Below, piece by piece: positions 1 through 64,000 of a DNA stretch of 64,000 nt. The DNA is taken from assembly GCA_963812135.1 (NCBI GenBank), contig CAWETU010000001.1:864001-928000 (forward strand). Reading direction: 5' to 3'. The stretch's first letter is position 1; each line of letters opens with the position of its first letter. Under the pieces are notes generated by a model. It saw only the letters and a program-made list of their open reading frames with translations, was not told where the DNA came from and did not search any database. The position numbers and the translations under genes are program-made. The stretch comes from Vulcanimicrobiota bacterium. Lineage in GTDB: Bacteria > Vulcanimicrobiota > Vulcanimicrobiia > Eremiobacterales > Eremiobacteraceae.

Positions 1-2
1 TG

Positions 3-1175
3 CACTTTTTTGCATCGCTGCTCGCAGCTGTGGTGGCGGCTGTGCCCGCGACCGCTTCGCAACCAGCATTCCAAGCAAGCGGTCCCTATGCGAAGGCGCC
101 AGGGCTTGGCATCCACATCGGCACGTTGCCGCCCGGCGCGAACGACGCCATCACCGACGTCGCCGGCGTACGTGTGGGCCACGTGACTCACATCGAAGGC
201 CAAGGCAGGCTCGTGCCGGGTAAAGGCCCGGTGCGCACGGGCGTCACCGCAATCATCCCGCGCTCCGATATCTGGCATCGGCGCATGTACGCCGCGGCCT
301 GGCCGCTCAACGGCAACGGCGAGATGACCGGCACAATGTGGATCAACGAATCGGGCTGGCTCGAAGTTCCGATCGTGCTCACCGACACGCTGTCGGTGGG
401 CCGCGTGGACGACGGCGTCATCTCATGGATGATCAAGCAATATCCGGGCATCGGCGATACTGAGGACGTGCCGTTGCCGGTCGTCGCCGAGGTCAACGAC
501 GGCTTTCTCAACGACCAAGCCGGCAGGCATAACACACCGGCCGATGCGGGAGCCGCGCTGGATGCCGCGGCGTCCGGGCCTGTGGCCCAAGGCGGCGTCG
601 GCGCGGGGACTGGAGCGGTCGCGCTTGCGTTCAAAGGCGGCATCGGCACCGCGTCGCGCGTGCTGCCCGCATCCGACGGCGGCTATACCGTTGGCGTGCT
701 CGTCAACATCAACACGTATGGCAGACGCCAGGATTTCCGGATCGACGGCGTGCCGGTCGGCGCCGAGATCAAAGATCTGCAGCCCGTGGAGCCGCACCCG
801 GCCGAGGGCTCCATCATCATGATCGTGGCGACCGACGCGCCGCTGCTGCACGATCAACTGCTCGAGATCTGCAAACGCGCGGCGCTGGGTTACGCGCGCA
901 CCGGCGGTTCGTCGCGTGAGGGCAGTGGGGATCTCATCCTCGCGTTCTCGACCGCGAACGTCGTGCCATACGGCGAGAAGAGCGCGACGTACACGACGAC
1001 GGCGCTCGACCGCGCGTTCATCAACCCGCTCTTCGTGGCGACAATCGAAGCAACCGACGAAGCGATCGTGAACGCGCTGCTCGCCGCGCAGACGATGACC
1101 GGCCGTGACGGCAATACGGTGTATGCACTGCCGCACGATCGCGTGCTCGAGATCATGCATCGTTACGGGCGTTAG
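3..1175 (+). CDS. P1/S58 family peptidase (DmpA-like L-aminopeptidase/D-esterase), 5' end probably off-window
   Basis: Motifs NDAITDVAGVRVGH, RTGVTAI, NGNGEMTG, GGIGTASR, GSIIMIVATDAP (G/S autoprocessing site) and SGDLILAFST. The frame is open back to base 3 with a hydrophobic leader. Confidence 0.9.
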   Translation, partial: HFFASLLAAVVAAVPATASQPAFQASGPYAKAPGLGIHIGTLPPGANDAITDVAGVRVGHVTHIEGQGRLVPGKGPVRTGVTAIIPRSDIWHRRMYAAAWPLNGNGEMTGTMWINESGWLEVPIVLTDTLSVGRVDDGVISWMIKQYPGIGDTEDVPLPVVAEVNDGFLNDQAGRHNTPADAGAALDAAASGPVAQGGVGAGTGAVALAFKGGIGTASRVLPASDGGYTVGVLVNINTYGRRQDFRIDGVPVGAEIKDLQPVEPHPAEGSIIMIVATDAPLLHDQLLEICKRAALGYARTGGSSREGSGDLILAFSTANVVPYGEKSATYTTTALDRAFINPLFVATIEATDEAIVNALLAAQTMTGRDGNTVYALPHDRVLEIMHRYGR

Positions 1176-1184
1176 TCAAGTCCC

Positions 1185-1688
1185 ATGGCATGGCGCCCGG
1201 TTTGCTCGACCGGCATCGTCCGCGTCGGCACCCAACGGTTGCGCGTGGCGTGGACGAGCGCGGGCGTAGCTTTTGTCGACGACGCCACGCCGACGGCTAA
1301 GCGGTTGATGGCAAAGCGGCTGAAGATGCAACTCGTCGAGCGATCGGTACCAGATGCCATTGCGGCAGCGATCAAGAAGGCGCCGCGGCTTCCAGGCGGC
1401 GACGACGTGCCTATAGACCTAAGCTGGGCGCGAGACTACGAGCGCGACGTGCTACTCGCGGCGCGGTCAATCCCGTGGGGAGAGACGAGGCCGTACTCCT
1501 GGCTCGCGCGAGAGGCGCGCCGGCCGCGAGCGGTGCGAGCGGCTGCCAGCGTCATCGCGCGCAATCCGCTCTGGTTCTTAGTTCCGTGGCACCGCGTGGT
1601 GCACAAAGACGCAAAGCCCAGGAAGCCGACGACGGCCTTCGGTAAGCTTAAGCGGAAATTGCTGGACCGCGAGGCCGCAACGCGATGA
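1185..1688 (+). CDS. MGMT-family alkyltransferase-like protein (ATL)
   Basis: IPWGETRPYSWLA...RAVRAA...NP...VPWHRVV; Trp replaces the catalytic Cys of PCHRV. Confidence 0.8.
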   Translation: MAWRPVCSTGIVRVGTQRLRVAWTSAGVAFVDDATPTAKRLMAKRLKMQLVERSVPDAIAAAIKKAPRLPGGDDVPIDLSWARDYERDVLLAARSIPWGETRPYSWLAREARRPRAVRAAASVIARNPLWFLVPWHRVVHKDAKPRKPTTAFGKLKRKLLDREAATR

Positions 1689-2085
1689 GCAGCACCAGAA
1701 GAACCGCTCTTACGATCACGCTCCACAAGATCACGTGGTCTGGGAAGACGCTGGCGCGTCCGGTGACCAAGACGTAGATCTCGAGCAGCACGACGAATAC
1801 GAGCGTGACGATGAACGCATCGATGACCCCGATATAGCGCACCGGATCGCGCCACGCGCAATATGCGATATAGCTCATACCCAAGCAGATCGCGCCAAGG
1901 GCCTTGATCAAGAAGTCGATCATGATGCCGGCTGAGCCGCCCGGCCCGCCGATGAACGCGGACAACGAGCCGGTCGCGAAAAGAAGCGCGAGACCGGCGA
2001 CCAGTATGAGGATCGTGAGGAACAGAAGAAGCGCTCGAAGCGCGCTGTACGGACTGGACGGAGCCGACGCTGCGTATGCGCTCAT
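1648..2085 (-). CDS. hypothetical membrane protein (about 4 TM)
   Basis: Four hydrophobic segments; start overlaps the hflX stop. Confidence 0.65.
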   Translation of the reverse strand: MSAYAASAPSSPYSALRALLLFLTILILVAGLALLFATGSLSAFIGGPGGSAGIMIDFLIKALGAICLGMSYIAYCAWRDPVRYIGVIDAFIVTLVFVVLLEIYVLVTGRASVFPDHVILWSVIVRAVLLVLLIALRPRGPAISA

Positions 2086-3173
2086 GCGGTTGCCTCCCCG
2101 TGGTTGCTGTGAAGCGCCTCTTGCATTGCGACTTTCAGATCGAGTAGGCCGGCTCCGGTTTTCGCGGACACCGCCACGCCGGCCTCGTGCGGGGCGTGGC
2201 GAACGACATCGATCTTGTTCCAGGCGATGACCGTCGGCGTTCCGCCTGCGCCGAGCTGCGCGAGCAGTGCTTCGACGGCGTCGCGTTGCCGATGCCAGAA
2301 TGGGTTGCTCACGTCGATGACGTGCACGAGCAGCGTCGCGTCGGTGACCTCTTCGAGCGTCGCTTGGAACGCCGCCACGAGCTCTTTGGGCAGATCGGTG
2401 ATGAAGCCGACCGTATCGGCGAGAATCGCATCCGATCCGTCGAAGCGGATCTTGCGCAAGGTCGGGTCGAGCGTCGCGAACGGCTGGTCAGCGACCAGCG
2501 CCTGCGCACCGGTCAACGCGTTGAGCAGCGACGACTTGCCTGCATTGGTGTAACCCACCAGCGCGATCACTGGCGTGCCCTCGCGCGTCCGACGCTGCTC
2601 GCGTCGGCGCTTGCGCACGTCGGCGAGCTGGCCGTCCAAATGCGAGATGCGCAGCCGGATCCGCCGCCGGTCGACCTCGAGCTTCGTTTCGCCTGGACCG
2701 CGCGTACCGATGCCGCCGCCCAGCCGCGACAGCTCGTCGCGCGCCCCGATGAGGTTGGCGGCTCGATGGCGCAACTGCGCGAGCTCGACTTGCAGCTTGC
2801 CTTCCGCCGTGCGCGCGTGCCGCGCGAAGATGTCTAGGATGACGACGTTGCGGTCGGCGACAAACGCGTTCGTGCCGACGATCTTCTCGAGCGCCGTACG
2901 CTGTCGTGGCCGCAGCGGGTTGAGCAAGATGATGCCGTCCGCTTTGCGCTCGCGCGCCAAAGCGGCGAGCTCGTGCGCCTTGCCGGCACCGACCAGCGTG
3001 GACGGATCGACCTTCGGACGACGCTGCACGACGCGCGCGATGACCTGGGCGCCCGCGGCACGCGCCAGTGCCTCGAGCTCGTCCATCTCGACGTCGAACA
3101 GCACATGGTCGTCGCCGGTATCCACGCCGGCGACGATGACGCGTTCGGGCCCCGGCTGGGTCGAGTGCAGCAT
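2082..3173 (-). CDS. hflX: GTPase HflX
   Basis: ILDIFARHARTAEGKLQVELAQL, GGIGTRGPGETKLEVDRR, GYTNAGKSS, FATLDPT, DTVGFI, NKID. Start set at ATG 3173. Confidence 0.95.
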   Translation of the reverse strand: MLHSTQPGPERVIVAGVDTGDDHVLFDVEMDELEALARAAGAQVIARVVQRRPKVDPSTLVGAGKAHELAALARERKADGIILLNPLRPRQRTALEKIVGTNAFVADRNVVILDIFARHARTAEGKLQVELAQLRHRAANLIGARDELSRLGGGIGTRGPGETKLEVDRRRIRLRISHLDGQLADVRKRRREQRRTREGTPVIALVGYTNAGKSSLLNALTGAQALVADQPFATLDPTLRKIRFDGSDAILADTVGFITDLPKELVAAFQATLEEVTDATLLVHVIDVSNPFWHRQRDAVEALLAQLGAGGTPTVIAWNKIDVVRHAPHEAGVAVSAKTGAGLLDLKVAMQEALHSNHGEATA

Positions 3174-3204
3174 AGTCAATGAAGATACGACGCCCGATAA
3201 CAAG

Positions 3205-3256
3205 AGTCCCCGAGCGTTCGCTCGGGGACCACACCCGAGCTGCGCTCGGGTACTAC
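3205..3256 (-). repeat. GTAG-led doublet of palindromes (REP/BIME-like)
   Basis: Minus strand GTAGTACCCGAGCGCAGCTCGGGTGTGGTCCCCGAGCGAACGCTCGGGGAC: two related hairpins after GTAG. Confidence 0.65.
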
Positions 3257-3271
3257 ATTCTTATGCGATGA

Positions 3272-3670
3272 TCAAGAGACGGCGCTCAGCGATGCGCCAT
3301 TTTTGCGCAGGCCGAACGGATGGTCCGCCACGGGCGTCAATGGTGAAAAGCGTAGTTGGTTTTGATAGGTGGAGACGAGCAGCTCGATGCCGCCGTGCAC
3401 GCTGTTCTCCTCGGCGACGCATTTGGAAAGCTTCTTGAGCATGTACTCTTCAAGGTTGCGAAGCGCGTGCTGCCAGTAGTCGTCTTTGGTGAGCTTCGAA
3501 CCGTCGAAATGGTTCTTGTCGACGAGCCAAACAAAAACCGGCTCGCTGCCTTCCCGGAACCCCAGTACGAAGAGGGGTGTTGGCTGCGCTGCCGGTTCGG
3601 AGTCGGGGTAGAACGAGCAGATCGTATAGAATTCGAGCAGAACGTGTTCGGGCTCGATGGGTTTACTCAC
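3272..3670 (-). CDS. hypothetical protein
   Basis: 132 aa ORF with a GGAGG RBS upstream of the GTG; no recognisable motif. Confidence 0.6.
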   Translation of the reverse strand: MSKPIEPEHVLLEFYTICSFYPDSEPAAQPTPLFVLGFREGSEPVFVWLVDKNHFDGSKLTKDDYWQHALRNLEEYMLKKLSKCVAEENSVHGGIELLVSTYQNQLRFSPLTPVADHPFGLRKNGASLSAVS

Positions 3671-3882
3671 GAACGCCTCCTGAATCGGTCGGTGTCAGCG
3701 ACCGGACTTGCAAGTCGGACGCGCGCGCGCGGCGTGGTTGGTCCGTTGCTCGGTTTTCGGCGCGTGCGCAAACGGGTCCCTGTGCACATCGATGCAGACT
3801 CATCAGGCTGGGAAGGACTGCGCCCGTCCCACGGCGCAAACCGCCCGGGGGCCCGAGTTCTCTAGAAGTCAGGCTCAAAAGC

Positions 3883-4674
3883 ATGCATGTGCCGCCGCCG
3901 TTCTTCATTCAAATCTCCGATACGCACCTATTCGAGGATGCGGCCGCCAAGCTATGGGACGTCGCGCCCGACCAGGCGATGGATGCGGCGATCGATGCGC
4001 TTGCCCAACTCGACGGCAAACCCAGCTTCATCCTCGTGACCGGCGACTGCTCGGCCGATGGGAGCGAAGCTTCCTATTTACGGCTGGCCGGCAAACTCCA
4101 GCGGCTCGGCGCGCCGGCCTACTACCTCCCGGGCAATCACGATGACGCCCAGCGCATGGCGCGGCTGCTGGCCGGCTTGACCATCGGTCCGGGAGACAAG
4201 CTCACGCAAGATTTCGAATCGGACGGCTGGCGCTTCTTGCTGCTCGACAGCTCGGTCCCCGGTCAGGACTGGGGCGCGCTCGGCAAAGAGCAGATCGACT
4301 GGCTGCGCGACGAGCTCGCCAAACAACCCGACAAGCCGACGATGGTCGTCGTCCACCACAATCCGCTGCCGGTCGGTTCGGCGTGGCTGGACACGATGAC
4401 GATCGCGGATACGGACCAGCTTTTGCCGGTTCTTGATGGCGCTCCGCAGGTTCGCGCGGTGCTGTACGGGCACGTCCATCAGGAATCACGCGAACAGCGT
4501 GGCGGCGCCACGTACATGAGCGCGCCGTCGACGTTTTTCCAGTTCAAGCCTAAGGCGCCGACCTTCGGCTCCGACGCGCTGCCATCAGGAGCGCGCATCG
4601 TCCATTTGGAGCCAGGCGGGTTCACGAGCGCGGTGATGCGCTTCGGGGAGCCTTTGCCGCCGCTCATGACATAG
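3883..4674 (+). CDS. calcineurin-like metallophosphoesterase (CpdA/Icc cyclic-nucleotide phosphodiesterase-like)
   Basis: QISDTH, TGD, PGNHD, HHNP, GHVH motifs. Start set at ATG 3883. Confidence 0.9.
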   Translation: MHVPPPFFIQISDTHLFEDAAAKLWDVAPDQAMDAAIDALAQLDGKPSFILVTGDCSADGSEASYLRLAGKLQRLGAPAYYLPGNHDDAQRMARLLAGLTIGPGDKLTQDFESDGWRFLLLDSSVPGQDWGALGKEQIDWLRDELAKQPDKPTMVVVHHNPLPVGSAWLDTMTIADTDQLLPVLDGAPQVRAVLYGHVHQESREQRGGATYMSAPSTFFQFKPKAPTFGSDALPSGARIVHLEPGGFTSAVMRFGEPLPPLMT

Positions 4675-4677
4675 CCT

Positions 4678-4863
4678 TTATCGCTTCGGCTGTATAACGT
4701 CTGCGGACGCCGACTCAAAGATGAGCCGGCGAAGTTCAGCCGCAGATGGTGCGAGCCAAGTAGCCTTGCTGACCGCATCGATGATCCTACATCGTAGTCC
4801 GCCTCCAGGCAGGCGCAGGAAGCGGACTATCAAGTATTCGCAATCGTCGTCAGAATCGAACAT
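4678..4863 (-). CDS. small hypothetical protein (61 aa)
   Basis: MFDSDDDCEYLIVRFLRLPGGGLRCRIIDAVS...ELRRLI; ATG lies immediately after the stop of the upstream lipoprotein gene. Confidence 0.5.
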   Translation of the reverse strand: MFDSDDDCEYLIVRFLRLPGGGLRCRIIDAVSKATWLAPSAAELRRLIFESASADVIQPKR

Positions 4864-4864
4864 G

Positions 4865-5335
4865 TCAGATGTAGTCGATATATGTGGAGTTCCCAATGGC
4901 GTCGCTAATGACGATGTGACCCCGGATTCCATAGCCGGTGAACTTGTGAACTAAGAACGGGAAAGATGGTCCGTTTCCGGATGATGGGTTGACGGTCAAG
5001 CGGCTGGAGCCTCCCGATATCGTAATCGGGCCGGTGTATCCGATTTCGCTCACGGTGTACAGGGTGGACCAGCCGGCATAGAGACCGCTGCTCATGATGC
5101 GACACGGGCAGACAGCTCCAGTTGGCGAGACCACCTGCAACGGATTGGTTGTTGGCGGCGGCGTTGGGGTCGGTGGCGGCGGAGTCGGAGTCGAGAGTGG
5201 GGTCGCGGTAGCAACCATGGTCGGCGGTGGCGGTGGCGGCGGCGGTTGAAACGCCGATACGCCGCCGCAAGCTGCTAGAATGCTTGCAGCTAGCAGGCCG
5301 CTCGTCAGGTACTTTAAGGACACATGGATATTCAT
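4865..5335 (-). CDS. proline-rich lipoprotein
   Basis: Lipobox LAACGG, poly-Pro/Thr linker, beta-rich C-terminus. Confidence 0.7.
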   Translation of the reverse strand: MNIHVSLKYLTSGLLAASILAACGGVSAFQPPPPPPPPTMVATATPLSTPTPPPPTPTPPPTTNPLQVVSPTGAVCPCRIMSSGLYAGWSTLYTVSEIGYTGPITISGGSSRLTVNPSSGNGPSFPFLVHKFTGYGIRGHIVISDAIGNSTYIDYI

Positions 5336-5468
5336 AATGCTTCCCTTCTTGGTCAGGCGCCGTCTCAAGGATGGCGCCGTGTATAGAAGAAGCATAAAGA
5401 GCCGTCGTGTCTCCATCATAAAACTAGGGGCTAAATTTCAATTGCTGTCCCGAGGAGCGCGTTTCTAG

Positions 5469-8400
5469 GTGGAAAACCCAGCTGCGATGATGGCCCAATC
5501 GCGCTTGTGCGTATTGGGGAAGTTCTCGCTCGAGCTTGGGAGGGTGACGGCGCCCAGCCTCGCCACGCAAAAAGCGCGCGCACTCCTTGCCTATCTAATC
5601 GCCCACCGGCAGTCTGACGCGGGACGCGAGCGCCTGCTCGAGGTCCTATGGCCCGAAATCGAACCCGATCGGGCCAAGGAGGGGCTGCGGACGGCGCTTT
5701 GGTCGATCCGAAGGGCCGTACGAGACGCTGGCTTCGAGCCAGACCAATACCTGACTGCGAATCGCGCGATTGTGCGATGGACGGCGCAAACCTGGTTAGA
5801 CGCGGAAGCCTTCGTCGAATTCGCACACAGCGATGATGCCAACCGGCTTGAGGCCGCCCTCGCGCTGTACAAAGGAGACTTTCTCGAAGGCGATTACGAG
5901 GAATGGACAGTCGCCGAACGTACTCGACTCGGAAATGAGTACGAATCACTTCTTTCGCGCCTCGTGCGAAGCACGCACAACCACGAGGCTGCCCAACAGC
6001 TGCTGACTCGCAATCCGTACGATGAACCTTCCTATCTCTTGCTTATCGAAGGCGAGCTGGCGGCAGGCCGAGTCGTGGCAGCTGCAGCGCTGGGCGAGCG
6101 CTGCGAACGCGCTTTGGCGGAGGTCGGTGCGCAGCCGTCCTCAGACTTGCGGAGATTGGTCACGGGCATCTCGTCGCGGCAGATCCAGTCAGTCCCCAAG
6201 CTCGTCTTGCCCTTCGTCGGGCGCGACACGGAACTTGCGAAGGTTCGCGATCATCTGCTTGATGATGCGCCGGGTGGCCATGCACTGGTGACAAGCGGAG
6301 CACCGGGCATCGGCAAGTCGTCATTTTTGGCTCACGCCGCCGACATCGCACAAAGCTTGGCGCGCACTGTTGTGAAGGTCCGCTGTTTCGACGCCGACGC
6401 GCGTCCTTTTGGACCGTTCGAGGAGTTGTACGCTGACCTATACGACGAGCCTCTCGCTCCGCCGCAAGCGGGCGACCAACACGACGCTGCGCAGCGCCTA
6501 GCAGTATCTTTGGTCAGCGGGTTACGGCCAGGCGCGGTTATCTCGATCGATGACGCGCACATGCTGGCGCCGGATGCGCGTCGCGTGCTTTCCGCGCTCG
6601 CCGGGCACTCCGACGCGCAAGGGCACATGCTCTTGGTAGCTACTCGCACGGAGGGGCGACCGGACCTCCTTGCGGCGCTGGCGGGATGTCAGGTCGAGGA
6701 TATCGTGCTCGCGCCGCTGCGTCTCGATGACCTGCAAGCCGCGATCGCCTCCGTCGTGGCTGATAATCCTGAGATCGTCGCGCGGACCGTCTTCGAGCGC
6801 AGCGGCGGGCATCCGCTGTTTGCCGCCACGCTGCTCGACTCGCTGGCGCAATCGGGCACGCTTAGGGCGGATCATGGTACGTGGCGGTTGGTCGGAGCGC
6901 TCGACGACCAGGTTCCGCTGCCCAAGACGCTCACGACGTACATCCGGGCTCGGCTGCATGCTCGCGGCGAAACGGCATCGATGGTAGCCGCTGCGCTCTC
7001 GCTTGAGCCCCACGCGACCGCAGACGAGATCACGGCGGCGACGCAGCTCTCGGAACAGCAAGTCTTCGACGCGATCGATGACCTGCTGGCTCTTGGAGTC
7101 TTGATTCAGCCCGTATCGGGACCCAAGTTGGCGTTCGCGCACGATCTCTATCGCGAAGTCGCCGCAGGGATGCTCAATACGGGCAGGCGCACGCGCCTGC
7201 ACCGCGCGTTTGCGCAACGTCTCGCATCCTCCCAGGGCGCGGAATCGTCGCTGCGATGCGCGCGGCATTTGATGCACGCCGGCGACGTCGCGACCGCAGC
7301 CCAAGCATACTATCGCGCGGCGAACGAGGCGCTGGAGTGGGGAGCTTGGATGGAAGCGCGCGATCGATGCATAGCCGGCATCGAAGGGCTTGAGAAACTT
7401 GAACGCAATGCCGAGACAGACACCCTTCTCGCTCGCCTGAAGACGCTCTCCGCGAAGGCGCAAGCGGCTCTCGGAGATTCCTCCTCCGCCATCGCTACCG
7501 CGAGCGAGGCGATCTCGCTCGCGAAACGTTCAGGAGAGTCGCGTACCGCCATCGAGGCGGCACTAACCCGCCAACGCGCTTTGCTAGATGACTACGACGC
7601 GGCCGCAGCCCTTGCGAGTGCCCGTGAGGTGGCGTCGATGGCGCGAGAGGCTCGCGAGATCAAGCGCTGGCCGTCGCGCTCGCCGACGAATCTCGGTCGC
7701 AGCGGCTTCTTGCGTGTGAGGCGGAGGCCATTCGAGCCGCTACTGAAGCGGAAGCCACCGCGAACGCTACGGGCGACTGGGATCTATCGTGTTACGCGCT
7801 CGAGCAGCTCATACTCGCGGACGTCACGTGGTGGAGATTTGCGGATGGAGTGGATGCGGCCGGACGTGCATCCCAGGCAGCAACACGCGCGAGTCGGCTC
7901 GCGCAAGCCGCCGTTCAGTGCGCTCTCGCGACGTTGAATTTGGCGCTCGAACACCGTGGCGAGGCATCGGTGCACGTCGAGGCCGCAGCGGCTTTGCTTC
8001 GAGAAGACCTCGGCTCCCCTCGACGGAGCGTGGCATACGCGCCCTTTAGCCCGGCAAGGCTGAGACTTGCGATCGCTGCGATCGCGACCCAGCTGGCATT
8101 GGAGGATGGTGATGCGGAGCGTGCTCTATCACTGGCGAGTGATCTCGGACGCATAAACTCTCCCCGCTCGCGTGAACTGGCACACCTGTTGTGCGCTGAT
8201 GCACATATCAAGCTCGGCGTTTTCGATGCAGAGGACAACGATGCCTCAACGTCCCCGGCTCAGAATACAAGACCGTTCGTCCAGGACGTGTACAGTGGCA
8301 GCCGCTCTCCCGCGTTGACGGGCGCTGTCATGGCTGCGGGCCGAGGATCGCAGGACGGATCAGCGCTGCTGATGAGCCTCCTCGACATCGTGGAGGGCGC

Positions 8401-8584
8401 CGCACGTCGAGCACCGCTCGATGCGGATCGAGCTTTCGCGCAGATCGCGCTCGCCGCGCAAGGCTGCGGCGCACAACACGTCGCTTCAAGGGCCGCACTG
8501 CGGCGGGACGACTATCGCGCGATGCGCGCTGCGGCAAGGTCCGGCCTGCGGACGCCGGAGCGCATCGAGTCGAGGAGCAGGTAA
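5469..8584 (+). pseudogene. SARP/BTAD + AAA ATPase (STAND-like) + TPR regulator, frameshifted near 7655
   Basis: KARALLAYL...LWPE...LRTALW, ALALYKGDFLEG, LPFVGRDTEL, GAPGIGKS, IDDAH, SGGHPLFA, FAHDLYRE. The helical repeat region continues in another frame from about 7658 to the stop at 8584. Confidence 0.8.
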
Positions 8585-10287
8585 GCAGTCGCAGCGCGCT
8601 GGGCAAGCGTGACGAGTCCTTTGACCTCATCAGGCGATGGTGGGGTGCAGTTCTCACGGCTTCCATAGAACGTCACTCCCACGATGCGCCCGCCAGACTG
8701 CATGGGAACCGCAACGATCGGCTGCTGCGGGGGTGACGCATCCGTACGCGACCAGCCGATAGCCGCCAGGTCGATCGACGGCGGGCGCTTGTTGAGTGAC
8801 GCCATTAGCGGATCATCGGGCAGAAGATGCCACAGCGCGTCTGGCGGCCAGCCGATGCCGATCTCGCGCAGCAGTCCGCCGTCGGCGACTCGCCGGAAGA
8901 AGACCGCAGAGGCAAGGCCAAGCGCGTTGGCAGCTCCGGATGTGACGATCCCCTCGATGGCGCTCGGCGACTCAGCGACATCAATGGCGTCGAGAGCGGC
9001 TTTGAGACGGACCCGAGCGTCGTATCGCCGCCGGAACAGGAAGCGATCAACGAGGTCGATCGCGCGCCCCTGGATGGCACGCACCCAGAAGCCCAACCCG
9101 AGTGCCACGGCGATGTCAATGGCGAGCTCGATGCGCGAGCCGTGGAAACGCGAAGTAAAAATCGCATCGATAGCTGCAAAAATGCCGAGCGCTGTAAGAA
9201 TGAGGAGCGCGTAGACCAGCGTGCGGCTAAGAACGAATTCGATATCGAACAGTCGGTGACGTATGATCGCATAACCGAGCGCGAACGGAAGCAATATCTG
9301 AAACAGTTCCCACGGGTAGGTGCCGAGGATATCGAACATCGGCCACGCCGGTTGCCCCAATAGACGGTTGGAATCGAGGGCTAACCGATACGCACCCGGC
9401 AGGACAAAGGCGGCGATCACCCACGCGATACGTGTGCGCTCGGAGGTGGGAGATTCGAAGTAACAGCGGAGCAGTGCCCCAAGCCCGATCAGTTGCCCGA
9501 AAATGCTTACGGCGTTTTGAGACCTCTCGAGCATATCCGAACCGACGAGGAAGAAAACTCCCGCGATATCCCAGATGAGGCCAAGCACGATGCTGGCCGC
9601 GAGCCCACCTAAGACGAAGGGGAGCGCGCGCCGGCCCCAGCCCGTCAAACGATCGTTAGGGAACAACAATGCGAAGAGCGCGAACGCGAACGGCGCGGCA
9701 AACATTACCAGGTCGTGCGGTATCATCATGGGCAGGCTGATGAGCGGTGGCAGCCAGGCGTACATATCCGAGACCATGGAGCCACCGGTTCCGATGGAGC
9801 CGCCGGCTATCGTGCCTATGTAGAACATCCCAGTCATCCAACCGGGCCGCAGCCATACCAGTGCCACGCCCAGCGCGATGCGTAACAAGTAGGTGAACAG
9901 CCAGAAGACGCTCTGCGGAACAGTGGAAGGGCTCATCGGCAAAGGTCGCGCCGCGAGATCGACGATTCTTTCCTTTCCGCCGTGCACTATATGCAGCTTT
10001 ATCGTTTGGCCCGGTCGCGCGCCCCCGAGGTGTTCGCGCAGGGTTTCATATTGCGTCTCGATTCGGTCACCGACGAGAATTCCAGCATCGTCCGCCGCGG
10101 AGTGCGGAACGATCTCTGTGACAGGATCGTTTCCGACGTTGATGCCGAAATCGTAGCGCGGAATCCAATAGAAGGCGATGTCGGGCGCGGCGAGCGCGAG
10201 CACGTAGATCGTCATGGCGATGACGACGATCTTCCAAATGACAGACTTACGCCGATCCTGTGCGAGCGCGGCGGCTACCATAGCCAC
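8512..10287 (-). CDS. PDZ + multi-TM + GAF-like membrane sensor with no output domain
   Basis: PDZ (PHSAADDAGILVGDRI...PGQTIKL), YAIIRHRLFDIEFVLSRTLVY, GAF-like VAVPMQSGGRIVG. Confidence 0.75.
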   Translation of the reverse strand: MAMVAAALAQDRRKSVIWKIVVIAMTIYVLALAAPDIAFYWIPRYDFGINVGNDPVTEIVPHSAADDAGILVGDRIETQYETLREHLGGARPGQTIKLHIVHGGKERIVDLAARPLPMSPSTVPQSVFWLFTYLLRIALGVALVWLRPGWMTGMFYIGTIAGGSIGTGGSMVSDMYAWLPPLISLPMMIPHDLVMFAAPFAFALFALLFPNDRLTGWGRRALPFVLGGLAASIVLGLIWDIAGVFFLVGSDMLERSQNAVSIFGQLIGLGALLRCYFESPTSERTRIAWVIAAFVLPGAYRLALDSNRLLGQPAWPMFDILGTYPWELFQILLPFALGYAIIRHRLFDIEFVLSRTLVYALLILTALGIFAAIDAIFTSRFHGSRIELAIDIAVALGLGFWVRAIQGRAIDLVDRFLFRRRYDARVRLKAALDAIDVAESPSAIEGIVTSGAANALGLASAVFFRRVADGGLLREIGIGWPPDALWHLLPDDPLMASLNKRPPSIDLAAIGWSRTDASPPQQPIVAVPMQSGGRIVGVTFYGSRENCTPPSPDEVKGLVTLAQRAATAYLLLDSMRSGVRRPDLAAARIAR

Positions 10288-10442
10288 GTGGGCTTCGAGA
10301 AATACACGAATGGAAACTCTAGGTCTAAGCTATTCGAAAGTGTCCCGACAAACACTATTGAGCGCTCTAGCAAGCTCTGAATCATCCAGGCTTCGGATAC
10401 CTGCTCACGAACCATAATAGACCTTTCCGGTTTGGGGCGGAC

Positions 10443-13400
10443 ATGCGTACATCGATCGGCCAGTGCATCATCGTGGCTCTGATATGCGTATGCTCAGTTT
10501 GGATTCCATCGCCGCCTGCCGCCGCCGGCACGACCGGTGCCATTCAGGGTTACGTTACCGACGAATCAGGCCTGGGCATCGCCGGCGTCAGGGTCGCCTT
10601 GGCATCGGCGTCGGGCGATTTCACCTCGACATCCGCGTCTGCGGGCTATTATGCTTTCAATGGACTGCCTCTTGACACGTACACGGTCACCTTTTCCAAG
10701 GATGGCTATGTAACGCAGTCAATTCGCGGCAACACGACGGTACAGGACCAAGCAATCCGCATAAGCGCCCGACTGAAGGCCGGCCTCAAGACGCTCGCTC
10801 GTATCAGCGTGCGCAGCTCGGAATCGCTCGTCCAGCCCACTGTCACTGCGGACACCTACGTTATCAGCGAGCAACGGTTGTCAGATATCCTGGGGATGCC
10901 GCAGGCGCTCAACAACCCTCCGGGTCTTTCGGGTCCCGGCACTAATCCCCAGGTATTCAACGCGCTACCCGGCGTCATGCCAGATGCCGGCGGCTTTCCG
11001 ACGATCCGCGGCGACAGCGGAGTGGGATACCAGTTCGAGGGGGTCGATTGGGGGGGAGGCTTATTGACGTTTTCTGGCGTTCATAGCGTGCAGCTCACGA
11101 CGGGAGGCTATGACGTCAGCAACGGTAACGCGACCGCCGGCGTGATAAACGAGGTGATCAAGAGGGGGACGTATCCAGGTCACGGCCAGGTCACATTTTC
11201 GATCGCCAACCCACAGTACGGTCATAACATCTCATTCGAGTACGGCGACGCGACCGAGAACAACCGGTTTAGCTATTACCTGTCCTTTTCCGGTATGCGA
11301 GACGCCGTGAACTATGGCGATCCAAGGCCGTTTCCGCTTATGGTCGGTTTCACCACTTTCAACTCACTGAACGACAACGTCATCAACCTCCTTTATCATT
11401 TCGGTAACGGGAACAGCAACGAGCTTCAATTCGAGACGCGCATCAGTACAATCACCGTCCCCTTTAACTATTTGGCTCTGCCCGCGCTTGCGCCGTACGC
11501 GTCAAACAACGGCGTCGTAGAGGCGTCGTCCGACCCGTTTGGCTTCGGACAGCCGTCGACGTTCCAAAGCAACTACATCACATTCATGCCCGGGCAAGCC
11601 GCGTATCAGCAGAACACCAACCAGGCCGACACCGAAACGGACAACGCGGCCGTCGGCAAGCTCGGTTTCAAACGGCAGCTGACAGCGTCGAGTTTTGTAG
11701 AGCTGCGCATCTTCGAGAATTATGACACTAGCGTCGTTTGGGCTGCCTACAATCAAGGGGCATTCAGCGATTTTTACCGCGACCGGCATGCGAAAGCGTT
11801 CGGAGAAGCGTTCGACTACACGAACCAGCTCAGCAGCAAGCACGAGCTCAGCTTCGGCGGCACCGGCACGTACGAGACCATCTCTGAGGTACAGGGGGGT
11901 GCGAGCTCCGACCCGTTCCTCGAACCCCTCGAGGGCCTGGGTTGCCCAAAGCTCGCCGGCTACTTGGCGGCGAACACGGGCCTAACTGGGTTCCCCCAAG
12001 TGTCTACGTCGGGCGTAGGCGGGTGCTATATCGGCCCCTACAACAATGCGATCAACAACGCTTTCGTTGCGCGAGGGTTCCCGAATCCCGGGTTGCCGAC
12101 CGATCCGGGCAACGCGCCTTTGAACATCTACGTGACATCACGCGGCGTAGTCGCCGATCCGGTCCACCGCTGGGACCTGTATGTCAAGGATCGCTGGCAA
12201 CCCAACGAACGGCTCACCGTCACGCTCGGCCTGCGTTGGGACAAAGAGGTGGTTGAGATGCCAGCCAACGCCGGCGAGCTGGACTCGACATACTATTTCG
12301 ACGACGGCGGCAATCTCGTCACGCTTCCGGGGCAGCCGATCGCCAAGGAGGTGACGCACCCGCAGCAGATCAGTCCGCGGGTCGCCGCGAGCTACGCGCT
12401 AACCGTGCGCGACGCGTTGCGCTTTTCGTATGGGACGAATATCCAGTTCGTCAATATCGCGCAACTCGAAAACGCGTATCAGGTGCCCGCATCGCTGCAG
12501 AGCTGCAACATCGCCAATGGATGTTTCATCCCCCTGCCGGGGTTTGGCACGACCAACCACGTCACCAACCTCTACCAACAAGTCTTGCTGGATCTTAACA
12601 CCAATGCAACCTTGCCGTACCAGCCAGTGCTCCCACAAACCGCCATCAACCTCGACTTCTCCTACGGGCATGCTTTTGGCCGAGGCGTCGAGATGCGCTT
12701 GACCCCTTACTATCGCAAAGGCTCAAACTATGCGGTCGGGATCTCGACGCCATTGCTCGTGTTGCCGAGCGGAAGGCCAATCTATAGCCCTGGTCGCCTC
12801 GTGAACGGGGGCATCAATAAGAGCACCGGCATCGAGTTCGCGCTGCAGCGCAATGCAGCATACGGATTTTCGGGACTGGTCGATGCCACATACAACAACA
12901 CCATCGCGAACGACGCGGACTGGATCGCCGGCAGCGCGGCGTTCGTCTCGGGCCGTTTTTTCCATGTGTCAGACGTGGCGCCGTTCAATGGCGCGCTGAA
13001 CCTAGTTTACAACACACATAAGGGATTGCACGTCTCTACGACGATCTCGTTCGATTCCGGTTTGCGCTACGGCGTGGGCAAGAAAACGTTTATCTTCGAC
13101 CCCAACGGCAAACCGGTTCAGGTGCTCAACACTGACTTAGCAACCTGGGTCGGGTTCGCTTATTACGTGACTGATCCGACGAACCCAGGCACGGTCTACG
13201 CGCCGAACATCGTCGCGTCGCGGGGTACCCCTGAAGGCGATGATCCCTTCACTCTGTACGGGACGCCGACCACCATCGTCAATCTGTCCATTTCACAGTC
13301 ATTGGGTGCGGGACCAAGTAATTTTCAGGTCGGCGTCGGAGCGGAGAACCTCTTCGCCAACTACGGGTCTGCCGATACTTCGGTAAATACATCATATGGG

Positions 13401-13574
13401 TTCTCCGGTTATGGCAACGGTGGGCTGCCCTCGGGCGTGAACAGTAGCGCTTGTGGCCCCGGCCAAACGCTCGGCTGCCAGCCGTTCCAATATAACTTTG
13501 GCGCTGATCCTTACGAAAGAAGTCCATTCGGGCCGCCGCGCATGTTCACGTTTTTCGTCAGCGCGAAATTCTGA
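10443..13574 (+). CDS. TonB-dependent receptor (Oar-like, N-terminal carboxypeptidase regulatory-like domain)
   Basis: Signal peptide, TTGAIQGYVTD, YAFNGLPLDTYTV, LYVKDRWQ...LTVTLGLRWD, terminal Phe. Confidence 0.9.
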   Translation: MRTSIGQCIIVALICVCSVWIPSPPAAAGTTGAIQGYVTDESGLGIAGVRVALASASGDFTSTSASAGYYAFNGLPLDTYTVTFSKDGYVTQSIRGNTTVQDQAIRISARLKAGLKTLARISVRSSESLVQPTVTADTYVISEQRLSDILGMPQALNNPPGLSGPGTNPQVFNALPGVMPDAGGFPTIRGDSGVGYQFEGVDWGGGLLTFSGVHSVQLTTGGYDVSNGNATAGVINEVIKRGTYPGHGQVTFSIANPQYGHNISFEYGDATENNRFSYYLSFSGMRDAVNYGDPRPFPLMVGFTTFNSLNDNVINLLYHFGNGNSNELQFETRISTITVPFNYLALPALAPYASNNGVVEASSDPFGFGQPSTFQSNYITFMPGQAAYQQNTNQADTETDNAAVGKLGFKRQLTASSFVELRIFENYDTSVVWAAYNQGAFSDFYRDRHAKAFGEAFDYTNQLSSKHELSFGGTGTYETISEVQGGASSDPFLEPLEGLGCPKLAGYLAANTGLTGFPQVSTSGVGGCYIGPYNNAINNAFVARGFPNPGLPTDPGNAPLNIYVTSRGVVADPVHRWDLYVKDRWQPNERLTVTLGLRWDKEVVEMPANAGELDSTYYFDDGGNLVTLPGQPIAKEVTHPQQISPRVAASYALTVRDALRFSYGTNIQFVNIAQLENAYQVPASLQSCNIANGCFIPLPGFGTTNHVTNLYQQVLLDLNTNATLPYQPVLPQTAINLDFSYGHAFGRGVEMRLTPYYRKGSNYAVGISTPLLVLPSGRPIYSPGRLVNGGINKSTGIEFALQRNAAYGFSGLVDATYNNTIANDADWIAGSAAFVSGRFFHVSDVAPFNGALNLVYNTHKGLHVSTTISFDSGLRYGVGKKTFIFDPNGKPVQVLNTDLATWVGFAYYVTDPTNPGTVYAPNIVASRGTPEGDDPFTLYGTPTTIVNLSISQSLGAGPSNFQVGVGAENLFANYGSADTSVNTSYGFSGYGNGGLPSGVNSSACGPGQTLGCQPFQYNFGADPYERSPFGPPRMFTFFVSAKF

Positions 13575-13690
13575 GGGCGACTTTCGACTTTCAGTCCTAT
13601 TAAGAAGCAGCCGCCAATTCTGAGACCGTCGGCTACTTCCCATTGGGAGCGATCGTCGTGTGCTCGATGGTCAAGCCCGCCGACATGCGA

Positions 13691-15322
13691 TCAGTTTAGT
13701 CCGACTTGTCCTGACTCTGAGCGGGAGGGCTTGCGCAGCACCAGCTCGACCTCACCGTCATCCGCGATGATCACCTCATCCGCGCCGACGGGCGCGCCGC
13801 GCTTGCGTTGCGCCAGCGTGCACACGACGCCGGCGATGTCGATTGTGCCGCGCGCTCCCTCGCCCATCGCCAGTCCCGTGATGAGCGGCGCGGCTAGCGC
13901 CGCGGCCGAGTACGACGCGCGGATGCGGAAATGTCGCTCCACCTGTTTCGCCGTGTTGGGATCAGCAATGCGCATGACGACAGGCAGGTCGGGGGCGTCG
14001 GTCAGGGCGGTCAGCGCGACCTCCAAGTTCGCGCTATCGCTGTCGGTGACTGCGAGCAGCGCGGCCGCATGCGAAACGCGAGCCAGGTCTTGCGCCGGCT
14101 CGCTCGTCGCGTCGGCGGTCATCACGTGAACGCCCTGCGCGCGCACCTCAGCGGCCAGCGGCTCGTTCGGCGTGCGCTCGATGACGACGACCCGATGGCC
14201 GGCGCTGACGAGGTACTGTGTCGCGCGCGCGCCGACGTTGCCGAAGCCGGCCACCACGATATGTCCGTGGCCGGCCGCCGGGTGCCGCCCTTGCGCGAAT
14301 TCGAGCGAGCGCCGCGTGATGGTGGCGGTCAGATAGGCGAGCAGCGTGCCGGTGATCGCGATGCCGCCGAACATCACGAGTATGCCGACGGCTTTTGAGG
14401 CGTCGTCAGCGCGTAGCAGCGTGATGTCGCCAAAACCGGTCGTCGTCGCCGTGGTCATGACGAAATAGAACGCGTCGAACAGCCGCAGCCCCAACTTGTA
14501 GTGGAAAAAGATCGTGGCGAACGCGAGCAGCCCGAACAGCGACGCGAACAGCGCTGCCAACACGGGGTCGAAACGCCGGTGCACCAGGCGCTGCCACAGG
14601 GTTTCTCGCGGCCGGCCCGGTTCGCGCCGGGGTGTCGTCTGCCGATCCGGCAACCCCTTGGGAGCGTGTTCGAGCAGACATGCGACGGTCACGACGGCGC
14701 CCGCGCGAATCGACGTGGATTCGTCCGGGAACGGGTGCTGATCAATCGCGAGCACATGCCAGCGGCGCTGCGCTTCAAGCTCTCCGACGGCACGATCGAC
14801 GCAATCAAACGCTTCGCTCGGTGCGCGGCAAAACGTCAATAGGTGTTCGGAATAGCGCGGAAATTCGATCGCTTGATAGACGGTCGGATTCAAGCATGAG
14901 GCGGCGAAGGTGGCGGCCGAGAAATTCTCCGGACTAACGGACTCGCTGTCTTTGAGGTTGCTCACGATCTTGCGACCGAGCCAGCGGTTGAACTGGCGCA
15001 GCACGACGCGGATCTGCGGATTGAGATCGCGCGCGGCGAGCACGATACGCAGATTGAGCTGATCGTCCAACGTCATCGCGACGATCGTGGCCGCGCGCTG
15101 CACGCCGGCGCGGGTCAGGATAGCGTCGCGACGGGCATCGCCGGTGACGTGCGAGATGAGGGCGTGATCGAGCTCGACTTCTTGCAGGCGGCTTTCCCAC
15201 ACGGCGCACACGCGCTTTCCCGCACGCGCAAGCCCGCGGCAGACTTCGGCCCCGAGCTCGTCGTGACCGAGCACGACGATGACGTCGACGGTCTCACCCG
15301 CTCGGTGGGTCGTTTCGGTCAC
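13691..15322 (-). CDS. potassium channel with two TrkA-N/RCK domains
   Basis: Pore motif TTTGFGD; Rossmann motifs VLGHDELG and VAGFGNVG. Confidence 0.85.
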   Translation of the reverse strand: MTETTHRAGETVDVIVVLGHDELGAEVCRGLARAGKRVCAVWESRLQEVELDHALISHVTGDARRDAILTRAGVQRAATIVAMTLDDQLNLRIVLAARDLNPQIRVVLRQFNRWLGRKIVSNLKDSESVSPENFSAATFAASCLNPTVYQAIEFPRYSEHLLTFCRAPSEAFDCVDRAVGELEAQRRWHVLAIDQHPFPDESTSIRAGAVVTVACLLEHAPKGLPDRQTTPRREPGRPRETLWQRLVHRRFDPVLAALFASLFGLLAFATIFFHYKLGLRLFDAFYFVMTTATTTGFGDITLLRADDASKAVGILVMFGGIAITGTLLAYLTATITRRSLEFAQGRHPAAGHGHIVVAGFGNVGARATQYLVSAGHRVVVIERTPNEPLAAEVRAQGVHVMTADATSEPAQDLARVSHAAALLAVTDSDSANLEVALTALTDAPDLPVVMRIADPNTAKQVERHFRIRASYSAAALAAPLITGLAMGEGARGTIDIAGVVCTLAQRKRGAPVGADEVIIADDGEVELVLRKPSRSESGQVGLN

Positions 15323-15457
15323 ACTTTGACCTCCGGCAGGGCGGGCTTCGTCGCCAGCCAGAGGCGTCCCGTTGCCCTGGATTCCCGGGGCCAGATGCCG
15401 ATGATTGTAGAGGGGACTACCAACCCGTGAGCATTAGGCATGGCCGGGAGAGTTTGA

Positions 15458-15907
15458 GTGCCGAGATCAAGGCGCTGGACCACGGAAATCGGTCCACAAG
15501 AGTCGACGTCGCAGTTCAGCAGGGGCACGACGAAATGGGAGCCCACGCTCGCATTTCCTAAGAGCGGCGCCCACCGCGCGACGATCGGCGACCGGCTTTT
15601 CGCGGAAGTCCACATCGACGTCAAAGTACAACAAGAGCGCGGCGCCAGCCATGACGGCTTCGACGGCACGACGACGCGCTCGGTTCAGCCGTTCATCGAA
15701 AGCATCGTCTACGATTATCTCGGCGTCGAGGCCGAGCGGACGTTGGTAGTGCGGGAAACCTCACGCCAGGGCGAGCGCATCGATCGCGCCACGCTCTACG
15801 TGCGGCTCACCGCAGATGGGCCTACCAAGATCCGGTTCGCCTCGGGCGTCGTCAGCGTGATCGTGGACGACGAGCAGGTCGCGATCGTGCGCTGGCTCGG
15901 CCCGTAG
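15458..15907 (+). CDS. hypothetical protein
   Basis: 149 aa ORF filling the gap, GGAG upstream. Confidence 0.5.
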   Translation: MPRSRRWTTEIGPQESTSQFSRGTTKWEPTLAFPKSGAHRATIGDRLFAEVHIDVKVQQERGASHDGFDGTTTRSVQPFIESIVYDYLGVEAERTLVVRETSRQGERIDRATLYVRLTADGPTKIRFASGVVSVIVDDEQVAIVRWLGP

Positions 15908-15943
15908 GAAAAGCAGCCTACTAGAACAAACGTTCGGTATTCG

Positions 15944-17092
15944 ATGGGTGTCCTTAGTGCCCTCGGGGCCTTTATCGCGGTGGTCGTCTCGATCACGCCG
16001 GCCTTACCGGATTCCCTCATTTCCATTTACAACCGCGCCGCAACACTCAATGCGGCGCTTTTCTTTGCCACGCCGGACAAGACGACGTACGTCAGCACGG
16101 GCGACATCGACGCCATGTGGCTGCGCGATTCGAGCATCCAGGCCCGCTCGGTGCTGCACAACCGCCGGCTCGTGCGCGGGGTCATCGCGCGCCAGGAGCG
16201 GCTTATCGCGGTCGATCCATACGCCAACGCGTTCGACCGGAACTATCTGCCGGTAGAACGCAAGTTCGAGATCGACTCGCTGTGCTATCCGGTGCTATTG
16301 GCCGACGACTATGGCCGCGTCACGCACGACCGGGGCGTGTACGATTACGCGTTCTTGGGCGAACTGCGCGCCGTGTTGCAAACGCTTGCGATCGAGCAGC
16401 ACCACGCGACGATGTCGAGCTACCATCATAACGAGAAGCGGATCGACCCGAACACCGGGCTGATCTGGAGCGCGTATCGGCCGAGCGACGAGGCGCAGTC
16501 GTACAATTTCAACATCCCGGAGAACATGCTTGCGTCGGTCACGCTGCGCACTATCTCCCGAGTGTTGCGCGAGCTGTACAACGACGCGCCGGAGGCGCAG
16601 CGCGCGGACGGGGTCGCGGATCGCATCGACGACGCGATCCGTCAGCGGGCGGTCATCAACACGATGGTGGGCCGCATCTACGCGTATGAGATCGATGGCC
16701 TGGGGCACGCGAAGTTCATGGACGACGCCAACACCCCGAGCCTGCTGTCGGTCCCGCTGTTCGGATATCCGGTCGACCCCGCTGTATACGCGAGCACGCG
16801 GCGCTTTGTCCTCAGCCCCGCGAATCCGTATTACTATCGCGGCCGCTACGCCGCCGGCATCGGCAGCTCGCACACGCCCGACAACTATGTCTGGCCGCTG
16901 AGCCTCGTTGTCCAATATCGCACCGCGCTCGACAATGCCGAGCGTCGCGGTTTGGTCAAAGCGCTGGCCGCGTCAAGCGCTGGAGACGGCGCGCTGCACG
17001 AGTCGTTCAACGTGAACGATCCACGCAAGTATACGCGCGAGAGCTTCGGCTGGGTGAACGCCTTCTTCGAACAGACCTTCAAGAAAGAGTAG
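15944..17092 (+). CDS. glycoside hydrolase family 125 (exo-alpha-1,6-mannosidase-like)
   Basis: TGDIDAMWLRDS, ERKFEIDSL, RPSDE, MDDANTPSLLS, GIGSSHT, HESF; N-terminal signal-like segment. Confidence 0.9.
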   Translation: MGVLSALGAFIAVVVSITPALPDSLISIYNRAATLNAALFFATPDKTTYVSTGDIDAMWLRDSSIQARSVLHNRRLVRGVIARQERLIAVDPYANAFDRNYLPVERKFEIDSLCYPVLLADDYGRVTHDRGVYDYAFLGELRAVLQTLAIEQHHATMSSYHHNEKRIDPNTGLIWSAYRPSDEAQSYNFNIPENMLASVTLRTISRVLRELYNDAPEAQRADGVADRIDDAIRQRAVINTMVGRIYAYEIDGLGHAKFMDDANTPSLLSVPLFGYPVDPAVYASTRRFVLSPANPYYYRGRYAAGIGSSHTPDNYVWPLSLVVQYRTALDNAERRGLVKALAASSAGDGALHESFNVNDPRKYTRESFGWVNAFFEQTFKKE

Positions 17093-17112
17093 CGGTCGAA
17101 TTTATTCGACCG
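17089..17112 (+). repeat. GTAG-type REP palindrome copy 1
   Basis: GTAGCGGTCGAATTTATTCGACCG; related copies at 57827, 62141 and 63610. Confidence 0.8.
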
Positions 17113-18201
17113 TCACGGACGCACACCGGGCGGCAGATCGATAGACGACGGCAGCCCGATGCGCGTGCCCGCCACGCCCGCAGGCCAGGCGCTCGAGCGG
17201 ATCTTGCCGGCCAGCATGTCGTGCCACGCCGAATCCAGCGTTGGCGCCAGCGTCACGATCGAATGCGTGCCGCCAGGCACGATGTAGAGCCCGGTGGGAA
17301 CGCCGACGCTGTTCAAATAGATGGCCGTGTTCTGCGGGTACACCGTCGGAATGCTCTCGTCGGCGGTGCCCGTGATGACGTAGATCGGCGTATGCTGAAA
17401 TGCGTTGCGGACCAGCTCGATCTCGCTCCCCAGAGCGGCGCCGGCGATGGACATCACGGCGGCCCAGCGTGACGGGTTGAGCCGGCCGACCTTGAAGACG
17501 GAGAAGCCGCCCATCGAGTAGCCTGCGAGGTACACGCGTTTGGCGGGCACGTGATAGAGCGCGGCGATCTGATCGGCGACCTGATAGACTTCGTCGTCGG
17601 CGGGCGCGGCATAGTCATAGATGGCTCGCCCATAGGGCGCCACGATGATCGCTCCGCTTTCATCGGCGAACTTTCGAAAATATTGGCTTGAGAGGATCTC
17701 CGCGTCGGTCTGCGGATGTCCATGCAGCAGCACGACCAGTGGTGGCTCGGCGACGAGATGCGAGGGCACGTAGAGCGCAAACGGCGCGAGCATGCCGTCT
17801 CGGCGCGAGACGACGAGCCGTTCGACCAAACCTTGGACGCCCGCAACGGGCGCGGATCTGCCGGCCAGCACTTGGGCGACGAGGCTTGAATCGATATCCG
17901 CCTGCAGGGCGATTCGCGCGCGCCACTCGTCGTTGTTGTAGCCTGGCGGCGGGGTCGCGTCTGACATCCACCCGAGATCGGTGTCTAGGCGCTCCTCGAG
18001 GTCGGCGGCTTGGTCGGCGCCCATCCTGCGCGCGACGGTTTCGTAATTCGCCGAGAGGCGGGTCTGCGCGCTGCTCAGTTCATCGTGGGGCGAGGGCTCG
18101 GCCGCGCTCGGCACCCCCGATACGCCCGCGATTGCGCATGCCGACAATGCAACGGCCGCGATCATCGCGCGCGGCCTCAACGTGCGCCTACGGTGATCCA
18201 T
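17113..18201 (-). CDS. secreted alpha/beta hydrolase (esterase/PHB-depolymerase-like)
   Basis: PLVVLLHG, GYSMGG nucleophile elbow, GTAD, GTH. Start set at ATG 18201. Confidence 0.8.
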   Translation of the reverse strand: MDHRRRTLRPRAMIAAVALSACAIAGVSGVPSAAEPSPHDELSSAQTRLSANYETVARRMGADQAADLEERLDTDLGWMSDATPPPGYNNDEWRARIALQADIDSSLVAQVLAGRSAPVAGVQGLVERLVVSRRDGMLAPFALYVPSHLVAEPPLVVLLHGHPQTDAEILSSQYFRKFADESGAIIVAPYGRAIYDYAAPADDEVYQVADQIAALYHVPAKRVYLAGYSMGGFSVFKVGRLNPSRWAAVMSIAGAALGSEIELVRNAFQHTPIYVITGTADESIPTVYPQNTAIYLNSVGVPTGLYIVPGGTHSIVTLAPTLDSAWHDMLAGKIRSSAWPAGVAGTRIGLPSSIDLPPGVRP

Positions 18202-18284
18202 GGATGTGGATATTCCGGTGTGTCGCACACGACCATGCGGATGGCACGTCTTTGGCACGCGGCGCGTAATCGCGCGAGCGGCTG

Positions 18285-20024
18285 TTACAGACCCGTATAC
18301 ACGGGGCCGCCGCCGCCTTCGGGCGGCACCCAGTCGATGATCTGATACGGATCCATGATGTCGCACGTCTTGCAGTGCACGCAGTTGGCAAAGTTGATGC
18401 GCAACCGCTTGCGCGAATCGGCGAAGCCGTCCTTGGTTATTTGCGGGGCCTCGGTCGCCGCCGGGATCATCTCGTAGACGTTCGCCGGACAGAAGTACTG
18501 GCACGGGTTGCCGAATTCGGTGGCGCAGCGCGTGGCGCAGACATCGGTGTTGGCGACGAGGAGGTGCGTGGGCGAATCCTCTTCGTGCGTGGTGCCGCTG
18601 CGATACACGTCATCCAGCTTTGAGAACGTCAGCTTGTTGTCGTAGACCGGCCGCTCGAAGCCCGGCACGTTGCGCCCGAAATAGTCGACGAGCTTTTCCA
18701 TCCGGGCGTAGCCTTCTTTGCCTTGGAGACGGTCGTGGACGCCGAATCCGCGGCCGCCGGTGACCATGCCGAGCGACACGTTGAACAGTCCGGCAAGGCG
18801 CCCGCCCTCAAAGCCCTGGTGGAAATTGCGCGCGGCATACAGATCGGCGCGGATCCACGAGCTGGCGATGCGCTGCTCGTATGCGGCAAGGGTTGCGGCC
18901 GACGAATCGCCTTTGACGATGGCCTCGAACACGGTTTCGGCGGCGAGCATGCCCGACTTGATCGCGAGGTGGATGCCCTTGAGCTTCATCGGGTTGAGCA
19001 TCCCGGCGCTGTCGCCGACGAGCACGACGCCATCCGCATATGGCCGCGGCATCGCGAACCAGCCGCCCTCGGGGATCGCCTTTGCGCCGTAACGGAACAT
19101 CTGGCCGCCGTCGAGCAGCTTGGCGACGCTGGGATGTTGCTTGAACTTTTGGAATTCGGCGTGCGGCTCGAGCAGCGGATTCTTGTAGTCGAGTCCGACG
19201 ACGAAGCCGACGTCCCAGATGTCGTCGGCCATCGAGTAGATGAAGCCGCCGCCAAAGGTATCGTTGTCGAGCGGCTCGCCCAGCGTATGGATCACCTGGC
19301 CGGCGGGCGTCGAGCCCTTGGGCATCTGCCAGAGCTCTTTGATGCCGATCGAATAGACTTGCGGATGTTTGCCTTGCGTGAGCGCCGGCAGCTTGCGGCC
19401 GAGCTGCTTGGCCAGCGTGCCGCGCGGCCCTTCGCCGAGCACCGTCACTTTGGCGATGAGATCCGGACCGGGCTCGTAATTGCGTTTGGGTTGCCGGTTC
19501 TTATCCAGTCCCTTGTCGCCGATGCGCACGCCGATGACGCGCTCGCCATCGTACAGCAGCTCTTGGCCGGGAAATTCGGGGAACACCTGAACGCCGAGCT
19601 CTTCGGCCTTGCTCGCAAGCCACTTGACGAGCTTGTTGAGGCTTGCGACGTACTTGCCGGAATTGTTCATCATTGGAGGTTGGAACGGCGCCTTGAGGTG
19701 GCCCGTCTTGGTCATGAACCAGAGCGAGTCTGATGTCACGGGTGATTCGACCGGGCATCCGGCCGCGAAAAAATCGCCGAACAGCTCGCGCATGCTGCGC
19801 GGATCCATCACCGCGCCCGAAATGCCGTGATCGCCGATCGCGCGCGCTTTGTCGATGACGAGGATGTTGTCGGCCGAGAGCTCGGGACCGGGCTTGGTGC
19901 CCGCCTTTACCGCGGCGTTATGCTCGGCGTAGAGCTGCGCGAGCCGGATGGCGCCGGCAAGACTCGCCGGCCCAGCGCCGACGAACACCGCATCGAGTTC
20001 GAGAAGATCGCGTTCCTGCGCCAC
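18285..20024 (-). CDS. electron transfer flavoprotein-ubiquinone oxidoreductase
   Basis: VGAGPAS, GAKAIPEGG, KGIHLAIKSG, C-terminal CPANVYE...NCVHCKTCDI Fe-S motif. Confidence 0.93.
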   Translation of the reverse strand: MAQERDLLELDAVFVGAGPASLAGAIRLAQLYAEHNAAVKAGTKPGPELSADNILVIDKARAIGDHGISGAVMDPRSMRELFGDFFAAGCPVESPVTSDSLWFMTKTGHLKAPFQPPMMNNSGKYVASLNKLVKWLASKAEELGVQVFPEFPGQELLYDGERVIGVRIGDKGLDKNRQPKRNYEPGPDLIAKVTVLGEGPRGTLAKQLGRKLPALTQGKHPQVYSIGIKELWQMPKGSTPAGQVIHTLGEPLDNDTFGGGFIYSMADDIWDVGFVVGLDYKNPLLEPHAEFQKFKQHPSVAKLLDGGQMFRYGAKAIPEGGWFAMPRPYADGVVLVGDSAGMLNPMKLKGIHLAIKSGMLAAETVFEAIVKGDSSAATLAAYEQRIASSWIRADLYAARNFHQGFEGGRLAGLFNVSLGMVTGGRGFGVHDRLQGKEGYARMEKLVDYFGRNVPGFERPVYDNKLTFSKLDDVYRSGTTHEEDSPTHLLVANTDVCATRCATEFGNPCQYFCPANVYEMIPAATEAPQITKDGFADSRKRLRINFANCVHCKTCDIMDPYQIIDWVPPEGGGGPVYTGL

Positions 20025-20042
20025 AACGCGACGGCGATGTGG

Positions 20043-20936
20043 CTAGAGCAGCGCGCCGGTCGACTTAGCGACCGTCGCCGCGCCGTTGACCGCGTTGACC
20101 AGGTAATCGCCGTCGGGCAATGCCTTGCCCTTGAACGGCATGACGATGCTGATGAACCCCGTGGTCGTGCGCGGCGGAATGGTGAGCGCGATCGAGGCCT
20201 TCACGCCGGGCGCCTTCGGAGGCGCGAGTGTAAAGCCATCGATGTCGACCTTGGTCTCGCTCGCGTTGGTCAGCGCGAAGGTGACTTCGTAATGCAGCCC
20301 GCCGCCGGCGACGTCGACTTTGGACACCTCAACGCCGTCAACGCTCGCGCCGCCTTTGGGATCCTTGACATCAAGCGGAACGAACGGCAGGTCGGTCGGT
20401 GGCAAGTCCGCCGAACCGGTGACGAGCGTCTTGTCTTTGTCGTCAGCGAACGTCATGGTCACGGATTTCACGAAGCCCGCATCTTTTTTCGTCTTGAAGG
20501 CGACGAGCGCGACGTCGGTGGTCGTGCCGGGCGGGATCGTCAACGCCATCTTGGTTTCGCCGATCGCAGCGCCGGCGTCACCGGTGATCGTGAGTTTCGA
20601 GACGGTGATGGCTTTGGCGGTCGGGTTCTTGAGCGCGTACGCGAGCTCTAAGTAACGCGGCGCCTTGGTGGGATCGGATTCTGACCCGTCATACGCGTAC
20701 CGGCCGGACGCGCTCGCGACGCTCAGCGCATCGGTTGCAGCCGGAGCACCGGACGCGCTCGGCGAGGCACCGCTGGCAAGCGGGACCGGCGAAACGTTGG
20801 TGTTCGGGTTCTGACCCACGGGCTGCTGCGGACCCGGAACTGGCGGTGAGCCGAAGCCGGCGTTCTGGCTGCAGGCCGTGAAAAGCGCAGCGGCTGCGCA
20901 CAGCGCCGCCGCGACGGATAAAGCACTCTTGGGCAT
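20043..20936 (-). CDS. lipoprotein of unknown function
   Basis: Lipobox FTACSQ; two similar beta-rich modules (...LKNPT...LTIPPGTTT / ...LTNAS...LTIPPRTTT). Confidence 0.7.
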   Translation of the reverse strand: MPKSALSVAAALCAAAALFTACSQNAGFGSPPVPGPQQPVGQNPNTNVSPVPLASGASPSASGAPAATDALSVASASGRYAYDGSESDPTKAPRYLELAYALKNPTAKAITVSKLTITGDAGAAIGETKMALTIPPGTTTDVALVAFKTKKDAGFVKSVTMTFADDKDKTLVTGSADLPPTDLPFVPLDVKDPKGGASVDGVEVSKVDVAGGGLHYEVTFALTNASETKVDIDGFTLAPPKAPGVKASIALTIPPRTTTGFISIVMPFKGKALPDGDYLVNAVNGAATVAKSTGALL

Positions 20937-20989
20937 AGACGCGGCTGATTCGGCACCGCCGCCTGGGGGGCCTCCGGTACGCATGCTTG

Positions 20990-21601
20990 CTAGGGTGCAG
21001 CAGACGCAGGAGCCGGGCCTGAAGCAAGCGGCCAGGGGTTATGGATCTCAAGCCGCCTCATGTCTCGCGGATAGGTCGTCGTATATCGCGCGAGCCAGTC
21101 CTCTGAGAGAACAGCGAGATATTCAAAATTCTCCCACAGGGCAGGGTCGTTATCGACCTCGCGCAAGAATGCGGTCAGATTCGAGAGACGGTTCCACAAC
21201 CCAAGCACCGGCGCGCAAAAGCCCTCGACGAACATATGCTGATCGATGACCCCATTCCGCACGAGCACACCTAATTGCTCGTACGTGTTGGCAACAGTGA
21301 CCACGGCTGTGCGCACTCGCTGATGCGTCGGGTCGATCTTCGGCAGCGTCTCGTTCCGAATTTGCGCTTCCCAATAGCCGCGAAAGGCAGGATCGTCGAG
21401 GGCGCCAGCCAGATCCGTGCGGATCACACTCATCGAGTCGTCGAACGCTTTGCCGTTGATGAGTTCAGCAATGCTGAGAATAGCGTTGATTTGATTGCCG
21501 GCTCGCAAATGCCGCAGCTGGACAAGTGCGGCGATCGCGGTTGCAGCCACGATGACGACCGTGGTGAGCGTTCCGATAGTGCTGAGCAGCTCAAGGGACA
21601 T
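20990..21601 (-). CDS. DUF4760-like single-TM protein (paralog 1)
   Basis: N-terminal TM followed by QLRHLRAGNQ; YEQLGVLVRNGVID; WENFEYLA. Confidence 0.65.
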   Translation of the reverse strand: MSLELLSTIGTLTTVVIVAATAIAALVQLRHLRAGNQINAILSIAELINGKAFDDSMSVIRTDLAGALDDPAFRGYWEAQIRNETLPKIDPTHQRVRTAVVTVANTYEQLGVLVRNGVIDQHMFVEGFCAPVLGLWNRLSNLTAFLREVDNDPALWENFEYLAVLSEDWLARYTTTYPRDMRRLEIHNPWPLASGPAPASAAP

Positions 21602-21696
21602 AGCGGCCTCCAACCTCATCCAAGCCGGTCCGACAAGGGCCGGCGTCGGTTACATTTGCGGTTAGAAGTTTGCTCGTCGGAGCGCAGCGCCTCTTG

Positions 21697-21966
21697 TCAG
21701 CCTTCAGGTAGCACTACGTCGTCGAGGTAGCAATACCGCCAATCCTCGCCCGGCTGGAACGATTGGATGATCGGGTGCTGCGTCTTATGGAAGTGTTTGG
21801 TCGCGTGCCTGTTCGGCGAGTCATCGCAGCAGCCGACGTGCCCGCATTCCAAACACAGCCGTAAATGGACCCAGTCGCTGCCGGTCTTCAAGCATTCCTC
21901 GCAGCCTTCTGGCGTCTGCGGCTTGACGTTCTTGATGTGATCGAGATGTGAGCATTCGGCAATCAT
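21697..21966 (-). CDS. UBP-type zinc finger protein
   Basis: CEECLK...WVHLRLCLECGHVGCCDDSPNRHATKH. Confidence 0.88.
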   Translation of the reverse strand: MIAECSHLDHIKNVKPQTPEGCEECLKTGSDWVHLRLCLECGHVGCCDDSPNRHATKHFHKTQHPIIQSFQPGEDWRYCYLDDVVLPEG

Positions 21967-21990
21967 GGCGTCTCCTCGCAAAGACCCTTC

Positions 21991-22824
21991 CTAGAAGAAC
22001 GGATTGTGCGCACGCTCTTGCCCGATAGTCGACGGCGGCCCGTGACCGGGCAAGACGACCGTGTCATCCGGCAGCGTAAAAATCTTGATTTTGGTGGCCT
22101 CTAGGAGATCGTCGTATCCGAACCGGTCGCCGAAGATGCCGCCGATCGATCCCGCGAAGAGCGTGTCGCCCGTGAAGGCCGAGCTTTGATAGATGAAGCA
22201 GATCGACCCGTCCGTGTGGCCGGGCGTGTGGACGACTTTGATGACGCCATCGCCGAACGGTAGCGAATCGCCGTCGTCGACGTTGACGGCGCCGTTGGCG
22301 AGATCGCCGAGCGCGGGAGCGTCGAGCCGATGCACCGCGATGCGCGCGTCCGGAAATGCTTTGCGCAGATCGGGCACGCCATCGATGTGATCGGCATGCT
22401 TATGCGTGACCAAAATATAGTTGAGCGCCACGGGCGAGCGCTTCAACGTCTGCACGATGTTCGGCACGCTGCCGCCAGGATCGACGAACGCGGCGAGCCG
22501 CTGCTGTTCGAGGATCACGAAATATCCGTTGCTCGGGTGCGGTTTGTTGACTTGATGGCCGATGTGCGGCGGTAGCGGCGTTTCGGCCGGCTTCCAACGC
22601 GCGAAGGCGATGTCGGCGAGCCGCCCCGGATCGAGCCCGAGCGCTTTGGCGAGCGCGCGGGCTTCATCTTCGGTCGGCAGCGCGGCGTCGCGCGCGAACT
22701 GCTCGACGCGTACCGGATCCGCTCCGGCCAAAACGGCGAGCTGCGCGTTGGAGAGATCCTTTGCGCGCGCCGTCTTGCGGACGATGTCGCCGAAAGTGTC
22801 TTCGAGGTCAAGTTTGACGATCAT
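21991..22824 (-). CDS. MBL-fold metallo-hydrolase with N-terminal HTH-like domain
   Basis: THKHADHID, HTPGHT, FTGDTLF, PGHGP; XRE-like N-terminus. Confidence 0.85.
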   Translation of the reverse strand: MIVKLDLEDTFGDIVRKTARAKDLSNAQLAVLAGADPVRVEQFARDAALPTEDEARALAKALGLDPGRLADIAFARWKPAETPLPPHIGHQVNKPHPSNGYFVILEQQRLAAFVDPGGSVPNIVQTLKRSPVALNYILVTHKHADHIDGVPDLRKAFPDARIAVHRLDAPALGDLANGAVNVDDGDSLPFGDGVIKVVHTPGHTDGSICFIYQSSAFTGDTLFAGSIGGIFGDRFGYDDLLEATKIKIFTLPDDTVVLPGHGPPSTIGQERAHNPFF

Positions 22825-22859
22825 GGGCGGCCGCTCTTACGCATGGAGCGGCCGAAGCC

Positions 22860-24425
22860 CTATTCGGCCGGAGCCGCCGGTGTGTGGCCGCTGAGCGGGG
22901 GCGGCTTGAAGAATGGGATGATGAACATCGTCACGATGAGCGCGATCCCAAGGACCAGCGACGCATCTTGGAAGCCGGCGACGAACGCCTGAGTGTAAAG
23001 GCGGCCGTACAGCGCTGCGATGGCCTGCTGGGAGGCGGTCACCGCGTCGGAGCCGCCTCGCGCGATGAAACCCGCGCTGATGGCCGCAAGCTGCGCTTGA
23101 GTCGCGTGCGAGAACACCGTGAGAGACTCACCGAAACGCTCAAAGTGATACCGTTCGCGGTTGACGAGGAACGTCGCCAAAATCGCGATGCCGAACGAAC
23201 CACCTAACGTACGCGTCAGGTTGAAGAGCGACGAGCCGTCAGCTCGCTCGCGCGGTTTGAGGCTCGTCAGCGAGAGCGCGCCGATCGAGGTGAACATGAG
23301 CGGCAACGACGCGCCGCGGATGATCTGAATCCAGGCCAGCTCCGCGTAGCTCGTGTTCAGATCGACGCGGCTTTGGAGATAGAGCGCGCACGCGAAGACC
23401 AACAACCCGAGTCCGATCAGGATCCGGGCGTCGACGAACGCCGACGCGCGCCCGACGAGCGGGAACATCACGAGACTCACGATCGCGGCCGGCAATAGCA
23501 ACAGGCCGATCTGCAGCGCGGTGTAGTGCAATAAGTTGCCGGTGAACAACGGCACGAGGAAGAGCATGCCGAACAGCGCCGCGCCAAGCATCGCGCCAGC
23601 GAACGAACCGAGGGTGAAGTTGCGGTTCTTGAAGATCCGGACGTTGATGAGCGGATGTTCTTCGGTCAGCTCGACATAAAGGAACGCCACGAACGACATC
23701 AGCGACACGAAGCTCATCCAGAAGATGAACGGCGACTGGAACCAGTCATCCTTTTGGCCCTCTTGCAGCACGAGCTGCAGCGTGCCAAGCCACGTCGCGA
23801 CGAAGATCAGCCCCCAGTAGTCGATCGGCGCCGTCGCGCGACCCGCGGTCAGGTCTCGATTCTCGTGGATGAAGAGTAACGTGAAGAAGATCGACAGCGC
23901 CACGAGCGGCACGTTGACGAAGAAGATCCAGGGCCACGAGAGCGTGTCGGTGAGCCAGCCGCCGAGCGTGGGGCCGATCGCGGGACCCAGGGTAGCACCG
24001 ATGCCGTACAGCGCTGACGCCATCGCGAACTCTTGCGGGGGGAACGCTTCGAGCAAAATGGTGAGCGAGACCGGCAGAATCGCGCCGCCGCCGATGCCCT
24101 GCAAAATGCGGAAGAAGATAAGGGAGTTGAGGCTCCAGGACAGTCCGCATAGCAACGACGCGATCACAAAGACGAACTGGCTCATCACGAAGTAGCGGCG
24201 CAAGCCGAAGATGCTCGACAGCCACCCGGTGGTCGGTATGATGATGACGTTGCTGATCAGATAACCGGTGATGACCCAGTCGATCTCATCCACGCCCGCG
24301 CCGAAGGACGACTGCATGTTCGGGATCGCGACGTTGACGATGCTCGCGTCGAGCACCGCGGTCAAAGCCGCCAGCATGACCGGTATCGAGATCAGCCATT
24401 TGTTGCCGATCAGGCGAGAGGGCAT
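22860..24425 (-). CDS. emrB: DHA2-family MFS efflux permease (EmrB-like)
   Basis: LDASIVNVAIP, WVITGYL, RILQGIGGG, GPAIGPTLGG, WIFFVNVP. Confidence 0.9.
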   Translation of the reverse strand: MPSRLIGNKWLISIPVMLAALTAVLDASIVNVAIPNMQSSFGAGVDEIDWVITGYLISNVIIIPTTGWLSSIFGLRRYFVMSQFVFVIASLLCGLSWSLNSLIFFRILQGIGGGAILPVSLTILLEAFPPQEFAMASALYGIGATLGPAIGPTLGGWLTDTLSWPWIFFVNVPLVALSIFFTLLFIHENRDLTAGRATAPIDYWGLIFVATWLGTLQLVLQEGQKDDWFQSPFIFWMSFVSLMSFVAFLYVELTEEHPLINVRIFKNRNFTLGSFAGAMLGAALFGMLFLVPLFTGNLLHYTALQIGLLLLPAAIVSLVMFPLVGRASAFVDARILIGLGLLVFACALYLQSRVDLNTSYAELAWIQIIRGASLPLMFTSIGALSLTSLKPRERADGSSLFNLTRTLGGSFGIAILATFLVNRERYHFERFGESLTVFSHATQAQLAAISAGFIARGGSDAVTASQQAIAALYGRLYTQAFVAGFQDASLVLGIALIVTMFIIPFFKPPPLSGHTPAAPAE

Positions 24426-24431
24426 GTGAGC

Positions 24432-25658
24432 CTAGTGGTTGCTCGTGTCGATCGTGATTTGCGCGGAGAGGCCCTGTCGCAAGAGATTGTTCGGATCCGA
24501 CTCATGATCGATCTTGATGCGCACGGGCACGCGCTGCACCACCTTGGTGAAATTGCCGGTGGCATTGTCGGGCGGAATCAACGCGAACGTCGATCCGGTC
24601 GCCGGCGCCACGCTCTCGACCGTACCGCGGAACTTCTCGCGCGGGTACGCGTCCACTTTGATGGACACCGGTTGGCCCACGCGCACGTTGGTCAACTGCG
24701 TCTCTTTGAGGTTGGCGGTGATCCAGATGTCCGTCGGATCGACGACCGCCATGAGCGCCTGGCCCGGATTGACGAAGTCGCCGACGTTGACCGAGCGCTT
24801 GCTGACGACGCCGTCGATCGGCGCTCGGATCGTGGCGTACGAGAGCTGCAGCTTCGCCGCATCGAGCGCGGCTTGCGCCGATTTCACTTGCGCCGCGCTG
24901 GTATACGCTTGCGCCTGTTTGATCTGCGTGGTATCGGACTCAGCCTGAGCCTGGATCAGGCCCGCGCTGTTGCCTGCGAGTTGCGCTTCAGCTCGCTGGA
25001 CGCCGGCCTGAGCCTCCTTGACGTTTTGGGCGGCAGAATCGCGCGCAGAGACAGCCGACTGATACGCGCTATACGTCGCGTCGGCTTCGGCTTGGGAGAT
25101 CGCGCCCTGCGCGACCAGCTGGCTCGCGCGCTGCTCGTCTTTGGCCGCCTTGACCAGGTTGGCTTCCGCGGCTTTGAGTTGCGCTTGCGCCGACATCAAC
25201 GCCGCTTGCGCGCTCGTGACGCCGCTTTCGCCTTGCCCGATGCCGGCATTGGCTTGCGCGATCTGCGCGGTCGACAGTTGCGCTTGTTGCGGCACGCCGA
25301 TCACTGCAGCCTTGTACGAAGCGACCGCCTGCGCCAACGTCGCGGCGGCCTGGTCGACCGCGGCTTTTAGGTCGCGGGCGTCGAGCTTGACGAGGATGTC
25401 GCCCTTGTGCACGGTCGAATTGTCGTTGACGAAGATATCGGTGACTTGGCCCTTCACCTTGGGAGCGATCGTCGTGATGTTGCCGTCGACCTGCGCGTCA
25501 TCGGTGGACACGTGGCGCGAAGCATAGATAAGATAAGGAATGCCTATGATGAGGATGAGGGCTGCCACGCCGATGATGATCGGGATGACGACTCGTCGCC
25601 GGCTGGGTTTTTGGTCTGGCGCCTCTGCAACCACGGGCCGTTCTTGTGCTGCAATCAT
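24432..25658 (-). CDS. emrA: HlyD-family efflux adaptor (EmrA-like)
   Basis: STDDAQV, IRAPIDGVV, PPDNATGNFTKVVQRVPVRI. Confidence 0.92.
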   Translation of the reverse strand: MIAAQERPVVAEAPDQKPSRRRVVIPIIIGVAALILIIGIPYLIYASRHVSTDDAQVDGNITTIAPKVKGQVTDIFVNDNSTVHKGDILVKLDARDLKAAVDQAAATLAQAVASYKAAVIGVPQQAQLSTAQIAQANAGIGQGESGVTSAQAALMSAQAQLKAAEANLVKAAKDEQRASQLVAQGAISQAEADATYSAYQSAVSARDSAAQNVKEAQAGVQRAEAQLAGNSAGLIQAQAESDTTQIKQAQAYTSAAQVKSAQAALDAAKLQLSYATIRAPIDGVVSKRSVNVGDFVNPGQALMAVVDPTDIWITANLKETQLTNVRVGQPVSIKVDAYPREKFRGTVESVAPATGSTFALIPPDNATGNFTKVVQRVPVRIKIDHESDPNNLLRQGLSAQITIDTSNH

Positions 25659-25669
25659 TGAAGCGTTTT

Positions 25670-26227
25670 CTATTCCGTGAAGGGTCCGATCGGCGTGATC
25701 GGTAGTTCGCGAATGTGCTCACGCAAGCTGTCCAGCCAGGCCACGAGTTTTGTCTTCTGCTCGAGAGAAAGACAGCTGCCGATCCGCTTGACGAGCTCTT
25801 GGTGGCGCGGCGAGAACCACGCTATGAACTTCTTACCCTTTTCGGTGAGCTCGGCGAGCATCATCCGGCGATCGTCGGGATGATCGACGCGCCGCACGAG
25901 GCCGTCCTTGACCAGTCCGTCGATGAGGCCGGTGATGTTGGCGCGCGTGACGACCAAGTATTCGCCTATATCCGAGAGCGGCATACGCTTTTCGGGTTGG
26001 GCATCAAGGGTCATCAAGATGTTAATCCGCCCAGGCGTCATCCGCATATCGCCCGCGGAGGCCTCGAGCATGTTGGTGAGTTCGCTGACGGTCCGCTTCA
26101 GGGTAACAATTAGGTTGACGGTATCGAAGTCGCCGTGCGCCTTGGCGCAGTAGCCTCGCAGGCCTGTGCGGAAGAGCGCCATATCGCTTTCCGGGACGCT
26201 GTCGGTTTGGGTTGGTTCGGTCTTCAT
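25670..26227 (-). CDS. MarR-family transcriptional regulator
   Basis: VTRANITGLIDGLVKDGLVRR...DDRR...LTEKG. Confidence 0.9.
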   Translation of the reverse strand: MKTEPTQTDSVPESDMALFRTGLRGYCAKAHGDFDTVNLIVTLKRTVSELTNMLEASAGDMRMTPGRINILMTLDAQPEKRMPLSDIGEYLVVTRANITGLIDGLVKDGLVRRVDHPDDRRMMLAELTEKGKKFIAWFSPRHQELVKRIGSCLSLEQKTKLVAWLDSLREHIRELPITPIGPFTE

Positions 26228-26264
26228 GCCAGCCTTTGTTTAGCTCCTAATGGTTAACAGGCTT

Positions 26265-26293
26265 ATTATATGGTCGGGAGGCAATCGTGTCAA
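26265..26293 (-). promoter_or_regulatory. consensus sigma70 promoter of marR-emrAB
   Basis: Minus strand TTGACA (26293-26288), 17 bp spacer, TATAAT (26270-26265). Confidence 0.85.
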
Positions 26294-26327
26294 GATTCGG
26301 CGGTGACGGGGTAGTACTTATACCCCC

Positions 26328-26355
26328 TTCAAAACGCGGCGTTTTTGGGAACACC
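26328..26355 (-). repeat. 28-bp inter-gene direct repeat copy 1
   Basis: Plus strand TTCAAAACGCGGCGTTTTTGGGAACACC; abuts the stop codon at 26356. Confidence 0.85.
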
Positions 26356-27072
26356 TTAATGGAGAGTGATTGTCACGGTCCTGGTCTCTCGACGATTGTA
26401 TAACGTCACCGTATAGCGATCCCCTTGATAGCCGCTCACGAAGTACTTGTAATCCGGTCCATATTGTTTTCGAGCTTGCGCGACGACCCGCTGGTTGTCC
26501 GGCGCATTCGGGTTGAGGAGCACAGCAATCGAGCCGAGAGCCACTGCAGCGATGACGCCGCCGACAACGATACCTAATCGCGGGTTTCTCCAAAATCGCT
26601 TTGCCGGCCCTAATTGGCTGGTGACGAACGCATCGACCGCAGGTGTCGTCAACCTGTTAAAGACCCAGAACGAGGTCGGGATGAGGAGCAGACCTATGAG
26701 GTAGTCGACCGGCTCCCTCTGTATTTGAAGTGCGAGAAAATCAAACGGCATTACGAAAGGCAGCATAAGACATACTATGGTCGAGCCACCGGCAGAAACA
26801 CCAGCGGTATAAGCGACGCTTCGAACGGGCCAAGCAGCGCCGCGATATAAAAAAACTCCAGCTCCGGCGGCCAGTAACTCGACCCCGAATCCTATTCCTT
26901 GGTGTGCTTGGATGGCGCGTATTAGGTTGAGGCCATCTTGAATGATCGCGCCTATACCATAGATTATCAGGACCAAGCCAACCGAGCGAAGTGTTTTCTC
27001 GGCCTCTGCGTTGCCAGCTTCCCAGGCGTCTAGCTCAGGTAGCTCCACGGACATCGAGCGGCCGTTAACCAT
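26356..27072 (-). CDS. hypothetical membrane protein (putative cassette gene)
   Basis: About 5 TM segments, AT-richer codons, flanked by repeats. Confidence 0.7.
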   Translation of the reverse strand: MVNGRSMSVELPELDAWEAGNAEAEKTLRSVGLVLIIYGIGAIIQDGLNLIRAIQAHQGIGFGVELLAAGAGVFLYRGAAWPVRSVAYTAGVSAGGSTIVCLMLPFVMPFDFLALQIQREPVDYLIGLLLIPTSFWVFNRLTTPAVDAFVTSQLGPAKRFWRNPRLGIVVGGVIAAVALGSIAVLLNPNAPDNQRVVAQARKQYGPDYKYFVSGYQGDRYTVTLYNRRETRTVTITLH

Positions 27073-27110
27073 ATATCGACACCCACCCTGTGGGCGAGAC
27101 AGTCAAGCCG

Positions 27111-27138
27111 TCCAAAATGCGGCACTCTTGGGAACACC
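27111..27138 (-). repeat. 28-bp inter-gene direct repeat copy 2
   Basis: Plus strand TCCAAAATGCGGCACTCTTGGGAACACC. Confidence 0.85.
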
Positions 27139-27156
27139 CCGACCCACGAATCGGCC

Positions 27157-27933
27157 TTACTCGCCCTTTCGAAGATCTCGTTCGATATCGTCGACCCGCG
27201 CGTCTAGCTGCCGTTTTCGTCTTGCCTTGATGATGTCGGCGAGGCTCGGATCGAAGTCTTCGATCGGACCTGTGTGGGTGTACGTTTCGAGCTCCAGCCC
27301 CATTCGATTGCATATTGACTGCACAATGGTGGCCATATCCGGAGGATCGGTGTCAATAAACCATCGTTCCTCTTCATTAGGGAAGCCAATTTGCGGCGAA
27401 GCAAAAGGCTTGCCCAAGTATAGTTCAAGCTCGTGAAAATCGAACTCCGGACAAACGAATCGTCGCAGTTGCGGCAAGGTTTCTGGATGGCATATAAATG
27501 AGCTGCCCCTTTGTCGCGTCCTCGCTCCTAACCGTGAATTTAGGTTATGAAAACCGAACGGCAGTTGAAAGGGGAACCAAGAATCCGGATTCACGACCGC
27601 TTCGCCGCGCTCACCGGCGATATGCTGAGGTGATATGACCACTGACCCCGCGAAATGGCCATTAGCGCTAGCGAGCGCGTACGCGAGCTGTGCGGCGAAC
27701 TCGTAGCGGATTTCCTCAAAAGCATAGCCGCCCGGGAGTGGCTCGCTCGCGCCGGTCATTCCTTGCATCACCCAATTCGAGTCTCTAGTCTTAGTCGCGT
27801 TGCCCCAGTGACTGCCGCGCGACGGGTGTGGTAAGCATAAGTCGAAATACCAGAGCAGGCCTGGGGCCCGCAGCGCGAATATTTTCGCCCGTGCGTGGGG
27901 TGCGTGGTCCTCTAGATTGACATCTGAACCCAT
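27157..27933 (-). CDS. hypothetical protein (putative cassette gene)
   Basis: 258 aa ORF lying between repeat copies 3 and 2; start uncertain. Confidence 0.55.
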   Translation of the reverse strand: MGSDVNLEDHAPHARAKIFALRAPGLLWYFDLCLPHPSRGSHWGNATKTRDSNWVMQGMTGASEPLPGGYAFEEIRYEFAAQLAYALASANGHFAGSVVISPQHIAGERGEAVVNPDSWFPFQLPFGFHNLNSRLGARTRQRGSSFICHPETLPQLRRFVCPEFDFHELELYLGKPFASPQIGFPNEEERWFIDTDPPDMATIVQSICNRMGLELETYTHTGPIEDFDPSLADIIKARRKRQLDARVDDIERDLRKGE

Positions 27934-27939
27934 CGCTTA

Positions 27940-27967
27940 TCCTAGATCCGGCATTCTTGGGAACACC
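27940..27967 (-). repeat. 28-bp inter-gene direct repeat copy 3
   Basis: Plus strand TCCTAGATCCGGCATTCTTGGGAACACC. Confidence 0.85.
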
Positions 27968-27976
27968 TTACGCCGA

Positions 27977-28591
27977 CTAATGGTATCGTGCGGCGAGTTT
28001 CTTAGCAAGCTCGATCGCGCCTTGCTTTGGGCTGCCACCTTTCCAGTATTCTGCGTCGACTAGAATCTCGTACGGTCCTGAGATCGCTCGGACCATTTCA
28101 CTTGATATCTCGACGAAGCGCTGCCCACGATACACGTAGGCCTTCGGGAAACCCAAGGTCTTGGTGTAGAAGGCGTAATCCCCGATGGCTCTCTCGGGGA
28201 CGCATTCTCCAATATGTGCGTAGCCAGGGTGAGTGCACTGGTCAACTGGTAGATGGATTCTTCTTGGGAAATCAGCGCTGCGTAGCACTGAGACTATAAG
28301 GAGCTCGAATGGCTTCGGCGCTTCTTTGCCTGAAATCACAATCGCGCCTAGGTCGATCCCAAAAGAAATGGCGCAATAGATTGAGCCATTGCGCTCCTTC
28401 CAATCATCCCCGGCGCGTTTGAGTACTGGATTCAGTCGTGAGAGATCGGCGTCCGTCACCAGCGGGCAGTGTGTCGGCGACTCGAACGCGGTCGCTGTCA
28501 GAGATGGTGACGGCGTAGGTCTGGATCCTGCGCTGCAGCCGCTTACGAGAACGGCCAGGCAGGCGCAAGCTACGACGGCCATGAGCCTCAT
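27977..28591 (-). CDS. lipoprotein (putative cassette gene)
   Basis: Signal with lipobox VSGCSA; ends AIELAKKLAARYH. Confidence 0.7.
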   Translation of the reverse strand: MRLMAVVACACLAVLVSGCSAGSRPTPSPSLTATAFESPTHCPLVTDADLSRLNPVLKRAGDDWKERNGSIYCAISFGIDLGAIVISGKEAPKPFELLIVSVLRSADFPRRIHLPVDQCTHPGYAHIGECVPERAIGDYAFYTKTLGFPKAYVYRGQRFVEISSEMVRAISGPYEILVDAEYWKGGSPKQGAIELAKKLAARYH

Positions 28592-28699
28592 GAGTATTGG
28601 TGCATCGTTATTAGATCGGAGTGCACAGCTCGGGAGTTCCTTTCAACGATTGCGCTACCTCTTCGACGCGTTTCGTGGCGAGAAAAGGCCGGCGACCGG

Positions 28700-29060
28700 A
28701 GGCACCGATCGCCGGCGAATCATCGCGGTCAGCGCCGTTGTGGCGCTCGGCACGGCGTTGCTCGGAATCGCTGCTCAATTGTGGTCGCTGAGCGCAGTGC
28801 TGTTCGCGATGGGCGTCGCTGCCGGGCTTCTCAACGTGCACATCGTGGCATGGTTCCAGCAGCGCGTCGAGCGCGACATGCTCGGTCGCGCGATGAGCGT
28901 GATCATGTTCGCGGCGGTGGGTTTGCAGCCCATCTCACTGGCGATCGCCGGCTTCGCCGTGACCTGGAGCGTCACTGGCATGTTCGCCGGCGCTGCCGCA
29001 CTGATGCTGCTGTTCACCACACTCGCTGCGTTTCAGGAACCGGTCCGGGAGATCCAATGA
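28700..29060 (+). pseudogene. C-terminal fragment of an MFS transporter
   Basis: Only the last ~4 TMs remain, with QQRVERDMLGRAMS; no N-terminal half. Confidence 0.7.
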
Positions 29061-29079
29061 ACATCCCCGGGCCCTGGCC

Positions 29080-29625
29080 TCATTCGGTTTCGGGCTGTCG
29101 ACGTACGCCTGTCTCCGGCGCGACGATCTCGCTTAGCCTATAGGTTGAGAACGCTTTGGGCTTAATGCCCCTAGCGATAAGCGCGTCGATGAGGCGGCCA
29201 AGTTCCACCGTGTGCCAATGTCTCCGCTCCTCCCACCATTGTTGCGCGCCGGGATAGGCTATGAGGTCGCTCATCGTCCGCTCGACCCTGCCCCACGATG
29301 AGTGCCCGAGTACGCCGTCGCAATGGGAGAAATACATTCCTTCGAAATAGTTTACAAGACGGTTGAAGAACGCGCTGAACCTTAGTTTCGAGACCGGATC
29401 AAGATCAGCGAAAGATTGTAGGCCGCGAAGAAAAATTGAGCTGAGCTCTGCGCTATCGTGCAGACCTCTTGTCAGATCGCCCCATTGGACATTGAGAGCG
29501 TGAACCGCCGACTGGCGCCGTTCTGTGGTTTGCGCTCGAATCTGGATGGCTAGATATATGAGGGAAGGGATTCCGACAAACACCGCCGCCAATTGCCCGA
29601 GCGCTGCGAGCATTTCCCAGCTCAT
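29080..29625 (-). CDS. single-TM hypothetical protein, distant DUF4760-like
   Basis: MSWEMLAALGQL...LAIQIR; FEGMYF...GVL; PGAQQWW. Confidence 0.6.
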   Translation of the reverse strand: MSWEMLAALGQLAAVFVGIPSLIYLAIQIRAQTTERRQSAVHALNVQWGDLTRGLHDSAELSSIFLRGLQSFADLDPVSKLRFSAFFNRLVNYFEGMYFSHCDGVLGHSSWGRVERTMSDLIAYPGAQQWWEERRHWHTVELGRLIDALIARGIKPKAFSTYRLSEIVAPETGVRRQPETE

Positions 29626-29628
29626 AAG

Positions 29629-30222
29629 CTACTTTGTCGATCTCGGCGACGAACGATCTTTTGAGTTTGGCAACGGAAGCCATCCCTCTGCTGTTGGGTG
29701 ATCTTTCATTAACCACTTTAGACCGCCAAAACAACACACCCGTCGCTTTCCAGATCTAAGCATGTCGCAGGCTTTTTCGATCCGACCCATACGCGTTTCC
29801 GTTTGCTTAGCTGAGCTTATCCAGAGTATCCACTCCCGGCGCGCGGTTGGAGTGATATCCGCCCACGATGCACGCGCCAGGGGGGCGGCTGCAAGGGCTT
29901 TGCGCAGATCCATCGGCACCCTGATCTCCGGTTCTTCCCCGGTCCGCGTAATCTCCACCGGAACTGTGTCTACTGCATCCGCGCCCGCGCCGTCGCGCAC
30001 GGCTTTGCTAACCCGGAGGCAGTGAGATCCTTGGCCGTTTCGTTCGAGCGCGGCTCGAAAAGGGAAGCCATTGATAGTTCCCTCTACCATCGTCAAACCT
30101 CGAGATGGAAGCTTCGCACTCGCGTTCTTGGGCAGCGGCAGTGGCGTCCACCGACTTTTTTCGGTTGCCTTAGGCCGAGACAGCTTGGCACTGAAGCGAA
30201 TCGTTGCCTTGGTTTCTTGCAC
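29629..30222 (-). CDS. YdeI/OmpD-associated (DUF1905 + OmdA) protein
   Basis: LPSRGLTMVEGTING; VPMDLRKAL...ARREWILWISSAKQTETR. Confidence 0.8.
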   Translation of the reverse strand: MQETKATIRFSAKLSRPKATEKSRWTPLPLPKNASAKLPSRGLTMVEGTINGFPFRAALERNGQGSHCLRVSKAVRDGAGADAVDTVPVEITRTGEEPEIRVPMDLRKALAAAPLARASWADITPTARREWILWISSAKQTETRMGRIEKACDMLRSGKRRVCCFGGLKWLMKDHPTAEGWLPLPNSKDRSSPRSTK

Positions 30223-30268
30223 CCTAGCCAGTTTCGTATATTGGTGATACTACCCTATGAAATGCATC

Positions 30269-31048
30269 TTACTCGCCGAGGAGGTCGGCGAGAATCCACG
30301 CGATTCCGGCGATCGCAAAGGTCTCGATAGTTTCGCTCCAATTCGCCTGACTGTGGGGGTCCGAAAAAAGAATCGGCACCCACACGAGTAGCCCAAAGAT
30401 CACGAGCATCGCAGTCAGGAGGCGACTTGCAAGAAGTGCCATACGATTCGTAAGTAACGCCACGGCCGCGAGCCCGAATGCGATCGTCGTCGCGACCGCC
30501 CAAAACATCTGACTTGGCGGAAGCCACTTCGGAACAAGACTCGCGGTAGGGTCAAGATGAATCGCCTGTTCGACGGTAAAGGAAGCGACGCAGACGCCAA
30601 AAACAATGCGGGCGATCCGACCAAGTGTTTTCGGTGACCATCCCGGAGACAAACGCCCATAAACGATCGCCGGTCCGATCACGAGCGAGAACCACTCGAA
30701 GAAGTTGCCCCAGCGATCGTAGATCTGTGGTCTGGCGACGATTCTCGGCACGTACAGCAACGCGAGGACGAGATACACCGCGCCGAGGACGGCTGCGCCT
30801 ATTTTCTCAGTCCGAGGGAACTGAATCGCAACGCCGCCGAGGATCTGGGCCGCAGCTGCGATGTAGAGGAAGATAGGGCCATCGGTCGCGTTCAAAATGT
30901 GACTCAGTTGGTCCCAATCCTTGTAGTTCGGCCAGACTAGCGTCATCACGCCAAAGGCCAGGGCCGCCACTCCGAATAGGTGACGGCCGAGACTCGAACT
31001 CGTGAATGGGTTTAGTCGATGAGGAGCTGCAACCGCGAGCGCGATCAT
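30269..31048 (-). CDS. DoxX-like membrane protein
   Basis: About 8 TMs in two similar halves; LVPKWLPP...FWA. Confidence 0.65.
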   Translation of the reverse strand: MIALAVAAPHRLNPFTSSSLGRHLFGVAALAFGVMTLVWPNYKDWDQLSHILNATDGPIFLYIAAAAQILGGVAIQFPRTEKIGAAVLGAVYLVLALLYVPRIVARPQIYDRWGNFFEWFSLVIGPAIVYGRLSPGWSPKTLGRIARIVFGVCVASFTVEQAIHLDPTASLVPKWLPPSQMFWAVATTIAFGLAAVALLTNRMALLASRLLTAMLVIFGLLVWVPILFSDPHSQANWSETIETFAIAGIAWILADLLGE

Positions 31049-31060
31049 CGTGGCGCGCCG

Positions 31061-31849
31061 CTAGCCGGGTCGGTACCCGCCGCAATGCATCGGGACTTCC
31101 CAAGGCGGGGATTCGCGGATGATATTGTAGTCGAAACAATCTGAATTGGTCGGATCTTGATACGGAGCGATCGGCATTACACCGCTTACTGGATGTGGCG
31201 GCGGCGCAGTGTACGGCGCAAGCATTCTCTTGAACATTGCGGGAGTTACTCGGTAACTTTGCGCGATCTGCTCGACGATCGGGCGGTCCTGCGCCGCGAG
31301 GTTGGAGGGAACTTGCGCGAGGAAAACCAGGTTCTTATACAATCCGAGGTAATCGGGCTGAAGCGAACACATAATGCTCTCAAATTTCCAGGACTTGCCG
31401 CCAGCCGTCCAGCCTCCGAGGAGTTGAGAACACATCGGAAGCTTCATTTGCGTCACGCTCGCGATCGTCACTTGGGGTGCGGGTTGCCCTTGCTTCGCGG
31501 CCCCTTTCTGCAGGATCGTCGTGAATTTGTCGCTCAAACTCGCACTGAACGGAAGCGCGAAGGCGACTTCCCCACTGACGTTGCTTCCAGCGCTGGCATT
31601 CTTCGCAACCACGAGAACTCCAAGGTTAACCCCTTCGCCGTTTGGGCCCATCACCCAGACAAAACCGTTCGCTCCTTTTTTCAACGTCCAGCCGCTGGGA
31701 ATCCCCACCGACGCCGTCTTGTCGTCTGTCGTCACGGTTCGTAGTGTACTACTTGCAGCGATGGCCACAGACGACTGCAAAATCGCAATACTGCAGAGCG
31801 CCAACGCAGTGGCAAATACGCGCACAATGGGGCGGCTATGAGACTTCAC
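31061..31849 (-). CDS. secreted hypothetical protein
   Basis: Signal peptide; IPSGWT motif. Confidence 0.65.
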   Translation of the reverse strand: MKSHSRPIVRVFATALALCSIAILQSSVAIAASSTLRTVTTDDKTASVGIPSGWTLKKGANGFVWVMGPNGEGVNLGVLVVAKNASAGSNVSGEVAFALPFSASLSDKFTTILQKGAAKQGQPAPQVTIASVTQMKLPMCSQLLGGWTAGGKSWKFESIMCSLQPDYLGLYKNLVFLAQVPSNLAAQDRPIVEQIAQSYRVTPAMFKRMLAPYTAPPPHPVSGVMPIAPYQDPTNSDCFDYNIIRESPPWEVPMHCGGYRPG

Positions 31850-31904
31850 AATAGAATTCCCTTTCGACTTACTCGCAGGAGGACAATATCTTGTTATTCA
31901 GGCC

Positions 31905-32492
31905 CTAGGGGATTGTAGCCTTTAGATAATCCTGCTTGCTGTTAATCGTGGCGGAGCCTTCCAACATGAACGTATCGCCCGCGTCGTGTGGCGTCTTTCC
32001 GTGAAACCCAAAACGCTGCACAATAAACTTTGTCGGACAGCAGTGCGCCTGCCCTTGGAGATAGATCGGATTAACGGTGTAGAGGCGATCGTTTGCAAAG
32101 TGGGCATCGAGTCGATCGGGTTCGATTGAGTTCTTGCTAGCACCCATGGCGGTGATGATTCCGAGATTTGTGGTAAGCGGCCCATTGCCGCCGTCGCCAA
32201 CCGCAAAAACGTGGGCGTACGACGCGAAGCCATTGGTTCCACTGTAGATCATGACGAGACCAACCCATCGCCCTTGAACGACGCCTTGAACGAAGCTACC
32301 ATCTGCTGACGTAGGTGTGCTCGGAAGCGCCTCAACCCCGCACGGGGTTTTCTTCTGCGCTAACAGCTCGGGGTTCGGTGAACATGTCATATTCTTGATC
32401 TTTGAAATCGGAATTAGATCGGCTGGCGCGCGGGTCGAAAACCCGAGGAGTACAGCAATTGCCAGTACCGCGGCGCCGTAGTGAATCTTCAT
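31905..32492 (-). CDS. secreted hypothetical protein
   Basis: Signal peptide; AHCCPT motif; GGAG RBS. Confidence 0.65.
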   Translation of the reverse strand: MKIHYGAAVLAIAVLLGFSTRAPADLIPISKIKNMTCSPNPELLAQKKTPCGVEALPSTPTSADGSFVQGVVQGRWVGLVMIYSGTNGFASYAHVFAVGDGGNGPLTTNLGIITAMGASKNSIEPDRLDAHFANDRLYTVNPIYLQGQAHCCPTKFIVQRFGFHGKTPHDAGDTFMLEGSATINSKQDYLKATIP

Positions 32493-32501
32493 TCGATCTC
32501 C

Positions 32502-32948
32502 TCAGTCGTTAGATGCCGGGCAAAGCGCGCTCAGCGCTTTCACTTCGTCCGGGTTTGGCTGCGGATACCGAAACCGATACTGTAGGATATACGCGGCCGG
32601 CCCTTCGCGGAATATGAAGGCGTCGTTGTTTTGCGTTGTCTTGTCGGTTTGTGTCGCGACCCCGACCGCAACGATATGGGCTGCTTCGACTCCGCATATC
32701 GTCTGCGTGTCATGCGTGATCGTCACGCCGGGGCCGGTCAAACCTTTGATCCAATCGGCCTGCAGCACCGCGACTTTGCAATCGCAAACGTTCTTTGTTG
32801 CGGACACGGTGCTATACGTGCCGTCGGGCTCAAGCTTGCCGTAATACGCGTACATGCCTTTTGTGGCAGGGTCACCCTGCACCCAAGGGGGCGGCAAAAG
32901 CGGGCTTGGCTGAGTGGCCATGACGGCCAACATTGCGATGATCATCAT
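32502..32948 (-). CDS. secreted hypothetical protein
   Basis: Short hydrophobic leader; Cys-containing mature part. Confidence 0.6.
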   Translation of the reverse strand: MMIIAMLAVMATQPSPLLPPPWVQGDPATKGMYAYYGKLEPDGTYSTVSATKNVCDCKVAVLQADWIKGLTGPGVTITHDTQTICGVEAAHIVAVGVATQTDKTTQNNDAFIFREGPAAYILQYRFRYPQPNPDEVKALSALCPASND

Positions 32949-32987
32949 GGCCGGTAGGTTGGTAAGTAGAGTGCCGGTTACCTCGCG

Positions 32988-33656
32988 TTATGAGTAATCG
33001 TTCGAGGGATTCCAGTCGTCGCGGCCCGACGGTAGCAGATCGAACAGATTCCACACCGGGCTCAGTAGATCGATGCCGCCGAATTGTCCGAACATGAGCG
33101 CGCGCGCGACGTACGTGTTTCGGATCGCGGACCCGTCCTTCGAAAATACCAAGACCGTTTCGACCGGATCGCCGTTGATGTCTTCAGCGCCAGTGTCGCG
33201 CGCGAACGCCGGACCATCGTCGGAGAGCAATCGAATCGAATCCCAACCACGGCGCTTCGCCCACGCCCGCAGCTTCTCGACGGGCGCCCGTGTGGCCACC
33301 GCGATGTTGGCACGCTGTTCCACGTGCTTGGCAACCCCGTTCAACCCGTCGATCCACAGCGTGCACATCGGGCAGAACTCGTCGTCGTCGGCCCAATACA
33401 TGACATGGTACACGATCAGCTCGGAGCCGCGCGAAAAGAGTTCGGATAGTCGGACGCGCCGCTCGCCCTCGAAAAAGGCGTAGTCTGGAACTTCGGGCCC
33501 AGCGGGAAGCGCTCGGCGCTTGGCAGCCACGGTTGCGACCTGTTTGCGAAGCGCTTCTTCGGCGCGATAAAGCTCCTCTCGCGCGGTTTTGTACGCGTCG
33601 CTCGCGCCGGGCATAACGGGAATCGTGTCTCGCACGGAAACTGTTTGTGCCATCAT
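32988..33656 (-). CDS. DUF899 thioredoxin-like protein
   Basis: VAAKRRALP, LSELF, CPMC, WNLFDLLPSGR. Confidence 0.85.
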   Translation of the reverse strand: MMAQTVSVRDTIPVMPGASDAYKTAREELYRAEEALRKQVATVAAKRRALPAGPEVPDYAFFEGERRVRLSELFSRGSELIVYHVMYWADDDEFCPMCTLWIDGLNGVAKHVEQRANIAVATRAPVEKLRAWAKRRGWDSIRLLSDDGPAFARDTGAEDINGDPVETVLVFSKDGSAIRNTYVARALMFGQFGGIDLLSPVWNLFDLLPSGRDDWNPSNDYS

Positions 33657-33680
33657 TTGTCTCCCTATTGACGCTATATT

Positions 33681-34265
33681 TTATTTCTCGGTTTGCGCGC
33701 GAGCGATGATCTCCTCGACGATCGCCGTCTTGGCATCCGCGTAGTTCTGAACGTACTTCCAATCTTGTTGCGCCAACGCGCGCTTTGCATTCGCATACAA
33801 CTCGCGATCGGCGTCGTTCTCGCGCAACCGATCCCGAAAGATCAGCATGCGAGCGATCTCCGGACTGTTCGCCGAGAAGACATGCAGATTGATGTTGATC
33901 CGCGGGCCCTTGAACACTCGGTGCTCGTACCAATCGGGCTCGCGGATGCGCAGCACGTAGCCGGCGCCCTCGAGATCGGGTACGTATGCAGGCTCGTCCG
34001 CCGAGTTTGCGACGACCAATACCATATCAATGATCGGTTTCGCAGGCAGCCCCGGCACTGATGTCGAGCCGACGTGTTCGATAGCGAGCGCGCGCTCGCC
34101 GAGGGCGGCTCGCAGAGCATCGGCTTCGGTGAGAAAGTGTCGCGGCCAAAGCGGATCGGAGTCCGCGAGGACGATCCGCCCCTCCAACGGCTGAAGCTCG
34201 CCGATCGTGTACCCGCGGATCTGCTCTTCCGTATGACCCGATTCACCGCGACTCGTCATCGACAA
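33681..34265 (-). CDS. GrpB family protein
   Basis: IEHVGSTSVPGLPAKPIID; FRDRLR; YADAK. Confidence 0.9.
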   Translation of the reverse strand: MSMTSRGESGHTEEQIRGYTIGELQPLEGRIVLADSDPLWPRHFLTEADALRAALGERALAIEHVGSTSVPGLPAKPIIDMVLVVANSADEPAYVPDLEGAGYVLRIREPDWYEHRVFKGPRININLHVFSANSPEIARMLIFRDRLRENDADRELYANAKRALAQQDWKYVQNYADAKTAIVEEIIARAQTEK

Positions 34266-34281
34266 CGATCATATCCATTAA

Positions 34282-35340
34282 TCACGTGAGCGCGGCGGCG
34301 ATCGCCTTGCCGACATCTTCAGTGCTCGCCTGCCCGCCGATGTCACGCGTGCGCGGCCCGTTTCGCAGCACCGATTCAATCGCCTTCATGATGGCATTTG
34401 CGGCGTCGGCGTGGCCGAGATGCTCGAGCATCATCGCGCCGGACCAGATCTGTCCGATGGGATTGGCGATGTGTTTGCCGGCGATGTCCGGGGCCGAGCC
34501 ATGCACCGGTTCGAACATCGAAGGGAATTCGCGCTCCGGATTGAGGTTCGCCGATGGCGCGATGCCGATGGTGCCGGTGACCGCCGGGCCAAGATCGGAG
34601 AGGATGTCGCCGAACAGATTCGACCCGACGACGACGTCGAACCAATCGGGGTGCTGCACGAAATGCGCGGTCAAGATGTCGATGTGGTATTGATCGGTTT
34701 TCACATCGGGGTAGTGTTGCGCCATCGCCCGCACCCGCTCATCCCAATATGGCATCGTGATGGCGATGCCGTTGGATTTCGTGGCCGAGGTGAGATGTTT
34801 TTTCGGCCGGCTCTTAGCGAGCTCGTACGCGTAGCGCAAGATGCGGTCGACGCCGCGCCGTGTGAAGATCGATTCCTGCACGACGACCTCAGCATCCGTT
34901 CCATCGTTGAGGCGGCCACCGATCGAAGAGTATTCACCTTCGCTGTTCTCTCGAACGATCCAGAAATCGATATCGCCCGGCTTGCGACCCGCCAGCGGCG
35001 AGTCAATGCCCGGCATGAGCCGTACCGGACGCAAGTTGACGTATTGCTGGAAACGGCGTCGGATCGGGATCAGCAGTCCCCACAAGGAGATGTGATCGGG
35101 CACCTCCGGCGAGCCGACAGCGCCTAGGCAGATCGCGTCGTGCGCGCGGATGCGGTCGAGCCCGCCGTCAGGCATCATCTTGCCGGTCTTCGAGTATTCC
35201 TCGCAGCTCCAAGGCAGGTAGTCCCATTGGAAACCGATCCCGAATTTCGCCGCCGCCGCATCGACGACGCGAATGCCTTCGGGCACGACTTCTTTGCCGA
35301 TCCCATCGCCCGGAATCACCGCAATCCGGTACGTCTTCAT
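34282..35340 (-). CDS. ttuC: tartrate dehydrogenase / D-malate dehydrogenase (LeuB/IDH family)
   Basis: IPGDGIGKEV, PDHISLWGLL, SATKSNGI, NLFGDILSD, FEPVHGSAPDI. Confidence 0.88.
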   Translation of the reverse strand: MKTYRIAVIPGDGIGKEVVPEGIRVVDAAAAKFGIGFQWDYLPWSCEEYSKTGKMMPDGGLDRIRAHDAICLGAVGSPEVPDHISLWGLLIPIRRRFQQYVNLRPVRLMPGIDSPLAGRKPGDIDFWIVRENSEGEYSSIGGRLNDGTDAEVVVQESIFTRRGVDRILRYAYELAKSRPKKHLTSATKSNGIAITMPYWDERVRAMAQHYPDVKTDQYHIDILTAHFVQHPDWFDVVVGSNLFGDILSDLGPAVTGTIGIAPSANLNPEREFPSMFEPVHGSAPDIAGKHIANPIGQIWSGAMMLEHLGHADAANAIMKAIESVLRNGPRTRDIGGQASTEDVGKAIAAALT

Positions 35341-35349
35341 CTCGTATGC

Positions 35350-36552
35350 TTAGGTGGATCCTGCCGGTGCGGCCTGCAGGTTGCGCTCGGTGGCAATAAG
35401 CATGATCGTCACGGCGATGGCGCCCAGCGCGATCGCGCTTGCGAGAAACGACTCAGGCAACCCGATTCGATTCGCGGCAAGTCCGACCGCGAGCGCGGGC
35501 AGACTGAAACCCGCGTAGCACGCGACAAGAAATGCGGAATTGACTTCAGCCCGGTGGTCCGGGGGCGCGATTTGCAGGACGATTCTCAGGCCCGCAAGAT
35601 ACGACAGACCAAGCCCGCCACCGACGAGTAACGCAGCGACCCCGATCAAGGCGTACATGTGGGTCGGCACGGAAAGCAGCAGCGACCACATCCCGGCGCC
35701 AAGGAGCAGCATCGCGATGATGATCGCGGTCCTGTTGCGCAACGCATTGCCTGCGAGTGACGCCGACGCCGACCCTATTTGCATCAACGTGATGACGCCG
35801 GCTCCCACCATGAGATTGCGCAGGTCAAGCGTGCCGGCAAGAAAGGTGGGAACCAGCGACAGAAAGATCGCTGACGTTCCCCAGCCGATGAACGACTGGG
35901 TGGCCGCAATCGCAAACGGGCGACGGATGGCTTTGGGAACCGCGACTACCGTGCTGTGTTGGAGATCGTGAATGTGGGGGCACGACGGAACCGTCCCAAT
36001 CGCAATCGCGACGAACACCAGCAAAGCGACGTGTACGAGGTAGGGCAATAGCAACGGGTACGGGCCGTACTGCCCGATCACGCCGCCGAGTAGAGCTCCA
36101 AGCGCCGACCCGGCCGCGGTCGCGACAACGACGAGTTGCGTGGCGTGCGGGCGCTGCGCCTCCGACATCCACTCAGTGACCGCAGCGATTGCCGCGCCCA
36201 ACGACATGCCGAGAGCGAACCCTTGTAAAATACGTGCGATGATGAGCCAAACCAGACCTTCGGAGAACGCGAAGACCAGCGAGCCCAGCGCCATGAGCGC
36301 GACGCCGATGAGCATCGTGCGCCGCCGTCCGATGCGGTCGGAGATCCCACCTAGGAAAAGCAACGACGGGATCACCGACGCGGCGTACACGGCAAACACC
36401 ACGCTTATCTCTCCCGCGGTAAGCCCGAAAGTCCGTTCGTACTGTAAGTAGATCGGCGACGGCAAGATCGCGCCGGTGAGAAGGAGCGCGATCATCGTCA
36501 GCGCGATCGGGTAGCGACCGGCGGCAGGATTCGGTGCGCTCGTGGGCGTCAT
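35350..36552 (-). CDS. MFS transporter
   Basis: LPSPIY, GGISDRIGRR, about 12 TM. Confidence 0.88.
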   Translation of the reverse strand: MTPTSAPNPAAGRYPIALTMIALLLTGAILPSPIYLQYERTFGLTAGEISVVFAVYAASVIPSLLFLGGISDRIGRRRTMLIGVALMALGSLVFAFSEGLVWLIIARILQGFALGMSLGAAIAAVTEWMSEAQRPHATQLVVVATAAGSALGALLGGVIGQYGPYPLLLPYLVHVALLVFVAIAIGTVPSCPHIHDLQHSTVVAVPKAIRRPFAIAATQSFIGWGTSAIFLSLVPTFLAGTLDLRNLMVGAGVITLMQIGSASASLAGNALRNRTAIIIAMLLLGAGMWSLLLSVPTHMYALIGVAALLVGGGLGLSYLAGLRIVLQIAPPDHRAEVNSAFLVACYAGFSLPALAVGLAANRIGLPESFLASAIALGAIAVTIMLIATERNLQAAPAGST

Positions 36553-36619
36553 GCTTCGTTGCGAACCCCAAAGGCGGAAAACGTGCCTGAGTGAAACAAC
36601 TGCAGCATGCGAGACGATA

Positions 36620-37054
36620 ATGCCTACTGATTTTCGAGACGGAAAGACGTTCCCACGGCGGGGCCGAGAAGCTCTCGGGGGTTTCTTGTGGCTCGCCCGC
36701 GTGTTCGACAAAGCACGTGCGAAGGCGAGCGGAACGCAGGACGGCTACATCTACCCTTGCCCGATGGATCGCGCCATGATGCAACGCTGGGGCATCAGCC
36801 CTGGCGATTTCACCGCCGCCATCGGCGAGCACTCGAGCGACGACCAAATCCTTGCATGGATGTCCCAACGTGTCACGCCGGAACGCAAACAGTCGGCAAA
36901 CGAGTGGCTGTTGACCCAAAAAAGCGCGCTCGATCGGCACGACGCAGAAGAAGGCGTGCCCGGCGCCGTCGCACCCCCTCGGAAAGAGATTATCCTCGGC
37001 GTCGGCGCGCTAATGTTATTGGCGGCTTGGCTTGCCCGCGTACTGCATCACTAG
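36620..37054 (+). CDS. DUF5069-like protein
   Basis: LGGFLWLARVFDKARA...YIYPCPMD. Confidence 0.75.
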   Translation: MPTDFRDGKTFPRRGREALGGFLWLARVFDKARAKASGTQDGYIYPCPMDRAMMQRWGISPGDFTAAIGEHSSDDQILAWMSQRVTPERKQSANEWLLTQKSALDRHDAEEGVPGAVAPPRKEIILGVGALMLLAAWLARVLHH

Positions 37055-38955
37055 ATTTTTTGCAAAATGTATGCCTGGATCTGCTGCGCCATGGCTTGCG
37101 TATCGCGCTTCTCGCCACCGGTGGTTATCGTGATCATGCCGCCGCGCGCGTGCAAGAACCCGGCCATCTTCTGGATTGGGTAACACGTGGCCGCGTGACC
37201 GCATGGAGTACCGCCGGGAGGGTAAGGTCCAGGCATATTGTTCCACACTGAGACGTTTATTTCGGCAAAGGTGGGGTCGACGCGCGCCGTGCTATAGGTG
37301 CACGATGAGGTCGACGTGGGATTTATACGCGTCGTGTCAACCGTGTTGGGCAGATGCAAGATCGAGTTCGCTTCAGCTTGCGTGAGGAGCACACACGCGC
37401 CCGGCAGGCCGCTTGTCTGGGTGCCAGGCCCCGGGGGCGGGGGCGGGGGCGGGGGAGTCCCGCGACAGTGCTGATCGACTGAAAGTCCGATGATGCCGAC
37501 TGATGCGCCCGTATCCGCGCCAGAGATGGCGAAATAGCCCTCGCCTTTCACAGCCTTTTCGTAATGCGCCGACGGGCACTTCGGGGTGACGCATTCGTCA
37601 GACCGCGTGCAAAACGCGGTGCCCTCTAAGGCGACGCCAGCGAACTCCGATCCATCCGCGAAATGGATCCGAGCATGTGCGGAATTGGTCTGCACCACGA
37701 TGATGTCGGCTTCGAAATCCGGCCTCAGCAATACGTTTTGATACGGTCCGATCGGCGCGGGCTGAAGCTCGGTGTTGTCGCTTAACACGAAAGACAGCAA
37801 GTTGGACATGGCGGCGGTGATGCCAGGCCCGCTGCTATCCCAAACTTGCGCATTGAGCGACGGATCGCGGTACTTGGAGCGGCCATAGCTCGGGGCCCAC
37901 GCGTCTTCAAACGCGTTCGCGTTGCCGGTGATCGCGCGTTGATAGGCGTCCACACTGCCACTCGCCTGCAACATTTCGTCGAAGTGGTCCCATGGATTGA
38001 TTCCGACATAGTTGAGCTCGGAGTAGTACCCGATCGCGTCATACTTTCGGGAGAACAGCGGGGTTCGGCCGCTGTTGAAATAGGTATCCCACGACCCGAC
38101 CCCGACATCGCAATGCCCGGCGATCGTGCACCCGACCCATTCCGCCTGGCCCTCGATGAGCCACGATGGTTTGGTGCCTAATACCGCTGCTGAGCTGAAC
38201 AGCGCCATCTGGAAACAGTGGAAGACCTCGTGCGGAATCACTTCTTGCTGGATTCGAAAGGTCGATGCCTGAAGGCTCGGATTGATCCACACGATGCACG
38301 GCATCGGCCGTCCGCTGGCGTCGTACGAAAACGCGTAGGCGAGCGCGTCGAAGACGAGCGGGCCCGAGTAGGGTTGCGTAGGAAACATCTCCATCGAGTT
38401 GATGACAACCGCTGGATCATAACCAAGGTCTCGATGGAGCAGGCCGGCGATGTCGGCTCGCGCCGAGTGCACCATCGCCTCATATTGCGATTGGGTAAGC
38501 GCCGCAACAACTTCATCACTTCTGCCGCGATCGCGGACGGCGGCGCTTGCGAAGCGCATCGCATGCACTCGCGGGCGCCGCAGATACGAAAGAACTACCC
38601 TGCGCTGCGCCGGCGTGAGCTCATTCCAGTGGCCCCACATCCAGCGCAGCGCGCCGGTTCCGGATGAGATGAGGCCGCGCGGCCCCGGTGGCATCGCGAC
38701 GCCCGGCAGCGGCCCAAAAGCGAGTGAGAATGCGTCCAGCGCGACTTGCTTGCTCGGGACGCCGTCTGGTCCGATGTTCCTCATCACCGCCTCCCATGCG
38801 GAGCGCGGCTTTGGCGTCGGCTCGATTGGGACGACGATCTTTTTCAGACCAGAGTACTCGCTTGTCGCTGTCATGCCCGGCGCGTTTGCCGGTCGAGAGC
38901 AGCCTGACGTAAGAACAATCGCGATGATGGCGAGGCAAGTCAGAAACTTCAACAT
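37051..38955 (-). CDS. lipoprotein zinc metalloprotease (HEXXH)
   Basis: Lipobox TSGC, PHEVFHCFQ, WLIEGQAEW; AGGAG RBS 7 nt before ATG 38955. Confidence 0.78.
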   Translation of the reverse strand: MLKFLTCLAIIAIVLTSGCSRPANAPGMTATSEYSGLKKIVVPIEPTPKPRSAWEAVMRNIGPDGVPSKQVALDAFSLAFGPLPGVAMPPGPRGLISSGTGALRWMWGHWNELTPAQRRVVLSYLRRPRVHAMRFASAAVRDRGRSDEVVAALTQSQYEAMVHSARADIAGLLHRDLGYDPAVVINSMEMFPTQPYSGPLVFDALAYAFSYDASGRPMPCIVWINPSLQASTFRIQQEVIPHEVFHCFQMALFSSAAVLGTKPSWLIEGQAEWVGCTIAGHCDVGVGSWDTYFNSGRTPLFSRKYDAIGYYSELNYVGINPWDHFDEMLQASGSVDAYQRAITGNANAFEDAWAPSYGRSKYRDPSLNAQVWDSSGPGITAAMSNLLSFVLSDNTELQPAPIGPYQNVLLRPDFEADIIVVQTNSAHARIHFADGSEFAGVALEGTAFCTRSDECVTPKCPSAHYEKAVKGEGYFAISGADTGASVGIIGLSVDQHCRGTPPPPPPPPGPGTQTSGLPGACVLLTQAEANSILHLPNTVDTTRINPTSTSSCTYSTARVDPTFAEINVSVWNNMPGPYPPGGTPCGHAATCYPIQKMAGFLHARGGMITITTGGEKRDTQAMAQQIQAYILQKI

Positions 38956-38975
38956 TCCGTCGCTCCTATGGTCGT

Positions 38976-39632
38976 TCATACGGCTGAATCGAGTCGTTGC
39001 AGCGCGAGGCGCCACACGGTGACCTCACGCACGGCTTGACCCGCGGATAGTGCGACGATGAGCCAGCCGGTCACCAGATCGGCAACAACGATTTGGGAGC
39101 GCGCGAAAAAAGCCGCTGCCGCGAAGAAGATCACCGCAGCCACAGCACACGACGTAACGTCGACTCGCCGAAAGCCTTTTGTAAGGCGGTGCACGAACGC
39201 GCCCGGACCCCAGCACTTTCGCAATTGACTGTACTGGTGCTCGAAAGCGAACACCCCGAGCACGAAAAACACGCCGTACGCAATGAGCGTGACGACGGCC
39301 CCGTGCTCGAGCCCAAGAATCGCGCTGAATTCGCAGACACCGAAACCGAACGGGATGAATGCGTCGAACAGTTGTGAGTTCCAGTAGTACAACATGACGC
39401 CAATTTGATATTGGTTCCAAAGCAAAACGATCGTGAGCAGCAGTCCGATAGCCATGACAAGCTGTGGTGTGTGAAAGCGATGCTGGCCGATGAGGTAGTC
39501 GACCTTGAGAAAAAGAGTCGCGAGCGCGGTGCCCTGGATGATGCTGAGCAACGTCAGGTACGAGTTCGAAAATGCGTTGCGCATCCGGTCGCGGATCTGT
39601 GCGATCTCTTGCGCTTGCTCAGCTTGGATCAT
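38976..39632 (-). CDS. hypothetical membrane protein
   Basis: About 6 TM; YLTLLSIIQG. Confidence 0.65.
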   Translation of the reverse strand: MIQAEQAQEIAQIRDRMRNAFSNSYLTLLSIIQGTALATLFLKVDYLIGQHRFHTPQLVMAIGLLLTIVLLWNQYQIGVMLYYWNSQLFDAFIPFGFGVCEFSAILGLEHGAVVTLIAYGVFFVLGVFAFEHQYSQLRKCWGPGAFVHRLTKGFRRVDVTSCAVAAVIFFAAAAFFARSQIVVADLVTGWLIVALSAGQAVREVTVWRLALQRLDSAV

Positions 39633-39645
39633 GCTCGCCTCTGAC

Positions 39646-40179
39646 TTATGGCGCAGCCGGGAGTAGTCGTTCCTCGGCGCGCGGATAGTCCCCATCAGGA
39701 TGCTCTTTGATCCACGCTTTGGCTCGAGCGGCCAGATATTCGAAGTTCTCGAAGACATGGGGCCGATTGGTTCGGCAGATCGCGATCACGTCGGCCAGCA
39801 ATCCCCAATAGAGATTGACGTTGAACCAATCGGTCTGGAGGTACGTGCGTTCATCGATGAGGCCGCTGCGCACGAACGAACCAATGTGGTTGTACATGTC
39901 GCAAAGGTAGAACTCGGGGTGTTTGTTACGATCGATGGGGATCTCCAACAAGGAGGCGCGAAAGTCAGCGTCCTTCATGCGCTCGGCTAGATCGTGGCGG
40001 ACGAAGTTCGTCAGATCGCGAACGCTGGGATCCTGCAACATGCCAAATACCGTGATCAGGCCACTGAGTTGATTGCCCGTTCGCAAATGGCGAAGCTGCG
40101 CCAGCGCCGCGATCGCAGACGCGGTGATGACGACGAACGTGCCTATCGCGGCAGCGGTATTCCATGCCTCGAGAGTCAT
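39646..40179 (-). CDS. DUF4760-like single-TM protein (paralog 2)
   Basis: QLRHLRTGNQ; IGSFVRSGLID; FENFEYLA. Confidence 0.65.
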   Translation of the reverse strand: MTLEAWNTAAAIGTFVVITASAIAALAQLRHLRTGNQLSGLITVFGMLQDPSVRDLTNFVRHDLAERMKDADFRASLLEIPIDRNKHPEFYLCDMYNHIGSFVRSGLIDERTYLQTDWFNVNLYWGLLADVIAICRTNRPHVFENFEYLAARAKAWIKEHPDGDYPRAEERLLPAAP

Positions 40180-40238
40180 GCTGGACGGGGACGTTTGGGC
40201 TGGATGGGGCGGTCGCCTTTGGCTCTGGGGTCTCTCCG

Positions 40239-40892
40239 ATGAGCCACCACGTCGGAAGTCAGGAATTTTGGGACGAGCTCTACCGCTCACGGGGATCAGT
40301 GTGGAGCGGCGAACCCAACGAGTCTTTGGTGAAACAGATGTCGGGACTGCCGGCGGGCACGGCGCTCGACGTCGGTTGCGGCGAGGGGGCGGATGCGATC
40401 TGGTTAGCGCAGCGCGGCTGGCGAGTCACGGCGGTTGACATATCCAACGTCGCGCTCGAGCGAGCGAAGAAAAGCGCGATTCAAGGCGGCGAAAAAGTCG
40501 CGGAGAAGATCTCGTGGATTCGAACCGATCTAACGGAATCCGTTCCGGCAGACACTACCTACGATTTGGTCTGCGCGTTCTTCATGCACTTACCAAAGGC
40601 CGAAAGAGACGTTCTATTCCGCAGCCTTACTGATCTGGTGGCGCCTGGCGGCTCCCTCCTTATCGTCGGCCACCATCCTTCAGACTTGGATGTGCCGGTG
40701 AATCGCCCGAAAGAACCAGATCTCTTTTATACGGCAACCGAGGTCGCAGGTTTGCTCCAACCCGGTCAATGGCAAGTTGTCGTCGAAGCAGCCGACGCTC
40801 GGCCCGCCAAAGGACGCGACGAACAACCTGTGACCGTGCACGATGCGGTGTTGCACGCCCGCAGAGTCAGCTCGGGTGCAACGCTTGGATAG
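40239..40892 (+). CDS. class I SAM-dependent methyltransferase
   Basis: FWDELY, ALDVGCGEGADAIWLA, VDIS. Confidence 0.9.
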   Translation: MSHHVGSQEFWDELYRSRGSVWSGEPNESLVKQMSGLPAGTALDVGCGEGADAIWLAQRGWRVTAVDISNVALERAKKSAIQGGEKVAEKISWIRTDLTESVPADTTYDLVCAFFMHLPKAERDVLFRSLTDLVAPGGSLLIVGHHPSDLDVPVNRPKEPDLFYTATEVAGLLQPGQWQVVVEAADARPAKGRDEQPVTVHDAVLHARRVSSGATLG

Positions 40893-40913
40893 CAGCAGGG
40901 TCGGGTATATAAT
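40885..40913 (+). promoter_or_regulatory. putative sigma70 promoter
   Basis: TTGGAT, 17 bp spacer, TATAAT upstream of GGAGG RBS and ATG 40950. Confidence 0.55.
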
Positions 40914-40949
40914 TTAGTACAGAGCCACGAATATTCTGAGGGAGGACAA

Positions 40950-41336
40950 ATGCTCGCACTTATGCTCGCCGCGGCGCTCAACGGAGCGTCGTGCGCGACT
41001 CCAACTATTGTCTCCGCAACGGTCCAGTCAGCCACGGCGAACGGCGCGTTGAAGCACTACACGATCGCGATCACCGTGGCGAACCAGGGCGGCGTCAAAC
41101 AGCCGAGCGATCTGCTCGAGTCAGTGGACGTCTTCCAAGCTGGTCAGAGGGTCGACCGGATCGGTCTGCAGCCGCTCGGACCCAAGCAATCGCAAACCGT
41201 CACCTACAGCTTCGATCGGTCCGCGGAGGCAGGCGACGGCACGACCGATGTCATTTTCACGCTCGATTTCAACGGGCGCACGGGCAACGATGTTGACTGC
41301 CGCGGCGGGAGGGAAGCTCTCAGAATCTCTGTCTGA
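40950..41336 (+). CDS. secreted CARDB/Ig-like protein
   Basis: ITVANQG...LGPKQSQTVTYSF; strong RBS. Confidence 0.65.
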   Translation: MLALMLAAALNGASCATPTIVSATVQSATANGALKHYTIAITVANQGGVKQPSDLLESVDVFQAGQRVDRIGLQPLGPKQSQTVTYSFDRSAEAGDGTTDVIFTLDFNGRTGNDVDCRGGREALRISV

Positions 41337-41444
41337 CGTCAGGGCGGCAGGAGCAGATGTTCCAAATGCTCCACTCGAAAATGAGTGGAGCATTATACTT
41401 CTGCGTCGAAGGAACTCCTAACAAAGCTGGGGAGTTGAACGTTC

Positions 41445-42623
41445 ATGACCACACACTTTCGACCGTTTATCGCGGTCGCCATCGCGCTGATTCTACTTCT
41501 TGGCGGCCGTTCTTCTGTGCGATCCGCCGAGCTGCCAGGTAGCTCAGGCTCGCAAGCCGTTCAGCCGAGCAACACGATCGTCGTCGCCGAACCGAAGGGC
41601 CTCGTCGTGGTGCTCGATACGAGCGACCTGGCGGATCCATCGTGGAAAAAAGCGGTCAGCAATCCCTCCATCAGCGGCGTGGCGCTTCAAATCCATTGGA
41701 GCGACATCGAAGCGACCAAGGGAAAACCGGATTGGTCGCAATTGGATGCGTGGTTCGCCGCCGCGGCGTCGTCGAAGAAATGGGTCCACCTCCTCATTTT
41801 TCCCGGCTTCTTCTCGCCGCAATGGGCCTTGAAAGACGCGGTGATCGCGAAGTTTCCGATTCAGTACGGGCCGGGCAAAGGAGGCGATGCCGAGCCGTTG
41901 CCGATGCCGTGGGATTCGACGTATCTCAACAACTGGCTCGCATTTGTGAAGAAAGTCGCAGATCGGTACGGATCGAACTCAGCCCTCTCGCTGGTCGCAG
42001 CGGCCGGGCCGACATCGGTCTCGGCGGAGTTCACGCTGCCCGCGACGCCGCCGGACCTGAAGAAGTGGGAAGCTGACGGATACACGCCGACAAAATTTAT
42101 CGGGGCATGGAAAACGGTACTTAACGCCTATGCCGCCGACTTTCCCAATCAGTATATCTCTGTGTCGCAAGGCTCCGGCCTGAATATCGACGATCAAAGC
42201 AAACCCGATCCCGGCGAAAATCACAAAACGAGGCAAGCGATCGTCGACGCGGCGAGCACTATCCTAGGCCATCGATTCGTCCTTCAATCGAGCAACGTCC
42301 ATGCCGGGCCGGGTCCTCACGAGCCGAATTCTGCGGCTGATGATCAATTCGTCATCGGCTACATCGGCCGCGCCCTGACCGGCTTTCAACTGCGCACGTC
42401 AGCCGAAAACAACAGCAAGATCATGGGCGCTGCCGGCGATCCTTCACTCGCCCTGACCAGGTCGATCGGGTATGCGACGGTGACGAACACCGCCGGTCAG
42501 CACGTCAACTACGTGGAGATATATGCGGCCGACGTTCTCGCACCGGATATGCAATCAGCGTTGACGAGTGCTGCTTCGATCTTCACAGGGCACGCGCCAT
42601 TCGTCCCTCACGTGCTCCACTAA
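41445..42623 (+). CDS. secreted glycoside-hydrolase-like TIM-barrel protein
   Basis: SGVALQIHWSDIE...DWSQLD; PMPWD...ADRY. Confidence 0.6.
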   Translation: MTTHFRPFIAVAIALILLLGGRSSVRSAELPGSSGSQAVQPSNTIVVAEPKGLVVVLDTSDLADPSWKKAVSNPSISGVALQIHWSDIEATKGKPDWSQLDAWFAAAASSKKWVHLLIFPGFFSPQWALKDAVIAKFPIQYGPGKGGDAEPLPMPWDSTYLNNWLAFVKKVADRYGSNSALSLVAAAGPTSVSAEFTLPATPPDLKKWEADGYTPTKFIGAWKTVLNAYAADFPNQYISVSQGSGLNIDDQSKPDPGENHKTRQAIVDAASTILGHRFVLQSSNVHAGPGPHEPNSAADDQFVIGYIGRALTGFQLRTSAENNSKIMGAAGDPSLALTRSIGYATVTNTAGQHVNYVEIYAADVLAPDMQSALTSAASIFTGHAPFVPHVLH

Positions 42624-42625
42624 AG

Positions 42626-43417
42626 CTATTCGGTGTAGCCGATCATATAGATCCCGAGCGCCATTGCGAAGAACGTCCACAGGATCGCACCCAAACGTCC
42701 TTTGATGTAGCCCGCATCAGCGAGCAGCTTGGCGGCTGCCAGGCCAAAGCCTGTGATGGAAAACCAAAGATGCTCGAACTTGACATGTTTCATCGACGCG
42801 ATCATGCTCTGCATGGCCGGGTTGGACGCAGCGCCCGGATCGGACATGTGACGCATCATCGCTTGCGTCTCGATGCCCCCGTGGACGTGGAAGAAGAGAT
42901 AGACCCCGCCAAACACTGCGATCGCAGGGACGGCCCACACTTGCAGAAGTTTAGGCAGGCGGTCGCCCGCGCGCAGCAATTCGACGACGGCGAGCGCGAT
43001 CAGAAGAAGCACGAAGATCCGGTGCTGGAGCACGCTGGGGTCCTGAAAGCTGATCCAAAACCCATACGGGCCGCTGGGCCACGCTTTCGGATCGTTGCGC
43101 AAGAACAAGAACTCGACCAGGCCCAAAAGCACGAGGCCCGGCACATAGTTGAACCAGGTGCGCTTCGGCCACTGCAATCCTGCGATCAGCGCGGTAAGGC
43201 CCCATAAAAAAAGAAACACGCCGGCGCCCCGGTGGTTGAACTCGGACCACTGCGTGTTGGTCACGGGCGACGCTATCCCGTTCTCGGGATTGTCCGCGTT
43301 CTGACCTTGCGTCATGCCGGGCATGTTCATGGGCATCGGCGTCGAGTCGGCTTTGGCGACGGACAGCGTGAGCAGCCCGCCCAACATGCAAGCCGCTAAG
43401 AGCGTCAGTGTCTTCAT
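42626..43417 (-). CDS. membrane protein with Met/His-rich segments (possible metal handling)
   Basis: Signal peptide, MPMNMPGM, WSEFNHR, QHR, HVH, EHLW. Confidence 0.6.
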   Translation of the reverse strand: MKTLTLLAACMLGGLLTLSVAKADSTPMPMNMPGMTQGQNADNPENGIASPVTNTQWSEFNHRGAGVFLFLWGLTALIAGLQWPKRTWFNYVPGLVLLGLVEFLFLRNDPKAWPSGPYGFWISFQDPSVLQHRIFVLLLIALAVVELLRAGDRLPKLLQVWAVPAIAVFGGVYLFFHVHGGIETQAMMRHMSDPGAASNPAMQSMIASMKHVKFEHLWFSITGFGLAAAKLLADAGYIKGRLGAILWTFFAMALGIYMIGYTE

Positions 43418-43530
43418 GCAACCCCCTGTGTTAGTCTCCGCCGCTTGTTGTCCACGCTCCCCTTCGTCACCTCGGCGAACTGCGCGAGGCAAAAATGTGC
43501 TCGGGGTGGACTTGCGCTATCTCCTCGGGG

Positions 43531-43995
43531 CTAGCGCCGGCGAAGGAACCTTTGCCAGGGGTCTGCCGCCGTCATCGACGGCGTTTCGACGTGGGCAAGC
43601 GCGGCATATCGCGAGCTGGGGAACTGCTTGAATAGCAGCTCGCGGCAGCGGTCGGCGGCCACGTTTGCTTCCGCGGAGTGCATCCGCCAGAAAAGATGCG
43701 ACATCTCGTATGCGCGCTTCGGAATCCAGCTGTCGTGCGGATACTTCACGGCCCAGTCCCCGAGCGCATCTTCGGCGGTCATGAGCCCGCCGTACAAGCT
43801 CTCCGCCGTCGTCGGGTCGGAGGACTCCCGCTGGTCCGTGTCGCGGATTATGTTGTCGATGCCAAGCGTGCTGATTTGCTGCCGCCCGAAGTACTCATCC
43901 ACGGGCGCGTCGACGGTTTTCTGATCGGCGAGGACGGGCAGACCGAACGCGAACGCGCACGCAACGGTCAGAACGATTCGAAGTGCGCCTGTCAT
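43531..43995 (-). CDS. secreted helical hypothetical protein
   Basis: APVDEYFGR...DWAVKYPHDSW...FPSSRYA. Confidence 0.65.
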   Translation of the reverse strand: MTGALRIVLTVACAFAFGLPVLADQKTVDAPVDEYFGRQQISTLGIDNIIRDTDQRESSDPTTAESLYGGLMTAEDALGDWAVKYPHDSWIPKRAYEMSHLFWRMHSAEANVAADRCRELLFKQFPSSRYAALAHVETPSMTAADPWQRFLRRR

Positions 43996-44118
43996 GGCTC
44001 ACAAACCCCGACATGATGTCCGATGTCACGCCAGCATAGCATGACCGATTTAGAGCCGCATGAGAGAAGGCGAGTGTCCGATCTCGCCGGCCCGTTGAGC
44101 AAGCGGCCGCTTGCCTTA

Positions 44119-45093
44119 TCAGGAAATGGGTTCCACCTTCGCCGGCGTCGCTCTCCACCGGCGTGTCAGATCAGCCGCAGCCTCCGGCCAGTTTGGAAAT
44201 TCAAACATATAGCCTGCTTCGAGCAACCGCGTCGGAACCACGCGGCGGCTCTTGAGCACGAGTTCGGATTCCGAGCGCATGAAGAACGTGCCCACCTCGA
44301 GCATCCACTCGGTCGCGGGTAGTCCGATCCGCGCGCCCCACGCGTCGCGCAGGACGCGCATGAACTCCCGATTCGGCAACGGGTGCGGCGCGCTGATGTT
44401 GACGACGCCGTCGAGGTCGTCTCTGGCGACGAGAAAATCGATCGACCGGCAGAGATCGGCGTCGTGGACCCATGAGAAGAACTGTTTGCCGGAGCCCATC
44501 GTGCCGCCAAGACCTCGCCGCACGAGGCCCAGTAAGATGTCGAAGGTGCCTTCACGCTGCGGACTCATGACGATCGCGCAACGGAGCGCGAGCTTGCGCG
44601 TCCGCGGAGCAACGGCTTCAAAAAAGGCATCTTCCCACTTCTTCGCCACATCGATGCTGAAGCGCCACGTCCGAGGGGCGTCGGGTTCAGATCCGCCAAG
44701 CTCACCTGTCGCCTCGTCCATCGCGCGATCAAAGGTGTGGCGATAGATCGTCGCCGTGCTTGCATTCATCCAGAGCGGCGGCGGATGGGGGGCGTTGGCG
44801 ATGGCTTGGCCTACGAGACGGGTCGTCTCGGTGCGCGATTCTTTGATGATGCGCGAGTTCTCAGCCGTATAGCGGCAATTGACGCTGCGTCCTGCAAGAT
44901 TGATGATCACGTCCGCGCCGTCGAACGCGTCGGCCCACGGTCCTAGCGTTCGGCCATCCCAAACGATAGAACGCCAGGGCGCACCCGGATCCGGGTTGCG
45001 CGCGAGGACGGTGACGTCGTCGCCCTGCTCGTGGAAATGCGCAGCAAGGATCCGGCCGATTTGACCGCTGCCACCCGGAATCACGATGCGCAT
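44119..45093 (-). CDS. TIGR01777-family NAD(P)-dependent epimerase/oxidoreductase
   Basis: GGSGQIG, INLAGRSVNCRY, GSGKQFFSWVH. Confidence 0.9.
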   Translation of the reverse strand: MRIVIPGGSGQIGRILAAHFHEQGDDVTVLARNPDPGAPWRSIVWDGRTLGPWADAFDGADVIINLAGRSVNCRYTAENSRIIKESRTETTRLVGQAIANAPHPPPLWMNASTATIYRHTFDRAMDEATGELGGSEPDAPRTWRFSIDVAKKWEDAFFEAVAPRTRKLALRCAIVMSPQREGTFDILLGLVRRGLGGTMGSGKQFFSWVHDADLCRSIDFLVARDDLDGVVNISAPHPLPNREFMRVLRDAWGARIGLPATEWMLEVGTFFMRSESELVLKSRRVVPTRLLEAGYMFEFPNWPEAAADLTRRWRATPAKVEPIS

Positions 45094-45194
45094 GTCACGC
45101 CTTTCACGCTTCACCGGACCTTCACATCCGCGCTCTGTCCCTTCGTTGCGCCGTGCTCGGCGCTTCACAACTGTGCGTTACGATTTTCAGCATA

Positions 45195-46343
45195 ATGAAC
45201 GCGCTTGAACGCCTGATCCCCGCTCCACGCTTGCACCAGAGCGACCACGTCGAGGTGGGAGCGCCGCAAAGCGTCGCATGGACCGCCGTGCGCACCATCG
45301 ATATGGCGCGCTCACCCTTCGTCCATGCGCTCTTCGCCCTCCGAACCGTTCCCGATCGTCTGGGCGGCCGAGACGTCGAAACCGAGAGTCTTCGGATCGA
45401 CGACATCACCGCGAACGCACACGGTTTTCGGATTCTCGACGAGCAGCCCGGCAGAGCGGTCACGGTCGGAGCAATCGGAAAAGTGTGGCAACCGCTCATC
45501 GAGTTCGCTGACGTGCCGGCAGAGCGCTTCGCATCGTTCGACGAGCCCGGGTGGATCAAGGTCGCGTGGGAGCTCCGCTGCGAGCCACGCGGACACGCCG
45601 TCACGCGTATCGTCGTCGAGTTACGCGTCGCGGCCACGGATGACGTCTCGTGGCGGCGCTTCGAGCATTACTTCCAGTTGGTGGGTCCGTTCTCGCATTT
45701 CATCCGCCGGCACATGCTCGGCTTGATGGCGCGTGAGCTCGGCGGCCCGGGAGCGGCAGAACACATGCAGCCGCTGCGAGGCGACGAGTTATTGGGCGAC
45801 GCAATAGTGCAGGCCACCGACGGCGTCACGATCGCCGCGACACCCGCTGCCATCTGGCCATGGCTCGTGCAGATGGGATGTCGTCGTGCGGGCTGGTATA
45901 GCTGGGACGTCCTCGACAACGCCGGCAGGCCGAGCGCACGCGAGATCCTCTCACAATTCCAATCGTTGCACGTCGGCGACGTCATACCGTCAACACCCAA
46001 GGGCGACGATGGTTTCGAAGTGCTGCTTCTGGACGAGCCGCATGCGTTTGTGCTGGGCGGGCTGTACGACCTTGACACCAACCGACAGCTGCCGTTTGCA
46101 TCGCCGCGCCCGGAGCGCTACCTGCAGACGACGTGGGCGTTCGCCCTCGAGCCGCTCGACCATTCGACGACGCGTCTGCACGTGCGCCTACGCGGGGCGT
46201 TCGGTGGTCGACTGACGCTGAGCGTATACCTCATGACCCGCATTCATCACTTCATGCAGACGGCCCAATTGCGCAATCTCAGAGAACGGGTCGAAAACGC
46301 CCAGCACGAGTCTGAGCGAATACAAGAAAAAGGCCGGCGATGA
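45195..46343 (+). CDS. tandem SRPBCC/START-like domain protein
   Basis: Two modules; IAATPAAIWPWLVQMG..RAGWYS. Confidence 0.7.
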   Translation: MNALERLIPAPRLHQSDHVEVGAPQSVAWTAVRTIDMARSPFVHALFALRTVPDRLGGRDVETESLRIDDITANAHGFRILDEQPGRAVTVGAIGKVWQPLIEFADVPAERFASFDEPGWIKVAWELRCEPRGHAVTRIVVELRVAATDDVSWRRFEHYFQLVGPFSHFIRRHMLGLMARELGGPGAAEHMQPLRGDELLGDAIVQATDGVTIAATPAAIWPWLVQMGCRRAGWYSWDVLDNAGRPSAREILSQFQSLHVGDVIPSTPKGDDGFEVLLLDEPHAFVLGGLYDLDTNRQLPFASPRPERYLQTTWAFALEPLDHSTTRLHVRLRGAFGGRLTLSVYLMTRIHHFMQTAQLRNLRERVENAQHESERIQEKGRR

Positions 46344-46350
46344 GCCGGCC
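46326..46350 (-). terminator. intrinsic terminator (minus strand)
   Basis: GGCCGGC-TCATC-GCCGGCC followed by TTTTT. Confidence 0.65.
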
Positions 46351-46374
46351 AAGAGCGGATCGAAAACGCGGGTT

Positions 46375-46494
46375 CTAGACCTTCTTGGCCGCTCTCCGAA
46401 CCTTGCGCTTCGTCTTGCGCACCGCGCGTTTCACCTTGCGCTCGCCCTGCTCTACGGCGCGCTTTGCTTTGCGCGCAGCTCTTCGTTTGGCCAT
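46375..46494 (-). CDS. 39-aa Lys/Arg-rich small protein (not in the ORF track)
   Basis: MAKRRAARKAKRAVEQGERKVKRAVRKTKRKVRRAAKKV; AAGGAG 7 nt upstream; terminator downstream. Confidence 0.7.
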   Translation of the reverse strand: MAKRRAARKAKRAVEQGERKVKRAVRKTKRKVRRAAKKV

Positions 46495-46537
46495 TCATCG
46501 TCTCCTTAAAGCGTCTGATCGAGCACCATGACTCGAC

Positions 46538-47122
46538 TTGAAATTCATTACCGAGGCGAATCGGGCTCTCCTTTCTAATTCACCCACGGTGCTGGCATTG
46601 ACGACGCGCCGAATGCAGCTTATCGCCGCGACGCCCGACATGGCCGTTGCCGATCTCCGCGAACGGGCTCGCCTTGGGCGGCTTTTGAACGCGACGCTGC
46701 CGCGTAACTGGCCGCCGCCGTTTAACGACGAAGGTTCAGCGCGTTGGTTCGCGGATCACCTCGCGCAACACCCGGCTGCCGTCGGGTGGATGATATGGTA
46801 TTTCGTCCTGGTCGACGGCGATGCGCGCACCGCTATCGGAAACGGCGGCTTCAAGGGCGAGCCGCGCGACGGAACGGTCGAGATCGGTTATTCCATCATC
46901 CCACAGTTCCAGCGACGGGGCTATGCGAGCGAGGCTGCGCAAGCGTTGGTGGACTGGGCGTTCGGTCATAACGATGTGGCTCGCGTGGTCGCGGAGACGC
47001 TGCCGGGCTCGGCGGCCTCGCAAGCGTTGCTCGGCAAACTAGGCTTCCGGCGCACAGGTAGAGCGGACGAGCTGGGCGTACTGCGTTTCGAAAAATTGAA
47101 GCAACCCGTAGCCGAATCCTAA
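46538..47122 (+). CDS. GNAT (RimJ/RimL-type) N-acetyltransferase
   Basis: IGNGGFKG, VEIGY, QRRGYASEA; start uncertain. Confidence 0.85.
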   Translation: MKFITEANRALLSNSPTVLALTTRRMQLIAATPDMAVADLRERARLGRLLNATLPRNWPPPFNDEGSARWFADHLAQHPAAVGWMIWYFVLVDGDARTAIGNGGFKGEPRDGTVEIGYSIIPQFQRRGYASEAAQALVDWAFGHNDVARVVAETLPGSAASQALLGKLGFRRTGRADELGVLRFEKLKQPVAES

Positions 47123-47140
47123 AGCGGAGGTCTTCGCGCT

Positions 47141-49129
47141 TTGGCCGCATCCGTTGTTCAAACCACTGGCCGCGATACTCGTCTCGAGCTGACGTGGCGT
47201 GGGCTTATACTCGGTGCAGCGATCACGCTCGTGTTCACAGCGGCGAATGTCTATCTCGGGCTCAAGGTCGGGCTCACCTTCGCGTCCTCGATCCCTGCCG
47301 CCGTCATCTCGATGGCGGTGCTGCGCATCCTCTTCAAAAACGCGACGATCTGGGAGAATAACATCGTCCAGACCATCGCCTCGGCAGCCGGCACGCTGTC
47401 GGCGATCATCTTCGTGTTGCCGGGTCTGGTGATGGTCGGCTGGTGGTCGGGCTTTCCGTATTGGGAGTCGCTGGCCGTCATCGCGATCGGCGGCATCCTT
47501 GGAGTGATGTATAGCGTGCCGCTGCGCCGCGCGCTCGTCGCGCAATCCGACCTTCCCTATCCGGAGGGCGTCGCCGCTGCAGAAGTGCTCAAGGTCGGCG
47601 TCGGCGGGAGCGATGCGTCGGCCGCATCGATCGACGAGAACAAGAAAGGATTGCTCGCGATCTCGATCGGGTCGCTCGTATCCGCCGGATATGCCGCGCT
47701 TGCCGCCGCGCGCGTCTTCGCGGACACGATCTCGGGCTATTTCCGGATCGGCGGCGCCGCCACGGGTTTTGGCATGTCGATGTCGCTCGCGCTCGTGGGC
47801 GCGGGTCACCTGATCGGAATATCCGTCGGGCTCGCGATCGCCGCGGGTCTCGTCATCTCGTGGGGGATTCTCACGCCGTTGCTGACCGCGCTGCACCCGG
47901 CGGACGGTCCAGCCGGCGCCGTGGCGCTGGGCGTGTGGGCGCACCAAGTGCGCTTCATCGGTACGGGTACCATTGGCATCGCCGCGTTGTGGACCATCGG
48001 CAAGCTGTTCAAGCCCGTCTACAGCGGCGTCGCCTCGGCCATCGCAGCGTCGCGCCGCCGCGCAGAAGCGGGCGGGGATGATAGCACGCTGCCGCGCACC
48101 GAGCGCGATCTGCCGATCGGTATCGTCGCGCTTATCAGCGTGGCCTGCTTCATCCCGCTCGCGTTCTTGCTCGCGATCTTCCTCCAAGGAAGCACGGTTG
48201 CGTCGCTCACTGTGCCGCTCGTGATCGCGGGGCTCATCTATGTCGTCGTCGCGGGCTTTTTCGTCGCCGCGGCGTGCGGCTACATGGCCGGTCTCATCGG
48301 TTCGTCCAACAGTCCGGTCTCGGGCCTGGCGATCCTGAGCGTGATCGGCGCGGCGTTGCTGCTCCTCGTCGTCGGCAAGGCGGCCGGCGCCACGGGCGCG
48401 CCTGCGTTGGTCGCCTTCGCCCTGTTCGTCACCGCGGTGCTGCTCAGCGTCGCGACGATCTCCAACGACAATCTCCAGGACCTCAAGACCGGCCAACTGG
48501 TGGACGCGACGCCGTGGCGGCAGCAAGTCGCGCTCATCGCAGGCGTGATCTTCGGCGCGCTGGTGATCCCGCCGATCCTCGATCTGCTGAACAAGGCGTA
48601 CGGTTTCGGCGGCGGTCCACATGCGCTACCCGCGCCGCAAGCCACGCTGATCTCGACGCTCGCGAAGGGCGTGATCCAAGGCCAGATCGACTGGGGACTC
48701 ATCGGCGTCGGCGTGCTGATCGGCATCGCCATCATCATCATCGACGAGGTGTTGCGCGCCAAGACGCGATTCCAATTACCGCCGCTGGCCGTCGGGCTCG
48801 GCATTTATCTGCCTGCGACGACGACGTCGGCGACGGTCGTCGGCGCCGTCGCCGGCTGGGCGTACAATCGCTGGGTCGCCAAAGGTCCGAACGCCGACGT
48901 CGCGCGGCGTATCGGCGTGCTCATCGCGTCCGGATTGATCGTCGGCGAGAGCCTCTTCGGCGTCGTGCTCGCCGGAATCATCGTCTTTAGCGGCAACGCG
49001 ACGCCGCTGGCGGTCGTCGGCGATGCATTCCAACGCAATGCGACATGGCTCGGAGGCATCGTTTTTGTCCTCACCATCATAGCTTTGTATCGCTGGAGCG
49101 CGCGGCTCGCGCAGAGCGTCGCAAACTAG
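47141..49129 (+). CDS. OPT-family oligopeptide transporter
   Basis: YLGLKVGLTFASSIPAAVIS, ENNIVQT, YPEG, NDNLQDLKTG, APQA. Confidence 0.95.
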   Translation: MAASVVQTTGRDTRLELTWRGLILGAAITLVFTAANVYLGLKVGLTFASSIPAAVISMAVLRILFKNATIWENNIVQTIASAAGTLSAIIFVLPGLVMVGWWSGFPYWESLAVIAIGGILGVMYSVPLRRALVAQSDLPYPEGVAAAEVLKVGVGGSDASAASIDENKKGLLAISIGSLVSAGYAALAAARVFADTISGYFRIGGAATGFGMSMSLALVGAGHLIGISVGLAIAAGLVISWGILTPLLTALHPADGPAGAVALGVWAHQVRFIGTGTIGIAALWTIGKLFKPVYSGVASAIAASRRRAEAGGDDSTLPRTERDLPIGIVALISVACFIPLAFLLAIFLQGSTVASLTVPLVIAGLIYVVVAGFFVAAACGYMAGLIGSSNSPVSGLAILSVIGAALLLLVVGKAAGATGAPALVAFALFVTAVLLSVATISNDNLQDLKTGQLVDATPWRQQVALIAGVIFGALVIPPILDLLNKAYGFGGGPHALPAPQATLISTLAKGVIQGQIDWGLIGVGVLIGIAIIIIDEVLRAKTRFQLPPLAVGLGIYLPATTTSATVVGAVAGWAYNRWVAKGPNADVARRIGVLIASGLIVGESLFGVVLAGIIVFSGNATPLAVVGDAFQRNATWLGGIVFVLTIIALYRWSARLAQSVAN

Positions 49130-49140
49130 GTCTACGCAAA

Positions 49141-49180
49141 AAGAAAGAAACCGCGACTCTTGCGAGCCGCGGTTTTCTCT
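49141..49180. terminator. bidirectional intrinsic terminator
   Basis: A-tract, AAACCGCGACTC-TTGC-GAGCCGCGGTTT, T-tract, between convergent genes. Confidence 0.75.
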
Positions 49181-49195
49181 TGCCGCCGAATGAGG

Positions 49196-49582
49196 TTACG
49201 GGGAGGGCGACGGTGCAGGGTGCTGGCTGCGCCACGCGGCCTTCTCTTGTTCGAGCTTGGTGCGTTGGTCGGGCGTCAAAACGGCCATGATCTGGTCCTG
49301 GAGCTGCTTGCGCGCCGTCGGGTCCTTCGGGCCGCCTTCGGGATGCGCTTGCTTGTAGCTGGTCATGAGCGCCTTGATCTGATCTTGCTGTTGCTGTGAC
49401 AGGTTGAGCGTTTGCAGCATGTGCATCATGCCGCCGTGGTGATGGCCTTCGGCCGGCTGGCTTGCCCCCGGGGCAGGCTGGTTGGTATCGGCGATCGTGC
49501 CGCTTTGTGCGAGCGCGAGCGCAGGCGCACCGAGCGCAGCTGCGCACGTCGCAGCGATGATGAATGACTTGAGTGATTTCAC
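49196..49582 (-). CDS. Spy/CpxP-family periplasmic protein
   Basis: Signal peptide; LNLSQQQ...VLTPDQR (LTXXQ). Confidence 0.8.
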   Translation of the reverse strand: MKSLKSFIIAATCAAALGAPALALAQSGTIADTNQPAPGASQPAEGHHHGGMMHMLQTLNLSQQQQDQIKALMTSYKQAHPEGGPKDPTARKQLQDQIMAVLTPDQRTKLEQEKAAWRSQHPAPSPSP

Positions 49583-49721
49583 GTGGTTATCCAATCTCCT
49601 TAGGAAGAGCGAGTACACTGCCGCTAATGATAGGGCACAGCGCGTTGGAAAACGCTGAGAATGCGCGCTTGGCCGCTCGCCGAGCAGAGTTCGCAAGACG
49701 CGTGTCGAAGCAAGCAAGCAG

Positions 49722-50306
49722 ATGCAATTTTCGCTCTTACCGCAACCGGAAATCGAAGTGCTCAACGACAATGAGCTCGGACGCATCGTCTATCGGCGCG
49801 CGCTCTTCGATGAAGCGCAAGTGCGCGAGTGGTTCGCAAAACTGCGTGAAGGCGCCGTCTGGCGCTCGGAGCGCCGGCCGATGTACGACCGGGTCGTCGA
49901 CGTCCCCCGGCTTGTCGCTTCGTATCGGCTCGACGATCCTGATCTGCCGGAGCCGATCGCACGCATGCGCCCCGCGGTCGAAGAATTTTCCGGCGTCACC
50001 TTCAACTCGGCGGGCTTAAATTTCTATCGCGACGGCAACGACAGCGTCGCGCCGCACGGCGATCATGTCGAGCGCGGGCCCGTGGGCGCACCAGTCGCGC
50101 TCGTCAGCCTCGGCGCCGTGCGCCGCATGACGATCCGTAGCAACGCCAAACCGCGCCGCATCCTCGATCGAGATCTCGAGCCCGGCAGCCTCCTGCTCAT
50201 GAGCTACGTGAGCCATCTCAATTTTCTGCACGGGATTCCGAAGACGCGCGAGCACGTCGGCCCAAGGATCAGCGTGGCGTTCCGCCAGACCAACCCGGGC
50301 AAGTAA
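49722..50306 (+). CDS. AlkB-family 2OG-Fe(II) dioxygenase
   Basis: PRL, NFYRDGNDSVAPHGD, HGIPK, RISVAFR. Confidence 0.9.
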   Translation: MQFSLLPQPEIEVLNDNELGRIVYRRALFDEAQVREWFAKLREGAVWRSERRPMYDRVVDVPRLVASYRLDDPDLPEPIARMRPAVEEFSGVTFNSAGLNFYRDGNDSVAPHGDHVERGPVGAPVALVSLGAVRRMTIRSNAKPRRILDRDLEPGSLLLMSYVSHLNFLHGIPKTREHVGPRISVAFRQTNPGK

Positions 50307-50309
50307 CGC

Positions 50310-50879
50310 TTAGGAAATCTGCTCGGGCGGCTCGTGTTGGCTTCGCGCGGCCGCGATGAACGTGTTGACTTTACCCGGCTCGACACCCTGACGCTGGACC
50401 CAGTCGGCGGCGCTGTCCTTCAATTTCTCGAAGCGCTGCCAAAGAAAAGCACCGACGACGCTGCGGTGGATCGCGATGACGTCGCTCAACATCGCCCAAG
50501 CGGCCAAGATGCGGCCAAATGCGGCCTTATTGATGATCTGGCCCTCGATAAGCCCTTCCTCGACATACGTTCCGACTCGATCGAAGAACCGCAGGATGAG
50601 CAGTTCCTTGTGGACGCGCGCGTCGCCGAGCGACGTGAGCTCGACCTCCTTGCGGAATTGCGGATCCTTGAGCTTCTCGTGCAACTCGTACGTGACGAAA
50701 CGCCGCGCGTCGTCAAGCTCCGGCGAGTCGAGCTCTGCAAAAATGCGCATCGCGCCTTCAAGCTGCGTGGCGCGGCGCAACTCGTCGAGTTGGCGCCAGC
50801 CGACGATGACCGTGATCACGATGACGACGGCGGTCGCCACGCTGCCGATGGCGGAGAGCGCAGCCCAGAACGTGTCCAC
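50310..50879 (-). CDS. DUF4760-like single-TM protein (paralog 3)
   Basis: RQLDELRRATQ; FFDRVGTYVEEGLI; WQRFEKL. Confidence 0.6.
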   Translation of the reverse strand: MDTFWAALSAIGSVATAVVIVITVIVGWRQLDELRRATQLEGAMRIFAELDSPELDDARRFVTYELHEKLKDPQFRKEVELTSLGDARVHKELLILRFFDRVGTYVEEGLIEGQIINKAAFGRILAAWAMLSDVIAIHRSVVGAFLWQRFEKLKDSAADWVQRQGVEPGKVNTFIAAARSQHEPPEQIS

Positions 50880-50913
50880 GCGCCAACGTTGAAGGCGCAG
50901 GGGCGACGGCCCT

Positions 50914-52005
50914 TTAGTCGGCTAACCGGAAGCCGATGTGGTTGGCCGAGCTGCTCGGCTCGGTCTGATTGCGACCGCCAACTTCGTAGCGCGAGCAGAA
51001 CTGGTCGGTGCACAAGAATGAGCCGCCGCGCACGGAGCGCTTCGGCACGCCCGGCTCTTGCGGATCGTAGCTGTCGGCCGGCCCCTTCGGATTAACGGCC
51101 ACGCCGCCGGCTGCCGCGAGTTGCTGGTAGTAGTCCGCGCGATACCAGTCGGACGTCCACTCCCACACGTTGCCGGACATATCGTACAATCCATAACCGT
51201 TTGGCTTGTATGAACCAACGCGCGTGGTGGTGGGATGGTTGTGCGGCGCGGTGCTCTTATCCGGAAAATGGCCGACGTACGTGTTGGCCATGGATTTCCC
51301 GTTCGGTGCGAACTGCGTGCCCCACGCGTAGGTCAGGCAATCCAACCCACCGCGCTCGGCGAATTCGTATTCCGCCTCGGTCGGCAGCCGCTTGCCGGCC
51401 CACTTCGCATATGTTTGAGCGTCCTCGAACGCGATCTGCACGACCGGGTAATCGCCTTTGCCGTCGATCGTGCTGCCCGGGCCATCGGGATGACGCCAGT
51501 TCGCACCGGGCACATAGCGCCACCATTGCGAGTCGTCGTTGAGCTCGACCGGATGTTTCGGCGGCGTGAAGACAAGCGACCCGGGGACGAGCTTGTCCGG
51601 CGGCGCGTCAGGAAAATCTTTCTGCAGCGGCTTGCGTTCCGCGACGGTCACGTAGTGCGTCGCGCGCACGAAGCGCGCGAACTGATCGTTGGTCACCACG
51701 GTAGGCGCGATCCAGAAACCGCTCACCCGCACGCGATGCCAGGGCCGCGCATCCGCGAACTTCGGATCGTTCGAACCCATCGAGAACTCGCCGCCGGCGA
51801 TCCATATCATGCCGGCGTGCGCTTTCGGATCCTGCGCTGCCTGACGAGAAAACGCGCTTGGCTCGCACTTCGAGCCGTCCGCGGCGGGTGAAGAGAACAT
51901 CCCCTGAGCCGGTGCGCTTGCGACTGTGGGTTTGGCGCACGATACGGCGAGGACACCCGTGATGACGAGCAGCGCGACGCACCGGGACTGGCAGGGCAGG
52001 ATCAT
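50914..52005 (-). CDS. formylglycine-generating enzyme family protein (lipoprotein signal)
   Basis: GGEFSMGS, RLPTEAEYE, NGYGLYDMSGNVWEW, RGGSFLCTDQFCSRY, HIGFR. Confidence 0.9.
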   Translation of the reverse strand: MILPCQSRCVALLVITGVLAVSCAKPTVASAPAQGMFSSPAADGSKCEPSAFSRQAAQDPKAHAGMIWIAGGEFSMGSNDPKFADARPWHRVRVSGFWIAPTVVTNDQFARFVRATHYVTVAERKPLQKDFPDAPPDKLVPGSLVFTPPKHPVELNDDSQWWRYVPGANWRHPDGPGSTIDGKGDYPVVQIAFEDAQTYAKWAGKRLPTEAEYEFAERGGLDCLTYAWGTQFAPNGKSMANTYVGHFPDKSTAPHNHPTTTRVGSYKPNGYGLYDMSGNVWEWTSDWYRADYYQQLAAAGGVAVNPKGPADSYDPQEPGVPKRSVRGGSFLCTDQFCSRYEVGGRNQTEPSSSANHIGFRLAD

Positions 52006-52006
52006 C

Positions 52007-52684
52007 TCATTTAGGAGGCCGGATCAGCATGTCGGACGTATTTGCGATTCTCTTCATCACAAGGGAGATCGTGGATACGAGCTTCGAGCGCCTATCGATA
52101 CACGTCTGAAGTCGTTGTGAAGTCGTTTCGCTCATCTCATTTAGCTTGTCATACTGCAGTTTCAACTGCGCGGCCGTTGGCGGTAGATTACCGGCGGGAC
52201 TCGGTGAAGGACTGACATTTTTCGCCGCATTCGCCGCAAGGGCATTTACCTGGTTCATCTGTTCGCGCAACTGCTGCTTCGCCGCGTCCTGTGCTTTCAC
52301 TTGGTCCATGATGTTCTTGAGGTCCTGGTCCATATCGTTTGTGGCTTGCATCATGACGATGAACGCGAGCTCTTCGATGTCGCCGCCCGAGAGATTCATG
52401 CCCGCGAGCATCGGATCGGTCGGACTTGGCCAGTTGAGACCGTCAGTCTGACCGAGGCTTATGCTCCGCGCCTCTTGGGAGATCCATGGCATGAGCCTGG
52501 GCGGGACCCGGGTGATGAGCTTCGAGTACAGTTGGTTCGCGCCCGCTGGCACAGGCAAGGGCGACACCATTGATGCCGCCGGCGCCGCTTGGAGCATTTG
52601 CGAGCTGGTCGCGGCCCCGGCGATCGGGGAGCTCACGAGCGACACAAAAATCGCGGCTGCGAACAAGGCGATCAGGAGGCGCAT
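52007..52684 (-). CDS. secreted coiled-coil hypothetical protein
   Basis: Signal peptide; DIEELAFIVMMQA...RLQ...RRSKLVSTIS. Confidence 0.7.
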   Translation of the reverse strand: MRLLIALFAAAIFVSLVSSPIAGAATSSQMLQAAPAASMVSPLPVPAGANQLYSKLITRVPPRLMPWISQEARSISLGQTDGLNWPSPTDPMLAGMNLSGGDIEELAFIVMMQATNDMDQDLKNIMDQVKAQDAAKQQLREQMNQVNALAANAAKNVSPSPSPAGNLPPTAAQLKLQYDKLNEMSETTSQRLQTCIDRRSKLVSTISLVMKRIANTSDMLIRPPK

Positions 52685-52704
52685 GATCGTATCTCCGATT
52701 CACA

Positions 52705-53112
52705 TCACGAGAACTTGATTCCCGCCTTTTGCACTTCTCGATTCGGCAAGAGCCAGACGAGCGATTCGTCGTGCAGGTCGACCACTTGGATGCGGTTGCC
52801 GAACGGATCGAGGAAGTCACAACGGAAGCCAGCGATCAGCTTGATCCCGTATTTCTTCGTCAGCTTGTCGCGCACTTCGGCGATCTGCGCTTCGTCGCGC
52901 ACCATAAGCCCGAAATGGCGCGTGCGGTCGGGCTTCATCGTCGCGACTTCGAACATCGCCAAGAACTGGTGCTCGCCGAGCTGGAAGAAGGCGTCGCCCT
53001 CGCCTTCATCTTTCTTCTTGAGGCCGAACACGTCTTCATAGAAGGCCACCGCCTGTTTGATATCGGTGACCTCGATGGCGATGTGGTTGATCCCGTAGAC
53101 GCGGACGCTCAC
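52705..53112 (-). CDS. VOC/glyoxalase family protein
   Basis: INHIAIEV...FYEDVFG...DPFGNRI. Confidence 0.88.
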   Translation of the reverse strand: MSVRVYGINHIAIEVTDIKQAVAFYEDVFGLKKKDEGEGDAFFQLGEHQFLAMFEVATMKPDRTRHFGLMVRDEAQIAEVRDKLTKKYGIKLIAGFRCDFLDPFGNRIQVVDLHDESLVWLLPNREVQKAGIKFS

Positions 53113-53453
53113 GCCGGTGCGGTGGTGCTGCTGTCGCGATTGCGTTGCGCGCGCGCTGCGACCGCGTTATAGATCACCGCGAACAGCGCGCCGGCGAGAC
53201 CGGCGATAACGATGCCGGCTAGCCAGTGCAATGGGAAGGCGAATATGGAATGTGCGAAGTGATGAGGCTGCATCGCACCGCCCATGCCTGGACCCATGCC
53301 GGGGCCGCCCATCGGGGCCATCCGGTGGTGGACAAAGCCGAAGGCGAAACCGAAAAGTCCGCGCAGAAACGCGAGGGCGGCCAGAGCGACGGCCATGCCG
53401 GCCGGACTGAGGACCAAAAAGCGAGCTGGGACGTTTAGTTGCGGGTTTTGCAT
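53109..53453 (-). CDS. small membrane protein
   Basis: Two TMs, GALFAVIYN, His/Met-rich loop; GAGGAG RBS. Confidence 0.6.
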   Translation of the reverse strand: MQNPQLNVPARFLVLSPAGMAVALAALAFLRGLFGFAFGFVHHRMAPMGGPGMGPGMGGAMQPHHFAHSIFAFPLHWLAGIVIAGLAGALFAVIYNAVAARAQRNRDSSTTAPA

Positions 53454-53616
53454 CGTGTTGAGTCTCCTCTGCCGTCTTATTCTACGCGAAGGCGTTTGGT
53501 TTTTCCGGTGGGGATGGGCCCCAAGCGGCCAAGCGTTCGCGCCAGCGCTCAAGGGACTTTCCCAACGCTTTTTCATGTAATTATGATAGTATTGGGTCAG
53601 AAAAATGGGGGTAATC

Positions 53617-55548
53617 ATGCCTCGCACCGCCCGGCTCGCTCTGATCGCGGCCACCCTGAGCCTCCTCGTCCCATTTGCTGCGGCCCGCGCCGACGATTAT
53701 GTCGGAGTGGCGCGGCTGAGTTTGCTCAACGGCACGGTGACGGTGCAACACGGCGACAACGGCGATACGGTCGCCGGCGCGATCAACGCGTCGCTGATGG
53801 TCGGCGACTACGTGTCGACGGGGAACGCCTCACGCACCGAAGTGCAGATCGACGATGCGAATTTCGTGCGCGTCGGGGCGGACACGCAGTTGCGCTTCAC
53901 ACGCATGGATCCCACCGACCATGTCCTTCAGCTCGCCACCGGCACGGTCGAGGTCAGCTTGCTGCGCGTCACCGACGCGCGTCCGCAGGTCGAAACGCCA
54001 TCTATCCGCATCCGGCCTGACGACGTCGGCCAATACCGCATCACCGTCACGAGCGACGGCGACACCTTATTGACGGTACGCGCTGGCCGGGCCGAGCTGC
54101 TCGCGCCCCAGGGCACGCAGACGATCTCCGCCGGCACGAGCGTGGTCATCCACGGCGCATCGTCCGACCCGAGCTATCACGTGGTCACAGCGATCGCGTA
54201 CGACGACTTCGACATGTGGAACGCGGACCGCGACCGGCTTGCACTGCGCGCCTACGCGACCACGTACGCGAGCAGCGACATCGTCGGGCTCGCTGACCTC
54301 GGCAGCTACGGACGGTGGGTTCCATCGGCGTACGGCTATGCGTGGTCGCCGTACAATCAGTTCAATTGGGCGCCATATCAATACGGCCGTTGGGCGTGGG
54401 CCCAACAGTGCGGCTGGACGTGGGTCGGTTACGAGCCGTGGGGATGGGCGCCGTATCACTACGGCCGCTGGTTCTACGCCCCAGCGTTCGGCTGGGCGTG
54501 GTATCCGGGTCCGATCTATGGCCGCTACTACTGGCAGCCCGCGCTGGTCGCGTTCTTCGACTTCGGCGGCGGCGGTTTCAATTTCGGGATCGGCAACATC
54601 GGCTGGGTGCCGCTGGCGCCGTACGAGCCCTACTATCCATATCGCAACGTGACCAACATAACCAACATCACGAATATCACCAACATCACATACATCACGC
54701 CGATACGCGACCTCCGGCATCATTTGGGCAACGCAAGATGGCCCGGCGGCATTACCGCGATCCACGCCGGCGACCTGACGAATGGTTCCAAGTACCATTA
54801 CGTGCCGGTCCATGAGGGCGATCTCGGAAATGTCGCGGTGTCACCCGGTACGCTGCCGGTGGTTCCGACGCGGGCCGGCCAACGCTTCACGAACGACAGC
54901 GGTACGACCGCAGCGATCGTGCCTGTCTCCGCGCGCTTCGGATCGATGGCGAAACCGCAACTGCAGCCGACGTTTGAGCAGCAACGTGCTGCGGTCGCGG
55001 CGGTCGCCGGACAGCTGAACGCCACGCGGACGGTCGAGACCATGCGCGTGCAGAGTCAGCCGCTCAAGACCGTCCAGTCGAACATCGTGCCAAGCGTCTG
55101 GAGCAAATTCGGTCCCACCGACGCGCAAAAGCCGGTCGGCGGCCACCCCAACGCGGGCCCGCAGAAAATCTCGTCGCTGCAAACGACTGTGACGTCGTCG
55201 ACGATCACTGCCGTGCACGCGGGCGGCACTATCGCCGCGAGTGCGAGCGCGCACGCCGACCCATCGAATGTGTGGAGCAGGTTCGCGACCAGCAATTCGC
55301 CGACGTCGGTGACCGCGCTTCACGCGCCGAGCTACATGCTGCACGCGTACCCGGCGCAGAGGCCGCAGATGGCGCCGTACTCGCCGTATCACTCGCTGAT
55401 GCCGGGCAACGGGTTCTATGCAGCCCCGAACAACGCTGGCTATCAAGCGCCGCACATCACGGCACCGGTGGTGCCGCAGCCCCCGCCGCATGTCGAGGCT
55501 CCACACCAGAGCGGCGGCAACGGCAAGAATTCGACCAAGCACAAATAG
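53617..55548 (+). CDS. FecR-like + DUF6600-like (W/Y/G/P-rich) secreted protein
   Basis: VARLSLLNGTV...GDYVSTG; WAPYQYGRW, EPWGWAPYHYGRW, GWVPLAPYEPY. Confidence 0.78.
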   Translation: MPRTARLALIAATLSLLVPFAAARADDYVGVARLSLLNGTVTVQHGDNGDTVAGAINASLMVGDYVSTGNASRTEVQIDDANFVRVGADTQLRFTRMDPTDHVLQLATGTVEVSLLRVTDARPQVETPSIRIRPDDVGQYRITVTSDGDTLLTVRAGRAELLAPQGTQTISAGTSVVIHGASSDPSYHVVTAIAYDDFDMWNADRDRLALRAYATTYASSDIVGLADLGSYGRWVPSAYGYAWSPYNQFNWAPYQYGRWAWAQQCGWTWVGYEPWGWAPYHYGRWFYAPAFGWAWYPGPIYGRYYWQPALVAFFDFGGGGFNFGIGNIGWVPLAPYEPYYPYRNVTNITNITNITNITYITPIRDLRHHLGNARWPGGITAIHAGDLTNGSKYHYVPVHEGDLGNVAVSPGTLPVVPTRAGQRFTNDSGTTAAIVPVSARFGSMAKPQLQPTFEQQRAAVAAVAGQLNATRTVETMRVQSQPLKTVQSNIVPSVWSKFGPTDAQKPVGGHPNAGPQKISSLQTTVTSSTITAVHAGGTIAASASAHADPSNVWSRFATSNSPTSVTALHAPSYMLHAYPAQRPQMAPYSPYHSLMPGNGFYAAPNNAGYQAPHITAPVVPQPPPHVEAPHQSGGNGKNSTKHK

Positions 55549-55572
55549 CGCGCCAAGGTCCGCGCTCGCCCG

Positions 55573-57084
55573 TTGCGTAATCGAGCCGCCGTGAGAAGTC
55601 CGGCTAGTTACGCATTGCTCGCGGTTGCGCTTGGCGTCCTCGCGGGTTGCGGCGGCGGCTCATCAGGCATGCCCGGCGGCGGACCCACTCCGCCTCCGCC
55701 GACCCCTGGCCCGATTCAAGCCGTACGCATCAGCTCCGACCCATTCGTCAATGGGTCTAGCCAGCACGCGACCGAGGTCGAGCCTCATGTGGTCGCGTCA
55801 GGGATGACGCTGGTCGCGGCTCTTCAACAGGGACGCTTTCCCGCGGCCGGTTCGTCCGACATCGGTTTTGCGACATCGATAAATGGCGGCCTCACGTGGA
55901 CGGCCGGTTCGCTGCCGGGCACGACCACGAACTCGACGCCGGCCGGACCCTACGACAGCGTGAGCGATCCAAGCGTGGCGTTTGACGCGAAGCACGGCCT
56001 CTGGCTGATGTCATCGTTGCCGATCTTGTTCAGCAACGCGCCGACTCCGGCAGTGCTCGTCAACCGTTCAACCGACGGCATCACCTGGGGCAACCCCGTT
56101 TCCATCGCGCTGGGTCAGGTCAGCACCGACAAAGATTGGATCGTCTGCGACAGCAATCTCGGCAGCCCGCACTACGGCAACTGTTATGTCGAGTGGGATG
56201 ACCCAAGCGCCAACGACCTCATCCACATGAGCACGTCGAGCGATGGCGGTGTCACCTGGAGCGCGCCCGCGAATACGGCGGACAATGCGACCGGCATCGG
56301 CGGCCAACCGCTCGTGCAACCGAACGGCACGGTGATCGTCCCGATCAACGACGCCTTTCAGGCCAACATGCTTTCGTTCAGATCGACGGACGGCGGCGCG
56401 ACGTGGTCTTCAACGGTTTCCTTCGGAATCGCAAACCATCTCGTGGGCGGCGGCATGCGCACCAGTCCGTTGCCATCAGCTGCGATGGACGCAAGCGGCA
56501 AAGTGTATCTCGCGTGGCAGGATTGCACTTTCCGATTGGGCTGCACTTCGAACGACATTGTGATCAGGACGACGATGGACGGCGTGAGCTGGTCTGCGCT
56601 CGCGCGAGTTCCCATCGACGCAACCAGCAGTACCGTCGATCACTTCATCCCGGGCATCGGCATCGACCCGACCACCAGTGGCGCCGGCGCGCACATCGGC
56701 CTCACCTATTATTACTATCCGGACGCTGGCTGTTCCACGGCTTGTCAGCTGTTCGTGGGGTTCGTCGGGTCGACGGACGGCGGCGCGACGTGGACCTCTC
56801 CGCAGACGCTTGCCGGACCCATGGCGTTGTCGTGGCTCGCGCAAACCACGCAGGGACCGATGGTGGGCGACTACATCGCGACCGCGTTTTCGGGCGGCCA
56901 GCCGATCGGAGTGTTCGCAATCGCGAACCCGAAGGGCGTCTTCTTCGACGAAGGGATGTACGTGCCGAAGCCAGGTTTCTTGACGCTCCACTCCGCGGCG
57001 ATGCGCGCCTCTGTCGGCGAGCGGCCGGTCCGCGGCGCTCATTCCGATCACGGGCCACCGGGACTGCCGATCCGGATTCGCTAG
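55573..57084 (+). CDS. sialidase-like/BNR beta-propeller lipoprotein
   Basis: Lipobox LAGCG; repeated Asp-boxes SxDGGxTW. Confidence 0.8.
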   Translation: MRNRAAVRSPASYALLAVALGVLAGCGGGSSGMPGGGPTPPPPTPGPIQAVRISSDPFVNGSSQHATEVEPHVVASGMTLVAALQQGRFPAAGSSDIGFATSINGGLTWTAGSLPGTTTNSTPAGPYDSVSDPSVAFDAKHGLWLMSSLPILFSNAPTPAVLVNRSTDGITWGNPVSIALGQVSTDKDWIVCDSNLGSPHYGNCYVEWDDPSANDLIHMSTSSDGGVTWSAPANTADNATGIGGQPLVQPNGTVIVPINDAFQANMLSFRSTDGGATWSSTVSFGIANHLVGGGMRTSPLPSAAMDASGKVYLAWQDCTFRLGCTSNDIVIRTTMDGVSWSALARVPIDATSSTVDHFIPGIGIDPTTSGAGAHIGLTYYYYPDAGCSTACQLFVGFVGSTDGGATWTSPQTLAGPMALSWLAQTTQGPMVGDYIATAFSGGQPIGVFAIANPKGVFFDEGMYVPKPGFLTLHSAAMRASVGERPVRGAHSDHGPPGLPIRIR

Positions 57085-57809
57085 CTCTTCGGCGTCGCTT
57101 TGAAGCGCGCGAGCGGGAAACCGCCGCCGTACAGATTGAGCATGCCGTGGTCGAAGTTGAAGGTTTGGACTTGCTCCAACGCTTTGGTGAACGCCGACTC
57201 GACCGTCGCGCCCTCGGCGCAGGCCATGCGCGTCATCGCAAGCGGCGAGAACTTCAGCGAGCTGCCTGTCTGCGTGTAGGTGCCCGCGAGCCGGTTGCAA
57301 CCGGTCGACCCAGACACGTGATGCCCCGTCTCGTCGAACGTCAGCGTCGGCGCCGGCGACGTCGCCGACTTGGAGAGATGTTGGCCGCGCAACTCGGTCA
57401 GCACCCAGGTGTTGCTGTCGAGGGTCATGAGGGAAAGGTTCTTGTTCGCCGTCGTCTTGATCTCATTGCCGGAGCGGTCCAAGACGCGTAGCGTGCGCGG
57501 ATTGGCGAGCGCGAAATACTGCGGCGCCCCATACGGCGACTTCAGCTCGACCCTGGACGTCGCGCTATCGAATGACCAGGAACCCTTGTAGACGACATCG
57601 GGGACGTCGCGCAAGAGGTAGTGCAGGTCGAGGACGTACTTGCCATCCGCACCGAGCGTCAGCGTTGTGCGCGTGCCGGCGCAATCAGCACAGGGCATCG
57701 TGCCGGCGAACGTCGCGGGCAGCGCGAACGGGGGCGCTGATGCAGCGCTCGCACGCGCCGCGCACAGCAACACAAAAACCGCGAGTAGTTCAAGCAAGCC
57801 TCGACGCAT
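57081..57809 (-). CDS. NlpE-N + META (HslJ) domain protein
   Basis: GTMPCADC; SGSTGCNR...TRMAC. Confidence 0.85.
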   Translation of the reverse strand: MRRGLLELLAVFVLLCAARASAASAPPFALPATFAGTMPCADCAGTRTTLTLGADGKYVLDLHYLLRDVPDVVYKGSWSFDSATSRVELKSPYGAPQYFALANPRTLRVLDRSGNEIKTTANKNLSLMTLDSNTWVLTELRGQHLSKSATSPAPTLTFDETGHHVSGSTGCNRLAGTYTQTGSSLKFSPLAMTRMACAEGATVESAFTKALEQVQTFNFDHGMLNLYGGGFPLARFKATPKS

Positions 57810-57826
57810 GGCGTATCCCCTCCGAA

Positions 57827-57850
57827 CGGTCGAGTAAACTCGACCGCTAC
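57827..57850 (-). repeat. GTAG-type REP palindrome copy 2
   Basis: Minus strand GTAGCGGTCGAGTTTACTCGACCG. Confidence 0.8.
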
Positions 57851-57854
57851 ATTC

Positions 57855-58766
57855 TTACGGAGAGAGCTTGAAGCCTTGGATGAAATCGCCCGCCGGCGTC
57901 GCCCAAACCGTCCAGAAGTTTCCCGTTTGGGAATCCACGCCGACGGTGTACACGCCGTTGACGACCTGCTGCGTCGCGATGAGATCGACCGAGGAGCCCG
58001 AGTCATGGAAGATGTTGACCCTGCCATGGCCCGCACACGCGAGGTTATGATGGGCGGGGTCGAGATTGCATTGGTCGTAGAAATTGTCGATTTTGGTGGT
58101 CCAGAGCAGCGTGCCGCTCAAATCGTACGTCATGAGCAAACCGCCGCGTCCCGAGACGTACACGTGGCCGAGCGCCGCGTCCAGCTGCAGGGGATGGTTG
58201 TGCTCGATGCCGGGTGTCGGCACTGCTTTCACGACCACGAGCGATTTTGGATCGATGATCACGAACTCGTTGAGATTGTCGATGTTCTGATAAATCTTGT
58301 GCGTCGCAGGGTCGATCGCCAAGAATTCCGGCTTGTGGCCGGGCAACGCCACCACGCCGATCTGCTTCAGATCCGCGCCGCTCGTCTCGATTACGAACAT
58401 GCGCGTTCCGTCGTCCTCGTCTGCGTAGATGCGATGCAACTGCGGATCGTACGCGATCGCGTCGACGGGGCCATCGACATCCACGGAGCGCAGCTCTTTC
58501 ATCCCGACCGGATCGACCTCCGACACGCTGCGCGCGTCGCCATTGCCCGTGAAGACATGTCCGGTCACGGGATCCACCGCCACGCCGTGTAGTGGGCCTA
58601 CGCGCACTTGGCCAAGCACCTGGCTGGTGTCCGCGTTCACGATGAGCAGCGCTTGGCTGCCCTCGTGCGCGGCGTAGACGCGGCGGCGTTGCGCGTCCAC
58701 GGTGACGTAGTCAAAGCCGCTGAAAATCGGTACAGAGGCGGGCGGAGCGACGGGCACGATGAGCAT
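57855..58766 (-). CDS. YncE-like beta-propeller protein
   Basis: FDYVTVDAQRRRVY, HGVAVDP, repeated D-P blade motifs. Confidence 0.78.
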   Translation of the reverse strand: MLIVPVAPPASVPIFSGFDYVTVDAQRRRVYAAHEGSQALLIVNADTSQVLGQVRVGPLHGVAVDPVTGHVFTGNGDARSVSEVDPVGMKELRSVDVDGPVDAIAYDPQLHRIYADEDDGTRMFVIETSGADLKQIGVVALPGHKPEFLAIDPATHKIYQNIDNLNEFVIIDPKSLVVVKAVPTPGIEHNHPLQLDAALGHVYVSGRGGLLMTYDLSGTLLWTTKIDNFYDQCNLDPAHHNLACAGHGRVNIFHDSGSSVDLIATQQVVNGVYTVGVDSQTGNFWTVWATPAGDFIQGFKLSP

Positions 58767-58899
58767 GGCGGCGGTTCCTCTCTGACGGCGAAAATGTGAC
58801 CTGGGTCAACCTGGGGAATCAGGCGCTCGAAGCGTGACTAATGCCACGCCGATAGGGGCATTTAGCGCTTAGGAATGCGTCTGTAGGAGTATTCGGGCA

Positions 58900-59154
58900 T
58901 TGTTGCAGTGGATAGTTGTGCTCGTCGTTGCGTATTGTGCGTACCGCTGGGCCGGTGGCTGGCCAGTCGCGGCAGGCGTGATTGTCTTATACGTGATCGG
59001 ATCGTATCTGTATCGGAAATCTCGCGAGCATTCGGAACGCGTCAAAGCCGCGCTCATCGTGAGCATGCCGCTGTCCGATGCTGAAAAAATCCACATGGAG
59101 AGCATGCAAGAGCGCAACCAGCGGCTTGCGCAGCGCCAGAGCGGGAAGCGCTGA
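58900..59154 (+). CDS. small membrane protein
   Basis: Two TMs; AGGAG upstream. Confidence 0.5.
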   Translation: MLQWIVVLVVAYCAYRWAGGWPVAAGVIVLYVIGSYLYRKSREHSERVKAALIVSMPLSDAEKIHMESMQERNQRLAQRQSGKR

Positions 59155-59158
59155 CCTC

Positions 59159-59593
59159 TTAGCCGGCAGCGGCGGCAACCTTGGGCGCCTTCTTCCAGGC
59201 CCCGTGCAGCGCACCCAGGATGACGAGCCCGAAAACGACATAGCCGGCGTTTATCGCCCACAGAATGACAGGATGGCCTTCGTGCAGGGTTCCCGTCAGC
59301 ATCGTCGTCGCAAAGAACAGCAAACCGAAGAAGATCCCGAACTCGACGCCGTGCTTGGCCGTGCGGTTGTCGTCGTGGCTGAGCGCGATTGCAACGCCGA
59401 ACGACAAGAGCATCGCCATCACGAACGACACGATGTATGGGATCGGGTCTTTGGGATTGAGGTTTGCGGCCATCGGACCGATCGCGATAAGCCATTTTTG
59501 CCCGAAGAGGACGCCGTACCAGAGCCAGCCCCATGCGAAATATAAGATGCCGCCGACGATGACGGCGAGCCAATTGATACGGTCGATCGGCAT
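59159..59593 (-). CDS. DUF1761-like membrane protein
   Basis: INWLAVIV...LWYGVLFGQKW...INAGY. Confidence 0.8.
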   Translation of the reverse strand: MPIDRINWLAVIVGGILYFAWGWLWYGVLFGQKWLIAIGPMAANLNPKDPIPYIVSFVMAMLLSFGVAIALSHDDNRTAKHGVEFGIFFGLLFFATTMLTGTLHEGHPVILWAINAGYVVFGLVILGALHGAWKKAPKVAAAAG

Positions 59594-59680
59594 TGCAGAT
59601 CCCTCCAGCGACGCTTGCAAAGCGCCGTGAGCGTGTCGGTTTGACCGTCACATGGCTCGGGCCCTGTTCGCCGCTGGTGC

Positions 59681-59866
59681 CTATGGCGCGACCGCCTGGC
59701 TGAAATCAAACGCGTTCTGCAGGCCGTTGGCATGCGCGTCGCGCTGCCGATTGTTCGAGTCCGGGAACTTGCCGTACAGGACCGTCTTAGCTCCAATTCT
59801 TCTGATAGACGACGACGACGTGGTTGATCACAAAAGTAGAGCGGCGAGTATGATTATGCGCTTCAT
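59681..59866 (-). pseudogene. collapsed phosphoesterase (AcpA/phospholipase C family) relic
   Basis: MKRIIILAALLL*, then in a shifted frame INHVVVVYQKNWS*, then LYGKFP...QRDAHANGLQNAFDFSQ*. Confidence 0.6.
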
Positions 59867-60011
59867 GGTTCAAGCATAACCCACGCACCGTTATCGCCTG
59901 GTTAAGGATGCGGAGGATGCCGCCGGACCCCGCGGGAAGCGAAACGCACACCGGGACGGGAGGGCCGCGCCAATCGGAACCGTCTCCGCATTCGCGCTAT
60001 CTCGAGAAAGC

Positions 60012-60518
60012 ATGATACAGGTCATCCAGACGGATTTCCCGGAGGCGCTGATCTTCGTCCCAGACGTATTTCCCGACGCGCGCGGTTTCTTCAAAGAGAC
60101 GTATGCCCGCGACAAATACGCGTCGCTGGGCTTGCGCGAGGAGTGGCTTCAGGACAGCGTCTCGCGATCGCGCCGCAACGTCGTCCGCGGCATGCACTAC
60201 GACATGCGTATGGCGAAGCTCGTCCAGTGCCTCGACGGCCGCATTTTCGACGTCATCGTGGACGTGCGCGAAGGATCCCCGACGTTCCATCGCTGGCAAG
60301 GCTTCGAGCTGAGCGCCGACAACCATCACCAGCTGCTCGTGCCGCGTGGTTTCGCGCACGGCTTCTTGGCGCTCGAAGACAGCCTCGTGCACTACAAGAT
60401 GACCGCGCTGTTCGATCCCGCGCACGAAGGCGTCCTGAGCTGGAAGGATCCCTCGGTCGGCATCCGCTGGCCGCTCACCGGCGAGCCGATCCTCTCGCCC
60501 AAAGACGCCAATGCCTGA
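60012..60518 (+). CDS. rfbC: dTDP-4-dehydrorhamnose 3,5-epimerase
   Basis: DARGFFKE, RGMHY, KLVQCLDG, DVREGSPTF, VPRGFAHGF. Confidence 0.93.
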   Translation: MIQVIQTDFPEALIFVPDVFPDARGFFKETYARDKYASLGLREEWLQDSVSRSRRNVVRGMHYDMRMAKLVQCLDGRIFDVIVDVREGSPTFHRWQGFELSADNHHQLLVPRGFAHGFLALEDSLVHYKMTALFDPAHEGVLSWKDPSVGIRWPLTGEPILSPKDANA

Positions 60519-60723
60519 CCGAGCGGACCGGCTCACCGACTTGATCGCGGCGCTGGGCGAGCATATCGTGGATCTCGAGCGGCGCGTGAGCGCGCTCGAA
60601 TCCGGCACCGCTCCGCCGAAACGGATCGCCGCGTCCGATCTGCGCCGCATCGCGAAGGCGCTGATGCGGTTGTCGCTCGGCGCGCCGGACGACCCCGGCA
60701 CGACGCGCAAGAGGAGCACTTGA
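60511..60723 (+). CDS. small coiled-coil hypothetical protein
   Basis: Overlaps both neighbours (apparent translational coupling); DLERRVSALE. Confidence 0.55.
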   Translation: MPDRADRLTDLIAALGEHIVDLERRVSALESGTAPPKRIAASDLRRIAKALMRLSLGAPDDPGTTRKRST

Positions 60724-62144
60724 TGGGTCTCTTCGTCACCCGTTCGATCGACGCGCTCAACAAAGAGACGGAGGAGATAGAAGGCCCAAGGCTCCGGCGC
60801 GCGCTCGGCCCATGGGCGCTCATCGCGTTCGGTCTGGGCAGCATGGTCGGCGGCGGTATTTTTGCGACGATCGGTCTGGGCGTCCACACCTACGCCGGGC
60901 CGTCGGTCGTGCTCTCATTTATTTTAGCCGGATTAGCGTGTCTCTTCGCGGCGTTCGCGTATGCCGAGATCGCGTCGATGGTACCGGTCGCGGGCAGCGC
61001 GTATACGTATACGTACGCGACCCTCGGCGAGATCGTGGCGTGGGTCGTTGGCTGGAACCTTATCCTTGAGTACGCGCTCTCGGCGGCGCCCGACGCGAAC
61101 ATCCTCTCGCAGAACGCGCAGCAGTGGCTTGCACAGTTCAACATCCACTTACCGCTCTGGGCGACGGCGTTCTACTCGCCCTCGCAACACACGGTGTTCG
61201 ACGTGCTCGCATTCCTGTCGTGCGTGGTGGTCGGGCTGTTGGTCGCCGTCGGCATCCGCGAATCCGCCGGCACGAACTCGGTGCTGGTTTTCCTCAAGAT
61301 GGGCGTGCTTGTGCTGTTCATCATCGTCGCGATTCCGTTTTTCCATCCGGCCAATATGCATCCGTTCGCGACGCATGGCGTGCACGGCATCATCGGTGCG
61401 GCGTTCATCGTGTTCTTCGCGTTCATCGGCTTCGACGCCATCACGACGACGGCCGAAGAGGCGAAGAACCCGCAGCGTGACTTGCCGATGGCGATCCTCG
61501 GAGCGTTGGGCCTGGGTGCGTTATTCTATGTCGCGATCGCGATCACGTTGACGGGCATGGTGCCCGCAACCCACGTGGACGAGAACACGCCGCTCTCCAG
61601 CGCGTGGGTGTCGGTCGGACTCGCCAAGTGGGCGTGGATCATGAACTGGGGCGCGTTTTTCGGCGCAGTGTCGATCATCCTGACGGCGTTCATCGGCCAG
61701 GCCCGGATCTTCTACGTCATGGCGCGCGACGGGCTCTTGCCGAAGAGCGTCGCCAAGATCCACCCGGTGTTCCGGACGCCCGCGCGCATGACGATCATCA
61801 TGAGCGTCGTGGTCGGCGTGCTCGCCGCGATGTTCGATCTGAACACCCTGCTCGATTTCGTCAACATCGGCACGCTCGCTGCGTTCATCTGCGTGTGCAT
61901 CGGCGTCATCATCTTGCGCTACACGCAGCCGGATCGGCCCAGACTCTTCAGATCGCCGTTTGTGCCGGTCTTCCCGGCGCTCGGCGTCATTTTGTCGCTA
62001 ATACTCGTCTTCTACGGAACGGATTGGATCGTCTGGGTGCGCTTCGGCGTGTGGATGCTGCTCGGCTTCGTCGTCTACGCGCTCTACGGGTATCGCCATT
62101 CGGAAGCGCGCAAGCAAGCGCTCGCGGCGGAGCAAACGAAGTAG
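60720..62144 (+). CDS. APC-family amino acid permease
   Basis: GSMVGGGIF, GSAYTY, FFAFIGFD, EEAKNPQRDLP, MARDGLLP. Confidence 0.93.
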   Translation: MMGLFVTRSIDALNKETEEIEGPRLRRALGPWALIAFGLGSMVGGGIFATIGLGVHTYAGPSVVLSFILAGLACLFAAFAYAEIASMVPVAGSAYTYTYATLGEIVAWVVGWNLILEYALSAAPDANILSQNAQQWLAQFNIHLPLWATAFYSPSQHTVFDVLAFLSCVVVGLLVAVGIRESAGTNSVLVFLKMGVLVLFIIVAIPFFHPANMHPFATHGVHGIIGAAFIVFFAFIGFDAITTTAEEAKNPQRDLPMAILGALGLGALFYVAIAITLTGMVPATHVDENTPLSSAWVSVGLAKWAWIMNWGAFFGAVSIILTAFIGQARIFYVMARDGLLPKSVAKIHPVFRTPARMTIIMSVVVGVLAAMFDLNTLLDFVNIGTLAAFICVCIGVIILRYTQPDRPRLFRSPFVPVFPALGVILSLILVFYGTDWIVWVRFGVWMLLGFVVYALYGYRHSEARKQALAAEQTK

Positions 62145-62164
62145 CGGTCGAATTTACTCGATCG
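62141..62164 (+). repeat. GTAG-type REP palindrome copy 3
   Basis: GTAGCGGTCGAATTTACTCGATCG. Confidence 0.8.
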
Positions 62165-62166
62165 TC

Positions 62167-63060
62167 CTAGTGGGTGATGGGCGCTTCGACGGTGCTGTTG
62201 TCCGTCTGCGGGCTTGCCGCGAGCGACGAGGGGTCGAGTTCGACGACGTAGTGCTGATGATCGTCGACGGTGCCGCCGTGATGCGACGCTGCGCTGATCC
62301 GCAACGTGTCGACCAGATCGACATCCATTGAGATCATGCGGTGGTTGGCGGGATCGTACTCGCCGTGCACGCTGATATGCGCTGTGCCCGTCGCGTAGCC
62401 AAGCGCCTCGCCCGTGTTGGAGACGATCGGTTCTTTCATCGGCGCGGTACCGGTCGCTTCGAGCTCGTAGACGTTGACTCCGAGCGCGAGATGCTGGCCC
62501 GTGATCTGGAAGTCCATGGTCGGACGCGCAGTCATGCCGTAAAGCTTGGTGCCGAGCTTGTCGGACCATTGAGTGCCGACCGCAAGATCCAAGCCCTCGT
62601 TGATCGATCGCTCGCCGAGAAACGGCAGCGGCAGCAAGAAAACGCCGCCGAGGTCGCCGGTGTCTTTGGCGATCGACCCGTCATCGCGGACCAGCGTCCA
62701 GCCATTGCCGGATTTCTTGCGCGATTGGTTGGAGACGACCGCCACGATGAGTCCGGATCGATGCAACGTGATGCCCTGCGGGCTGATCTGTTTGATGGAG
62801 ACATGTTCGCGTCCGTCGAGCGACGTCGGGGTGCCGGGTTGATCGATCCGTTTACCGAGCGAGTCGCTGGCGAGGATCGCCTGCATCATGCTGCCCCGAA
62901 CGGTGTAGTCGAACGCATCGCCGACGCGATGAGCGACGGGCTGACTGACGGGCGCTGCGGCGGTGACTCCGGCGGGCGCGGAGCTATTCGTATCGGCCAA
63001 TGCGCTAGCGGATCCAGCGAGCAAAAAGCACGCGGCGCATGCGCCGATGAGTCGATTCAA
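62167..63060 (-). CDS. secreted hypothetical protein
   Basis: Signal peptide ending ALA-D; beta-rich. Confidence 0.65.
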   Translation of the reverse strand: MNRLIGACAACFLLAGSASALADTNSSAPAGVTAAAPVSQPVAHRVGDAFDYTVRGSMMQAILASDSLGKRIDQPGTPTSLDGREHVSIKQISPQGITLHRSGLIVAVVSNQSRKKSGNGWTLVRDDGSIAKDTGDLGGVFLLPLPFLGERSINEGLDLAVGTQWSDKLGTKLYGMTARPTMDFQITGQHLALGVNVYELEATGTAPMKEPIVSNTGEALGYATGTAHISVHGEYDPANHRMISMDVDLVDTLRISAASHHGGTVDDHQHYVVELDPSSLAASPQTDNSTVEAPITH

Positions 63061-63191
63061 AATACGTTGGGCCTCCGAGGGTATATTTGCTCGCAGGTGA
63101 GAAGTCGGGGAATATTAAGTATCTTCGGCGTAACCTTGCCTTCGCCTTCGCTTAACACTGCAGAGCGGGACATGACATGAGGAGACAACAA

Positions 63192-63599
63192 ATGCGCCAT
63201 CTGAAGATTGTGACTACGGTCGCGTCGTTCGCGGTCGCCAGCGTTCTGTTCGGTTGCGGCGGCGGCTCGTCCAACAACAGCTCGAGTTCGACGACCGCGA
63301 CGAGCGCGCCGACGCCGACCAGCGTCGCGTATGCCGAACAGAATTCGCTCCCGCTCGCCGTTGCGATGAAGGTACCATCCGGCTTGAAGTGCGCTCCGGC
63401 GGATATCGTGTGGGCGAACATGCACACGAAGGCCTTCCACGATCCAGGCGATCCGTATTACGGCAAGACGAAGAACGGCGCGTACATGTGCCGCGCGACT
63501 GCCGAGGCGAACGGTTACCATGCGGCCGGCGCACGCCACACGCACATGGAGACGAATCGCATGAAGATGAACGCGAGTCCAGCGCCCGCGAGCACCTAA
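63192..63599 (+). CDS. lipoprotein with small Cys/His domain
   Basis: Lipobox LFGC; VWAN...FH...YYGKTKNGAYMC...GYH; GGAG RBS. Confidence 0.75.
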   Translation: MRHLKIVTTVASFAVASVLFGCGGGSSNNSSSSTTATSAPTPTSVAYAEQNSLPLAVAMKVPSGLKCAPADIVWANMHTKAFHDPGDPYYGKTKNGAYMCRATAEANGYHAAGARHTHMETNRMKMNASPAPAST

Positions 63600-63609
63600 G
63601 ATCAGAGAA

Positions 63610-63636
63610 GGGGGTCGAATGAATTCGACCCCCTAG
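63610..63636 (-). repeat. REP palindrome variant copy 4
   Basis: Minus strand CTAGGGGGTCGAATTCATTCGACCCCC; shares the GGTCGAAT..ATTCGACC core. Confidence 0.65.
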
Positions 63637-63639
63637 TCC

Positions 63640-64000
63640 CTAGTGTTCGCCGATGCTCGATACGTCCAGCGCGGCTGTACCGCACTCGCCTGCCGGCGCG
63701 TTGTTCAACGAGCCGAGCGCGACGACCATGTCGCCGTCATGCAATTGCTCGAGCGTCTGCTGCTTCACGAACAGGGCCACGCGACCGTCATAGAGCGATC
63801 GATGCTGCGCGTCGAAGACCACATATGCGCAGCCGTTGGGCCGCAGCGCAAGGCGGCCGGCGACCCACGAGAAATCCGAAGCGTGGCCGTACTGCGGATA
63901 GTTTCCCGTCACGAGCGGCAGCGGCGTGGATAACACGCGCGTGCCGCCATGCGAGCACGCGCCGCACGCAAGCGCAGCAAGGACGGCGACGGCGCCGCGC
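63640..64000 (-). CDS. putative lipoprotein, 5' end off-window
   Basis: Frame is open to the window end (AVAVLAALACGACSH); YGHASDFSWVAG. Confidence 0.6.
   Translation of the reverse strand, partial: RGAVAVLAALACGACSHGGTRVLSTPLPLVTGNYPQYGHASDFSWVAGRLALRPNGCAYVVFDAQHRSLYDGRVALFVKQQTLEQLHDGDMVVALGSLNNAPAGECGTAALDVSSIGEH

Follow-up and report, generated by a model that had tools for sequence, protein, structure and literature searches.

Single genes stacked behind transposon-like terminal repeats at a marR promoter in Eremiobacteraceae

The analyzed window, a stretch of 64,000 nucleotides from a genome of the Eremiobacteraceae, contains an efflux operon preceded by three genes that are each followed by a copy of one short repeat. 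The operon starts with a MarR-family regulator (25670..26227, minus strand; Pfam MarR, E 2.5e-12) and continues with HlyD (24432-25658; HlyD_D23, E 5.7e-24) and MFS (22860-24425; MFS_1, E 1.7e-52) genes. Its promoter, TTGACA-17 nt-TATAAT (26265..26293, minus strand), is a perfect sigma-70 promoter that matches the consensus at 12/12 positions. The repeats are 28-mers at 26328-26355, 27111-27138, and 27940-27967, spaced 783 and 829 bp apart, with pairwise identities, counted by hand, of 23/28, 24/28, and 21/28. They lie 0, 18, and 9 bp after the stop codons of the open reading frames 26356-27072, 27157-27933, and 27977-28591, all on the minus strand. The first-pass annotation had described three co-oriented repeats with these positions, spacings, and identities, each just past the stop of one co-oriented gene, and both observations were reproduced. 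The GC content is 0.51-0.59 over 26200-28600 versus 0.62-0.67 in the adjoining efflux operon.

A pattern search with GGTGTTCCCAARARNGCCG yields three exact matches in the window, all on the minus strand (26337-26355, 27120-27138, and 27949-27967); 0.02 matches are expected from shuffles, and 0/100 shuffles reach three. In the whole genome (2,793,984 bases in 6 contigs), no further match with at most one mismatch occurs; a single unrelated match with two mismatches occurs in C5, and the reversed-pattern control gives two. Scores above 14 bits with a profile of the 28-mer are likewise confined to the window copies. The first-pass annotation had reported no other intergenic copy in the window; the genome as a whole has none either.

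The three copies, W1 to W3, differ in their extent along a 47-position profile. The marR-side copy W1 (26308..26355, minus strand; positions 1-47, 43.3 bits) covers the whole profile and is the only full-length end in the window. This A-type right end of 47-48 nt has, from the inside outward, block 1 (26328-26355), a stretch of variable sequence, and, forming the outer terminus, block 2 (CTACCCC); it was aligned with 21 other copies (alignment A3). W2 (27106..27138, minus strand) is truncated to block 1 plus 5 nt, without block 2, and covers 33 positions (1-33, 31.7 bits; 33.7 bits on the 28-mer profile). W3 (27940..27967, minus strand), the most diverged copy, retains block 1 only and covers 22 positions (1-22; 27.0 bits on the 28-mer profile); its 3' part contains AGGA, 6 nt ahead of the ATG of the next gene, g2.

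The gene between W2 and W1, g1 (26356..27072, minus strand), encodes a 238-aa membrane protein, with homologues of 30-31% identity in 2/300 other genomes of the class. A contig from another study, X2, carries a 92% identical copy of g1 with the site kept and a different upstream neighbour, the divergence falling at the W2 edge. The gene between W3 and W2, g2 (27157..27933, minus strand), encodes a 258-aa protein whose family was not recognised; it also has homologues in 2/300 other class genomes, a search of 5.8 billion clusters gave one 77% identical relative, and the Atlas gave nothing scoring 0.9 or more. No A or B end (the two end types described below) was found within about 1.5 kb of the distant homologues of g1 and g2 elsewhere. 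The gene ahead of the oldest end, g3 (27977..28591, minus strand), is predicted to encode a 204-aa lipoprotein-like protein (Atlas lipoprotein clusters, score 0.94). None of the three proteins matches a Pfam family above the curated cut-off or an NCBIfam family. A 63% identical homologue of g3 lies about 5 kb from the site in the related genome G005, in the opposite orientation and without a site. Since n inserts should leave n+1 sites and none is found upstream of g3, this gene, judged by the arrangement of sites, need not be a captured unit. It is abutted by a 5'-truncated MFS transporter remnant (28611..29060, plus strand; MFS_1, E 1e-5, below the curated cut-off, spanning residues 108-217 of the open reading frame 28389-29060), a scar where the variable block ends on the side away from marR. 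The stretch recurs without differences in the public run X1, which may be the source sample; X3 and X4 contain only short, unlike pieces.

Comparison with related genomes and metagenome contigs identifies the 28-mer, on sequence grounds, as the inner block of a terminal inverted repeat (TIR) of about 47 bp and not as a free-standing recombination site. There, full copies bound elements flanked by target-site duplications of 13-15 bp, three of which are perfect. In locus L155, inverted ends at 6517-6563 and 2943-2989 lie within a perfect 15-bp direct repeat; in L132, an element of about 870 bp with one 125-aa gene has a perfect 14-bp flanking repeat; and in genome G025, the 14-bp flanking repeat is perfect as well, and the two ends of the element are of different types, one A and one B. 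The latter case demonstrates that a second, diverged end type B can partner an A-type end, the type of W1, in the same element. The duplications in G028 (12/13) and G011 (13/14) are imperfect; TIRs are present at both ends in these five loci and in L099. One-gene elements of 0.9-1.3 kb exist, and newcomers insert beside resident elements, producing end-spacer-end junctions. The three perfect duplications suggest recent movement, despite the rarity of Cas1 described below.

The insertion point is always the same, 14-16 bp ahead of the -35 box in the promoter of the marR-HlyD-MFS operon. The distance from the terminus to TTGAC(A/T) is 14-16 nt for W1, G005, G006, L155, and L132, and also for G001, which has a B-type end. 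In the window, the 14-nt spacer between the W1 terminus and the -35 box (26294..26307, minus strand) occupies the place held in relatives by the duplicated target. A search for a second copy of the spacer in the window gave 14 matches with up to three mismatches, 13.9 being expected, and none is meaningful. The promoter region is kept in G005, G006, and G001 and is probably a landmark beside the insertion target; the operon itself is syntenic in G005 and G006. Synteny with genomes of the same genus is intact on the marR side and ends exactly at the site. Relatives (G005 and G006) have the site directly upstream of marR with different genes in front of it, and, as the first-pass annotation had anticipated, direct arrays with differing single genes recur, at no fewer than seven loci. 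Block 2 is missing from 9/9 internal sites of such arrays and present in 21/21 terminal or paired sites. The packing is tight, with 0-24 nt from a stop codon to the site and 6-60 nt from the site to the next start codon. L132 and L155 share a gene of 101/102 aa together with its site, the homology beginning at the start codon. The cargo seen close to such ends ranges from membrane proteins and lipoproteins through regulators and dehydrogenases to AbiE toxin-antitoxin pairs and an Mrr-type nuclease.

These ends belong to a transposon family confined to one family of Candidatus Eremiobacterota. A ends occur in 8/32 and B ends in 5/32 genomes of the family at low copy number; the motif is absent from 24/32 genomes and has 1-4 copies in each of the other eight. 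Pattern matches in G015 and G008 were rejected as not being real copies. A scan of genome contigs with a 20-mer pattern gave 61 loci, approximately the number estimated by chance, of which three belong to the family and the rest are unrelated (e.g., DnaJ-coding sequence). In the metagenome scan, 80 loci were retrieved in full among the matches listed, most of them chance matches; about a dozen, again among the matches listed, form a recurrent group that looks coding when translated by eye and was judged a pattern-forced coincidence. The first-pass annotation had proposed a single-gene capture system. The synteny break and the recurrent arrays support its view of this DNA as mobile; the capture site itself dissolves into the inner block of a TIR. 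Its own counter-proposal, the end of an insertion sequence or MITE, describes the repeat in kind, given the TIR and the 13-15-bp duplications, but no catalogued insertion sequence corresponds to it.

The enzyme that moved these elements was sought in the window genome and at the motif loci. In agreement with the first-pass annotation, no recombinase is encoded near the array. The window genome has no match to Cas1, serine recombinases, rve, or the Y1 transposase (Y1_Tnp), and the array is therefore probably a fossil. Its sole tyrosine recombinase is Xer-like, with best matches to XerC, XerD, and XerA; it lies 637 kb from the array and scores 128.6 bits against the integron-integrase model, below the cut-off of 265. 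A tblastn search with three Cas1 proteins of the lineage found cas1 in 0/7 motif loci, and among the elements found none bounded by A or B ends holds this gene. Apart from one IS3 copy in G005, no other transposase lies in or beside the scanned loci. By Pfam, Cas1 is present in one of the ten genomes with A or B ends, G005, on another contig and in a casposon with different ends. The Cas1+PolB element of G005 and the B-type elements have AACGTCCGGTG sub-repeats in common. The TIRs of the Cas1+PolB elements of G005 and G023 were compared with the family and are of neither A nor B type.

Several observations connect the family with casposons. Remnants of polB occur in four motif loci (G005, G011, L155, and L100). 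The G005 remnant is a 5'-truncated open reading frame of 728 aa with weak matches to phage polymerases and with 33-40% identity to the polymerases of about 1000-1230 aa from casposons of the class; the other three retain only the C-terminal part. This polB family is present in 63/301 class genomes, and in 7/7 loci inspected a Cas1 homologue lies 3-6 kb from polB; intact Cas1+PolB casposons exist in the class. One of them, in G128, has 164-nt TIRs and a 15-16-bp duplication. Its TIR shares, in register with the B and A ends, the terminus GGGrTAG.A and a block, CAAAACGGAC / TTCAAAACG, a likeness that concerns one casposon and about 20 aligned positions. Reported features of casposons include duplications of 14 bp, solo-TIRs, and tandem casposons with a single shared duplication (PMC4779613). 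Engineered mini-casposons are mobile with Cas1 supplied in trans, and a casposon can bring along a copy of its target when it moves elsewhere (PMC10359463). The latter ability agrees with L155 and L132 having unlike spacers at one locus. A literature search, within the text that it covered, found no report of casposons with Eremiobacter*, of casposons with 'MITE', or of non-autonomous casposons.

The polB remnants, the Cas1+PolB casposons of the class, and the likeness of the G128 TIR point to casposon derivatives without Cas1, and the missing Cas1 makes them non-autonomous derivatives at most. We give about an even chance to the reading, drawn from comparison of sequences, that the repeat is the TIR of target-specific transposons of this origin and that the window array is a stack of their right ends. 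The elements would have been moved in trans by a casposase. Successive insertions at the marR-promoter target would have left their right ends there, the intact W1 beside the promoter and the older W2 and W3 farther away. The older ends would have lost the outer block, the spacer, and the left end of the neighbour, plausibly by deletion of an unstable palindromic end-spacer-end junction, while every stacked end retained its last cargo gene. The product in the window genome may be an immobile array that is read through together with, or in front of, the efflux operon. Several observations count against this reading: cas1 is missing from all elements with these ends, only one of the ten genomes that carry the ends has any Cas1, the TIR likeness concerns a single casposon, and the window lacks a left end, a second copy of the target, and any polB remnant. 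A profile search for inverted, degenerate copies of A or B ends was negative in both the window and the genome. In addition, the deletion model explains poorly why internal sites mostly end near position 28 and why the next start codon follows 6-60 nt on, with the end of the site as a predicted ribosome-binding site. In a quite improbable variant, the arrays were built rather than decayed: a casposase-type integrase would target the resident end (block 1, 28-40 nt) and duplicate it with each gene-sized insert beside a 'leader' formed by the outer block and the marR promoter.

The casposon-derivative reading has to be weighed against others. The same transposon, with its TIR and target duplications, could be served by an enzyme other than Cas1, that is, by an unrecognised transposase of an unsampled full-length element, the polB remnants being cargo or the coincidence of a shared hot spot. 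The absence of Cas1 from 7/7 motif loci and 9/10 genomes with these ends is in line with this explanation, as are the perfect duplication in G025, which has no Cas1, and the low copy number in the family with no autonomous element found; the G025 genome is, however, only 83% complete. Because the scanned loci offer no alternative transposase except the IS3 copy, and the length of the duplication, the polB remnants, and the TIR likeness favour casposons, we regard a different enzyme as unlikely, though still a serious candidate. An integron-like system, in which block 1 is the core site and a trans-acting site-specific recombinase inserts circular one-gene cassettes at the full site, would account well for the recurrent arrays of unrelated single genes, their tight packing, the restriction of 9/9 internal sites to block 1, the gene-plus-site unit common to L132 and L155, and the g1-plus-site unit with another neighbour in X2. 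It is nevertheless improbable: the site has no attC features, RNAalifold predicts 0 conserved pairs, the genome combines a lone, distant Xer-like enzyme with no serine recombinase, and the motif demonstrably forms the ends of transposons that are flanked by target duplications.

Every copy precedes a start codon (that of marR, g1, or g2) by 7-100 nt, and W1 stands immediately upstream of a perfect promoter, which could also suggest a transcription-factor site, or a terminator or 3'-UTR structure. Such a role is very improbable for a sequence whose copies face either way, lie between convergent genes, or form inverted ends with target duplications, and that is limited to 1-4 copies in the 8/32 family genomes having it. 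Moreover, no Rfam match was obtained at E up to 1, a terminator scan gave no terminator-like site at any copy, and the 22 copies show 0 conserved pairs. Hardly credible is a dif-like Xer site with genes brought by small Xer-integrated elements such as IMEX or the pdif modules of Acinetobacter plasmids. The length of 28 bp, the single copy per genome in most relatives, and the one Xer-like recombinase would agree with it, but the halves of the motif are not mutual inverted repeats and 24/32 family genomes do without it. By gene-orientation bias, the terminus lies at about 1.50-1.54 Mb, where the xer gene is found, and the origin at about 0.28-0.30 Mb (dnaA at 0.307 Mb), far from the array at 0.89 Mb; the GC skew of contig C1, being flat, is uninformative. 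REP/REPIN sequences with RAYT were rejected given only three genome copies, no Y1_Tnp match, and no conserved hairpin.

If the casposon link is true, the elements are natural Cas1-less casposon derivatives that bring single ordinary genes to one chromosomal address, in a phylum for which no casposon report was found in the literature covered by our search. Casposon-type machinery could then deliver genes and build islands, casposon ends could persist as arrays of direct repeats, and the end-spacer-end junctions expected of a circular intermediate would exist in nature. Gene delivery, persistent end arrays, and such junctions would all be relevant to the proposal that CRISPR arrays arose from the ends of casposons. 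Should the arrays have been built by insertion, they would be a natural repeat-insert-repeat array from a casposon end in which genes are stored instead of spacers, a living analogue of the proposed step from a solo-TIR to a CRISPR array. If the enzyme differs, the ends define a transposon family outside the present classification, one that makes an unusual duplication of 13-15 bp and targets the edge of a promoter.

Among known systems, integron cassette arrays resemble the locus: each unit holds a single promoterless gene followed by a conserved site, and the genes are co-oriented, unrelated orphans whose set varies from strain to strain. They differ in that neither the 28-nt nor the 47-nt site has a GTTRRRY/RYYYAAC pair or the inverted-repeat structure of attC, the genome does not encode an integron integrase, the site is the end of a transposon with target duplications, and the array carries its complete site on the 3' side instead of at an attI on the 5' side. 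MITEs, other non-autonomous TIR elements, and Tn7-like pile-ups share transposase-less ends, target duplications, mobilisation in trans, and the reuse of one chromosomal site that creates a small island; the duplication of 13-15 bp, the ends of 42-47 bp, the cargo genes, and the 1-4 copies per genome set the present elements apart. Casposons have in common with them TIRs with a 13-15-bp target duplication, a strong preference for one target beside a landmark sequence, tandem insertions with a single duplicated target between them, degraded copies, and lone ends (PMC4779613; PMC10359463). Some of the present elements also contain remnants of polB, and their terminus resembles, over a short stretch, the TIR of one intact casposon from the class. 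In contrast to casposons, the elements with A and B ends have no cas1, and their target is the upstream edge of a promoter instead of a tRNA gene or the end of a protein-coding gene. They also occur as natural one-gene elements of 0.9-1.3 kb with ordinary cargo and two diverged end types, and as direct arrays of truncated ends with one gene each.

The three 28-bp repeats reported by the first-pass annotation are real: a pattern search of the window with GGTGTTCCCAARARNGCCG gave minus-strand matches at 26337-26355, 27120-27138 and 27949-27967, with 0.02 matches expected by chance from shuffles. The spacing of the copies (783 and 829 bp), their pairwise identities (23/28, 24/28 and 21/28) and their distances from stop codons (0, 18 and 9 bp) were also described correctly. 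Pattern and profile searches revealed no further copies in the 2.79-Mb genome, and one unrelated genomic match to GGTGTTCCCAARARNGCCG with two mismatches was no better than a reversed-pattern control. The motif itself exceeds 28 bp. The alignment of 22 copies has a two-block layout, in which block 1 is TGTTCCCAAAAnnGCCGCAT and block 2, (A)CTACCCC, lies ~17 variable bases beyond it. The only window copy with both blocks is W1, the copy nearest marR, whose full length is 26308-26355 on the minus strand; the next copies, W2 and W3, fit 33 and 22 of the 47 profile positions, respectively.

The motif is a transposon end. In the metagenome locus L155, two full inverted copies with the outer block facing outward are flanked by a perfect 15-bp direct repeat. 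A perfect 14-bp direct repeat flanks both the ~870-bp element of L132, which carries a single 125-aa gene, and the element of genome G025, which has the motif (A-type end) at one end and a diverged, B-type repeat at the other. The B-type repeat, GGGGTATAG..GCGGnAAAAyGGACAA..TGACGCC, is carried by five of 31 family genomes, against none of the 269 other genomes searched. One A-type and one B-type end bound the element of G011 (flanking direct repeat 13/14), two B-type ends bound that of G028 (12/13), and in L099 a single gene lies between two B-type ends. Since the duplicated sequence varies by locus, it behaves as a duplicated target and not as a fixed attachment core. Several copies of a short sub-repeat, AACGTCCGGTG, lie immediately internal to B-type ends, and others lie within the termini of the Cas1+PolB element of G005 (L234, 4966-5090 and 19263-19286; L019, 8718-8750 and 11190-11665; L099, 4117-4290); it may be a binding site common to related elements.

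The motif belongs to one lineage. Genuine copies are present in 8 of 32 family genomes (the window genome, G005, G006, G007, G011, G025, G028 and G029) and were not found in the 29 genomes of other families among the first 60 relatives, where two pattern matches proved to be DnaJ-coding sequence. Motif-matching contigs carry the name Candidatus Eremiobacteraeota. A Thermoflexus MAG contig from an unrelated phylum (L077, 3001-3164) contains two exact 20-mer pattern matches 144 bp apart. The gene order on the marR side (marR, HlyD, MFS, metallo-beta-lactamase-fold gene, and onward) is kept in the same-genus G005 and G006, homology of the three genomes ends at the motif, and the DNA in front differs among all of them. 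In G005, the block ahead of marR (L017, G005:C2:1-7800) is incomplete, as the contig begins within it, and contains an IS3-type transposase, an FRG-domain gene, a SUKH/SMI1-domain gene, a homologue of g3 and a truncated polymerase gene.

The insertions share one address. The window marR promoter is a perfect TTGACA-17-TATAAT. At W1 and in G005, G006, L155 and L132, 14-16 nt separate the outer terminus from the -35 hexamer downstream of it; in G001 a lone B-type end occupies the same place. L132, G029, L171, G028 and L099 each show a new element landed beside a resident one, with the two ends facing one another over a single 12-15-bp spacer. At the metagenome loci L100, L132, L165 and L155, cargo genes beside the ends encode, among others, AbiEi/AbiEii toxin-antitoxin pairs, an Mrr-type restriction nuclease, a Schlafen/AlbA_2 protein, and proteins with DUF4262 or DUF4760; one window gene, of 181 aa (29080-29625), looks by eye like the DUF4760-like cargo. 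In L019, L020, L099 and L171, a LuxR-HTH/NB-ARC/TPR regulator gene (~700-850 aa) is followed by an A-type end ~55-60 bp past its stop, and L171 has two such genes in convergent orientation with an end-spacer-end junction between them.

The ORFs adjoining the window copies, g1 (26356-27072), g2 (27157-27933) and g3 (27977-28591), belong to no Pfam or NCBIfam family, and G+C content is lower in this block than in the adjoining marR-HlyD-MFS operon. Both g1 and g2 are rare: of 300 other class genomes, two hold weak homologues of g1 and two hold weak homologues of g2. In addition, g2 has one relative at 77% identity in a large protein collection, and a 92%-identical g1 on a contig from another study diverges exactly at the W2 inner edge. 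The G005 homologue of g3 (63% identical) lies ~5 kb from the G005 site, in opposite orientation and without a site, and DNA likeness is limited to the ORF. Abutting the g3 start is a fragment of an MFS transporter gene (28611-29060, plus strand) that keeps the C-terminal part and lacks the N-terminal one; it resembles the scar of a deletion or an insertion on the far border of the variable block.

Several other explanations of the site were tested and disfavoured. An RNA element or terminator is disfavoured by the lack of Rfam matches, of terminators at the sites and of conserved pairs; an integron, by the absence of attC features and of an integron integrase. For a dif/Xer site, the distribution is patchy, the arms are not inverted repeats and the chromosomal position is wrong by gene-orientation bias. 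This bias has its turning points near 0.28-0.30 Mb (dnaA, 0.307 Mb) and 1.50-1.54 Mb, and the genome's sole tyrosine recombinase, Xer-like, lies at the latter turn, 637 kb from the array; GC skew is flat over the whole contig C1. The first-pass interpretation, a cassette-like capture array, was half right. It correctly took the DNA to be mobile, variable and served in trans, but the site proved to be one end of an element with TIRs and target duplications.

Arrays of the kind that annotation proposed to look for are present at seven loci, where a small gene separates co-oriented copies: the window, G005 (spacing 534 bp), G011 (413 bp), L098 (585 and 602 bp), L118 (~773 bp), L132 (360 bp) and L155 (751 bp). 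Block 2 is missing in 9/9 internal copies and present in 21/21 terminal or paired copies, and a start codon follows 6-60 nt past the internal copy. In the preferred reading, successive insertions would have built a stack of right ends, and subsequent deletions would have removed the ~108-bp palindromic end-spacer-end junctions; G028, L099 and G011 retain such junctions in decayed form. This reading leaves the regular break near position 28 and the tight packing unexplained. Two other origins of the direct arrays are possible, namely cassette-type recombination at block 1 and duplication of an end used as target. A 101/102-aa gene with its site is common to L132 and L155, with homology from the start codon on.

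The element is most likely casposon-derived. Remnants of one large family-B polymerase (polB) gene occur in four motif loci (G005, G011, L155 and L100). This gene family is present in 63 of 301 class genomes, and in 7/7 loci fetched a Cas1 homologue, recognized by Pfam or NCBIfam in two cases and by tblastn similarity to those two in five, lies 3-6 kb from the full-length polymerase copy. Against a casposon origin, no cas1 was found in elements with the ends described here (0/7 motif loci), and Cas1 occurs in only one of ten genomes with A or B ends, namely on another contig of G005, in a casposon with different ends. The window genome (98.4% complete) yielded no Cas1, serine recombinase, rve-type or Y1 transposase. 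The mobilising enzyme is therefore inferred, and the array is most likely immobile in the window genome. Among the papers covered by our literature search, none linked casposons with this phylum or described natural non-autonomous casposons.

An intact Cas1+PolB casposon, 15.1 kb long, is present in G128 (L236, G128:C1:714000-733999, at 711-15812). Its inverted repeats span 164 nt (96%), and it has a duplication of 15-16 bp where it adjoins the 3' end of a gene read as secA; in L244 and L246, too, the casposon lies next to this gene. Over a short stretch the G128 TIR can be aligned with the B and A ends, both at the terminus and at one internal block that keeps the same register. Published work on casposons describes 14-bp duplications, tandem copies with one common duplicated target, and solo-TIRs (PMC4779613). 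Engineered mini-casposons are described as mobile when Cas1 is supplied, the casposon's own target copy as carried to the new site, and a circular intermediate as proposed (PMC10359463). In L155 and L132 the marR promoters are identical and the spacers unrelated, as would be explained by an element carrying its own target copy.
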